Shown one piece after another: positions 1-64,000 of a stretch of DNA of 64,000 nucleotides (positions are counted from its first letter, which is position 1; each line of letters starts with the position of its first letter). A model generated the notes under the pieces. That model had not been told where the DNA came from and made no database searches. It saw only the letters and a program-made list of their open reading frames with translations. The position numbers and the translations under genes are program-made. This DNA is from Piromyces finnis finn (taxonomy: Eukaryota > Fungi > Neocallimastigomycota): NCBI GenBank assembly GCA_002104945.1, contig MCFH01000067.1:1-64000 (forward strand), written 5' to 3'.

Positions 1-1
1 T

Positions 2-3000
2 TACTATGAAATCGATCTTATCGATTATTTAATATTCTATTATGGAAAAGAATATTTTTTTAATTCAAAATTCTATCATTATTTATATTTATATTCTAAA
101 TATACTAATAATGAGAAATTAGTAAAACATTTGGACCATGTTAAAAAGACAATTCATTCAAATAAAAAAAATGAATGTTCCAACAATCCTAAACTTGTTA
201 GTAAAAACACTACTAAAAAAAATAAAAAAAAATCTAAAAGCACATGTCTTTCTGAAAGCATTGATAGAAATTTAAAAAATATGAATGACAATATCAACAA
301 TAATGATTTGGATAATAATAATAATAACTCGGCTAACAATAACTCAGCTGGTAACAAACCAAAGAATAATAAATTAAATAATAGTTCAAATAAAAATAAA
401 TTAAATAAAATTTCAAACGATATAAAACCAAATAAAATTTCAGATGATAGCAAATTAAATATTATTCCAAAGGATAATAAATTAAATAATTATTCAAATA
501 AGGATAATTCAAATAATAACAATTTAAACAATAACAATTCAAATAATAATGATTCAAATAAGGATAATTCAAATAATAACAATTTAAACAATAACAATTC
601 AAATAATAATGATCCAAATAAGGATAATTCAAATAATAACAATTTAAACAATAACAATTCAAACAATAATGATCCAAATAAGGATAATTCAAATAAAGAT
701 GATTTAAATGATGATGATAATGATGATGATAATGAAAATGTCAATGAGGTTGAAAAGAGTCACTTTGAAAAAGATTATAATAAAGAATTAAATCATATTA
801 TCGAGAAAAATATAATGATAAAGTATGAAGAATTAGAAGATATATTTGAAAATGGAGGCTATATTGATTCAAAATATTTCAACAAGGAATACATTAGCAA
901 TATTGCTAATAATAAAAGCTTGATTCAATATTTCTCTAAAAAAGGAATACCTATTCATAATAAAAAAGAGGATAGAAAATACACCATTATTTATCCTTTG
1001 ATTTTTTCGGTAAAACAAAATTACATGGATTTTATAAGGGAATTATTAAAGTGTAATCCTTCCATTATAGATGAAATGGATAGTGAACATAAGGTACCAA
1101 TCGTGTATGCTTTTGATAATTATAATACCGAAATTGTTAACTTGTTCATTAATCAATATAAGTATGATGTCAATAAAGTATTTGATAGCAAAAAAGGATT
1201 AACCCCATTGATCTATACAGTTGAAAATAATAATTCAAAAATGTTCAACTATCTTTTCTCAGCAATGAAAAAAGACACAAAAGAAAAAACCATCCATTCA
1301 ATTATTACATATTCATTAAATAATAAAAAGTTTGATATCATTGATTTTATGGATAAAAATAAAAATACCCAATATCTAAAGATATACAGTAAGATGAACA
1401 CTATCTTAAGTAATCCTCATTCGAAAATTGATCTATCGGGGGAAAATGAGAATGGGCATACGATTTATCATTATTCTTGTCTTAAAGGGAATAAGGAACT
1501 TATCCATTGCCTATTAAATAATGGTTATACATTTAATATAGAAAATAAGGGTAAAGATTCACCTTTAATGCTTTCAATCATAAATAAAAATTATCAATGT
1601 TCAAAATATTTATTAAAAAATGATCAATCCTTCGATATAAACTACCGTAATAACAAAAAGGAAATGGCACTAACACTATTGCTAAGAAATCGTGATTCCA
1701 GTAAAGAATTAATTGAAATGCTTTATAAACGAGAGGCTTACCTTACCGAACATGATTTCAAAAATAAATCATTAATAAAATTAATGATCGAAAGTAATAA
1801 CCTTCTTGATCTTTTTATAAAATATGGTATTAGAATTAAAACAAATGCTCAGGATATTAAATTGGAAAAAACACCAATTATATTTGCTGTTAAGATTAAA
1901 GATAAAAATCTCTTGATTGCATTATTAAAAAGGTCTGGCGCAAATCCTAATGAACTGGATAAAAATAATAAATCACCATTATACTATGCGATAAAACAAA
2001 ATAATGTTGAATTTATTAGAATATTACTTAATTTCAATGGTGATATTAATCAAAAAATTATGGGAAAAACTTGCTTGATTTATACTATTGAAAAAAATAA
2101 TATGGCTATTTTTTCAGAAATAATTAAAAATAAAACAATTAAAAATAATAAATACTCTTTAATTTATTCTATTTTTTCCTTTGCTTATCGCTTAAAAGAT
2201 TATAAAATCTTAAAATTTTTGACAGATCAAGAAGAACTTTTAAATGAAAATGATTTCCCTACGTATAAACTATTAGAACAAATAGTTGGCTTAAACGAAT
2301 TTCAGGATATCAATGAAAATGTAGATGAAAAAGGAAGAAATTTATTGCATTATACTTGCTCTATTGGAAATGAAAAACTTCTTGGTATTTTATTCAATGA
2401 AAAACTTAAATTTGACATTAATAAACCATGTCGTGATGGTTCTACTCCATTAATTCTTTCAATCAAAGAGGGTCATTTTGAATGTGCTGCGGAAATCATT
2501 GAAAAAGGAGCCAATGTCAATCAATGTGATCAAAATAAGAAAACACCTATAATGTATATCTTGGAAAAAAATGATAAAAATGAAACCGAAAATATAATGC
2601 TTAATCTTTTAAATCATGGTTCCTACATTCCTATTAAATACTTTAAGGATCATGCCTACACAAAATATATTATTAAAAATATCAAATTAATGAAAAGAAT
2701 AGCGTATGAGGGTGTTGATCTCATAGACGAAGATGAAGAAGTTTTAAAAATTAAATATCCTTTAATATTTTTTGTAAAAGAAAATTATTTGTCCTTTGCT
2801 ACCGAATTAATTAAATATGGTGCAGTCATTGACCAAAAGGATGATAGTGGCCGAAATGCCCTCGATTACGCAATAATCAATAAAAATATTGATATAATAA
2901 AAAAACTTTTGGATAATAATATAAAGTTTAATCAATTAGCATTACTAAAAACGTGTATAGGTAAGAATAATCCATCTATATTTACCCTTCTTTTAGAGTA

Positions 3001-6000
3001 CATTATTATCAAGGAAAACAAAATAAAATTAAATGAATACCTACAAACCATCATTCAAGAGAGTATTAAAACATCTAATAAAACAAGTATTGAATTTCTT
3101 AATACTCATTTAAGAAAAAAGTACTACAACGCTTACAATACTCTTCATGATATCTTAATAAAAATGGATAACAATGAAGATATTCAAAATCAAATGCCTT
3201 TACACAATGCTTGTAAAATTGGAAAATTGAATTTATTTGAAAAATTATCCAAAAATAAAAATATTAATTGTAATCAAAAGGATAATGAAGGATCAACTCC
3301 ATTAATTTGTTTAGTGAAAAATAAGCATGTCGATGGTGTCAAACCTTTCTTTGGATACTTTAAGAATGTTGATGTAAATTTGACTGATAATCATAATAAA
3401 ACCGCAATAGAATATTTATTAGATTATGATCATAAGGATATAGAACTCTATATTCTATTCATGAAACGAGGAGCCTATTTTAATTATAATATGATAAAAA
3501 ACAACAAAAGTTTTAAAACTATACTTCTTGAATCCGAATCTTTTGTTCACTATATCATCCATAACGGAATTAACTATTATAACGATGATGATGAAACAGT
3601 AGTCCCAGTACAAAAAAATCTTGTAAGATTTTCAGTTTATCACCAATTTCATTCTTTATTAGCAGCATTAATAAAGAATGGTGTAGAGGTACATTCAAAG
3701 GATATCAAACGTATTCTTAAAGAAAACAATAAAAAAGTTTTTGGTATTTTGATGGAATATATTCATAGAGATAAACAGCAAGAAATAGTTGAAATTATTT
3801 TCTCGGGAGCTTTTAAATCCAAAAATTGTGACACTCTTTGGAATATGATGGATTACTTTAAAGATGTCGAGGATCAAAATGCTAAAATTCTTCTTGGTGA
3901 TATTAAGGAAAATATAAATTTGTACATAAATGGTAATTACGAACCACTTCATCAAGCCTGTTTTAATAGTAATTTCAAATGTATTTCTTCTTTACAACAC
4001 TATAAATATGACGGTAATACTAGAAGTAATTCTAATGGTGAAACCGCATTGATAACATCCATAAAGAATTGTAAATACAATTGTGTTATTTATTTATTAA
4101 ATAGTTTTGATATCGATGTCACCATTCCAGATAAAAATGGTATAACACCATTAATTCAAATGATCATTAATAAACAAACAAAAGAAATGAAGACAGAATG
4201 TATTGAAATATTCAAAGTATTGATTCATCATACAGACTTATCCATGGAATATCAAGGAGAATCTCTTTTACAACTTTCCATAAAGCATATGAAAAATGAT
4301 TATGCCAAAATAATTATGAATAGACTTGGTTTAAAAATTGATGGTGAAGATGGCAAGGAGATTTTAAGTTATATGATAGATAATAAAATTGAAAACGAAG
4401 AAATTTATGAATATCTATTTAATAAAGGTGCTTATATGGAATTTAAATATGTGTTTAATTCAGTTAGCGTTATTTTGATTGAAGAAAACCCTGTTTTAGT
4501 AAAATATTTTGCAAATCATGGAATGAGAATTGAATCTCGTGGTAAAATTCAACATATAAAAACACCCGTAATTCATTTTATAAATGGTAATAAACGTATA
4601 ATTACTGAACGTCTTTTAAATGCCAATAATAAATTGGCAGAAGAAATTGATGAAGAAGGTTTCACTCCTTTATTCAGATGTATTGAAAAAAATAATCACA
4701 GCATATTTTTCAAACTTTTAAATGACTATCATGTTGATATTAACAAAACAAATGAAATGGGTGAAACACCATTAAAATATGCAAAAAGAATAAAAGCTCA
4801 TCAAATAATGATTTCATACTTAGAAAAATGTCATAATTCCAAAAACGATGATAGTTATGCTTCCAATCATTCTAGTAATAGTAATCGCAGTGAAATAAGA
4901 CGTAACAACAATAAAAGTTTAAGTGAAAATGCAAAATTAATCACTAGAAAGTCTATAAATCAAGAAGACATTAAAAATATATATAGTATTAATAGTTATC
5001 TTGATTCTGGAAAATTAACGAAAAATAATGATGATAATAGTGATGACTCATTATTAATTTACACTATTGAAGAAGATGACAATGAAGAAATTGATTATGG
5101 AAGTGATATTAGTGATACCAGTGGAAGTGAATATGGATTTAATTATAGAAACATCACTAGTGATATTGATATTGAAAAAAATAATATTTTTTCAATAGTA
5201 AATGAAGCTGAAGATGTTAGTGATATTGATAAAAATGATATTTTTTTATCAGTAAATGAAGTTGAAGATGAATTTGAATTTGAAGATAATAATGAAAATG
5301 AAGATGAAGATAAAAGTGAAGATGAATTTGAATTTGAAAAAGAAGAAAAATATGTTTATAATAATCGTATTGTTGAAAATGAAGAAGAAAAAGAAAATTA
5401 TAAATGTGACGTTAGTAGTGATAATATTGAGGAATATGAAACTATGTCAATATTAAGTAAAGATAATGATACTGATAGTACCAATGATGATGATGAAAAC
5501 AAAGACGATAATAGAGTTGATATTATTACTAATGATGAAAATGATGATGATATATCTTTAACTGAACTATTAAGGAATCCATCTACACAAAACAATGAAA
5601 AATTAAAGTTATGGATAGAAAGGCATGATCCATATGGAGTTTATCCGCCAGAAAATTTAACTATCTTGGAATATAGCATTAATTATAAAAATAAGGAATG
5701 TTTTAAATATTATGTTAATAAAATATCTAATGATGAAAAAAATATACTTTTATTAAATGAAATCAAAAATTATAATGATGATGATTTAATTAATGAATTT
5801 ATTAAAATTCTTCTTTTAAATGGAGCCGATGCTAATTTAGTTGATCCATCCAACCAAAAATCATTATTAATTTATGCGACAGAAAAAAATAGTATTAACT
5901 TGGTAAAACAATTAATCGAATTTAATGCTGATATAAATTATAAAACACCTCAGGGTTTAACATCGATGAAGGCAGCTATTAAAAATAATAACATTAACAT

Positions 6001-6028
6001 ATTTAAATTATTCATACCCAAAAAATAA
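2..6028 (+). CDS. Large multi-ankyrin-repeat protein with Asn-rich N-terminal and acidic C-terminal low-complexity regions; 5'-partial
   Basis: Many ankyrin motifs (e.g. GHTIYHYSCLKGNKELIHCLLNNG, GSTPLILSIKEGHFECAAEIIEKGANVN). The frame stays open upstream of the TTG at 131 all the way to position 2 (YYEIDLIDYLIFYYGKEYFF...), so the true start lies outside the window. Confidence 0.9.
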   Translation, partial: YYEIDLIDYLIFYYGKEYFFNSKFYHYLYLYSKYTNNEKLVKHLDHVKKTIHSNKKNECSNNPKLVSKNTTKKNKKKSKSTCLSESIDRNLKNMNDNINNNDLDNNNNNSANNNSAGNKPKNNKLNNSSNKNKLNKISNDIKPNKISDDSKLNIIPKDNKLNNYSNKDNSNNNNLNNNNSNNNDSNKDNSNNNNLNNNNSNNNDPNKDNSNNNNLNNNNSNNNDPNKDNSNKDDLNDDDNDDDNENVNEVEKSHFEKDYNKELNHIIEKNIMIKYEELEDIFENGGYIDSKYFNKEYISNIANNKSLIQYFSKKGIPIHNKKEDRKYTIIYPLIFSVKQNYMDFIRELLKCNPSIIDEMDSEHKVPIVYAFDNYNTEIVNLFINQYKYDVNKVFDSKKGLTPLIYTVENNNSKMFNYLFSAMKKDTKEKTIHSIITYSLNNKKFDIIDFMDKNKNTQYLKIYSKMNTILSNPHSKIDLSGENENGHTIYHYSCLKGNKELIHCLLNNGYTFNIENKGKDSPLMLSIINKNYQCSKYLLKNDQSFDINYRNNKKEMALTLLLRNRDSSKELIEMLYKREAYLTEHDFKNKSLIKLMIESNNLLDLFIKYGIRIKTNAQDIKLEKTPIIFAVKIKDKNLLIALLKRSGANPNELDKNNKSPLYYAIKQNNVEFIRILLNFNGDINQKIMGKTCLIYTIEKNNMAIFSEIIKNKTIKNNKYSLIYSIFSFAYRLKDYKILKFLTDQEELLNENDFPTYKLLEQIVGLNEFQDINENVDEKGRNLLHYTCSIGNEKLLGILFNEKLKFDINKPCRDGSTPLILSIKEGHFECAAEIIEKGANVNQCDQNKKTPIMYILEKNDKNETENIMLNLLNHGSYIPIKYFKDHAYTKYIIKNIKLMKRIAYEGVDLIDEDEEVLKIKYPLIFFVKENYLSFATELIKYGAVIDQKDDSGRNALDYAIINKNIDIIKKLLDNNIKFNQLALLKTCIGKNNPSIFTLLLEYIIIKENKIKLNEYLQTIIQESIKTSNKTSIEFLNTHLRKKYYNAYNTLHDILIKMDNNEDIQNQMPLHNACKIGKLNLFEKLSKNKNINCNQKDNEGSTPLICLVKNKHVDGVKPFFGYFKNVDVNLTDNHNKTAIEYLLDYDHKDIELYILFMKRGAYFNYNMIKNNKSFKTILLESESFVHYIIHNGINYYNDDDETVVPVQKNLVRFSVYHQFHSLLAALIKNGVEVHSKDIKRILKENNKKVFGILMEYIHRDKQQEIVEIIFSGAFKSKNCDTLWNMMDYFKDVEDQNAKILLGDIKENINLYINGNYEPLHQACFNSNFKCISSLQHYKYDGNTRSNSNGETALITSIKNCKYNCVIYLLNSFDIDVTIPDKNGITPLIQMIINKQTKEMKTECIEIFKVLIHHTDLSMEYQGESLLQLSIKHMKNDYAKIIMNRLGLKIDGEDGKEILSYMIDNKIENEEIYEYLFNKGAYMEFKYVFNSVSVILIEENPVLVKYFANHGMRIESRGKIQHIKTPVIHFINGNKRIITERLLNANNKLAEEIDEEGFTPLFRCIEKNNHSIFFKLLNDYHVDINKTNEMGETPLKYAKRIKAHQIMISYLEKCHNSKNDDSYASNHSSNSNRSEIRRNNNKSLSENAKLITRKSINQEDIKNIYSINSYLDSGKLTKNNDDNSDDSLLIYTIEEDDNEEIDYGSDISDTSGSEYGFNYRNITSDIDIEKNNIFSIVNEAEDVSDIDKNDIFLSVNEVEDEFEFEDNNENEDEDKSEDEFEFEKEEKYVYNNRIVENEEEKENYKCDVSSDNIEEYETMSILSKDNDTDSTNDDDENKDDNRVDIITNDENDDDISLTELLRNPSTQNNEKLKLWIERHDPYGVYPPENLTILEYSINYKNKECFKYYVNKISNDEKNILLLNEIKNYNDDDLINEFIKILLLNGADANLVDPSNQKSLLIYATEKNSINLVKQLIEFNADINYKTPQGLTSMKAAIKNNNINIFKLFIPKK
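497..695 (+). repeat. 60-bp coding tandem repeat, about 3.3 copies (NKDNSNNNNLNNNNSNNND[S/P])
   Basis: Near-identical units start at 497, 557, 617 and 677 (partial). Confidence 0.9.
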
Positions 6029-6340
6029 TAGGTTAGTTTTTACATATCATTTATATATAATTAGTAAAAAATAAAGATTTAACTAATTGTTTATTTTTTT
6101 TTTTTCTTTAATAAAAAGAACTTTATTATTTTGAATAAAATTAAAGAAATTTATAATCATGATATTAAATATATATAAATATATATATAAATAATTTTTT
6201 CTTTTCTCTTTTTTTTCTTCATTATATAAATTGTATTAAAAGTAAAAGTAAAATAAAATAAAAAATTAAATTTAAAAAATGAAGCTTTCATTGTATTTTT
6301 TTAAAAATATTAAAATATTTAATTACGTAATGTAATGTAT

Positions 6341-6822
6341 TGATACGGTAACACAAAATGCATTAAATATAAATTATTGTTTTACAATTTCTTAATACAT
6401 TTATTAATTATTTGTATACAAATGTATTACCATTAACATTTAATATAATTTATAATAATATAACAATAAAATATTACAAATAATTAAATGACAAAAATAA
6501 GTTTTTATATAGTAAAAATTATTGTTAAAAAGAGTGTGGAAACAATAAAGAAAAGAAAATATAAAAACGAGATTAAATTTGTCTAAATTGAAATGATTGT
6601 GTTAATAATAAATAATATTTTATAGAATAAATCTGGTGTTATTTTATTCTATATAAATATTATAAAATAATAAAACTATTAAAATTATAAGGACAAATTA
6701 AATTTATTTAATAAAACTAGTAGATATTGTTAAAGCTTGTACAATAACTGTCAAGATAAAACAATATAAGGTAACGAAGAAGTAGTTTAAAAAGTTGTAA
6801 CATAACTGCCAATTCTTTATCA
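6341..6822 (+). mobile_element. Solo-LTR-like unit U1, diverged relative of LTR-A
   Basis: Starts TGATAC, ends TTATCA. About 6488-6822 aligns by eye to 10020-10351 with many substitutions. Left boundary less certain because there is no A-run to its left. Confidence 0.65.
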
Positions 6823-6826
6823 AAAA

Positions 6827-7088
6827 TGATATATTTTCATAATAATAAAATATCAAATATTATTTATAATTGAAAAGCTCTCTCTCCTTTAATATCTTGT
6901 TCTTTATCACTGTTTATATATCTTTTCCTTCCTTATGTAACTAATTATTCTAATATATGTGCAACATTTGCATCATAATAATTTATACTATTATGGTTTA
7001 ATTATTATTATCATTACAATTTATAAAAGGATTAGATATTATTCGTAAAATATTTAAAATATTATATTTTTCTGTGCATCTTGTATCA
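6827..7088. mobile_element. Solo-LTR-like unit U2 (short; same family as U4)
   Basis: TGATAT...TTGTATCA, flanked by AAAA on both sides. About 6845-7088 matches 8375-8627. Confidence 0.65.
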
Positions 7089-7092
7089 AAAA

Positions 7093-7356
7093 TGATATAA
7101 TTTGATAATCTTAATTTTGAAGTTTACTTTAAAAAGTGATTATTATATTATACCTTTGATTATAACTATATAAGTTATATGGATTAGAATTTGAAATTGT
7201 TTTTATAAAAATTAATAAAATTGTTTTATTACAACACTAAATTATTTTATTAGAAACACTCGTTTTTCTAATATTTAAATTTTTAAAATTTTATTAAGTT
7301 ATTAAAATGATTATTAAAATTATAAAATTATTAACTAACTATATAATATTTTCTTT

Positions 7357-7389
<33 letters not shown>

Positions 7390-7906
7390 TAAAATAAGAA
7401 TATTTACATGTATTTATATTTTCTTTTAAACTTAAACTATTTACATTAAAATAATAAAATTAATAACTATTTACAATAAAAGTAATAAAAGTAATTAAAA
7501 ATAACAATAAAAGAAATAATTAAAAGTTAAAGAATATAGAAAGTTTTTTATTTTACAATTAATTAAAGTAATAATTATTTTTAATATTTTAATAAAAGTG
7601 TTTAATTATATTATTTTATAACATGAATTATTATATTTATTTACTTTTAAAGTGTAATTCACTAGTTATTAAATATTTAATTTAACAATTAATTTAACAA
7701 AAGTTATATATTTTGATCTCGATTAATTAAAGTTTATTATTTTTTTTTCAATAATCAAAATATATGCAGTGTCAAGGATTAATTTTATTTTAAAATTTTG
7801 GTAAAAGTAATTAATTAAACTATAACTTATTTTAAGTTACTTTTAGGGTTAACTTAAAAATCAGGCATAATAATAATTTTATATTTATTAATTTCATTAT
7901 TTATCA
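7093..7906. mobile_element. Solo-LTR-like unit U3 (same family as U7)
   Basis: TGATAT...TTTATCA. Aligns end to end with 10357-11188 at roughly 90% by eye. Confidence 0.7.
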
Positions 7907-7909
7907 CAA

Positions 7910-8627
7910 TGATGCAATATATTTCAAAGATACCATAAATAAAATATAATTGTGAACGTTAGCAATAGAGAATGATAGTTGAATAATATATTAGATAATA
8001 TTGTATTTATTTCTATTTTATAATAATAAAAATAAATAATAAGAATAAATAGTAAAAATAATAAATTTTATAATAATATAATTAAATAGATTTTGGTTTA
8101 AAGTTTCTTTATTTAATTATTATTATTATTATGATTATAACATTAATAACATTCAATACTAGTAGAATCGAAAGTTATTGTTTAATAAATATAAAATTAC
8201 TATTAATAATAAAATATAACTTTTCTGAAATAATAAAAATAAACAATAAATATTCTTTTCTTTTATAATTAATATTTTAAACTGAATTAAATATAATAAA
8301 TACTAAATACGTAATTATTAACTTAAAACTGACCTAAACTAGAACTATTAAAATAAAACTTATACTTAAAACTAAAATATCAAATATTATTTATAAATGA
8401 AAAGTTCTCTCTTCTTTAATATCTTGTTCTTTATCACTGTTTTTATATCTTTTCCTTTCTTGTGTAACTAATTATTCTAATATATATGCAACATTTGCAT
8501 CATAATAATTTATACTAATATAGTTTAATTATTATTATCATTAGTAATTAGTATACAATTTATAAAAGGATTAGATATTATTCGTAAGATATTTAAAATA
8601 TTATATTTTTCTGTGCATCTTGTATCA
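7910..8627. mobile_element. Solo-LTR-like unit U4
   Basis: Imperfect 8-bp terminal inverted repeat TGATGCAA...TTGTATCA. Its 3' part is shared with U2. Confidence 0.65.
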
Positions 8628-8631
8628 AAAA

Positions 8632-9725
8632 TGATGCGTTGACCGATGTATTTTTGAATAATATAATGTTTTTAGTAAGTAATAAATTCTATATTATTAT
8701 GATGAAACAATAAATTTAAAATAAAATAAAATATGTTTTATAATTAACAAATAATCACTCAAAACTCGAAAATAAACTTTTATTATGTTTTAAATTAAAT
8801 CTTTATTATATTTTATAATTTATTTATTATCTATTTATTGTTTTTTTTTATTCTCTACTTATTGTCCGATTTTTATGAAGAAGAATTTTATCTTCCTTTT
8901 ATACATTTTCATTTATTACATGTATTATTATTTTTAACTATTAAATATTATTATTACTATTGTTATTATTTATTAAAATTAAAAGAATAAATTAAAATTA
9001 TGTCTTAGTATTATAAAATATTATAGAATATTACTTATTTGATTTTCTTATTACTTCAAAATGTTTAAATTGAGAAAAATTATTATAAATTAACATTGAC
9101 TATCATTAAATGTATAATACCTTGAATAAAATAATTAAAATTTAAAATTAAAATAATATTAAATTAAAATTAAAATAAAATTAAGACAAAATTAAAATAT
9201 TAAAAGTATCAATTATTATAAGCACACATTTTATACAGAAACATAAAAGAGTTCTGTATTTTATCTTAAAATCGTTATTATTGTTCTATTTCCAGGTTTT
9301 AAGTTTATCATTTTTAGTAATAATTACTCAATTAGTTATTTATTAATTTATAAGTTTAAGAGAATTTCTAAAGAACACTTGGATAAAACACTAAAATTAA
9401 TAGTTTGATGTATATCATTTTATTTTTAGTTTATTTATTCATTTTTATTTATTTATTATTATTTTATTATTTTAGTACATTATTGGATTAAGTCGGTTTA
9501 TTTATTTAATAATTTATTTTATTATTATCACTATTAGGTCGTTTTTCCTCAGAATTTATTATAATAAAGAGAATATTATTTATTTAAGAAAAGGTTATAT
9601 TTTCATAAAATTATTATTCATTCATTTTTAAGGATTATTATCATTTATTTTTATTATAAGTTACTATGGGTTAAGTCGTGTTTATTCAGCTAGTTTTTAC
9701 TATGTTTTTATGGGAGTAGCGTATC
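8632..9725. mobile_element. Solo-LTR-like unit U5
   Basis: Imperfect 9-bp terminal inverted repeat TGATGCGTT...AGCGTATCA, flanked by AAAA and AAAAA. Confidence 0.6.
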
Positions 9726-9730
9726 AAAAA

Positions 9731-10351
9731 TGATAAATAATAATTATAAATATATTATACATTTGATATTAGTAGAAATTTTTATTATAAAATAATTATT
9801 AAATAATTTTATATAGTTTATTATAAAAATATAATTTACATAAAATCAAATATTTTATAAATTTATATATTTGATTGGGTTAAATTATAAAAATAATTTT
9901 TATTATAAAGAATAATAATAATTTTTAGTAGAAAATGAGAAGACTTAGATTATTAATAATAAGTTAAATTTTAATAATAGTTAATATAATTAATTAGTGA
10001 ATACATAATAATATTTAAAAGACAAAAATAAGTTTTTATATAATAAAAATTATTGTTAAAAAGAGCGTAAGAACAATAAATAAAAGAAAATATAAAAACG
10101 AAATTAAACTTGTCTAATTTGTAATTATTGTGTTAATAATAAATAATATTTTATAGAATAAATCTGGTGTTATTATTCTATATAAATATTATTAAAATAA
10201 TAAAACTATTAAAACTATAAAATAACTTAAAATAAATTAATAAAACTAGTAGATATTGTTAAAGCTCGTACAATAGCTGTCGAGATAAAACAATATAAGA
10301 TAACAGAAGAAGTAGTTAAAAAGTTATAATATAACTACCAATCCGTTATCA
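9731..10351 (+). mobile_element. Solo LTR of element A family (U6), opposite orientation to element A
   Basis: 621 bp, reverse complement of 11192-11812 with a few substitutions. Flanked by AAAAA on both sides. Confidence 0.92.
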
Positions 10352-10356
10352 AAAAA

Positions 10357-10629
10357 TGATATAATTTGATAATAATCTTAATTTTGAATTTTACTTCAAA
10401 AAGTGATTATTATATTATATCTTTTGTTATAACTATATAAGTTATATTGATTAAGATTTAAAATCGTTTTTTATAAAAATTAATAAAATTGTTTTGTTAA
10501 AACACTAAATTGTTTTATTAGAAACACTTGTTTTTCTAATATTTAAATATTTAAAATTTTTTATTTATTTAAGTATAAAAGTGATTATTAAAATTATAAA
10601 ATATTAATCTAACTATATAATATTTCTTT

Positions 10630-10668
<39 letters not shown>

Positions 10669-11188
10669 TAAAATAAGAATATTTACATGTATTTATATTT
10701 TCTTTTAAATTTAAACTATTTACATTAAAACAATAAAATTAATAACTATTTACAATAAAAGTAATAAAAGTAATTAGAAATAACAATAAAAGAAATAATT
10801 GAAAGTTAAAGAATATAAAAAGTTGTTTATTTTACAATTAATTAAAGTAATAATTATTTTTAATGTTTTAATAAAGGTGTTTAATTATATTATTTTATAA
10901 CATGAATTATTATATTTGTTTACTTTTAAAGTGTAATTTACTAACGAAGTTATTAAATATTTAATTTAACAATTAATTTAACAAAAGTTATATATTTTGA
11001 TCTCGATTAATTAAAGTTTATTATTTTCTTTCAATAATCAAAATATATGCAGTGTTTAGGATTAATTTTATTTAAGAATTTTGGTAAAGTACTTAATTAA
11101 ACTATAACTTGTTTTAAGTTACTTTTAGGGTTAACTTAAAAATCAGGTATAATAATAATTTTATATTTATTAATTTCATTATTTATCA
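10357..11188. mobile_element. Solo-LTR-like unit U7 (same family as U3)
   Basis: TGATAT...TTTATCA; homologous to 7093-7906. Confidence 0.7.
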
Positions 11189-11191
11189 AAA

Positions 11192-11812
11192 TGATAACGG
11201 ATTGGTAGTTATATTACAACTTTTTAACTACTTCTTCTGTTATCTTATATTGTTTTATCTCGACAGCTATTGTACGAGCTTTAACAATATCTACTAGTTT
11301 TATTAATTTATTTTATGCTATTTTATAGTTTTAATAGTTTTATTATTTAATAATATTTATATAGAATAATAACACCAGATTTATTCTATAAAATATTATT
11401 TATTATTAACACAATAATTACAAATTAGACAAGTTTAATTTCGTTTTTATATTTTCTTTTATTTATTGTTCTTACGCTCTTTTTAACAATAATTTTTATT
11501 ATATAAAAACTTATTTTTGTCTTTTTAAATATTATTATGTATTCACTAATTAATTATATTAACTATTATTAAAATTTAACTTATTATTAATAATCTAAGT
11601 CTTCCTATTTTCTACTAAAAATTATTATTATTCTTTATATTAAAAATTATTTTTATAATTTAACCCAATCAAATATATAAATTTATAAAATATTTGATTT
11701 TATGTAAATTATATTTTTATAATAAACTATATAAAATTATTTAATAATTATTTTATAATAAAATTTTCTACTAATATCAAATTTATAATATATTTATAAT
11801 TATTATTTATCA
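11192..11812 (-). repeat. 3' LTR of element A
   Basis: Direct repeat of 23505-24125; adjacent to the PPT. Confidence 0.95.
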
Positions 11813-11815
11813 AGA

Positions 11816-11826
11816 TTTCCTCCCCT
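11816..11826 (-). other. Polypurine tract of element A (AGGGGAGGAAA)
   Basis: Purine run 3 nt before the 3' LTR on the minus strand. Confidence 0.8.
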
Positions 11827-12142
11827 AAGATACGACTTAGTGGTAGCTGATAAAAGTATTCATAAATAATAATAAATATATAAGTTTTTGATATTTTTAT
11901 ACTAAATATTTGAAAATTTAAATTAAATTTTTTTTTTTTTTTTTTTTTATATATATGATAAAAATAATATAAAATAAAGTTTATAAAAAAAAATGATGAA
12001 AAATTTGAAAATTTTTATTAATAAAATTTTTTTTCAAAAAAAGTAAAAAAAATAAAATAGATGAGATAAAATTCGTCTTCAGTATATTAATATGTGTTTT
12101 TCTTGAAATTTATATAATAATCGCCATTTTTTTTATATGATT

Positions 12143-15100
12143 TTATAGAGAGGACAAATAGGGCTTCACATTTTTAATATGGACATTACGTTCTAATATC
12201 TTATGCGTGTCCAGTGTTTCTAGAACTAAAGTGTTGAATTTTGATACTTTCTTCACTTTAAATGGTCCTAAAAAGAATGGATCTAATTTTTTTCTACCTA
12301 TATATCTTACCAACACTAGATCATCTGGCTTGTACCGGTGTTGCATAGACTTTGCTGTTTCATTTCTTTGAAGCCAATAGTCGTGAGCTTGCTTGATATT
12401 TTCAGTAGCTTCTTGTACCCAATTCTGGTGTCTGACAAAACGTCTGAAATTGTATTCTTCGTCAGACTCATCCTTTTCTTTTGGAATATCTGGTAGCAAT
12501 ACGCTAAGAGGCCATAAGTCTTTTCTTCCATATAAGAGTTCGAAACTACTAAACCCTGTAACTTTCGAACGAGACGTACGCAGAGCCCATAAAGTTGCCG
12601 GAAGTATTTCGTCCCAATTTTCTTGATTTTTACATAAATGTCGAAGTATTTTTATTATTTCTCTATTTCTGTTTTCAACTTGTCCATTAGCTTCAGGGTG
12701 ATGTGGTGCAACGAATTGAACCCAGGAACCATATAAGTCTATCATTGTTTTTGTTATGTCCGAAGTGAACTGACTTCCATTATCAGTGACAATTATTTCT
12801 GGGACACCATGTCTTGCAAAGACGTCTTTTAAGAAATAAATAACGTCTTGACTTTCGATTCTCTTTAAGGGAGCGGCTTCAACCCATTTAGTAGTATAGT
12901 CTACTAAAACAATGATATATAAATTACCTCTATCTGTTAATGGTAGTGGTCCAACTATATCCAAACCAACTCTAACGAAGGGTCTTTCAACAGGACTTGA
13001 AATATTAGACAGGTTTTTAGGAATGGGTTTTGGACGGTAGCATTGACATTCTAAACATGTTTTAACGACTTTATTTACGTCGTTCCACATTCCTGGCCAA
13101 TAATATATTTCTTTTAATCTGGAAAGTGTTTTTTCAACACCTTCATGGCCGACAAGATGAGCCTTACGAATCAAGGAGAATTTTAAAGAGTCATCTTCAA
13201 TAACTTTTAAAAAGTTTCCAGATTTAGAGCGGTAAACAAGAGTACCATTTAAAAATGAATAGTTCTTCTTAACATATTCAATAATTTTGGGAGGAGCAAA
13301 GGTGGAAATATTATCTTCTTTGTCTTCTAAGATAGAATGAATAGAATTAATATTTAAATTTTGCGAAGAGGGCATACGGGACAAAGCATCAGCAAAAACA
13401 TTATTTTTACCTTTTTCATAAATGATGTCGACTCTAAATTCATTAAACTTGGCTATCCATCTAATATGTCTATCATTAGAAGGAATACTTGAAGTAAAGA
13501 AACCTACAAGTGGCTTATGGTCAGTGTATACTTTTACAACAAGAGGAGAAGCTGCAATATAGGAGCGAAATTTATTCAAAGCGAATAAAATAGCAATACC
13601 TTCTTTTTCAGTAACAGAATAACGCGTTTCAGCATCTTTAAGACATCTACTAACACAATAAATAGGAAACTCAATATCTAAAGAGTCAGAAGGCTGTAGA
13701 AGAACAGCGCCAACGGCATAAGAAGAAGCGTCAGTACGAATAATGAATTGTTTATTAGGGTCGGGATATTTTAAAATACTGGAGGAGCAAATAAAAGAAC
13801 GAAGTGTATGAAAGGCATCAGAATGGATATCTAACCAAATAAAACTAGCTTTAGGACTTGTAAGTTTATATAAACAACTTGAAATAGCAGCAAAGTTAGG
13901 AATAAATTTTCTATAGTAGCTAACTAAGCCAAGGAAGGACCTAAGTTGAGTGACGTTTTTAGGAGTGTTCCAAGAAGCTATAGCAAGAACTTTAGAAGGC
14001 ATAGGTTTAATACCATCTGCAGTAAGTACGTGACCAAGAACTTCGACGGAGTTTTTGCAAAAAGAACACTTATCAATATTAATAGAGAATTTATGCTCTC
14101 TTAGGATAATAAAAAGTTTTTCAAGGTCCTTTAAATGTTGTTTAAAGTTAGGAGAATAAACTAAAATATCATCCATGTAAACAAATAGACAAGTACCGAT
14201 AAGAGGCATAAGAATACGGTTCATCTCACGTTGGAAGGATGCGGGTGCATTAGTTAACCCGAATGGCATAACCTTAAAGTTAAAATTACCAAACTTAGTA
14301 GTGAATGCTGTCTTTTCGATATCTTTGCTATTCATTGGAATTTGATGAAAACCAGAAAAAAGGTCAATAGCAGAGAAATATTTTGCGCCATGAACAGATT
14401 CTAGTAGTTCATCAATAAATGGTAGAGCATACGCGTCTTTAATAGTAATTTGATTTAATTTTCTATAATCGACACACATACGCCATTTACCATTTTTCTT
14501 TTTCACCATAACAACAGGGAATGACCATGGTGAATGAGAAGGTTCAATGAGACCGTGTTTCAATAGTTTCGAAATCTCTTCTTTTAATGCTTGGGATTGA
14601 GCAAGAGATATCTTATAAGGTCTCAGTTTAATGGGTTTGGTGGATGTTAATTCAATAGAATGAGGTTCAGCATCAGCAACTGAAACATCATCAATGGAAT
14701 CGATTAAAACATCCCTATAATTTTTTATTAAAGAATGAAGTTGAATTTGTTCATCCTTTGAGATAATATTATCAATATCAGAAATATCTTTTAAGGAATT
14801 AATATTATTCATAATAGTAATATGATATAATTTATTTCCTTGCGATATGGAATCTGATGGTTGAGCAACCATAATAGAGGATCCATCAGTTTTCATATAT
14901 AAAGCGTCGTCATCAGGATCTATATATAGCCTATGATCCTTTTGTGACTGGCGCCCAAGTATGATATCATAGCAGGAATCTTCGTCTTCTAGGATCCAGA
15001 AGGTAGTACTTATTTTAAGCTTATCAAAACGAAGAACGAGACTTACTGCTTGATTAGTGGAGATGACTTGTTGGCTAGCTAGCTTGAAGAATGTTCTTTT

Positions 15101-15520
15101 AAAGTATTTAATTTTATGTTTCTTTGATATAATATCAAAGAAGGACTTAGTAATCACGTTGACATCAGAGCCTGTATCCACTAACACTCTTACAATATTG
15201 TTGTCAACAGAACCTATAACAGAAGCGATATTGACTTTATTAATGACGTTAATCTCATTACTAACATCAATGTTGTCAACACTATTGTTAACATTATTGT
15301 TATTATCATCACCATCGACATCACCTTCGTTGATAATATTAATAAATGAACTAATATCATCATCATCAAGATCCAAATTTTGAATGGCGTTTATTTTTCT
15401 AACGTCATTAGGATCAAGTTTTAAGCCTTTCGCACAAAGTCTTCTAATGATAGGGCTAACAGCAAAGAGTTGTGCAAAGGTAATACCAGCGTTGGTATTA
15501 TTGAGAGCATCATATACATC
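12143..15520 (-). CDS. pol: Element A pol, C-terminal part: aspartic protease, RT, RNase H, integrase
   Basis: VLVDTGSD protease, YMDD RT, RTDAS RNase H, HHCC plus D,D35E integrase and GPF motif. Frame is open up to the element B insertion point at 15520. Confidence 0.93.
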   Translation of the reverse strand, partial: DVYDALNNTNAGITFAQLFAVSPIIRRLCAKGLKLDPNDVRKINAIQNLDLDDDDISSFINIINEGDVDGDDNNNNVNNSVDNIDVSNEINVINKVNIASVIGSVDNNIVRVLVDTGSDVNVITKSFFDIISKKHKIKYFKRTFFKLASQQVISTNQAVSLVLRFDKLKISTTFWILEDEDSCYDIILGRQSQKDHRLYIDPDDDALYMKTDGSSIMVAQPSDSISQGNKLYHITIMNNINSLKDISDIDNIISKDEQIQLHSLIKNYRDVLIDSIDDVSVADAEPHSIELTSTKPIKLRPYKISLAQSQALKEEISKLLKHGLIEPSHSPWSFPVVMVKKKNGKWRMCVDYRKLNQITIKDAYALPFIDELLESVHGAKYFSAIDLFSGFHQIPMNSKDIEKTAFTTKFGNFNFKVMPFGLTNAPASFQREMNRILMPLIGTCLFVYMDDILVYSPNFKQHLKDLEKLFIILREHKFSINIDKCSFCKNSVEVLGHVLTADGIKPMPSKVLAIASWNTPKNVTQLRSFLGLVSYYRKFIPNFAAISSCLYKLTSPKASFIWLDIHSDAFHTLRSFICSSSILKYPDPNKQFIIRTDASSYAVGAVLLQPSDSLDIEFPIYCVSRCLKDAETRYSVTEKEGIAILFALNKFRSYIAASPLVVKVYTDHKPLVGFFTSSIPSNDRHIRWIAKFNEFRVDIIYEKGKNNVFADALSRMPSSQNLNINSIHSILEDKEDNISTFAPPKIIEYVKKNYSFLNGTLVYRSKSGNFLKVIEDDSLKFSLIRKAHLVGHEGVEKTLSRLKEIYYWPGMWNDVNKVVKTCLECQCYRPKPIPKNLSNISSPVERPFVRVGLDIVGPLPLTDRGNLYIIVLVDYTTKWVEAAPLKRIESQDVIYFLKDVFARHGVPEIIVTDNGSQFTSDITKTMIDLYGSWVQFVAPHHPEANGQVENRNREIIKILRHLCKNQENWDEILPATLWALRTSRSKVTGFSSFELLYGRKDLWPLSVLLPDIPKEKDESDEEYNFRRFVRHQNWVQEATENIKQAHDYWLQRNETAKSMQHRYKPDDLVLVRYIGRKKLDPFFLGPFKVKKVSKFNTLVLETLDTHKILERNVHIKNVKPYLSSL

Positions 15521-15525
15521 ATACT

Positions 15526-16131
15526 TGTAAAGTCAGACACTAAACCGAATAGATTAGGATATCTAACCTATTACAATAACACAAAAATTTGAGAAATAAA
15601 ATAAAAAATTGTTTTATAAAATATCTTTTATTATAATAGAATTTTAATAATAACAATTACATCGATAAAATGATGAAAAATATCTTCTATTTATATTTTT
15701 CCTAAATACATTTATATTATATTATAACTATTTATTTCTTATATATTATTATTTAAAATCTACACTAAAATCTTAATTATTAATAAATATTTAAACTATA
15801 ACTATTTTTAGTAAAATACAATTGGCAATTCAAATTAAGTACCATTTAATTTGAATATGTGCCCATGTATTATTGATATATTAATCATTTATTATTTATC
15901 TATTTCTATAAAAAAACAATACTAAAACTAGGGATTTAAATTGAGAATATTAATTTACTTGTTAAACATTAAAAATAAATTAATAATTTATTTTGTTTTA
16001 AACTTTAATTATTAATAAATAAATTATGTCTCATTTTCTTTTTCTGAATATAATTTGTGTAACTTAAACAATAATACTTGTGGCTTAAGTTACATTAAAG
16101 ATATCAAACAGAGGCGTTTGATGTCTTTACA
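15526..16131 (-). repeat. 3' LTR of element B
   Basis: 606-bp direct repeat of 21272-21878. Confidence 0.95.
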
Positions 16132-16167
16132 ATCTCTCTCTCTAAGTCGAGCTCCTGCGAGATTAAT

Positions 16168-19100
16168 TTATAAGGAATCTTTTCTCGAAGGAATTTCAAT
16201 TACAAATGGTTGGTATCTGTGCTTGATTAGATTACCACCTTTATTCTTTCTTATTCTCATGGAGGAGTCATTCAACTTATGTTTTGACTTTTTAGAGTTT
16301 CTTTCGAACTCTTGTATTAATTGTTTGTCCGGGATCTGATCTTCAGAAACCCAAGTGGATTTGTCAAATCCTTTCCACGATAACTTATAAAATGTCTCAC
16401 CATTAACAGATTTCATCTTCTCAATTTTTTCTGGAATTTTTTCAATTAAATCTGTGCTAAGATGAATATTTCTTTTCCTACTATTAGACCTATCTATAAA
16501 CTCGTTTTCAAAGTATGGTTCTAACAATGAGACATGAAAGACTGGATGACATCTCATTGTCTTTGGGAGTTTCAATTTAAAAGCGAGAGAACTAACTTTT
16601 TCAATTATTTCAAATGGACCAAGCATTTGAGGTGCTAATTTCTTCTTCAAGTTAGTTCTCGGAGAATCTTTCAATAACCATACCTTCTTTCCCACTTCAA
16701 ATTCCGGGGGACTCATTCTTTTCATATCGGCATATTTCTTATATGTTTCTTTTGCTTTTTCTAAGTTTCCTTTTAATAATTTAAAGTTTTCACTCATATC
16801 AATTACTCTTTGTTCAGCTCTACTAGGTCTATCATTAGCCGGGATTTCCAAGCTGAACTTTGGATGAAAACCATAATTAGCAAAGAATGGGGATTGATTT
16901 ATAGATTGTTGTAAAGTATTATTATAAGCAAATTCAGCAAACGGGATAAGATCAACCCAGTTATTCTGCTTTTTATTGATAAAACAACGGAAATATTGTT
17001 CTAATATGCCGTTCACCCTCTCCGTTTGACCATCTGTCTGCGGATGGTTAGCAGTTGACAATGAATGATTGATATTAAGAAGGTCACAAAGTCTTGACCA
17101 GAAATCAGAAGTAAATTGCGAGCCTCTATCAGAAATAATGGAATTAGGAAGACCATGCAAACGGAAGACATTGGCAATAAAAGCATCAGCAGCAATTGAA
17201 GCAGTAGGAAGACAACGTAAAGGAATGGCGTGAGCAAATTTAGTAAATCTATCGACAACAACCATAAGTGTAGTCATATCTCTGGACTTAGGAAGATCAA
17301 CAATAAAGTCGATAGAGATATCAGACCAAGGCCTACTAGGAGTGTCCAAAGGGGATAACAATCCATAAGGCTTATGTCTAGGGACTTTGGATTTGCAACA
17401 AGTCACGCAAGATTTAATAAAGGATTTAACATCTGAATGAAATCTTGGCCACCAAAAGTTTCTTGAAATAAGTTCGACAGTTTTCTTAATGCCGAAATGG
17501 CCAGCAGCAACAGAATCATGATGGAGTTCCAAAACTCTAGTCCTAAGAGATTTAGGAACATAAATAAGATTATTAAATAACAAAAATCCTTCACCGTCAA
17601 TAATAACTTTATCAATATTTTTAATAGGTGCATTACTTGTAGAACCATTCATTTTAAATTGAACAATGGAATTATACAAATCGTCATTTTTAAGTTCTGA
17701 TAAAATAGAATCTATTAAAGGTTTGTTATCACTATGATGAAGCGAAATAGTAAGACAAGAAACATCAGAGTTAATAACATTCACTAAATGATCACTTCTA
17801 CGAGACAGAATGTCAGGCTTACCAGATTTCTTACCAGCTCTATAAATGAGTTTAAAGTCAAATCTGGATAAGAACAAATTCCATCTAATTTGTCTCTGAG
17901 ATAACATTTCAGGTTTTCTAGGAAATGTTAAGTTCTTGTGATCGGTATAAATTATGAACTGATGGCGTGCACCCTCTAAGTAATGACGCCATTCTTCAAG
18001 TGCAACTATAATGGCTAACAGTTCCTTGTCATATATAGGATAGTTTCTTTGACAACTCGTCAAACTTTTAGAAAGAAATGCAATGGGATGTAATTTGCCG
18101 TCAAACTCTTGAGAGAGAATAGCACCGACAGCATAATTACTAGCATCAGTTTCAACAATAAATTGTTTATTACTATCCGCATGTTTCAGAATAGGAGCTG
18201 ACGTGAACAAAGTTTTTAATAAATTAAAAGCGTCCTGATCTTCTTTCACCCAGTTAAAAGCAACATTTTTTCTAGTGAGCTTGTGAAGAGGGTTTGCAAT
18301 TTTAGCAAAGTCTTTAATAAAAATTCTGTAATAGTTACATAGACCAATAAAAGACTGAACCTCTTTAACATTCTTGGGAACCGGCCAATCGAGAATTGCT
18401 TTAACTTTATTTTCATCCATTTGCAACCCATCTTTTGAAATGACATAACCAAGAAAAGTGGTTTTCTTAACATCAAACTCACATTTTTCTAATTTAACAT
18501 AAAGATTATTTTCGAGTAGTTTCTTAAGTACCTTTTTAACATGCTCGTGATGCTCTTCGATATTATTAGAATAAATAAGGATATCATCAATATATGAGAT
18601 AACAAAATCATCTAAATAATCACTAAGAACATCGTTAATAAAGTGTTGAAAGGTTGCAGGTGCATTCTTTAATCCAAAAGGCATAACCAGATATTCAAAA
18701 TGACCATACCTAGTACGAAAAGCCGTTTTGTATTCATCACCTTCTTTAATACGAACAAGATTATAAGCGGATTTAAGGTCTAGTTTGGTAAAAATCTTAG
18801 CATTTTTCACCCTATCCAAAAGGTCACTTATTAAAGGTAAAGGATATGAATTACGAATTGTAATATCATTCAACCTTCTATAATCAATACAAAGTCTTAA
18901 GGAACCGTCCTTCTTTTTAACAAACAAAATTGGGGCACCAGCAGGAGACGATGATTTCCTAATGAAACCTTTATTTAAATTTTCATCTATATACTTTTTA
19001 AGTTCCTCTCTTTCAACTTCAGTTAATGGATACAAAGGTCCATAAAATAAAGTTGAATCATCCTTAAGCTTGATTTCGCAATCATAAGGTCTATGAGGAG

Positions 19101-20772
19101 GTAACACTTCACAATTTTTTTCATTAAACACTTCACTAAATTCTAAATATTGGGTTGGTACGGAGACCAATTTATCTTTATTAATATCCTTTTCATTATT
19201 ATTATTATTATTACTACATGATTCATTATTATTATTACATGTTTCATTAATTTTCGTTACAATACATTTAACCTTTTTATTAAAACTAATATATTCCTCA
19301 TCGCTATCATCTTCATCATTAATGGTTCTAACAAGGCGGCCTTTAATATACTCCTTTTCTTCAGGGTTTTTTAAAGGGGCTGTAGAGACAGATTTTACTG
19401 TTTTAGTTAAACTTCGGTCAAGAACATCATGATCTAGCTGGCTTTTTTGAGACTTCTTTCTTTGCTTCCTTCTTCTTTTACCTTGGTTACAGTGTCTAGC
19501 ACAATAACCGGAACTAAAAGCAATTTTCTTAGGATCATAAAAAGCTTCAGGATTATGCTTTTTGATCCAAGGTAACCCAAGAATAACATCAACTCCAGGA
19601 ACCTTTAAGCTATACAGCTGAATAACTTCATAATGGTTCCTATATCTTAGCATACATTTCTCCGACTTTTCCCAGACTCTGGAAATTCCATCATTGACTC
19701 CGGAAACACGGAATGGGTCAATATTCTCAAATTTAATGCCAAGATCCTCAGCAATATCCGGGTTAATAAAATTTAACTCGGAACCAGAATCAATCAACAC
19801 CTTGATTTTTGCTTCGGGGACCTCGTTAGTACTTAAATAAAAGTCAATAAAATTCAAATCATCTTTTTTGTCCATTACTCCTACTTTATAAATTTTCGGT
19901 TCAACAATCTTAGGAGTTTTTTCTTTAATTATTCTAAAAACCTTCTTGGGTTTTACTCTATTTGGACAATTAAATTTAAAATGTCCAGGTTTTTTACACA
20001 AAAAACAAACCCCCTTTCTCCTTTCTTCTTCAAACGTTCTTGGGCTCTCATCATAATTATTACTAGTTCCTTGAATATTTACATAACGTTTACGCTTCTT
20101 ATCAGCACTAATTCTAAAAACGTCAACATCCATAGGATCATTAGCCCTTCTATTATTAAAATAAAACTCACTCAAAGAATTCCTTTTCATCATATCTTCA
20201 ACTAATATTGTTGAGGATATTAAATGTTCCATAGATGACGGGTTTGTTTCGACAAACGCCAATTTCTCTCTAAGTAATGGATTTAAACCTTTCAGAAACA
20301 TATAGATCTTAGCACTTTCGTTAAAGTTGGAATTTTGGCTAACTCGTTGAAACTCGGTGATATAATCAACTACTTGACCAAGTTTTCTTTGTCTAATGTT
20401 ATCGAGTTTACCGTTTGCAACAACAGTGTCATATCGATCACTACCGAAATTAGCTCTGAGGCGATCTATAAATTCATCATAATGGTTCAATACATTACTA
20501 TTATTCCTCATAAGCGATGATGATCATTCCAGGGGTCTACCAGAGAAGTAGGAAATAACGAAATCAACCCGGACGCGATCTGTATTGTACAGTGCCGGTC
20601 GAGTTCGAAATACCAATTCTACTCTAGTTAAAAACCCATCTAAATCTCTATGTCTACCAGTAAACAACGGAGGAGCATTGATAATGTTCCCTGGATTTAC
20701 TGTAGAACCACCACCTCTTTCTTCCATTTCTTCTAAATTTAAATTATCAAAAGTATTAATTAATTCCTCCAA
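16168..20772 (-). pseudogene. gag-pol: Element B single-frame gag-pol with one in-frame TGA at 20524-20526
   Basis: ORFs 20524-20772 and 16168-20511 share a frame (GRPLE-TGA-SSSLMRNNS). Contains CCHC knuckle CFLCKKPGHFKFNC, protease IDSGS, RT YIDD, RNase H, integrase and a C-terminal chromodomain-like segment (IEKMKSVNGETFYKLSWKGFDKSTWVSEDQI). Confidence 0.88.
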
Positions 20773-20845
20773 CTCTAATACAAAAACACATAAAATTAAA
20801 ATTAAGTAAAATAACGAGGGTTTCTTACTATTATTTCAAGTAAGT

Positions 20846-20884
<39 letters not shown>

Positions 20885-21260
20885 CGTCTTCTAACAATAA
20901 GTTAATAAGTTATTACAGACTCTCTCTGTATAATTACAGTGTCGAACAAGTTATTAACTAATGTTAATTCCAAACTTCAGCCGTAGTAATAGTCCTTTTC
21001 AAATACGAATTATTCGGTGAAGCGTTCCGATTGATTAAAGTATTCTTGTAGTCCGGTAGAATATCCCAAAGTTCTTGATAATCTTCCTTAGGTAGCCTTA
21101 GCAAAATATTCAAAAATTTCTTCTATTTCTTCAAGTAGAGTTTTCCAAAAAGTTCTTATATTTCTTCTAGTAGAATTCTTCTATTTGTCCTAGTAGAATC
21201 TTCCCAAAAGTTCTTCTATTTCTTCTTGATACCCTAACGTATTCGTAACTATCTGTTTAG

Positions 21261-21271
21261 GTAATTGTTAT
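21261..21271 (-). other. Self-priming PBS of element B (ATAACAATTAC)
   Basis: Abuts the 5' LTR, lacks TGG, and is perfectly complementary over 11 nt to LTR positions 21397-21407. Confidence 0.8.
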
Positions 21272-21878
21272 TGTAAAGTCAGACACTAAACCGAATAGAT
21301 TAGGATATCTAACCTATTACAATAACACAAAAATTTGAGAAATAAAATAAAAAAATTGTTTTATAAAATATCTTTTATTATAATAGAATTTTAATAATAA
21401 CAATTACATCGATAAAATGATGAAAAATATCTTCTATTTATATTTTTCCTAAATACATTTATATTATATTATAACTATTTATTTCTTATATATTATTATT
21501 TAAAATCTACACTAAAATCTTAATTATTAATAAATATTTAAACTATAACTATTTTTAGTAAAATACAATTGGCAATTCAAATTAAGTACCATTTAATTTG
21601 AATATGTGCCCATGTATTATTGATATATTAATCATTTATTATTTATCTATTTCTATAAAAAAACAATACTAAAACTAGGGATTTAAATTGAGAATATTAA
21701 TTTACTTGTTAAACATTAAAAATAAATTAATAATTTATTTTGTTTTAAACTTTAATTATTAATAAATAAATTATGTCTCATTTTCTTTTTCTGAATATAA
21801 TTTGTGTAACTTAAACAATAATACTTGTGGCTTAAGTTACATTAAAGATATCAAACAGAGGCGTTTGATGTCTTTACA
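21272..21878 (-). repeat. 5' LTR of element B
   Basis: 607 bp; TATAAAT on the minus strand at about 21436-21442, roughly 30 nt upstream of the predicted start at 21407. Confidence 0.95.
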
Positions 21879-22540
21879 ATACTCCTTATTTTTGCCAAGC
21901 ATAATAATAGAACGTAAGAAGTCGTAATAGTTTCCTTTCAGCGACTTCTTACTTCCAATAACTTCTTCCTCTATATCATCTTGATTACTAGAGATATCCG
22001 GACCAGTTCTCCTTTTGTTTCTGGCTTCTTTATTTTTCTTCTTGGCAGAAGAGATATTCTTGCCTGCAATTACCGAGGGGTCTAGGATGTCCAGGCGGGA
22101 AGTAGTGGTATGAAAATTTGAATTTTTCTCGTTTTGAATTTCTTGCTGTTCTTTCATCTGAGTGGCCTTTGTGTGTATTGGCAAGGGGTTTTCTCGAAGT
22201 TTCTTTTTCTTCGACTGAGTCACGTGATCCTCATCTTCACTTTCATCACTTTCTTCAGAACTTTTCCTCTTGAATGCGTAAATAAGGTTTTCGATGTCCT
22301 TATCATCGATTGTATTTGTCACGTGATTTTGTGTAACATCATCCTTATCTATGTCTTTGATTAGATCATCCACCAAAGGGTCAGAGAATTTTTCTTCAGA
22401 ATTTGAAAATTTTTCTGTTTTATGTGAGTCACGTGTTTCATCAACATAAACTTGCTCGTTTATGTTATTGATATTGTGGGTTTGGTTATTATCAATTTTG
22501 GAGTTAGAAGGGGAAGATTGAGAACTTCCCCCATTTAATT
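21879..22540 (-). CDS. pol: Element A pol, N-terminal part (-1 frame relative to gag)
   Basis: Open frame from the slippery site to the B insertion. Removing B and one TSD joins ...KNKEY to DVYDALNNTNAG... in frame. Confidence 0.8.
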
Positions 22541-22544
22541 TAAA
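22510..22544 (-). other. -1 programmed ribosomal frameshift signal of element A
   Basis: Slippery heptamer T TTA AAT (22538-22544), 6-nt spacer, hairpin GGGGAAG-N8-CTTCCCC (22510-22531). Confidence 0.75.
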
Positions 22545-23404
22545 TGGTTTTGGGAAAGGAGAGTAGCAATAAACTTATTCATATCTGACATTTCATTAGG
22601 GCAAAAACGAGCATCATGTCCTCTCTGATTACAGCGGTGACAGACATGAATTTTCATCTGGGCAAAACTCTTGGTCAGAGCCTCTAGATCGGATTCCTTA
22701 ACGTCTTTTGTACCTCCTTGATTTTTATTGTTATTACTACTACTACTGTTATTATTACTATTATTATTATTATAAGGCGATTTTTCATTGTTGGTAGTAG
22801 TTCTTTTCTTAAAGGAGCTATTGCTTTTGTTTCTTTTATAGTTATAGTCGGTTTCGTCATCACTTTCATAAGCTGAGATGGTTTCTTCTGCTGTGATGGC
22901 GATTCTCATAGCGTCCTTTAAGGTTTTTGGTTGTTTATTAATAAGAGAATTCATAATGGGAGTTCTCCTATTAAAGGCTTTAATGTAAAGGAAAACAAGT
23001 CTTTCTTCAGAAGGCTTATCCCTTTCTTTAATTTCTTTCAAGAGGTCGTTAAAAGAACGGTTAAATTCTCTAACAGAGCTTTTGTTTACTTTTATTTTTT
23101 CTAACTTATTTAGGTTTCTATTAGAGGTTTTATCATCCTCAAATAAGTTAGATATTTTATTGATAAATTCATTATAAGATAGGGATCTATCTTCATAATA
23201 AATATCACTACAAAGATCCTTTGAGTTACCGGTAGTAGCAAGCAAAGCAATTCTCTTCTTTTCTTTTTCAGAAAGAGCTAAGTCTTCTAAGATATCTTCA
23301 AGTTCCATTTTCCATCTGAAGAACTTAGTATCTTTCTTGCCAAGAGGGCTTATTTCTTTAGCCATACTAGCGGCTCTTTCAAAATTGTTTTTATTTTCAG
23401 TCAT
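22535..23404 (-). CDS. gag: Element A Gag (289 aa)
   Basis: Directly after the PBS; CCHC knuckle CHRCNQRGHDARFC near the C-terminus. Confidence 0.9.
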   Translation of the reverse strand: MTENKNNFERAASMAKEISPLGKKDTKFFRWKMELEDILEDLALSEKEKKRIALLATTGNSKDLCSDIYYEDRSLSYNEFINKISNLFEDDKTSNRNLNKLEKIKVNKSSVREFNRSFNDLLKEIKERDKPSEERLVFLYIKAFNRRTPIMNSLINKQPKTLKDAMRIAITAEETISAYESDDETDYNYKRNKSNSSFKKRTTTNNEKSPYNNNNSNNNSSSSNNNKNQGGTKDVKESDLEALTKSFAQMKIHVCHRCNQRGHDARFCPNEMSDMNKFIATLLSQNHLN

Positions 23405-23490
23405 ATTTAGTAAATAAATAAGATAATTATACTAAATATACTAATTAATAGGAATTATTTAAATTATCGGCTTTCCCACGGGACGACTGA

Positions 23491-23502
23491 GGTTCTCCAC
23501 CA
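23491..23502 (-). other. tRNA primer-binding site of element A (TGGTGGAGAACC), probably tRNA-Ala
   Basis: Begins 2 nt after the 5' LTR. Complementary to a tRNA 3' end ...UUCUCCACCA, which fits an Ala acceptor stem with U70. Confidence 0.7.
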
Positions 23503-23504
23503 CT

Positions 23505-24125
23505 TGATAACGGATTGGTAGTTATATTACAACTTTTTAACTACTTCTTCTGTTATCTTATATTGTTTTATCTCGACAGCTATTGTACGAGCTTTAACAA
23601 TATCTACTAGTTTTATTAATTTATTTTAAGCTATTTTATAGTTTTAATAGTTTTATTATTTAATAATATTTATATAGAATAATAACACCAGATTTATTCT
23701 ATAAAATATTATTTATTATTAACACAATAATTACAAATTAGACAAGTTTAATTTCGTTTTTATATTTTCTTTTATTTATTGTTCTTACGCTCTTTTTAAC
23801 AATAATTTTTATTATATAAAAACTTATTTTTGTCTTTTTAAATATTATTATGTATTCACTAATTAATTATATTAACTATTATTAAAATTTAACTTATTAT
23901 TAATAATCTAAGTCTTCCTATTTTCTACTAAAAATTATTATTATTCTTTATATTAAAAATTATTTTTATAATTTAACCCAATCAAATATATAAATTTATA
24001 AAATATTTGATTTTATGTAAATTATATTTTTATAATAAACTATATAAAATTATTTAATAATTATTTTATAATAAAATTTTCTACTAATATCAAATTTATA
24101 ATATATTTATAATTATTATTTATCA
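23505..24125 (-). repeat. 5' LTR of element A
   Basis: 621-bp direct repeat of 11192-11812. Confidence 0.95.
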
Positions 24126-24138
24126 AAAAATTTCAATA

Positions 24139-24231
24139 GCTCGTGTAGCCTAGAGGTTTAAGGCGTCGTGCTTATAAGGGTGTACCTCTTATGCAACGCG
24201 AAGATCGCGGGTTCGACCCCCGCCATGAGCA
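24139..24231 (+). tRNA. trnI-UAU: tRNA-Ile (anticodon TAT) with a 19-nt intron (24177-24195)
   Basis: Acceptor stem GCTCGTG/CATGAGC, anticodon stem TCGTG/CGCGA, loop CT-TAT-A with the intron after position 37, T-arm GCGGG-TTCGACC-CCCGC, followed by T-runs. Confidence 0.95.
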
Positions 24232-24506
24232 ATATATTTTTAATAATTTTTTAAAATTATATATTTGAATTGATTTAATTTTTCATCTAAATAGAAGATT
24301 AAATAATAATAATAATAATAATATACGTTCAAGAAAATAATGATTTTGAATTTAAAAGATTAAATAATAATTATTTTGATATTATTTCTTATATTGAAGA
24401 ATTAAGTAAAACTAATATAAGACTATTTCCATTTTATAGATCAGATAAATATAAAGAATTTAGGTTAATTCAAGACTATATCTACTCTCATTTTGATAAA
24501 AATATT

Positions 24507-27500
24507 ATGGAAATAAAAGATATTATTCTTAGAAATGATTTAAATCAATTAATGGAATATATAAGGAATAATAACATTAAAACTGAACAGATAGATACTA
24601 ATTATAAACGTGTAATTGATTATTTTTGTAGATATTCTTCTTTATCTGATGACTTGGAAAAATTTATAAATACCTTTTTCGATACAAGAAAATATGAAGT
24701 TATAAAAATAATAGAAAGAAGGGATTTAAATGAATTAAAACAATACAAAGATAAACATATTGATGAATTTAAAGAACTTGATAATAATGATTTTAATATT
24801 ATGGAGTATATATATGATATGGATCATCAAGTACCGATTTCTATTAAAAAATACATAACTCAACATTATACAAAGGAAAGAAGGGAAGTTCTTAAACTCA
24901 TACAAAAAAATAATATAAAAACATTAATAGAGCATATAAAAGAAAACCATTTTATTTTTGTTGATGATGAAATTATTTACTTTGATGATTTAGATGACGA
25001 CTATTTTAATATTGTAGAATTTTGCAAAACTACTAAACATATTTGTGATAATATGAAGAATTATGTTATTAACCATTATACAAAAAACAGATCTTGTATT
25101 GTTGAATCTATTAGAAGAAAAAATATAAGAGAAATGAAGAGATATATAAATAACTATGGAATAGAAATAAAATCCATCAATGATCAATATTTTAATATAT
25201 TTGATTACTGTGATGAAGAAATTTCTAATAAAAGTTTATCTTCAAAAATGAAATATATTATGTTAAAAAACTATGATGAACTTCATTTAAAAGTAATAGA
25301 AATGTTATCAAATGGATTTAAAAAAAGCTCATTTAATTATATAAATGATAAAAATATGGAGTTTAAGGATTTAGACGACGAAAACTTCAATATCATTAAG
25401 TTTTGTGATTCAGAATATAGTAGGATAGACAGTGATTCCAGAAATTATGTAATTAGTCATTATAATCGTCAAAGAGGAACAATAGTAGATTTCATTACTA
25501 ATGGTGAGTTAATGAAATTGAAAGATTTTCTTAGAGAAAATAAATTAAATTTAGAAGATATTAATGATAATATGTTTAATATCAAAAAATATACCTTATC
25601 TCTTTATAATGATAATGATAGTGTGATTGATTGTGAAATGAAAGACTATATTGTAATACATACAGATAAAAAGAAGAAAGAAGTAATTGAAATTATAGAA
25701 AAAAATAATGTTAACATTTTGGAAGAATATATTAATGAAAATAATTTGCAATTTAAGGATATAGATAATAAGTATTTAAACTTTATAAATTATGTCAAAA
25801 GAATTTACGAGAATCAAATTATTTCGAAAGAAGTACTACAATTAGTATTCTTACATTATGATACCACTATAAGAGAAATAATAGAAACAATCCAAAGAAA
25901 TGACTTTGAAGAATTTAAAAATTATATACTTGAACATAAAACGGAATATAAATTATTTAATATAAAGTATTTTAATATAATTGAAATGTTACTTTTTAAT
26001 TTAATAATAGGTTCACCTCGTTTAAATATATTAATATCTGATTTCTTTAATAAGAAAAAATGTTATATTTTGGAATATATTTTTAAAAGTGATATTTCTC
26101 ATTTAAAAGAGTATATACAAGATAATCATATTAACGAATTAATCGAATTAAATGATTCATATTTTGATATCAATGAATTTTACCTTTCTTTTCAAAATTC
26201 TTTTTCGGAGGAAATAAATTATTTTATTATTATCCATTTAAATCAACAGAGATCTCAAATTATAGAAATGATTGATAATGAGCAATCTTTTGAATTGACA
26301 AGATATACAGAAGAAAATCATTTTGAATTTAAAAGCTTAAATTATTTAAACTTTAATATAATAGAGTATTGTAAAACAATGAAGTTTTCATCGAATATAA
26401 TAAGATATATTATAATCAATTATGATAATAATAGATCTAATCTTGTTAATACAATTAATAAAAAGACATTAAAAGAATTAAAAGATTATGTTAAGGAAAA
26501 TAATATTGAATTTAGAAAAATGAATGACAAGTATTTTAATATTTTTGATTATTGCGATTCCTGTGATGCTAAAGATTATATAATTAACCATTATTATAAG
26601 GAAAGGAATGATATCGTCAATTTTATTGAAGATAATAACTTAACCGGACTAAAACTTTATCTTATTGAAAATAATATAGAATTAGAAGATATAAATGATA
26701 ACTTATTTAATATAAAACAATATATATATGCTCTCTATGACGAAGGATTAATTATAGAGGATATTAAAGATTTTATTAATATATATACAGACAAAAAGAA
26801 AAGAGAAATTATTGAAATTATTGAAAGAAATAGAATTACTGATTTGAAGAGTTATGTAGAAAAAAATAAATTTGAATTTAAAACCTTAAATGATGGTCGT
26901 CTAGATATTATTAATTATATTATGAATATTTATGATAATGGTATTATTTCTTCTGAAATCAAACATTTTATTTTCTCTCACTTTGATAATGTAATATATA
27001 AAATAATAGAAATAATTAAGAGAAATTCACTTGATGAACTTATGAATTATATTTCAAATAATAAATTAAATTATAAAATAATCAATAAAAATTATTTTGA
27101 TATAATTGAAGCAATACGTTCTGATAATCCACACATCTCTGTTGATCTAAAAGATTTTATCAAAGTATTTATCGAACCAAAAAAGTATGTGATTATTGAC
27201 ATAATTATGAATAATAGTTTAACTAGATTAAAACAGTATAAAAAGGAATATCATATTGGTGGTTTTAATGAATTAAATGACCAACATTTTAACATAATGG
27301 AATTTTGTAAATCAAATAATAAAATTTCATCTGATATAATATTATATATAAATAGTCATATGTATGAAAACAGAAGTAAAATTATTGAGATGATTGATAA
27401 TAAAAATTTATCAGAATTAGAAAAATATACTGAAGTTAATCATTATGAATACAAAAGCTTAAATGATGAAGAATTTAATATTGAAAATTACTGTGAAAAA

Positions 27501-28423
27501 AAAAATATTACTTCCAATATAAAAAATCATATCTTGATTCACTATGATAAATTTAGATTTAAAATAGTTACTCTTATTAAAGATATTATTGATGCTGAGA
27601 AAAGAAAACGGACTTTTAATAATAATACTATTTTCCGATCATTAGATGAACAACAAAATCAATATTCTGGGCCAGAACCCGAACATTTATTAAATGTTTT
27701 TAAAGAATATGTTGAAAACTTTTGTATTCAATTTCAAAATATTAATGATGACTACTTTGATATTATTGAATTCCTAGATCTTAAAGATCAAGAAACAATA
27801 GTTAATATAATTAATACACATTATAGTGAACAAAGATCAAAAATATTTGATTATATTAAAAATAGTAACTTATATGAATTGAAAAACTATACCATTGAGA
27901 ATTCAATTATTCTTGAAAAATTAAATACTAAAGAATTTGATATTTTATCTTATTCCATGAAACATCTTAATCCATCAACTAAAATTGTTGATTATATTAT
28001 TAATCAAAGAGGATATGATTTTTCAATTTATAAAAAATTAAAATTGACAGAATTTCCACTTTATATTGCTCTTTCAAAGGATAATTATGAAATGGCTAAT
28101 ATGTTATTAAAAAATAAAATGGATATAAATAGCCATGGATGTAGTTTAATAAAAGATCGAATAATAAATATGCAATTAAATATTTAATTTATAATAATTA
28201 TGATATAAACAACATTGAATATTTTTCTATTAATATTTCAAGACTAATTGAAAATTATTGTATTTATGATAATCGTTTTATTTTATATTTGCTCTGCCAT
28301 TATAAACAACAGAAACCAATATCAAAATGTCAACTTCAACAAATAATTTGTAAAGAGAAAAATAAACTTGGACATAGCAGAATACACCATAGCTTTTCCC
28401 ATCATTTTTCTTTTGGTTATTAG
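24507..28423 (+). CDS. Protein of about 17-18 tandem ~60-aa helical repeats plus a C-terminal ankyrin-like region; apparent 1-nt frameshift near 28151
   Basis: Repeat consensus R..II..I....L..L..YI..N.IEF..LND..FNI..Y. The ORF stops at 28187, but another frame continues SNNKYAIKYLIYNNYDIN... to TAG at 28421-28423. Confidence 0.8.
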
Positions 28424-30778
28424 TTTTTAATATTTAATTTTAAGGGATCTAAAATATTGCTATTACTATTTTTTTTTCATTTTACTAGATAGTAATTAAA
28501 AATATATTATGTATTGTATAATATCATTTATTTTTATTAATTTTATATTAATGTTGTATAATAATAAAGCATAAATCTATTAAAAAACAATAGTATATTT
28601 AACTATCTCTCTTTTTTAAAAGTTAAATTTATTATTAATAAATAGTATTTTTTAAAATATCTATTTTATAACATTAGAAAAACTAGTGTGTAATAAATTT
28701 TTATTTTCATATGTTTAATAAAAATTAAATATTAATAATTAATTTATGTGTTAACTCTTTCTCTTTCTCTTTTTTTTTTTTTTTGCTATTATTTTCTTTA
28801 TTATATAAGAATTTTTACATAAAATAAATAGTATTTTAACAGAATTCAATATATCTATTTTTTAATGTTTTATTAAATTTTAAAAAGCTATTAACAAAAG
28901 TCAATTCCCACATGTTTGTTTGGTTGTCCATTTTGACAAATTATAAAAGGACAAAGTTTATTTCTTATATTCTTAATTTAAATATTCTTTACATAAAATA
29001 AGACTAATAAAAAATAATATATAATAATATATTGTATACATCAAATAATGTTCTTATATATAAAATTAATTTTTTAAGACTTAACATTTATTTAATACAT
29101 TACAAATAAAAAAATAAATTTAATAATAAAAAAATCCTATTAAACTTAATATAGAAATAAGCTTTTTTCCCTTTTATTTATAAAATTAAATATAGAGTAG
29201 AAATTAGCTCTTTATTAACAATTAAATTGATATTCATAATATTATTTATAGTTTTATTTCCAATAAGATATTTAAAATATCAAATTAAATAATATAAATA
29301 ATATAAATATATAAGTGATTCAATTTCTAAATAAATGATTTTTTATATAATATTTTATTTATGAATTTATAAATCCATTAATATATTTTAGTGATAATAC
29401 TTAAAACATAAATGTTAACACTATATAAAAATTTAAATAAAACATTGATATAATGAAATTTAAAGTATTACACCTTTCTTAACATTTTATTATATTATTA
29501 TTCAATGTATTAATAGTATACTAAAATTTACCGAATAAATTATAAAATAAGTTTAAAAAAAACTTTAAAAACTTAATATCAATATTATTATAATAATAAT
29601 CAATACTATAGCAATATTAATGAATAATAATATAATACAGAAAATGAAATATTAAATATAAAAAAGTCTTATAATTGCATTTAAAATGAAAAATTTAATG
29701 TTTAAATGGTGGTTTCTTTTCTTAATATAAATAAAGTTTCAAAAAATATTTAAAAAAATAAACTTTTTGTTTTTATATTAAAAAAAGATTAAAATAAAAA
29801 CAAACAAACAAAAAAAAAAAAAAAAAAAACAGAAAAAAAAAAAGGATAGTTATTATCATATAAATGTTATTATTATTATATATATATTGCTAAAATATAC
29901 TCTTTTAATAATATATTAATATTGATTTTATTAGAAGAAGGTGTTTTCAAAATCTATCACATAGTAGTAGTAATATATTTAAATATATAAATACATTTAA
30001 TAATTACTTCTTCATTAGTATATTTGTTAAAAATTAAATAAATATTTACCATTTTATCTCATTCACTTAATTCCATCTGAACTTTGGAATTTATTAAATT
30101 TGTAACAATTTAACTTAAATCCTTTATAAAATATAAAACAATTTTGTTTTTTTATATAAAATAGGTTTTAATATAATTTTGTACTTTTTTTTTTAAAAAA
30201 AAGGGAAATTAAAAATATTATTTTTTGTGATAATATACCACCTAAACTTGGAAAGTTACCAAAATTAAAAGCTTCGTAATTAATTATAAAATTCATTATA
30301 TAAAGTATAGAGAAATATTTATATTTATTATTAAAAATTTAAATTATTATTTGAAAACAACTTAAATGATTCAATATCAAATAAAGAGAAATTAAAATGT
30401 AAAACTATAATTTTCTTTCTTATTGATATTAGTAAACTTATTACAAAATACAAAATAATAATTTTTTTTTTATCAATACCTCCAAGAAATAGTTAATATT
30501 TAAAAAAGATATATATTTATAAAATATTTATTTTAAATATTTTTTTTTATTAAATAAAAGTAATTTTCATTATAAAGAATTATAGAATTGTTATAATAAC
30601 ATTTCTTTTTGACTTTGCATTTAGTTACTTTTAATATATAATATTAAAAAATAAAAATAAAAATACTTTAAATAGCTTTTTTAACTTTAGAAATCTTATT
30701 TTTTATATAATATAATTTTTTTTTTTTAAACTTTTCGACTTTTCATTTATTTTATAATTATAAACCATCAACTAAATA

Positions 30779-32555
30779 ATGAACATATTTAATTTACTAA
30801 TTACTATCATCATTATTATAATAAAGATTATTTCTGCACAAAATAATACTATTGAAGAATGTATTTTAATTAATAAATTATTGAATAAGGAACAATCACA
30901 TAACTGTTGTCAAATTGATGGAATTACATGTTCAAAGAGTCATGTAACTGGCATGTAATGAATAAATAAAAATTGTTATTATTATCTATATAATAATACA
31001 TATTATTTTTATTATTAAAACATATTGAATATGTATATATTTCTTCATTAACATTATTTTTACTTAAAAAGATATATTCTAGATTTAACTTTGAGTAGTT
31101 CTTTACCACCCGAACTTGGAAATTTAATTAATCTAGAATCTATGTAATTAATTATACTATTTTAAATATATCGTTATATATATATATATATATATTTAAT
31201 TATTTTTATATTATTCAAAAAAAAAAAAAAAAAAAAAAAAAGATACATCCAGAGTAATAATCTAATTGGCTCTTTACCAACTGAACTTGGGAAATTATCT
31301 CATTTAACATATTTGTAACTATAATAATATATATGTATATTTACATAAGAAAATGAAAATTTATCTTTTATATTTTTAATTCATTTTATTTAGATATATT
31401 CAAGGAAATGGCATAGATGGCCCAATACCACCTGAATATGGAAATTTATATAATTTAGAAGATCTGTAATTATTTAGATATTAATTTATGGAAAATGTTT
31501 TTTTTTTTTTTTTTCTCTATCAATTAAATCTATTTTTTTATTTGAAATAGTATATTACCTTATAATAATTTAACAGGTTCAATTCCTTCTTCAATAGGAA
31601 ATTTATCAAAATTAAAAATCTTGTAATTAATCATAAATAGCAATTTAATAATTAACATAAAAATACATTTATTATTAACTATTATATATATATATATATT
31701 TTTTTCAAAGAAATTTATCAAATAACAATTTAAGTGGTGTTATACCACCAGAAATAGGAAATTTATCAAACTTAGAAAGACTGTACTTAAATTTAATACT
31801 CACCAAAGATTTTTTTTATTCATATATTCATATATATTTTATTTATTAATTGTTATTATAATATATATATTAATATGAAATAGGCAAATTTATAATAATA
31901 GTTTTAGTGGTGCTATACCATCTAATTTTGGAAATTTTTCAAATTTAAGAAATTTGTAATATTTAGCAGTATATTATTATTTATTTATAATTTTATAATA
32001 TAATACTTTATTTATTATTAAAACCTTTTCTTTTAAATAGACAAGCGCATTTTAATAATTTTGATGGGAATATACCGCCAGAAATTGGAAATTTATCTAA
32101 ATTGGAACACTTGTAATTTTTGCAAAATATTTATTTATTGCAAATTGTTATATATTTATGTTAATAAATATTTAATTTTAATTTTGACAGAAATCTAAAT
32201 GTTAATAATTTAACTGGATCTATTCCTCCTGAACTTGGAAACTTGTCTAAATTAAAAAATCTGTAATTAATATTAAATAAATATTTATTGATAATAACAA
32301 TTATTTCAAGTATATAATATATAATACTTTATAAAGGAATAATTGTTTTAAAAAATTTATTTTAATTTTTTTTCTTTTTTTTTGATGAAAAGAGATTTAT
32401 CGAGAAATAATTTAACTGGATCTATACCACCTGAACTTGGAAAGTTATCAAGATTAGAAACTTTGTAATTATAATTATGTCACATTTTATTATGATAGAA
32501 TGTAAAGAAATTAAAAAATGTCTATGCTTGTTTATTAATTGTTTTTTATTATTTA

Positions 32556-32598
<43 letters not shown>

Positions 32599-33029
32599 TA
32601 TATTCAAAATAGAAAATTATATAATAATAATTTAACTGGTTCAATTCCAAAGGAAATCATGAAATTAAATATAAAATTGTAATTAATTATATTAATTATT
32701 TTTTTTTTTTTACTTTTTAAAGATATCATATGAAAAAAAGATTTTTAGTGAATATTTACAAATTCTCTATTTTAATACATATTTATATTTATTAAATATA
32801 AAGGGATATATCAAACAATCCATTATTAGATACCGACAATAATAATAATAATAATAAGTTAATAACAATTATTCCTATTGCTGTAGTATGTTTAATAATT
32901 ATCGCTGTAATAATAGCAATTGCATATGTAAAAACAAAAAAGAAAATTGCTGAAAAAGAAATTGAAAAGAAGAAGAAGAATGTAATATCCTTTGGTTCAG
33001 AAAATCACCCGAACGTTTACATTACTTAA
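30779..33029 (+). CDS. LRR receptor-like protein 1: signal peptide, Cys cap, 10 LRRs, TM helix, short basic tail; 12 exons, about 371 aa
   Basis: Exons 30779-30954, 31072-31143, 31243-31314, 31394-31465, 31551-31622, 31711-31782, 31884-31955, 32041-32112, 32191-32262, 32393-32464, 32613-32678, 32804-33029. All introns GT-AG, phase 2. Repeat consensus LxxNxLxGxIPPELGNLxxLxxL. Confidence 0.9.
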
Positions 33030-33459
33030 AAATATTTAAAGTATAAATATATTTATTCATTTATTCATTTATTTATTCATTTATTTATTGTAAATAAAAA
33101 AATATTAAGTTTATTACATTATTCATTATTGTAAAGTATATTGTAATTGTAAAAATTAATGTATCAATTCTAGATAAATTAATGTATCAACATTAATATT
33201 TCATAAAATAAAAAGTCAACAATTATATATATAAAAGTTTTTTTTTTCTTTGAATTTTTGAAAAAAGCCATTAATAGATGGTTATATTTTTTATAATATT
33301 GTTTTTTTTTTCTAAAATTAATTTTCTTTCATTTTATATTTATTCGTATTCATAATCTATCCTAACAATTAATGATTAAACTTTTTTAAGTATTTAAAAA
33401 ATTTTTTCTTATCAATATAAAAAAAATTTAATGTTACTAAATATCCATATTTACCTTTA

Positions 33460-35762
33460 ATGAAGATGAATATATATTTTTTTCTCATTAATTTCATTTT
33501 TAATTTAAAATTTACTTCTGCAAGTATTCACGAAGAATGTGGTGTAATATGTAAATTAATAAATAAACAATTAGATAATTGTTGTTTAGAAAAAGATATT
33601 ATATGCTCAGATGATGGCCATATTATTAAAATGTAATGATATTATTTTATTAGGATATTTAAGAAAATACACTCCTAAATAAATATTTAAATACTTTTTC
33701 TTGTAAATTTAAGAATTTAAATAATAAACTAAATATTCCATAAATTCTTAATAAATGAAAATTTAAGCGATTATGTTATAAATAATTTAAAATTTTCAAT
33801 TATATAAGTACTTAAATTATTGTTTTTTCTTTTTATTTTCATTTTATAATACATTATACATTATTATTATTATTATTAATATTATATTTTTTTTTAAAAA
33901 AAAGATATATGCAAATTGATAATATAAGTGTTTCTCTACCACCTGAAATCGGAAAATTAACGCATTTACGTTTAATGTAATAATATAAAATATTAAATTC
34001 TTTTATATGATAGATCAATAATTATTTTAATCTATTATATGATAGGTATATATTTGGAAATGGTTTATATGGTCCTATACCACCTGAAATTGGAAATTTA
34101 ACAAATTTAGAATATCTGTAGTTATTATTATTTATTTATTTATTTATTTACTATTATATATAATATAAAAATATATTATTCACTTTTGTTTTCTCTCTTT
34201 TATTTTAAATAGATATTTACATGGAAGTAATTTAAGTAGTGCTTTACCACCGGAACTTGGAAATTTATCAAATTTGGAAGAATTGTAAAATATATAATAA
34301 AATATTGATATTAATATAATTTTTTTAATGCTATTTTTATATATAATTAAAAAGAAATATATCTAAAAGTAATATTTTTGGTTCTATTCCTTCTTCTTTT
34401 GGAAATCTATTAAAATTAAAAAGACTGTAATTTTTTTATAACTATATAATATAAAATTTTCTTTAAATTCACTAAATTAATTTATATTATTTATAATAGT
34501 TATTTATTTGAAAATAAATTAAGTAATTTTATACCACCAGAACTTTGGAATTTAACAAATTTGAAATTAATGTAATTATTTTTTAAATATTCAATTATTA
34601 AATATTATTATTTTTATTAATACTATTAAATATTTTATTTTTACATGAAAAAGACAACTTTTTAGCAATAAACTGTATGGTTCATTACCACCAGAGATAG
34701 GAAATTTATTAAATTTAAATATTCTGTAATTAACTTTATATTATTTAATATTAATTATTAAATAATAGTAATTAAGACTTTCATATTATTATCTTGAAAT
34801 AGTGATCTAAATGGAAATAATATAAGTGGTGATATTCCTCATGAGTTTGGGAATTTATTAAATTTAGAATATTTGTAATTATATCTTATATAATCTATGA
34901 TATATAAAACATATATTTAATTATATTTAATATTATAATTTTATTTTATTTTATTTTAAATAGAAATTTATCTAATAATACTTTAACTGGTTCTATCCCA
35001 TCGAAACTTGGAAATTTAACTAATTTAAAAAAATTGTAATTAATAAGAAATACTTTATTTTTTTTTTTTTTTGCATTTATAAAAAAAATAAATAAATTTT
35101 TTATTAAATATTTTGCTTTATGTAATGATTTATCTGAAACATATATATAATTTAATTCTATTTATTATTATAATTATATTTTATTTTTAAATAGAAATTT
35201 ATCTAATAATTCTCTAACTGGCTCTATTCCTCCTGAACTTGGAAATTTACAAAAATTAGAAACTTTGTAATTATATTAAATATTTTTTTTATTATTGATA
35301 ATAGTTAAAAGTATTAACAATTAATTATTAATTATTATTTTTATTATTTTTCATTCAAAATAGATCCTTATCTGACAATAATTTAAGTGGTTCAATTCCA
35401 AAAAATATAAAGAAATTAAAAATAAATATGTAATTATAAAGATTTATATATTTATATTAATTAAATTATTATTATTTTATTTTATTTTATTTAATAAATT
35501 ATATTTTAAAATATATATTTTATTTAATAAATATGCATCAAATAATCCATTATTAGATTTGGATTCTGGAATTAGTACACTATTGATTATTATGGTGATC
35601 GCCGGTATATTATTTGCGATTATATTATTTTCAATTATATATTTAAAAGTATTCAAAAAAAACAAAAAGGGAAAGAAAAATAAAAATAATAACAATTTTA
35701 TTTCAACAAAACATGTTTATGTAAATACTTTTGAAGAAGATTCAAATATTAGTAAAATTTGA
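33460..35762 (+). CDS. LRR receptor-like protein 2, tandem paralog with the same 12-exon layout (about 372 aa); last acceptor reads AA
   Basis: Exons 33460-33632, 33905-33976, 34046-34117, 34213-34284, 34355-34426, 34500-34571, 34654-34725, 34803-34874, 34964-35035, 35195-35266, 35364-35429, and 35531-35762 by homology to paralog 1. Confidence 0.85.
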
Positions 35763-37736
35763 TATTTTAGATAAAATATTAAATAGAATATAATATACTA
35801 ATAATAAGTAATAAAATAATCAATATATTAAAATTAGAAATATTATTAAATACTTTATAATTTTAACACAAAATAATATTCATAAGAAATAATAAAAAAT
35901 ATATATCTCATTCTAATTTTGTTATATTAAATTATTTTAATATAATATAATTAGAATGATTTCTTTTTTTAATTATTTCTTAACTTAAATTCACTTGATT
36001 TTTTAACAATGTCTTTAAAGTTATTAAAAAGCATATATTTTCAAATAACTCAATAATAATATCACGTGTATACTATAATTAACTATGTAAATTATTCATA
36101 ATTTTTTTTTATTATTTTATATATTATATAATATATAATATATATAATACACGTGATATTATTACATAATAATTTAAGATAATATTTAAAGTTAATTTTT
36201 GTTAAGTAGAAGTGTGAAAAAAAAAAGTAAAAAATTTTGAAAATTTTAAATTTGTCACAATAGAAATATAATTCGGAAAGACTTTAATTAATAGTTTCAA
36301 ATGAAAAAAGTAAAAATCATCTTTTGAAGCATTTCAATCCACTTTTAATTTGTATCTGAATAATTTTGGTTTTAATTTATTTTTAATTTAAAATATTAGA
36401 TTTAATTAATTTCTTTTAAATTAAATTTAAATTAATTTTTTTGAATAAGTTTTGTCAAATTTCCCAAAAACTTTATTTATGTGGCTTGAACATTAAACTT
36501 TTTAATAACTCCAACAACAAAACTTAAATAATTTACCAAATACAATTAAATTATAACTACTTAAAATTTGTTGACAAAATTTATTCATCATATTGGGTAC
36601 ATCTAAAATGGAAATAATTAAATATTCAAATAAATTAAGCCATAAATGTTAATTTTTTAAAAAAATTTGTTTCCGGATAAAAAAATAAATCAAAATTTTA
36701 ACTTTCAAAAGCAATTTAAAAACATCTCCAATATTTTAATTAATAAATATTAATAATAATGTTAACTAAAAAGTGTTTCCATAATTGGAGATATATCTTA
36801 AATTGGTTTATTTGGAAAATTATTATATAAAAATATTTAAACATTAAACTTAAAAGTTTAAATTATGTTGGATTAAATTATAAATATCTCCAACGTTTAT
36901 ATTGATTAATATATGTACCAAAAACAAAAATGAATTATAATTTTTGCTTATATCCATATTTATTAAGGAAGAATCTTTCACCATAGATAAAATTAAAATA
37001 AATAATATTTTATGTAGACAATTGAGAATAAGCTTAATTGTTGACGGAAATTAAAATTCTTTGGTATATATTTTATATTCTATTTATCAATATTAACAAA
37101 AATAGAATATTTTTAATAAATCATATGAAAAAATTATATATTAAAAATATATTAAAATGTATTAGAAATTAAGTTTGTATTGTAAGCTATTTTAATAATG
37201 TAAAATGTAAAAAATGTAAAAAGGTAATATGTAATTGTAAATGTATTAAGGTTATTTATGTATTTAAATCCATAATTTAATGTAATAAAAAATGGCTATG
37301 AAAAATGGTTATACGGAATAATAGTTTATGTATTTTATTTAAATCCATAATTTAATGTAATAAAAAATGGATATGAAAAATGGTTATTCGGAATAATAAT
37401 TTTTATTAATATTATATAAAAATATTAATAAAAAAGAATATGTATAAAAAAATTAAATTTTCTTTTTTATTTTTATTTATTATATTTTAAATAACTAACT
37501 TTTTTAATTTTAATACATGTTTAAATGAAAAGTTAAAAAACCAAAGATATGTTTAGGTATATAAAGATAGTTATAAAATAAATATTTCTTATAATGATAA
37601 TGTAAATTATGAAAGTAAAAATATATTATATATGAAGAGTTATTAAATGCTTAAGCCATTAAATTAATTTTAACATTGAGATTGTAAACAAAGATAAAAG
37701 AGATGATAGTGTAATATATATATATATATATTGTAT

Positions 37737-40136
37737 TTATAGTATAAAGAAAGGTATAAAGGAAAAGAAAACATACATAAAAATATTTATACATTTAAAT
37801 TTAAAGAGGGTGTATGATTTAATTCCACTTGTAATAGTATATCCTATAAATTATATATTTTTTTAATTAATATTAAAATAAAAATCTGAAAAATGTATTC
37901 AAAAATTTATACTGTTAGTTACCGTTATCATTAAAATTATTTAAATTAGTAATGTAAATATTACTAAATTGTGATGAACAACTCTCATTATAATTTGGAC
38001 AATAATATTTTTCAGATATATTATTGTTGCATGTTCCATCTAAGGTATGATTACTATTGTTTATACAAATATCTTTTTTTTTAAAATAAATAAATAAATA
38101 ATAAATTAATTATTGTTTATTTATTATTATTTATTATTTATTATTTATTATATTTAAGAATTTACCTTTTTCTTTATTTATATAATGATGAACGGAATAC
38201 TTTTCTTTTTTCACTATTATTACATCTGATCCAGATACAATACTACTTGGAAATGAAGAACTTTTAATATTCATCATCAATGGAAAATATAATTCTTCAT
38301 CAAAAAAATCAATTAATGTTAAATTATGACAATATTGAAAATTATCTTCATCCAAAATGATTTCATAATAATTTGTATAACATTTTTCATCGATATCCTC
38401 CTCTTCAATAAATTTACATTGAAAAGATTCACATTTAAAAACGCCATAGTCAAAGTTTGAATTTAAATAATAACCATTATATTTAGGTACAATTTGACAT
38501 TCATCTTCACAATAAACCATATTGTTATCCTCATCAAGATTGATAATATCCATTAAATAACCACTTATATTTTTCTTATAGCAATTATAATTATTACATG
38601 TTAATAATTTATTTTTCCCATCGTTATCAACATTATAGATTATATATCCATCTTTTTTTTATATAATATAGATATAACATTTAAAATTTAGTATATTGTT
38701 TTTTTTTTATTTTTAATTAAATAATATCATGATGAATTTTTAATTAATATAGATAATGTATAATAAATACTAAAAAAAAAAAAAAAAAAAGGGATATACC
38801 TTTATTATTTTTAGAAATAATGCTTCCATCTTTATTAGAAATATATAAGTTATAAAAAATATTTTCTTTTCCAGAAAAATTAAGATAATAGGATAATCTA
38901 GATCCACTAACAATTTCTTTTGAGGCATAATTGTTTGTAAGTTGATCATTCTCATATCTTATACAAATCATAAATTTTTGGGTATTAGAGTCGTAGAATG
39001 TCATACCAGAATTTTTTTCATTACATTCTTTTGATCCTTGATAGAGAGAACAAAACTCGTTACACTCTGCAATTTTTGTTTTGTTTCCAGGTATATTGTA
39101 TTTTAAGTATCCAGATACGTTAAAGCATTCCCCATAAATACAATGAAGCAAAAATGTTTCTTCTAATTCATCTTCACTAAAATTATTTGTTAAATCTTCA
39201 ATCATTGTTCCATAATTTTCTCCTTTTGATTTAAACGGTAAGATATCTGTGATATTTAATTTTTCTATAACAACTCTATGATTTTGATCAAAAGTTAGAG
39301 ATATTAATGATTTTTGAACCTCTGTTGAATAAATATATACTAGAAAAAGTGAAAAGTTGTAAAATAAAAGAGGTATATTAATAAAATAATTTAACTATAT
39401 CTATTTATATATATATTATTTTTTAAATAATAAAGAGAATTACAATTATATTTATATATATCATTTGCAAAGATATATTTTCCTTCTGTAACTGTTTTAA
39501 TTATTCATGAAGGAATATGAAGGAATAAATGGTATCATTTTTTAAAAACATAGAATTGAAAGAAAGAAAGAAAAAAAAAAAAAAAGTATATATAAACATA
39601 TATTAGTGTTACATAAATTATATATGATTATAAAATATATATATATTATATATATTTCTTACATTGCCGGGGATCTGTCAATAGTAACATAGAATATTGT
39701 GAAATTTCAAAGATTGAGTAATTCTTGTAAATGGTATTTCCAAAAATATTATCTTTAATATTTGGAATAATAATATAAACCTTCTCGGATGAAAAACTAA
39801 CCATAGTATTATCATTAATACAAATGTATATTTCATTACTTTTTGCAGATATTAAATCCCCTAATGAATTACAAATAATATTAATATCTTCTGAACCCAT
39901 TCCTTTACAATAATACCCATCACATTTAATAAATGGTATTGTTTTTTTAACGTATTCATCTGTAACCATGAAATATCCAATAGGCACTCTAGTGACTTGT
40001 TCATTTTTACAAATGACTTTATCAGAATCATTATTATAAGTACAGTTGTATAAAGTACCTTTTTTAGTTTTATTATCAAAATCTGCAAGATAGTAACCGT
40101 GACCTTTTTATTTTTTTAAAGAAGATGATAAAGGAT

Positions 40137-40194
<58 letters not shown>

Positions 40195-41156
40195 TTAATA
40201 AAAAAGTATAATTTAAATGTAACATATATACATATATATAGATTTATGAATTTTACAAAAAATAATTTAGTCATACAATTTTTTGTTGGATTTTTATCTT
40301 TTGGATTACATTTTGGAGCATAGTCTACTTTACATGAAGAATGATTATCAGAACAAGAATATATAGAGGTGCCAGATACATTACATTCATAATCTCTTTC
40401 ATAATCCCCATTAATACAAATTTCTAATTTAATCATTATTTATCAATAGTAAATATTTAATAATTAATATCATGATTTATATATAAATAATTTAAAAGTT
40501 AAATTTTTACAAAAATATATCTATAATTTTTACATTAAAAAAAAAAAAAAAAATTACTTTCAGTATAATCATAATATTGAGTGATAGAATATTCATCAAT
40601 AACTAGTAGAATGATATCATTGCCTTGTTCGATTATTGGAAATGTAAAAGAGGCATTAATATTTTGTTTTGGATAATAATATTTTTCATTATTCTTATTA
40701 AAGGTTAATTCTTTTATTCCATCACAAATTTTAATATTATTCGACAAATCTTGAATAATATCAAATTTATTAAATAGGCATGAATTAGATAAAAGAATAG
40801 TACTGCATAAAGAATCAATACATCTTATTGCTGAGTTATCACGAGAATTAATAAAAATACCATGATCTTTGGTAGTAATTTCACAATCACCATTATTACA
40901 ATAAATAAGTTGATTTGTCTTTTCACTACTAGCATCAATGAAATATCCATAACCATGAATGATTTCACAATTTCCATGATTACATTTAATAAACTTGTTG
41001 GTATCTTTAATTAAATGATAGCCATCTTTTTAGGAAATGTTTATAACAATCATGATAATTTATTTATTTTTTTAAATAGAAATATATGAAAAAATATTAA
41101 TATTATTTAATATAGATAGATAGATATAGATAGATATAGATCCAATTCTAGTTGAC

Positions 41157-41192
<36 letters not shown>

Positions 41193-42711
41193 CGTGGATA
41201 CTATAATATTTAATTTTATATTATATACCTTTATATTTTGAATATGGATTTTTTATATTATATTTATATTTTGAAAGGTAGAAGGTTTTCAAAGCAATAT
41301 CATCAGGCCATTGTTTTATCATTTTTGAATTTTCCCAGTTTTCATGATTTTGTAATGAAATATCACAATCAATTCCATATTCATTCAATTTAACTTTTGA
41401 GTAAGAAGAAGTAGAGTTTGGAAATGTATGATGAATTATAAAATCGTATAATAACAAAATTTCTTCCTTACCCTTTCCATTTTGATTCTTTAGATTGAAC
41501 GGATTTTTTAAATAAGCGAAATTTCCATTAGCAATACCTATAAACCAGTAACTATTGACATCATTATTTATTGTATTTTTCGAATTTATAAAGGATAACG
41601 AACGCGTATCCATCAACAATTCAACATCTTCCTCTAATGGTAGTTTACAATTTCTAGGATTAAAAAATAATTTATTTAAATCAAAACTCTTTTTGTTATT
41701 TATTTTTAAATAAAAATTACTTTGCTTTTTCAAACGAATACGTAATGATAATGCTTCTGGTGGCGCTGATATTCCCTTTTTTATATAACTAAAAAATTCT
41801 TTTTTTGAATATATAGTGATAAAGTTATTATTATTCATAGTATTATTAAAATTACTTGATAGGGTTTCATTTCTACTACCCTTTTCTACCTTTGTTCCAT
41901 TCCAATTTGTATAAAAAGGCGGTTGAATAATGCCTTGTCTAACAATATATGTTGGTTCCTTTCTTAAAAATATAGTATTACTTAAGAGTAAGTAGATTGG
42001 CATGGTACCATAATTTCTAATAACAAAACTATTATATAGCGTAGTAGACGTACTATCATTAAAATTTGAAGAAATAATGTCACCGGTACATTCACTCCAA
42101 GTCTGAGTTGGGGAATTAAAATTTTCAATCTGATAGTAAGATTGTTTTTCATTGTTATTATTTTTTCCATGAAAATTTTCAGATTTAATATAAATGCGTA
42201 AATCGACTTTTGCTAACCATTCTGATGAATTTTTTTCAAAATTATAATTTTCTAAATCTGAACAAGGTAAACCAATACTTTTACAAGTATATTGTTCTGA
42301 AATTAATTCTGTGACAGGAAGTGGTATCACTTTCATTTCTGATTTTATTTTATGGTATTTGGAGAGTGAAATATTACTAGTATTGTTATTAGAAGGAATA
42401 AAAAATTCAATTTCTGAAAAAGTTTCCTTTTTTCTACCTGGTAATAGTATAGCTAAAGGTAAATTTTTTAATGAAATCTCATTAATGTTGGTATATTCAA
42501 AGGTTTCATTACTACCTGGAAAGAATATTTTCACATTTGTTGAATGTTTTATTTCCTCAACATCATTCCAATAATTTGCTAATTTCCCTTGACCACGACC
42601 ATAAAACACCAAATTACCATAATACTCTTCTTTGTTAACATTACCCGAGCTACCATGAATCCCAAAAAATAAAAGAAAACTTAATATTTTAATAAAATAA
42701 TTTATTATCAT
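37737..42711 (-). CDS. Secreted, C-terminally membrane/GPI-anchored Cys-rich scaffoldin-like surface protein; 9 exons, about 1289 aa
   Basis: Exons 42711-41229, 41025-40558, 40423-40277, 40103-39663, 39491-39444, 39339-38800, 38651-38166, 38072-37923, 37843-37737. All introns GT-AG, phase 1, and internal exons are multiples of 3. Signal peptide, repeated GYY/GYF..C-x4-C motifs, hydrophobic tail TSG...IFMYVFFSFIPFFIL-stop. Confidence 0.75.
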
Positions 42712-45010
42712 TTCTTTTTCCTAAAATACACACTAAAAATAAATCATAGATATATTTTTAATTTTTTTTTTTTTTTCAACTTTTTTATTATATTTTTAAA
42801 ATATTGATATTAAAAATTCATTGATATTTCATAATATAATGATTTTATAGATTTAAATTTCCTCTTAAAATATTTTATTATTATTATAGATAAAAAAAAA
42901 AAAATTAAATGATAATATTTCTTTTTAAATAAAAAGAAAAGTTTAAAAAGTTTAATATTATAATAACCAAAATAAATAAAAAAAAAACTAATATTGGTAA
43001 TAGTATTAAACTAGAAAAAGAAAAAAAGAAAGAAAAGAAAATTGTGATAAGTAAAAATTTAAGGATAATATTAACAATAAAGTATTAAAAAAAGTTATTT
43101 TTCCATTCTTTTTTAATTAGTGACGACAGTTATTTTATTTTTAATAAAAAAAATAAAATAACTTTATTTATTACATTTCAATATTTCTATTCTGCCTAAA
43201 TACTAAAACGTTAATTCTGTCGTTGTCGTTGTTAACCATTAAATTTTTACTAAAAACAAGAAGCCTTCTTAATAATAATTATTCCCTAATTTATTTATAC
43301 TAACGAGGCTTACTTAATAACTAATTATTTAATGATAAGGATGGAATTATATGGATTATACGTTTACATTATTATTTTACATTACATGTTCTTACATTGG
43401 TCATACATTTGTATTACATTCTTACACATTGTAGAAATAATTTATATTATAATAAAAACGATATAATATAATAATATAATAATAGGTTCAAAGTCACCTA
43501 TTATTTTTATATCAAAAATAAAATAAATAAAAAAATAACTCTCTCTAAAACACGTAGATATTATGATTACAACACTTTTAATACATGTTTACATTTTCAT
43601 ACGGCTATCACGTGCATTCATAAATATATGATATAAAAATAGAAATATGTGTCCTTAAATGTTCACAAAAATAACAATATTATTATTATTATTAATTACA
43701 ATGAATTATAGATTGTAATTAATAATATAGTTATACATTTTATCCTATGATATATAAAAGAAGAATATTTTATTATAAATACACATAATACATAATAAAA
43801 AAGAATTATAATTTTAAGTAAAAGGTTATATTATAATAATAATGGTTAAATAATTTTACATATTTTATGATAAAATTATATATTTGAATTTGATTATATG
43901 ATTATAGTATAATAATACCTTTTTATAATAAAAGAAATTTTGAGAATTAATAAAAAAAGATAGATTTTAAATATAATTAAAAAAAAATAACTAAATAATA
44001 TCGATGAATGGTATAATGATATTATACATAAGAATGGATTTTGGTTGAAATATACTTTTAGCTTAATTAAAAAAATAATAACAATATAGATAAAGGAACT
44101 AATTTTCATTAATCATTAATTATATAACATTCATCTTATTAAAAATTAATAACTTTTTTAAAGAAATTCTTTAGAGAATGCTTACAGGTGAACCACCCTG
44201 AATATAACTTTTTATTTTCTTTTAACTTTCCATAAAAGCTAGTTTGTCTTTGAAGGCTGCAAAACACTTTTTCTTTTTTTTTCCGAGGTATACATTGTTT
44301 TGTGTTTTGTCTAATCTTGTAAAAGATTACATTTATTTTAAAATTAAATTTTTTGTAATATCCTTTATAAATTTATGGGGATGAAATGACTTTTTTAAAA
44401 CTCTATATTAAAATAGATTATTTGAATTTATAATATTGACTTTTATCCTAAAACTAATACAATATCCAGATTTTAATTTGAAGAAAGTTGTTGAAATGGA
44501 TATGATTTAAAAAAACTCAGAATGCCAGTCAATTGACAACTATTTTTTTTTTAAAAGATTAAAATAAATTTTAAAAAAAGTATTAAGCTTTTTTTTTTAA
44601 AAAATAATTAAAATATTAAAATAACTCATTACGAATTTATAATTGATATTTTTTTTTCAACTCAAAGAGTAAATGAACTTTTTTTTTTTTACTATTTAAT
44701 TATTAAACATTATTGATTAACTATTATTTTATGAGTTATATCTTATTTTATTATGTATTTATATTATGATAATAATCTTTCAACGAATTTCAAAATTAAT
44801 TTCAATTTTTTGCTTTAATACTTTTTATAAAAATAAAAATGAATAGTAATACTATAGATTGCTATAAATTCATTATAAATTCATAATTCATATCATTCAT
44901 CTTTAAGAGATTGATGATATATAACTATTAATAATATACAATAATAACTTTCATTTAGAAATACCATATAAAAGTTATTAACATAGTATACAATATACAA
45001 TAATAATAAT

Positions 45011-45250
45011 AATACTAATACTAATACTAATACTAATACTAATACTAATACTAATACTAATACTAATACTAATACTAATACTAATACTAATACTAATACT
45101 AATACTAATACTAATACTAATACTAATACTAATACTAATACTAATACTAATACTAATACTAATACTAATACTAATACTAATACTAATACTAATACTAATA
45201 CTAATACTAATACTAATACTAATACTAATACTAATACTAATACTAATACT
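45011..45250. repeat. (AATACT)40 hexanucleotide microsatellite
   Basis: Perfect 240-bp tract with degenerate extension to about 45305. Confidence 0.95.
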
Positions 45251-46874
45251 ACTACTACTACTAATACTAATACTAATACTAATAATAATAATAATACTAA
45301 TACTAATAATTTAGACAGTAATAATGATGATGACGATGATGATGAAAATTATAAGAAATTAACATTTCAAAAGTGGACTTTTTTGTTCACATTTCCATGT
45401 GACTTTGTTGATTTTTGAAAATCTTTTCTGCTAAGATTTTTAATTAATTTTAGATTTTAATTTATTTTATTCTATTGTTACATATATTAATGAATATATG
45501 TATTCTAAACTGATCAAAGTTTAGTGTAACCAAATATTTTAAATTTATATTGTATAATATATTATCAATTAAATCTAATAAATGTAATATTTAATAAAGT
45601 GAAGGTTACACCATACTCTCATTTTCTAGAAATATCAAAAAAGAAAAAAAAATGGAAAGTATTCTTGCTGGCAAAAAACCAGCAATAATGTAAAGTTTCT
45701 TTTCTTTTTTTTTTATAGCAAATAAAGGATAAAATGCGTTGAAGGAATAAAAAATAAATAAAATGTTTTTATTATTTATATGTAGCATTTTAAAAAGTAG
45801 TATTATATTGCATTGCACATGTCTATTAAAATAAAAAGAAAAAGAAACATTCGAAAGAAAATGGAGAATGAAACAATTTTAATCCTTTTTTTATATTATT
45901 GAATGTATACTATTAAATTAAATAAATTTACTTATTTAAATTAAATGAATAAATCAACAAATGGATAAATAACTCAAAACTTTAATTAATATAAAAATTT
46001 ATTAAAGTTTTTTGTTTAAAAAAAAATAAAAAAGAAAAATCTTTTTTTTTGTCTCTTTTCGTCAATATGATTTAAGGGAAAAAGAAAAAAAACCAAAAAA
46101 GAGAAAGAAAAGAGAAAGGAAGAAAAAAAGCGAAAAGAAAAAGAAAAAATTAGGCATAACGAACAGGGAAAAAATATTTTTAAAGCTAAAAAAAACTAAA
46201 AAACTAAAAAATGGAAAATGCATTATAAATCAAAAGAAAAAAAAAAGTTAAAAAAAATGAAATAAAAAAACAAACGAAATTTGTATAAAAAAAAAAAAAA
46301 ACTAAATTATATATTTTTATATAATAATAAAAAAAGAAAAAGAAAAAAAAGGACACTTTTATAAGAAACTATCTTGAAATAGATTTATATTTTAAACCAA
46401 TTTTTAATTGCGATACTAAATATAAATTAAAAAAAAAAGAAAAATAATTTTCAACGAAATAAAAAAAAATAAATAATAGAAATATAAAGTTTTAAACTGT
46501 ATAGAATAATAACAATTATAGTATTAACAATCATAATATTTCACTTTTAAATACTTTTAAATTTAAAAGAGGAAAAAAAAAAACAAAAACAAAATTGTAT
46601 TATTAAAACTAAAGATATAAAATATATCAATAAATCATTAAAAAAAAATATATATATATAAAATAATATTTCTTTTAATAAAAAAAAAAAAATACATATA
46701 TATACATAAATAATATTTTATAAATAATATTGTTTCTATTTCATAATCATATTTAATATTTATCAATAGTTATAAACTATTTAATATATATATAAATACA
46801 GTAATTCAACTTATTTAATTTTTTTATAAAACCAAAAATAAATAATTTAAGATATAATATCAAGAAAATATAAT

Positions 46875-48635
46875 ATGGATGCATCATCAGTATTTAAAGC
46901 ATTGGTAAAAGCGATTAATAATGCTCAATACTTCACTCCAATATTTTCATGGGTGATTATAACATATACTTTTTTATCTATCGGTAAAAAAAGGGATAAT
47001 AGTTGGAAATACTTATTTTTAACTACTTCTTCAGTTTTTATTGCTACCTTTTGTGATATCTTATATAATGTATCAACAAATATTGGTATAAATAATGGTT
47101 TTATACTATTAACATGGGTAGAAGGTATTTTTTGGACATTAAGTGAATGGGGATTTATCTATATCATTTTATTAAGAATTAAAATGTATATCCCTAATTT
47201 AAATAAAACTCGTTGGATGATCACTATGGGTGCTATCTTAATATATAATCTTGTCATCCGTTTTCGATTAATGTACCTGGATTATAGTATGAAATTATCA
47301 AAAATTGTTGATTATAATGATCCAAAAAATGATGAAAGGGTTTATACTAAAAATAAGGATATGACCTATAGGTTACTTTACTTTCCTTTAGGATTAATAT
47401 GCTTTATCTTTATTGGTTATAGCATAAAAAAATTTGTTAAAGAAAAAAATAAAAAATATAGATCGATCCCCACAATATTTCTTCATAATACCCTATTTAG
47501 AATGAGTCTAGGTAATTTTATTATATTATTTTTTATTATTAAACAAATCCAAAATTTTCAGTAATACGATGATGACGCCAATAAAAAAATTGAAATTTTA
47601 ATACATACAAAATAATTGAAATATGAAATAATATATATATATATCTTTTAGAAATAACTAATTAAATCAAATTTATTATTTTATTATATTTATTCATTTT
47701 TATTAATATATATTTCGTGCGTGTATATAGTATCTTTATTGTTTATAGGAATAGCTGTTATCGTTCATTTCCCATCGGAAGGTATATGCGGCTTCATTAG
47801 AAATGTATTATGGAGAATTGAAGAAAATTTGGGATTAGTATTTTTAATTGATATTCTCTTACTACAAATGGATCAAGATAACAATAAAATGAAAAAACAA
47901 GAAGAAGAAATAAAAAAGTTAAAACAACAAATGGAAAATTATGGTATTTCAATCAGGAATGATGATGAACAAGAAGCATCATCCATTTCAAAAAATAAAT
48001 ATAACAGTCCTCTCGATTATGTTTATCACTTAACATCAATAAATCATAATGACCATCAAGAGATCGAAAAATCATTAATTTCTCCAGTTAGCCTAAAACC
48101 TAATTCAAATCCATTTAATAATAATAATATTAATCAGTATGGTAACTCTCAAGGTTTTCTCCCGTATCTTAACCCAAGTGAAAATCATGTATTGAATTCG
48201 AATGAGGCCAAAGCCATAATAAAGAATGGACCTTTAAACGAAAATAATTATAATTTTCTTTCTCTCTCATCCCCAGAGAAACCTTTGAAAAGTGACAAAA
48301 GAAAGAATTCTAATCCTTCTTATTATATGACTAAACCACCAGAAAGTCTCTCCATAAATAATGGTTATAAAAAATATAATCATTCAAATCCTATTTTTGA
48401 TAATGAGGATGATGATCCTAATTATCATGTACACAGTGTTCTTCTGGGTAATAAGGTTTATAATAAACTTCCTTTGGCACCATCCCCAATCATGACTACA
48501 AAAACACCAACTACCTCAAAATATTTATCCACTTCACCTATCTCAGAAAATGAAAGTTTTAATCGCTCAACATCAATGTTACTATCACCAACAAAAAATC
48601 CTGGTAACATTATTATGGAAAGTAATCTTTTATAA
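46875..48635 (+). CDS. Seven-transmembrane (GPCR-like) protein with coiled-coil and long disordered tail; 2 exons, about 513 aa
   Basis: Exons 46875-47511 and 47731-48635 joined by a phase-1 GT-AG intron (RMSL-V-SLLFIG). Seven hydrophobic segments are followed by a Ser/Asn/Pro-rich tail. Confidence 0.7.
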
Positions 48636-50746
48636 TAATTAATGCATTCCATTTATTACTATTATTATAACATAATCATAAATAACCAACTATAAGTATA
48701 TATAATGATATAATAATATATGAATTAAAATTTTTAAATAATCAAAAAATTTTATTAAAAAATATGTTTATATTACTATAATTATAATCGTTAATACCTT
48801 TTTTTTTTTTTTTTCTTTATTTTTGATTTTTATTGTAATCCTCTGAAGTCATTTTTTATATATATTTATATTACAATAAATAAATAAAAAAAATAGTAAA
48901 AAGATGGTAACAATAAACACAAAAAGAAAAAAAGAAAAAAAAAAGATTATAAATATATTTAGTATAAATTGATTTCTTATTAATTAAATAATAAAAAACC
49001 TATTATAAAATTTTGTTCTACATAAACATTTATTAATATTTATTTTTTTTTTAAAAAAAAAAAAGTATTTAATTAGAAAAGAATAAAATAAAAAATTTAA
49101 AATAAAAAAAAAGATTAAAACAAAAATCATAAATTTCCTTTTACATTGTTTGAGTGCATTTTAAAATAAAAAAACTTTTTAATTATTATAATAATAAATA
49201 TTAAAATTCGTTGCATTTCTATGAAGCGATTTTTTTTTTTAAAAAAAAAAAAAAGATTAATTTATAGTTATATAACTTTTTATTCTTAAAGATAAGAAAA
49301 ATATAATTTATGATTATAACTTTATAAGAATAAAAGAGAGAAAAAATAAAATACAAACATCTTATTTATGATAAACAAAAAAAAAAACTTTTGATATAAA
49401 AAAAATAGTATGTGAGTGTAATATATATAACAAATAATTAAAAAGAAAAGGTTAGAAATAAAAAAAAACTGAAAATATTGGAATGATAAAGTAGTTGACA
49501 TAGTTTTGATAATAAAGTATTTTTTACAATATATACATAACATAAAAATAATAATTATATAGCCTAAAAAAAAAAAAAAATTAAATTTAAAAAAAAAAGT
49601 ATATGTTTCATTTATTGCAAGTTTTTTTTTTTTTTTTTTTATCTTTTATGACATTAGAAATATATATATTAAAATATATATTTAAATTTTAAAAATATAA
49701 CGCTTTTTAAAAAAATATTTTATAGATATTTAAAAAAAGGCCAACGATAGTAATATAATATTGAATACTATTCAATACTATATTACTATGAAAAAAATGT
49801 ACATTTTCACATTTTATTCATATTATGTTTGTATTATATTTAAAAATTAATTTACATTACACTTGTTAAAAGGATAAAATCAATAAAAGTTATACTTTAT
49901 AATTTTAATAATGTTAATTGATATTATTAATTGATAATAAGTATTATGAAAAGACTACATATTAGTAGTTAATTTCTTTTTTTTTTTTTTAAAAAAAAAA
50001 AAATTTAACTAGTGTCACAAAGACACCTTTTGTTTTAAAATTGTTAAAAATACCAAAACATAAAGTAATAAAAATAAAATGTTTGATATTTTCTTATTGT
50101 AAAGCCATATTATATTTCAAAAGTATAAAAAATATAATAAAAACAAAATCTTTATTAGTGGTGGATGAAAGATTTACAAAGCTAATTCATAAAATAAAAT
50201 AAAATAATATAATCAAATTGATGAATAAATCATCAAACATGATAGCACTGGGTAAAAAATTAATATATAAAATATTATAAAATCTACGATTTTTTATTTA
50301 TGCTTCTTTTACAAAACAATTAATTAATGAGTGAATCCTTGGAATTTGGATTTATCAATAAAACTATAAAGATTTATAGTAATGATAAAAAAATTTTTTT
50401 ATTTTTTTTTAAAAAAAAACTAATTAATACATTAATACATTGATAAGAATAAATGAAATATATATCTACATTATTTATTATAAATAAACATTTATTAAAA
50501 TGTTTTAAGTTACTTTTTTTTTTTTTTAAATCTTTTTGCTTAATAGTATTATAAATTGATGATAGATAATAATTATTTTTTTTTTTTCGATCAATAAGTT
50601 AATAGTTAATAAATGAAGAGATAATACTTTATAAAGAATGTTAATAATGATTTGAAATAAAATATGTAAATAGGTAAGCATTAAATTAAAATGATTCTTC
50701 GATATTGGAATAAAAAAAAAAACATATATGTATTTATTATTGTTTT

Positions 50747-52267
50747 TCAAGGTTGTAAAACAATATTTAATTGGTCTTTTCTGTCTTTATGATAATAGTC
50801 TAGAATTTCTTTTCGCATATCTTCATTGGTTCTACTAATCCATTCTGAACTATTGTTGGATGCCTTAAAGAATTTCCGGAGGTAACGTTCTTTCTTTCTT
50901 TGATTACCTCCCATAATATGTAATAGAAAGCCATCTTTATTGGGTTGGAAGGTGTTAAACCATTGATGAGGTACAATGATAAAATGTTCCTCTTCCTTAA
51001 ATTCAATTAATACATTATTTAATGCTGTCTGATCATCCAATCCTAATAACATTTTTGAACGATAATAAGGATAGGCCATTGCTCTTGTAAATAAATTTAA
51101 GGACCATTCATGAACACGAATAAAGAGAACACCTGCATTCAATCCACAGCATACATCTTTTCGACCACGATAGTCAAAAGCAGCAATTAAATGAACTTTA
51201 CTCATTTTTTCATCTGGTAAAAATGTCTCTATTTTAATGTTAGGGTTGGTAATAATAATATCACTATCAACCCAAACAATCCAATCATAACTATCATTTT
51301 TTAATCCTTCCATCAATTTCTCGATAATCGGTTGAAATTTCATAAAATAAATCGCACGATCTGGAATGTAATTATAAGTGCTTAGGGAGTATTCATAACC
51401 ATGAATATTAGAATATTGGTAAAATTCACTCACAGAATGTTCTTGTATCGTATTAGATTTTATATTATCATAAAATGAAACAATTGAAATTCTTTTTTTC
51501 TTTAGTTGTGCCTTTTTTACACAATGATATTCAATATGAAGGTATTTTTTTAATCCTACACACGTATCTTTAAACACTCTATCACTTGGAATGAGTGTAC
51601 AATATTGTTTTCCTTCACATTTACTTTTTACAATATCTACAGGTTCATAGCCACATCCTTCTTTTATCTTTTTATATTTTAAAAAGGCAAACGTAATAGG
51701 ACAATGTTCCTTATCATTGGGATGACGACCGTAAAATGCCTTATCAATAACAATAGTATAATACTCAGGACAGGTTAAATCGTTTCCTTTCAAAACTTCA
51801 GGTCTTGACTTTGAATTAATTTGACAGAAATATTCGGATTTCCAATGTGTTTCATTTTCTAGTTTCATATATTCATTATAATTATATTCATCGTAGTTGA
51901 AATCCCCATTTTCGTTCTCTTTATTAATTAGTTGATATAAATTTCTTTTAGTACCAGTGTCAATATCTTTATTTTGGGTTATTGGACCATTTGAAATAGA
52001 ATCGTTTAAAAGAACAAATCCTTTTGGTAATTTATTTTTAGAATTGTCTATTTCAATTTTATTATTTGATTCAATGTTTTCTACATTTTCTATTTCAGCA
52101 CTTTTAAATTTTATTAATGAATTAAATTTTAATTTTTTAAATTGAATATTCCCGCCATATTTTGTATAATAAGTACAAGTTGATAGTGTTAAAATAATAC
52201 CAAAGATAAAAACTATTATAAGAAGTTTTTTTTTAAATTTTTCTTTAATTAAGACATTGGAACTCAT
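50747..52267 (-). CDS. Type II membrane protein: SUEL/Gal_Lectin domain fused to a GT34 (GMA12/MNN10-like) glycosyltransferase
   Basis: N-terminal TM; CPEYYTIVIDKAFYGR...KCEGKQYC...DTCVGLKKYL lectin signature; WVDSD DxD motif and LNAGVLFIR GT34 motif. Confidence 0.88.
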   Translation of the reverse strand: MSSNVLIKEKFKKKLLIIVFIFGIILTLSTCTYYTKYGGNIQFKKLKFNSLIKFKSAEIENVENIESNNKIEIDNSKNKLPKGFVLLNDSISNGPITQNKDIDTGTKRNLYQLINKENENGDFNYDEYNYNEYMKLENETHWKSEYFCQINSKSRPEVLKGNDLTCPEYYTIVIDKAFYGRHPNDKEHCPITFAFLKYKKIKEGCGYEPVDIVKSKCEGKQYCTLIPSDRVFKDTCVGLKKYLHIEYHCVKKAQLKKKRISIVSFYDNIKSNTIQEHSVSEFYQYSNIHGYEYSLSTYNYIPDRAIYFMKFQPIIEKLMEGLKNDSYDWIVWVDSDIIITNPNIKIETFLPDEKMSKVHLIAAFDYRGRKDVCCGLNAGVLFIRVHEWSLNLFTRAMAYPYYRSKMLLGLDDQTALNNVLIEFKEEEHFIIVPHQWFNTFQPNKDGFLLHIMGGNQRKKERYLRKFFKASNNSSEWISRTNEDMRKEILDYYHKDRKDQLNIVLQP

Positions 52268-53225
52268 TCCTCAAATTTTAAATTAACTCTTTTCAACAAT
52301 TTTAAAAATATTAAAAGTATATATATATATTTATAATAATAACATATATTGATTTAATTGATGGTTCATGATTTATGATGATAACAGCTGAAATAGCTTA
52401 ACTTTTTTTTTTTTTTTTTTAATACTACACTAATAAAAATTGATTATACTCTGGTAATTGTTCAAAAAAAAAAAAAATAAAAATAAAAAATATAATTGAT
52501 AGAATCGATATAAAAAAAAATTTTTTTATGGCGGCGGCGGCGGCTATTCATTATTTTTATGATACATTAATGTATTTAGAAATATTTATTTATGTACATT
52601 ATACAGCCTACATAATGTATGTATGTAAATATAAATGTATTTAAATTTTAAAAGAAAAAAGAGAGAGGCATTCATCAATCAACCTTTCTTTTTTATTTAT
52701 AAAATACAAAATATATATTTTTATTTATTTATTTATTATTTTTATTTGGTTTTTAAATGATTTTTTATTAAATATGCTATTTTAAAGTTTTTGCTTATTA
52801 ATAGCTTTTTATTATGTATAAATATATTGATCAGTTAAAAGCATTTGTTTACATTATTTTATTTATTATAATTTTTACAACTACATTATTAATAAATATT
52901 AATAAATATTTATTACATAATGATTATTTAATTATTTATATTTTATTGAATAGTAATCCTATTTTAGCTTTATATTTATATTAATTTTGTTTTTTTTATA
53001 TTATTTTATATTAGTTCACCATTTTTTTTAAAAGGGTGCATATATAGAGACAGAAATATGCATAGATAAATCTGATAGAAATAGTTATCTTTCTCTATAT
53101 TATTGAATTTAAAGTTTAAATTCCTTTAGTATTTATTTATTTAGATTATTATAATATTATTTTTGTCAAAAAATATATTTTATAAAAGGTAGGTTGTAGA
53201 CATATCAATCATTTATTTCTACCTT

Positions 53226-54289
53226 TTAAAAGTTTAAACAACTAGATGGAATACCACACCATTTATCATCTTCGAAACCCCATTCACCATTTTCATCGAT
53301 TTCAAAGATAGTACAAGTCTTCTTACAACACGCGTAACCTAACTCTTCAGACCAACAGTCTTTTTCTTCAACAATTTTATAGTATGGTGTAAGACCACAC
53401 CATTCCTTTAACTTGTAATTATAACTCCAATTACCATAGGAATCAGTATAGAATACTGTGCTTACTTCTAAAGGACAACAATTGTATCCAATGGTTTCAG
53501 CAATACACTTGTACTTTGGTTCAACTTCAGTAGTCGTAGTTGGTTCAATTTCAGTAGTAGTAGTTGGTTCAATTTCAATAGTAGTTGGTTCAATTTCAAT
53601 AGTAGTTGGTTCAACTTCAGTAGTCGTAGTTGGTTCAATTTCAGTAGTAGTAGTTGGTTCAATTTCAATAGTAGTTAGTTCAATTTCAATAGTAGTTGGT
53701 TCAACTTCAGTAGTAGTAGTTGGTTCAACTTCAGTAGTAGTAGTTGGTTCAATTTCAATAATAGTTGGTTCAATTTCAGTAGTCGTAGTTGATTCAATTT
53801 CAATAGTCGTAGTTGGTTCAACTTCAGTTGTAGTAGTACCTTCTATTTCTGAACCAGAAACAATCCAATCAATAGGCTTTTCAAATTTAAAAGATTTGGT
53901 TTCACCCTTCTTAATTGGAATCCAAACAGTTATTGGATCCTTACCAATTTGTTCAAGAGTGGCATCAGCTGGGAGAGAAGACTTCTTAACATTAGTTGGA
54001 ATGGTAACTGGAACAGTACAATCACCATTGAAAGCGGAAACAGAAACACCAACAATTTGATCATTTTGTACAAGTAATTTAGTTTCATGACCACAAGCTT
54101 CTAATTTAGCACGTTCTTAATTAAATCATATGGGATACCATAAGATTTTAAATTGAGAGTAATCATATCATCTTCCATATTTTTAGTTGTTAAAACTAAA
54201 GTTTTCATAGTAATAGCTTTTTGACCAGAAACCATAGTCATAGCAATAGCCAAACTAATAGTTTTAATAATTTTTGATAATAGAGCCAT
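53226..54289 (-). pseudogene. Internally deleted Agd3-like deacetylase-family gene with Thr/Glu/Pro linker and two fungal dockerins
   Basis: Signal peptide plus ...LKSYGIPYDLI is fused out of frame at about 54117 to a 296-codon frame (54116-53226): ERAKLEACG...EQIGKDPITVWIP, EPTTTTEI linker, dockerins CIAETIGYNCC...EWCG and CWSEELGYACC...KWCGIP. The Agd3 family call is from recalled motifs only. Confidence 0.7.
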
Positions 54290-55259
54290 TTTTAAATAGT
54301 ATTTTTTTTTTATTTACTTTTTTATTTAGTTCATAAAAATATTTTTTAATTTTATATGGTATATATATATTTTTATTGTTATATTGTTATATTGTTAACT
54401 AATTATTAATTGTTATTATTATTTTTTTCTAACTTTAAAGAAATATGTATTATAGATTATATAGTTTAATATAATTCTCTAATTCGAAATTATATAAGCA
54501 ATAGCCTAAAAGTTAAAAATTGATTTTATAAAATATTTTAGTATAATTAATAAATTATAATGTTCTATTTTATATTATTTACTATTATTTATTTATTTAA
54601 ATAATTGTTATTATATAATAATAACTAATTAGTTTTATTATATTTTTTTCTTTATTTTAATATTATAGGATTATATAATTATATAATTATATATATATAT
54701 ATTATTCTTTTTTTTTTTTTTTTAATTTTAAAAAGGGAAAGTCTAAAGATTTTTATAGGTAAAAAATGAAATTTTAAATGTCAAAAAATACAATAATTTA
54801 ATATAAATTTAATAATAAATAAAGTTTGTTAATTAATTTATTATATTTGATGAATAATTCATTTTTATATTAATTAAGGTTTGTGTTTGGAATCAAATCA
54901 TTTTTAGAGTTTTCTTTTTTTTCTTTTAATTTATTTAAAAAATTCATCAAAAAGTTGTTTTTTTTTTTGTATAAAAGAAAAAGGTATTTTATTATCAGCG
55001 TTGAGTTGAGTAAATCATTAATAGAGGTAAAGGTAGATGTTCTTTTTCATTATTATTACTTTGTTAATATTTCTATAAATGAGAATTAAAAAATTCTGTT
55101 TTAACTTATTATTTATTCTTTGAATCAAATAATAGAAAAGAGTTTATTCACAATAGTTTACCTGCAAAATTTTCTCTATAATATTATTATTACTCTAAGT
55201 CTTATTAAAAAGTAATATTATTATTATTAATAATATTAATTATTAGTAAAAGTAGTAGT

Positions 55260-55260
<1 letters not shown>

Positions 55261-55345
<85 letters not shown>
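55261..55345. repeat. Compound microsatellite (TAC)11(TAT)n
   Basis: Seen directly in the sequence. Confidence 0.9.
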
Positions 55346-55348
<3 letters not shown>

Positions 55349-57104
55349 ATTATTATTATGTTTATTATTATTATGTTTATTATTATTATTATGTTTATTA
55401 TAACTATTATGATTTTAGTAATTTTTATTATAATTTATTATTGATACTTTATTTTTTTGTTACTACTACAAACTATTATTAATGTTAATAGTATTACAAT
55501 TGTTTGTTATGTATAAATAAAAAATATTGAAAACTATAAAGGATTCAAGTAATGAATATAAAATTATAAATATTAAATAATATAATTAAACATAATGCTA
55601 AGAAATATATTCTTATTAAAACAAGTAGAATTGTGATTATGTATTATTCATTTTCTATTAAATAAATTTTTAAAGATTTTTAAAAATATTCTTTTTTAAA
55701 ATGATAAATTTTTTTTTACCAATATTTAAAAGAAATGGTTTAAAAGTTTAAACTCATTTATTATAATTCTTTCCTTTTTTTTCATAAAAGAATGATTTAT
55801 AAGTATTTTAATATAATTATTAAAAGTTTTTTTTAAAAGGTTTTATATCTAATACAAAATATTTTCCTTTTTTTGGGATTTTTTAACATGAATAATATTT
55901 AATAATAAATATATAATAAAAATGAGATTTCATTTAATTATTTTAATTATTTTTTTATTCTTTAACCCTAATAACTTTTAAAAAATAAAAGAATTAATAA
56001 GCACTCTCTTGGTAACGCTATGATTTTACAAGCTAATTTTTTACTTTTTATTAATTAAATTTTTCTGGTTGCTTTTTAGCCTCTTGAACATTAATCATTG
56101 CCTGGATTTCTGGCTAAGAAAGACATAAATTTTTTTCGTATTAAATAAATGATTCTTTTTCATTTAAATCTCTGTATTATTTAATTTAAATAATTCTATT
56201 GATCAATATATCATTTTCAATTATATGATATATTATTTAATTAAAAAATAAATAAATTTATTTATTTTATCATATATTGGAATATAAACAATGCATATTT
56301 GTTATATATGGTCCAATAGAAAATATTTTATAGAACAACATATTATTATTATTTGAAAAAAGGTCATCCTACTAGACATTAATAGCATTATCTTTAGGAA
56401 GATGAAATTTGAAATCCGTAAAGTCTGAGTTGAGTTGATTTATTGTAATTTTCATGATACTACCATTTATTTATTCTATTTACTCAAGTACATAATTTTT
56501 TATATTTTGAATATTTATTTATTACTAAAAGCTTTGCAACATTCATCATTGTTAAATAACAAAAAAAAAAAAAAAAAAACTAAAGTGTATTAAATATTAA
56601 TAATAGTATTAGTATTAAAAATATTAATGGATAAGCTGAATTGTATTATCAAATACTAAATTGAGAAAGGAACAGATAATAGAAATATATAAATGCTTTA
56701 CTACATTATACATATCAAATAAAAATTAAAAATTAAAACAAAAATAAAATAAACGTCATCATCCAAATATTATGCAATGCATTAGTTATAGCTATTGTTA
56801 CAAACTTATTTAAGTATATTCATTACATCTACATCCTGTTATATCTTAATATTGTTCTATTTTAAAAATGAATATTTTTATTATTATTGTTAATTATAGT
56901 GGTTTTTGTTATTTTACAATGTTTGACCATGTAAATGAAAATGTAATTAAAAAACAAATAATGTAATAAAATGTAATAACATTACATAATATAAATGCAA
57001 CATCCATTCATTATTTTCTGTATTTTAAAAATATTATATAAAATTTAAAATGTATACAAAAAGTGATAATAAAAATTTATTGGTTACTTATTTATTAAAA
57101 ATCT

Positions 57105-58260
57105 GCTTTAATTATCTGGTTATCTTTTAGCCTCTTGAACATTAAGCATTACCTGAATTTCTGGCTAAAAAAAAATTTTAGTCATGATTTTTTTGTATGA
57201 GTCATCCATTTATATTTATATTTCTATAGTATTATATTAATTGATTTAAATATTTAAATAATTGTATTGAATAATTTATTATTATATATTATACAATTTA
57301 TTATTCAATAAACCAAACATTAAAAATGGACATGAATTTTTGATACTTTTTATGTCCACTTTTTTCATTGGAATGTCCAGTTTTTAACTTAAATAGTAAT
57401 TAAAAAAAATAAAACAATTCATATATTGAAATGTAAACAATATATATTTATAATATATTGATCAATAAACCAAACATTAAAAATGGACATGAATTTTTTG
57501 ATACTTTTTATGGCCACTTTCTTCATTGGAATGTCTGAATGACCAGTTTTTAAGTATGCAAAAAAAAGTATAAAAAAGGAAAAAATTCAGCTAAATGTTA
57601 ATTCTTTGCGACATTTTTTTTGCAAAGAATGAAGCCGAATTAACAAAAAAACTAACTTAAAACTAACTTAACTTTAACAATCCCAGTATTTAATTTGATT
57701 TGATTATTTTTTGCGAAAGCTAAGCATAATGGATTCAGATTAAATGCTGAATAAGTGTAATTAAATTTAATTGCATTTATTAAGAAAATAAAAAGCAAAT
57801 TTTGACTTAAAAGATTGCTACCATAATATCTGTAGTATTTTAAAGCAAATATGAAGAAGAATGAAGATTGAGAATTGATACTTTATGGAAATATCTAAGG
57901 TTGGGTGAAATTTATTATACTCTTGGCCTTATACTAAAAAAAGAATTCTTATTAAATTGAGAAGAAGTTTTACGGGCAAACCTTGAATCTAAAAAGTCTT
58001 TTAACTATTCATAAAACGCTGATTGCATTAAAGATATTATGAGTAAATTTTTTTAACGATTAAGACTTATAAAGAATGGTTTTAATTTTGGAATTAAAAC
58101 CTTTTTAAAGCAACAATATAAATATTTTATAATATTTTTAGAAAAAATTGTTAAATATTTAAAATAACGATATATTTTAATAATAATTTTTATGTGTAAA
58201 AATATAAAATATTATTAATAATATTAAAATAAATAAAATATTATTTATTTTTTTTTAATT
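57105..58260 (+). repeat. Dispersed repeat family copy (unclassified, probably transposon-derived)
   Basis: Homologous to about 56055-56120 (+), 62080-62620 (-) and 62820-63780 (+). Internal duplication of the CAATAAACCAAACATTAAAAATGGACATG block at about 57305 and 57462. Confidence 0.7.
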
Positions 58261-58489
58261 ATTTAAAGTGTAAAGTTTTATATTTTTTTATATAATTAGA
58301 AAGTTGTTTAAATTTTTAAGAAATAATAAAGATTTATTAAAGGATTAAACTTTGTATTTTATTTATGATAAAGTTTTTTAAAAAAAAGAGATAGAAGTAT
58401 TCATATGGATGGTTGTTGTCGACTTGATTTAGAATAAGAAATGGATAAAGTTTGATGCTAAAGTTGTAAAAATAGTCTATATATGTAAA

Positions 58490-59143
58490 TGTCCGTGGTT
58501 TTTCTTACTAAAACAATTTCTATCATTAATAGCTTCATGTTGCTTCTCTTTGATAGATATAATAAGACATTTAATTAAGAACTTTAGATATCGTATCAAT
58601 TTAGCAAAGGAGAGTTTGCTTATGGTTTCTAGCGGCTATTGAAATCAATAAGCGGATACAAGTTGGATGCTAGAATTGCAAAAGCTGCTAAATTTGTTGA
58701 TCCAGTTTGTCCTAACTAACTATTGTCCATATTGCAAGTGTGGTGGTATTCAAAGTATTAAGCATTGGTTATTAGACTGTCCAACATTTAGAGATATCCG
58801 TATTAAAAATTACAATTCCATAGTTCAGCTATTAGATTTTTTCAGTCAACGTAATTCCAACAGTCCTATCAATAATAATGAAAATGTTAATATCAGTAGA
58901 GATAGCAATAATATTAATAGTAATAGTAATAATAGTAATAATAGTAATAATAGTAATAATTATAATAATATTATTATTAATAATAATTTTAATAATAGTA
59001 GTAGTAATATTAATAATATTATTATTATTAATAATAATTTTAATAGTAGTGATAATAATAGTAATAACAATAACAGCAATAGTAAAGAAAATAATTCTAA
59101 TTTAGATAGTAATTTAGTTAATAATAGTAATAGTTATGCTTAA
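58490..59143 (+). mobile_element. Degenerate non-LTR (LINE) ORF2 3' fragment with CCHC finger and Asn-rich region
   Basis: SGYKLDARIAKAAKFVDPVCPN, a TAAC duplication, then YCPYCKCGGIQSIKHWLLDCPTF (C-x2-C-x8-H-x4-C). Inverted homolog at about 59700-60040. Confidence 0.7.
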
Positions 59144-59639
59144 ATTAAAGTAATATTGATACAAAGTTTAAATGGATACTATTATAAATGTGTAATATCA
59201 ATTATATATTTTTAAATTTTCAAAATGACTTTACAAAATTAAAATAATGAATATTCTCTTTATTTTTTACTGGCTAATAATATAAAGTTATGCTAAAGTA
59301 TAATTAGTTTTTAAGTAAAAATTATAAATAAAATTAATATCAAGTATTAATAAACATATGTATATCACATTTAATATAGAAAGTTTATAATATATATATA
59401 TTTTTTAATAAAACAATAAATAATTATAATAAATATGTATCTTAAAAAAGGATTTTAGTATTTGAGTTGTAAAATATGTAATTTGTTGTATTTGGCTCAT
59501 TATTAAAATATATTTACTTGTTTATATACTATTAAAAAATATTCATGCTAGCACCTTTATCCATTAAATATTTAATAATATTTTTGTTTTCTACATTGCA
59601 TGCTCGTTAATATTTATAGCGTTATTAGAAGGAATTTAA

Positions 59640-59752
59640 ATAACTCCAAGAAGGAATTTAAATATTTTATTGCACACACTAGAATAACCATACACATTAA
59701 TATTCATCGGATTATTAAAACTATTACTATTATTAACTAAATTACTATCTCA

Positions 59753-59784
<32 letters not shown>

Positions 59785-61075
59785 AATTATTATTAATATT
59801 AATATTATTAATATTACTATTATTACTATTATTACTAATACTATTAATATTATTGCTATCTCTACTGATATTAACATTTTCATTATTGATAGGACTGTTG
59901 GAATTACATTGACTGAAAAAATCTAATAGCTGAACTATGGAATTGTAATGTTTAATACGGATATTTCTAAATGTTGGACAATCTAATAACCAACACTTAA
60001 TACTTTGAATACCACCACACTTGCAATATGGACAATAGTTTTTTTTTTTTTTTTTTTTTTTTTTTAGACTAGGAAGAGAATAAACATCCTTTATTTATTT
60101 AATTTGTGATATTACATAATATTAGGTGATAATACATATTGATATAATAAATAATAAATAAAAATAATAAAATATATATAAATAAAAATATAAATATAAA
60201 ATAATATAAAATAATTATTTAAGTTGCATAAAAGTTCAATGAACTCTGCAATTTGTACTGTGTGGGATTGGTCTCTACCTAATAAATTAAATGAAATAAA
60301 GAAAAAGAAGTAACATCAGGTATGATAGTGTGATGTCCACTAAACTCTCCCATGAGTTGGTAATGTTTTCATTCGAATTTGAGGAAATACTAACATTGAA
60401 CTCTGTGTACGGAACACTGAGAATGCTCCTTTGCCATATCGGTACAACGTCGGCGCTCTTGATGACGTTAGGTGTCTTACTAAACCTATCAAAAAGTAGC
60501 TTCATAGAGCTACTAATGATAGGGATTGTTTTAGTAAGAAAAGCCGCGAGACTCTCTACCTATGGAACATGAGACCCCGATGAACTGTACAGCTGTTCAT
60601 TCAAATGTCTTTGTTCCTAAATTTAAGTGAGGTTTGTTGAGACCGATATGCATTAGGCGATTTGAATTAAGGAATTTGTTGTTAGTATATCTGATGGCTT
60701 TTACTTCCATTATTTAGGCTACTATTATTCCAATAATGTTCTCTAATATCTTTAGTACTTTTAATATTTATTTTCATAAGCTTCTTATGAAGTGAACAAG
60801 ATTCTTTGGCCCAAGAGTAATGAGACATGGGAGGGATAGATCGGACGAGATTTTTAATAATACAATTTGATTTTCTCCATTTAACAATACATTTCACTTG
60901 TTGCGCAGCACAAATACCTGAAAGGGTAGGAATCTTCATATCTCTTGTAAGAGCATACAGACTAATAAATGAATTTCGTTCAAAAATAAAATCTTTGTTA
61001 TTAAGGCTTTTATTGTGAAAGCTATTGACACTCCATAAAACAGCAGTATTGATAAGAGTTTGTTTCACCAAGAAG
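59640..61075 (-). mobile_element. Rearranged LINE debris: post-RT ORF2 segment, C-terminal tail, 3' UTR with poly(A), then CCHC/Asn segment
   Basis: ISLYALTRDMKIPTLSGICAAQQVKC..., LAAFLTKTIPIISSSMKLLFDRF, poly(A) at about 60039-60065 on the minus strand, and a second CPYC finger copy. Confidence 0.65.
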
Positions 61076-61084
61076 GAACATAAA

Positions 61085-61347
61085 AATATATTTTTAGTTT
61101 GTTGTTAGTAAAATTTAATGGAATACATCCTTTGCTATTTTTAATATCAATTTTAGCACCATATTCAACTAAATATTTTTACATTTTCTTTGTTTCCTCC
61201 TTTGCATGCTCTATGCAAAAATATACATCCATTATGATCTTTCTTATCAATATCTCCTTTTAATTCATCAATTTCTTGTGTAATAGAAATAATAGTTCTA
61301 TTCGGTTCAATCTTCGTTTCACGTTTCACCTTCACCAATCCTTCCAT
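61085..61347 (-). pseudogene. Frameshifted ankyrin-repeat gene fragment
   Basis: DIDKKDHNGCIFLHRACKGGNKENVK, then after a 1-nt shift YLVEYGAKIDIKNSKGCIPL. A further piece, KNIIKYLMDKGASMN, lies at about 59545-59590 beyond the LINE debris. Confidence 0.6.
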
Positions 61348-62079
61348 ATTCTAATTACTCCATAGTTAAATAAGATAAACTTTTTAATAACCATCAACCA
61401 TCAACACCAAAATTATAACTCCAAAATTAAAAAATATATTTAAATTCTTCAATATCAGGAAAAAAAACTAAAAATAATCAAGGTTTTAGGTTTTAATATA
61501 TAATACTTTATTTATTGTTATTAATAACTTTTTTTTACATTTTTACATATAAAAATTATTATTATTATTTTAAATATTTAAAAAGTACGAATTAATCATT
61601 ATCAATAAAAATAAAACATTAACTATTTAAATTTAATAATAATTTATTATTAATTTTAAATAATCAATATTTTATTTTTTAAATAATTCTTAAAATACTA
61701 CTTTTAAAAGATTTTAATTCCAAAATTAAAACTTTTCTCATTTGGTTTTAACTAAATAAAAAGATTTATTCATAATATCTTTAGCATTTATCAACTTTTG
61801 ATATTTCATGGATTTCCCATTTTTCTTCTGTCTTAAAAGTTCACTTTAGGATTTCTTTTGGTTTACTCGTTTCCTTTCAAAAGAATTTTATTCTTTCTTC
61901 TTTTTCATTATTCAGGTAGATTCAATTCAATTTTTGATATCCTCCTTAAAGTACCATTCTTCAAGCCTCACTCTTTAGAAAAAGTTTTAGAATACTAGAG
62001 TTATTATGGTAGCAATCCTTCCCTTCAATAAAACCCAAAGAACTTGTTAATAAATGCAATTTCATTGAATTACACTTAT

Positions 62080-62620
62080 TGTGTGAAGTTAAAATTAAGT
62101 TAGTTTTTAAGTTAGAATAAAACAGTTTTTTTGTTAATTCGGCTTCGTTTTTTGTAAAAAAAATGTCGCAAAGAATTAACTTTCAGCTGGATTTTTTCCT
62201 TTTTTATACTTTTTTTTTGCATACTTAAAAACTGGTCATTCAGTCATTCCAATGAAGAAAGTGGCCATAAAAAGTATCAAAAAATTCATGTCCATTTTTA
62301 ATGTTTGGTTTATTGATCAATATATTATAAATATATATTGTTTACATTTCAATATATGAATTGTTTTATTTTTTTTAATTACTATTTAAGTTAAAAACTG
62401 GACATTCCAATGAAAAAAGTGGACATAAATTATCAAAATTCATGTCCATTTTAATGTTTGGTTTATTGAATAATACATTGTATATGGTATTTTAATTATA
62501 ATTTCAAATTCAAATTAAAGTGATCTTTTTTTTTTTTTTTTTTTTTTTTTTTGGCCAAAAATTCAAGTAATGATTAATAGTTAAAAGGCTAAAAATTAAC
62601 CAGAAAATTAAATTAGTTTT
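62080..62620 (-). repeat. Inverted copy of the 57.1-57.7 kb repeat end
   Basis: Reverse complement of about 57105-57690, near-identical across the AATGGACATGAATT...GAAGCCGAATTAACAAAA core. Confidence 0.8.
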
Positions 62621-62819
62621 TTGATAAAAAAGTAAAAAAAAAATAATCTGTAATGTTTCAGTGTTACTTCATAATTAAGCATTGTATAAAAAATACTAGT
62701 ATAATATAGAGTAAAATAAAAATTTCCATCTTTACACTAAATAGAAATAGAAATATTAAAAAATATAATAATGTTGTTAATATCGTTTAATGTTTAATTT
62801 TTTCTACATAAAAATTTGC

Positions 62820-63780
62820 ATATTCAATGTATCATCCATTTATACCTATACTCTTTTGTTTAATTTAAATAATTGTATTATACAATTTATTATATTCTAT
62901 TATACCATATATTATCTAATGATGAATTAAAAATGATTTTATTAAAAAATAATTTATATATTGAAATATAATCAATATATATTTATAATATATAGATCAA
63001 TAGAACTGTTTTATATTAAAATTTTTATGAAAAAAAAGTATAAAAAAGAAAAATTTACGTTGAATTTAATTCTTTGCTACATTCTTTCTTGTAAAAGGTG
63101 TAGCCAAGATTGGGTGTAAAATAGTTAAAATGTGTTATAACATTAGCTAAATTAGATAAATAATGATTAAAGGGTTTTCCCTTTACATATTTTTGTAATT
63201 TTGTGATTTTATTTTACATATTAAGTGTTTTGCATTCAATAAGTATAATTATATTTAATTATATTTATCAACTAAATAATAGAAGAATAAGTTTTGGTGA
63301 TTAAAAAGGTTACTATCTTATAATAACGCTAGTGTTTTTAAGCATTTTGTGAAGAATGAGGTTTGAAGAATAATACTTTAAAGCTATATCAAAAATCGGA
63401 AAAAATCATTTCTACTATTGAGAAAATAAAAATCTTAGGTGGAAGAAGAAAGAAAAAAAAATATTTTAAAGAAGAATTGAGTAAACTAAAGAAGCTTAGT
63501 GCAAATCCGGAATTTAAGAAAGAAGTCTTTTAGCAATTCATAAAGAATTTGATTATATTAAAGATATTATGAGTAAATCTTTTTAACGATTAAGACTTAT
63601 AAAGAATGGTTTTTAATTTTGGAATTAAAACCTTTTTAAAGTAACAATATATAAATATTTAATAATATTTTAGAAAAAATTGTTAAATATTTAAAATAAC
63701 GATATATTTTAATAATAATTTTTATATGTAAAAATATAAAATAATATAAACTAAATAAAATCATTATTAAAACATAAAAA
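62820..63780 (+). repeat. Diverged direct copy of the 57.2-58.3 kb repeat
   Basis: Shared blocks, e.g. TAAAGATATTATGAGTAAAT..TTTTAACGATTAAGACTTATAAAGAATGG at about 58030 and 63560. Confidence 0.75.
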
Positions 63781-64000
63781 GCCTTATTAAAGTGTATAAA
63801 ATTTATTATTATTTTGACATTTGTAATTTAAAAATATTTTTGAATTATTTAGTTTAAAGAAGATAAATCATTTCGATATTGTAAAGTGGAGTGGATGTTA
63901 AATTGTTGAAAAGATTTGCATTATTCAAAGAATTGGATTGTAGAAGTAGTTGGTGATAATGAATTGAAATTATAATTATAGCAATAAAATAGTTGTTTTA

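Follow-up and report, generated by a model that had tools for sequence, protein, structure and literature searches.

The array of repeat units found upstream of a single tRNA-Ile gene in the anaerobic gut fungus Piromyces finnis raises the question of how these units came to lie end to end, and whether their order preserves the order of their arrival. We examined a window of 64,000 nucleotides (contig MCFH01000067.1) together with the genomic copies of the repeats it contains. We consider it very likely that the stack consists of LTR-retrotransposon insertions of several families, built outward from one tRNA-Ile(UAU) gene.

Anatomy of the stack

A direct reading of the sequence divides positions 6341-11188 into seven abutting TGAT...ATCA units, U1 to U7 (Table 1), separated by spacers of 3-5 bases that are almost all A and followed by a 12.9-kb element, AAAAA, 8 bp and the tRNA-Ile(UAU) gene. 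From distal to proximal, the spacers after ATCA read AAAA, AAAA, CAA, AAAA, AAAA, AAAAA and AAA. The coordinates and termini of the units given in the original prediction, as well as the succession of element A, AAAAA, 8 bp and tRNA-Ile, were confirmed, except that U5 had been ended at 9725 instead of 9726; the spacer between U5 and U6 is AAAA and not AAAAA. The motif ATCA-N3-5-TGAT occurs 21 times in the window versus 8.7 +/- 3.0 in shuffled sequences, and seven of these occurrences fall inside the 4.4-kb stack, where about 0.6 would be expected, all seven at repeat-unit boundaries. The tRNA gene has the anticodon loop CUUAUA and an intron of about 20 nt, and reads as Ile(UAU); the alternative Ala identity proposed by ARAGORN is unlikely since position 3:70 is U:A.

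Table 1. Coordinates of the features of the stack, of elements A and B and of the tRNA gene in the window
Feature	Position	Strand	Remarks
U1, old partial A-superfamily LTR	6341..6822	+	only bases 93-482 homologous to A-type LTRs
U2, truncated LTR	6827..7088	.	3' 249 bp of a U4-type LTR after 13 unmatched bases
U3, solo LTR, older copy of the U3/U7 family	7093..7906	+	at least 36 genomic copies span 1-814, 89-93%
U4, solo LTR, U4 family	7910..8627	.	at least 37 genomic copies span 1-718, 84-90%
U5, solo LTR, older copy of the U5 family	8632..9726	-	at least 40 copies span 1-1095, 86-95%
U6, young solo LTR, A family, inverted relative to element A	9731..10351	+	differs from four other genomic copies by about 3 mismatches
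U7, young solo LTR, U3/U7 family	10357..11188	+	at least 40 copies span 1-832, 92-98%
Element A 3' LTR, 621 bp	11192..11812	-	1 mismatch/621 vs 5' LTR
Element A pol (RT, RNase H, integrase)	12143..15376	-	Pfam; ends at the integrase C-terminal domain
Element B, LTR retrotransposon nested in A	15526..21878	-	LTRs 15526-16131 and 21272-21878
Element B ORF, gag-PR-RT-RH-IN, 1447 aa	16168-20511	-	
Element A gag, Ty3-type capsid	22535..23404	-	PF19259 (Ty3_capsid), E=3.9e-11
Element A primer-binding site	23491..23502	-	TGGTGGAGAACC (element strand); 2 nt separate it from the 5' LTR
Element A 5' LTR	23505..24125	-	abuts the tRNA upstream region
Target region	24126..24138	+	AAAAA (24126-24130; one A in addition to the repeatedly used 4-bp target), then TTTCAATA (24131-24138); 13 bp from LTR end to tRNA
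tRNA-Ile(UAU) gene with intron	24139..24231	+	55 bits vs Rfam tRNA
T5 terminator of the tRNA-Ile gene	24237-24241		

U3 to U7 are LTRs of dispersed retrotransposon families; U1 and U2 each represent only part of an LTR. The boundaries of U3-U7 coincide with the ends of dozens of dispersed genomic copies, at least 38 copies each of the U5, U7/U3 and U4 types running from the first to the last base of the unit. The proposed family groupings hold: U6, predicted to be a solo LTR of element A, differs from A's LTR by 1.1% substitutions and lies in inverted orientation, U3 differs from U7 by 4.8%, and U2 from the tail of U4 likewise by 4.8%, all 39 genomic matches of U2 beginning at its base 14. U7 carries a length-variable (ATA)n run, and this microsatellite makes up most of the difference among U7-type copies. 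The grouping of U1 with U6 and A stands in part: U1 shows 11.4% substitutions relative to U6 over 385 bp, which is part of its length only, the homology starts only at base 93, and none of the genome matches to U1 covers its bases 1-52.

That the units would also occur as paired LTRs of coding elements proved right for the U3/U7, U4 and U5 types. Same-strand pairs lie about 7.6 kb apart for U7-type and 7.3-7.9 kb apart for U4-type LTRs, while U5-type copies form same-strand pairs as well as tandem arrays with a 5.57-kb period. At locus L031, a U7-type LTR is the 5' LTR and directly adjoins a 1188-aa PR-RT-RNaseH-IN ORF; an in-frame stop separates the ORF at the gag position from pol. A U5-type LTR at L017, from which the sense strand of U5 was deduced, and a U4-related LTR at L029 each adjoin a pol C-terminus.

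Element A and the nested element B

Element A is a 6,576-bp Ty3-like element with gag, pol, PBS and PPT that carries a nested element B of 6.35 kb. Paired TG...CA LTRs, a target duplication, the order of gag and pol, the primer-binding site and the polypurine tract place it among Ty3/gypsy (Metaviridae) elements. The polypurine tract AGGGGAGGAAA abuts the 3' LTR on its inner side, and the primer-binding site adjoins the LTR in other A-family copies too. In pol, Pfam domains follow the order RVT_1, RT_RNaseH, Integrase_H2C2 and rve, and the best solved-structure match is the Ty3 intasome protein 7q5b (E=1e-101). The alignment to Ty3 stops at Ty3 residue 1444, four residues before the stop of A's pol; going by the estimated start of Ty3 IN within the polyprotein, this residue lies at about the CTD end, and the Ty3 CHD spans IN residues 446-511. 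The integrase of element A has no chromodomain, and no ORF of at least 30 aa lies between the pol stop and the LTR. The two LTRs of A differ at one site, as had been read at first sight, and the family comprises at least 40 LTR copies at 98-100% identity; it is recently active. Element B, which the original prediction does not mention, is unrelated to A, is flanked by the 5-bp duplication ATACT and has LTRs that differ by one 1-bp indel.

Targeting of tRNA genes

The predicted link between insertions and tRNA genes was borne out beyond this locus. For eight A-family insertions of independent origin, the LTR end is 13-18 bp away from the 5' end of a tRNA gene; the genes differ, comprising those for Ser, Cys, Thr, Gly, Trp and Ile, and four of the insertions are in divergent and four in tandem orientation. 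Within the window, U6 and element A are themselves oppositely oriented. Nearly all of the approximately 14 sampled independent tRNA-Arg or Glu-Arg units have an LTR terminus 11-22 bp upstream, and six of nine paired-LTR elements, the youngest ones, directly adjoin a tRNA gene. Judging from the coordinates of genomic LTR copies, LTRs abut each other with gaps of 3-9 bp (mode 4) at no fewer than 20 other loci, on many contigs and in different family combinations. Every one of the 17 A-family insertions examined shows a perfect 4-bp duplication, and 5 bp fits only homopolymers. It had been proposed that an A-run was re-duplicated each time: the duplication is real and 4 bp long, but the A-run is a local feature, duplications elsewhere being TTAT, CTTT, AAAT, TTGT, ATAT, CATT, TCGT, TTTA and GAAA. 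About half of the sampled A-family insertions have no recognisable tRNA neighbour, some lying between two LTRs and a few in unique DNA, and Rfam detected no 5S or U6 gene within 1.5 kb of 16 such tRNA-less loci. At L008, a solo A-family LTR directly borders a tRNA-like sequence, which contains a GGTTCGACCCC B-box and was called by neither tool.

Very probably, several Ty3/gypsy-type families integrate upstream of Pol III genes, at some 10-20 bp from the mature 5' end, their integrase being presumably tethered, by analogy with Ty3, to TFIIIB at the start site. Because the position of TFIIIB is measured from the internal promoter of the tRNA gene, a new insertion would land between the tRNA and the previous insertion, and older units would move outward with each arrival, in what we infer to be a strictly proximal order. 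At each insertion the 4-bp staggered cut would fall, to within 1 bp, on one and the same A-run, and this re-use would explain why every spacer reads AAA(A)(A). Most elements would later have been reduced to solo LTRs through LTR-LTR recombination, element A being the probable last arrival, still full length and subsequently struck by element B. Serial insertion by several Ty3-like families, as first suggested, is thus supported by family membership, tRNA adjacency and the divergence gradient described below.

Age order and alternative explanations

From the proximal to the distal end of the stack, the best non-self identities are 100, 98, 100, 95, 90, 93, 91 and 91%. The expected rise of divergence with distance from the tRNA gene was therefore recovered (Spearman -0.81, p=0.015), and in two of three within-family comparisons the younger copy lies nearer the tRNA, U4 and U2 being about equal. 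The claim that the stack is a chronological record must nevertheless be qualified. The target is a homopolymer, and the duplications therefore give no reading of the order of events; nor can U7 and U6, which occupy positions 2 and 3 and are of the same young age, be ranked against each other. The putative left edge of U1 at 6341 has no A-run or matching duplication on its outer side, and U2 is, like U1, a fragment; it follows that deletions have altered the record, which is not lossless. Locus L035 casts doubt on a strict order: an A LTR of the 99% class, flanked by a perfect ATAG duplication, is found there at a distance of 1.75 kb from the tRNA gene, and on its tRNA side lies an A-like LTR with no more than 94% identity to any of the sampled copies. 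This arrangement does not fit easily with strict proximal-only insertion.

The L035 arrangement, a young A LTR lying between two LTRs with the older-looking one on the tRNA side, would be expected if integrases recognised existing LTR termini (ATCA-NNNN-TGAT resembles a two-LTR circle junction) irrespective of the tRNA gene; in that case new units would enter the interior of a stack, and position would carry no information on age. The duplicated ACAA of A in the L017-L021 group, which takes in the final three bases of the G-type LTR next to it, and the several A copies that have an LTR as neighbour on either side (at L027 and L029, and U6 in the window) point in the same direction. However, eight A insertions abut a tRNA and have on that side the unique tRNA leader and not an LTR, six of the nine youngest paired-LTR elements are tRNA-adjacent, and interior positions are to be expected once other young families, such as the U7-type and G-type at 99-100% identity, insert later. 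Moreover, the apparently old neighbour at L005 turned out to be a young subfamily, and L035 may resolve likewise. Taken together, we regard targeting of LTR junctions in place of tRNA genes as unlikely. There is a small chance that the A-type integrase, in addition to Pol III start sites, uses LTR-LTR junctions, as look-alikes of the two-LTR-circle junction, as secondary targets; if so, a stack would provide the seed for its own growth and might persist or expand even without an adjacent tRNA gene, and position would be only a loose clock.

A region made entirely of repeats also invites the suspicion of mis-assembled dispersed repeats, or of segmental or tandem duplication in place of serial insertion, and segmental duplications do exist in this genome, flanks being common to L017/L018/L019, to L035/L046 and to L041/L047. 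Nonetheless, such an origin is highly improbable for units that belong to at least four unrelated families and have exact canonical ends, with the same junction type (3-9-bp gaps) recurring in varied family combinations at 20 or more loci spread over many contigs, and element A flanked by a proper 4-bp duplication. A preference for oligo-A sites with the tRNA gene incidental, which the A-run spacers of this stack would suggest, is hardly conceivable and effectively refuted by the varied duplications elsewhere (TTAT, CTTT, etc.), the constant feature being the distance to the tRNA gene. Oligo-A is, moreover, ubiquitous in a 79% A+T genome, and the window nevertheless holds no other LTRs of these families.

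Comparison with known systems

Stepwise insertion beside the tRNA gene, our preferred reading, invokes a kind of mechanism that is already known, and the stack is the expected outcome of Pol III start-site targeting of the Ty3/Tj1/DGLT-A type. The Metaviridae element Ty3 of Saccharomyces cerevisiae inserts where Pol III transcription starts (PMC8632968; PMC5911963), with a 5-bp duplication (PMC8632968). In common with it, the A family has its genes in the order gag(Ty3 capsid)-PR-RT-RNaseH-IN and LTRs with TG...CA termini, inserts in both orientations at roughly a dozen bases before the mature 5' end of tRNAs, and leaves solo LTRs upstream of tRNA genes. It differs in its 4-bp duplication and in an integrase that ends at the C-terminal SH3-like domain, lacking the chromodomain that contacts Brf1 in Ty3. 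Furthermore, many families share the target at once here, stacks are 8 or more units deep, and copies are far more numerous, a single family already counting over 40 near-identical LTRs, whereas yeast has 42 Ty3 LTRs.

Among further yeasts, Tj1 (Schizosaccharomyces japonicus), Tca8/beta, Tyl3, Ylt1 and Tyl6 are Ty3/gypsy elements whose insertions precede the tRNA start site by 1-10 bp (PMC5911963 Table 1). Tj1 resembles the U7-type element of L031 in having an in-frame stop before pol; the hosts of these elements are all Ascomycota, in contrast to the Neocallimastigomycota considered here. In Dictyostelium, the Ty3/gypsy element DGLT-A lies about 15 bp upstream of tRNA genes, lacks a chromodomain and persists mostly as solo LTRs, and later insertions displace earlier ones at the same tRNA gene (PMC5006619), all of which resembles the present stack. 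While DGLT-A counts about 20 copies and is seemingly inactive, several families are recently active in this genome, their LTR pairs sharing 99.8-100% identity, and almost every tRNA gene sampled is occupied. We found no published description of such stacks in anaerobic gut fungi; they provide a clean new example, in an early-diverging fungus with a very AT-rich genome, of the tRNA-gene targeting known from yeast Ty3.

The stack had also been likened to an array of repeats, spacers and leader. Like CRISPR arrays, it shows polarised addition beside a fixed "leader" and short repeats between inserts; unlike theirs, its "repeats" are target duplications of 3-5 bp. Nothing in the window suggests either acquisition machinery or a read-out of stored units, and the picture is an analogy only and carries no functional meaning: the choice of integration site is enough to account for the structure.

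Another parallel might be sought in nested-transposon chronologies, in which insertions are ordered by which element interrupts which and relative position encodes age. Element B inside A is nesting of this classical kind, whereas the units of the stack lie side by side at one re-used site.

Seven LTR units abut one another upstream of a tRNA gene

The original prediction divided 6341-11188 of the window into seven abutting units, U1 (the most distal) to U7, followed by a Ty3-like full-length element (element A) next to a tRNA gene. Our direct reading of 6200-11400 and 23300-24500 and a script check both agree with this parse; six of the units keep their coordinates and only the end of U5 is displaced, from 9725 to 9726. 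From distal to proximal the spacers read AAAA, AAAA, CAA, AAAA, AAAA, AAAAA and AAA, the last one between U7 and element A, and on the other side element A is followed by AAAAA, by TTTCAATA and then by the tRNA gene. The latter reaches 55 bits by Rfam and, since its anticodon loop reads CUUAUA and is followed by an intron of about 20 nt, we assign it as tRNA-Ile(UAU); the U:A at the 3:70 pair makes the alternative Ala call by ARAGORN unlikely. A T5 run lies 3' of the gene at 24237-24241. Junctions of the form ATCA-N3-5-TGAT occur 21 times in the window versus 8.7 +/- 3.0 in shuffles, and a third of them (7/21) fall within the 4.4 kb of the stack. Further upstream, an uninterrupted ORF of 1965 aa (131-6028, plus strand) stops about 310 bp short of the stack, and the gap between this ORF and the tRNA-Ile gene would be about 330 bp if the stack were removed. 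All-vs-all BLAST of 50 loci agrees with the window ends of A, U1, U3, U6 and U7, the other stacks being too sparsely covered for reliable decomposition by this boundary calling.

Features of the stack in the window, and genomic copies of the unit types
Feature	Position	Strand	Description	Best non-self identity (%)	Genomic copies	Same-strand pairs
U1	6341-6822		begins TGAT, ends ATCA	91 (partial)		
U2	6827-7088		begins TGAT, ends ATCA	91		
U3	7093-7906		begins TGAT, ends ATCA	93	see U7	see U7
U4	7910-8627		begins TGAT, ends ATCA	90	U4 type: at least 37, over bases 1-718	7.3-7.9 kb
U5	8632-9726		begins TGAT, ends ATCA	95	U5 type: at least 40, over bases 1-1095	5.57 kb
U6	9731-10351		begins TGAT, ends ATCA	100		
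U7	10357-11188		begins TGAT, ends ATCA	98	U7/U3 type: at least 40, over bases 1-832	about 7.6 kb
Element A	11192-24125			100		
Element A LTRs	11192-11812 and 23505-24125		621 bp each, one site different		at least 40, at 98-100%	5,955 bp (intact)
Element A primer-binding site		minus	TGGTGGAGAACC, 2 nt from LTR			
Element A gag		minus	Ty3 capsid domain			
Element A pol		minus	RT, RNase H and integrase domains			
Element A polypurine tract			directly against 3' LTR			
Element B	15526-21878		splits element A gag-pol; 5-bp duplication ATACT			
tRNA gene	24139-24231					

Among solved structures, element A pol matches best the Ty3 Gag-Pol in 7q5b, the Ty3-TFIIIB intasome (E=1e-101). Once the nested element B is subtracted, element A measures 6,576 bp, exactly as do the intact copies found elsewhere. 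Element B carries LTRs of 606 and 607 bp (TGTAAAG...CTTTACA, one indel apart) around a single gag-PR-RT-RH-IN ORF of 1447 aa. B-type LTRs at two other loci, L033 (in a pol) and L042, also lie within other elements, and the family does not appear to target tRNA genes. A 4.5-kb derivative of element A (L012/L013, C46:908781-913306) combines A-type LTRs that are 99% identical with a gag that is only 81% identical and a pol of which just an N-terminal part is left (76% identical, residues 41-189 of A pol). Many LTR pairs in the A-type copy listings show its spacing of about 3.9 kb; with so many copies, the derivative probably depends on A for its mobilisation as a non-autonomous element.

Most units are LTRs of mobile families

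Searching the assembly (56.5 Mb, 232 contigs) for the units, which had all been taken for LTRs of mobile families, returned full-length genomic copies for U3 to U7, while U1 and U2 proved to be only fragments. Indeed, homology of U2 to U4-type LTRs is confined to their last 249 bp, and A-type LTR homology begins at base 93 of U1, the first 52 bases of which are reached by no copy. The genomic copies end where the units had been drawn; therefore, the chosen edges are those of mobile units. U6 is a solo LTR of the A family, opposite in orientation to A and with about three mismatches from four other copies.

Coding sequences expected behind the units were also recovered next to some of the LTR types, the pairing of U4-, U5- and U7-type LTRs resting on coordinates and on the few interiors present in the sampled loci. 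At L031, a complete U7-type LTR is followed on the same strand by a 256-aa ORF, an in-frame stop and an open PR-RT-RNaseH-IN frame of 1188 aa. As the gag-position and pol ORFs share one frame and are separated by a single stop codon (3568-3570), their arrangement suggests expression by read-through and is similar to that of Tj1, for which read-through has been proposed. At L017 a U5-type LTR directly adjoins a pol C-terminus that shares 40% identity with that of A, and at L029 a U4-related LTR lies near another such C-terminus, 43% identical. Beside the 5' LTR of the U7-type element, a GC-rich leader (L031 4230-4340) contains GGGGTTCGAACCC, a B-box/T-arm-like motif, and could be either Pol III-like or a tRNA-like structure for priming. 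U5-type LTRs also recur every 5.57 kb or so on one strand, three or four in succession, at C79:829244-848220 and C74:9348-21612; these runs look like tandem LTR-internal-LTR-internal arrays with LTRs in common. Within U3/U7-type LTRs, an (ATA)n microsatellite (7340-7390 and 10630-10680 in the window) differs in length among copies; the greater part of the 2-3% by which young ones seem to differ is explained by it.

Order and age of the insertions

Assuming a 4-bp cut within the A5 run, the stack is peelable starting at the tRNA side: the insertion of A duplicated AAAA, with the terminal A of U7 as one of the four bases, and the same site would have been re-used, give or take 1 bp, by each insertion. 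The flanks of U7, U6, U5, U3 and U2 each fit an AAAA duplication, and the left copy at U4 is ACAA, with one base changed. Peeling works back to U2 and fails at U1, whose outer flank carries no matching duplication. Such peeling fits the re-use of one site, the order of insertion being one that a homopolymer target cannot prove.

Sequence divergence was expected to grow with distance from the tRNA gene, and it does so over the eight units (Spearman rho -0.81, p=0.015 for identity; rho 0.95 with substitution levels from bit scores, which are rough estimates). Within the A superfamily the younger members are nearer to the tRNA (A, then U6, then U1), and likewise U3 is older than U7; U4 and U2 are of about the same age, and U6 and U7 are equally young, so that their order is not separable. 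An age-order violation by U7 (97-98%) with respect to U6 (100%) was considered and rejected, since the U7 difference is mostly one length change of the microsatellite; its substitutions are estimated from bit scores at no more than 0.6%. Taken as a proxy for age, this gradient supports the serial order independently of the duplications.

Three cases raised the question of whether LTR junctions themselves attract integration, as a minority mechanism. At L005 a young LTR of the G-type family lies distal to a U5-type LTR scored at 88%, and this violation vanished as the supposedly old neighbour has copies elsewhere that match it at 99%. In the L035 stretch 3617-4863 (C8:45397-46643), a perfect ATAG duplication flanks an A LTR of the 99% class that is 1.75 kb away from the tRNA; its neighbours are a G-type LTR and, on the tRNA side, an A-like LTR whose identity to the sampled copies nowhere exceeds 94%. 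In the L017-L021 group, the duplicated ACAA of A takes in the last three bases of the adjacent LTR. Both cases leave room for such a mechanism, but they are also explicable by later insertion of other young families. Overall, our reading confirms the original observation and supports serial insertion as its interpretation. Nevertheless, since U1 and U2 are fragments and several neighbouring units of L035 lack matching duplications, as same-family LTR recombination would cause, the stacks are edited rather than intact records.

tRNA genes are the recurrent target

Comparison of both flanks for 17 A-family insertions revealed a perfect 4-bp duplication in every one, of varying sequence (TTAT, CTTT, AAAT, TCGT, TTTA, TTGT, ATAT, CATT, GAAA and similar others); a 5-bp reading fits homopolymers only. 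Among the sampled A loci, eight independent insertions have a tRNA 5' end 13-18 bp from the LTR end, beside genes for Ile, Ser (three), Cys, Thr, Gly and Trp, with four insertions in each orientation. A rough first-look count puts the tRNA candidates at about 2,900 over 56 Mb, which gives each insertion a probability of about 3 in 10,000 of hitting such an interval by chance. Conversely, we picked 20 tRNA-Arg(UCU) genes on tRNA score alone, representing about 14 independent loci: an LTR terminus (...ATCA, ...TTACA or ...TAACA) lies 11-22 bp upstream of nearly all monocistronic tRNA-Arg genes and Glu-Arg pairs, and in two cases an LTR lies within the upstream tRNA-Glu. Targeting of tRNA genes, as predicted, is borne out from both directions, and with LTRs beside nearly every sampled gene, the stretch ahead of these genes to which TFIIIB binds is now LTR-derived. 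LTR-LTR junctions likewise recur across the genome: coordinate listings give at least 20 further abutments, separated by 3-9 bp (mode 4), that involve many contigs and many combinations of families.

The LTR families that end next to the tRNA genes are not all alike, and the sampled pols split into an A-like and a B-like group. Members of the B-like clade, which includes the U7 type, are about 45% identical to B, and the G type (LTR of 496 bp, copies 99-100% identical, inserted at -11/-12 with a 5-bp duplication) seems to fall within it as well. Two or more pol lineages use one target site.

Roughly one in two sampled A insertions is without a recognisable adjacent tRNA; at 16 such loci Rfam (gathering and E<=1) detected no other Pol III gene. 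ARAGORN at relaxed threshold returned only noise. At one locus, L008 (C157:616802-620422), an A solo LTR with an ATAT duplication abuts a tRNA-like stretch comprising a D-loop-like part, GGTTAAGGCG, and a B-box, GGTTCGACCCC; neither ARAGORN nor Rfam calls this stretch, a possible target formed by a degenerate tRNA or by the head of a SINE.

Comparison with known tRNA-targeting elements

Ty3 inserts 2-3 bp ahead of the start sites of Pol III genes with a 5-bp duplication; its integrase contacts TBP through the C-terminal domain and Brf1 through a vestigial chromodomain at IN residues 446-511 (PMC8632968). Targeting akin to that of Ty3 has been described for Tj1, Tca8, Tyl3, Ylt1 and Tyl6 (PMC5911963) and for DGLT-A, in which the chromodomain is absent (PMC5006619). 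Element A resembles Ty3 in geometry of integration, whereas the A family makes a 4-bp duplication and its integrase has no chromodomain: it aligns to that of Ty3 through the putative end of the C-terminal domain and stops four residues further on, with no other ORF between the pol stop and the LTR. Owing to the short duplication and to an integrase that stops near the putative end of the C-terminal domain, element A can be described as Ty3-like geometry minus two Ty3-specific features. The DGLT-A paper also observes that, at one tRNA gene, later insertions come to lie upstream of earlier ones, the distance of which they obscure (PMC5006619). The locus represents neither a functional array nor a new mechanism. 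It is a neat and unusually deep example, one good example among stacks that recur throughout the genome and hence not unique, and some of its differences from Ty3 merit specialist attention.

In a full-text literature search, no paper tied retrotransposons to tRNA genes in Neocallimastigomycota beyond passing mentions, and LTR elements in Piromyces likewise figured only in passing mentions. Our data carry Ty3-style targeting of Pol III start sites beyond ascomycete yeasts and dictyostelids, into an early-diverging and extremely AT-rich fungal lineage. With two or more pol lineages at one target site, the A type (4 bp, no integrase chromodomain) and the B-like clade (apparently including the 5-bp G type), this fungal lineage provides a natural setting in which to ask what surface of the integrase is really required to find TFIIIB. 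Moreover, the stacks provide a relative time-line of family activity, of use for dating transposon bursts in these genomes.

Further features of the tRNA loci

Pairs of tRNA-Glu(UUC) and tRNA-Arg(UCU) genes 9-10 bp apart occur at L033, L036, L039, L049, L050, L037/L038 and L045, and look dicistronic. At L037/L038 an insertion of about 0.9 kb lies within tRNA-Glu, and at L045 an LTR ends in the T-arm of tRNA-Glu, about 27 bp upstream of the Arg gene. Finally, the same tRNA-plus-LTR flanks are found on other contigs, or inverted on one contig, at L017/L018/L019, L035/L046, L041/L047, L034/L040 and L036/L039; these identical flanks indicate that segmental duplications carry whole stacks together with their tRNA genes, and such duplications may contribute to the very high, if rough, count of tRNA candidates.
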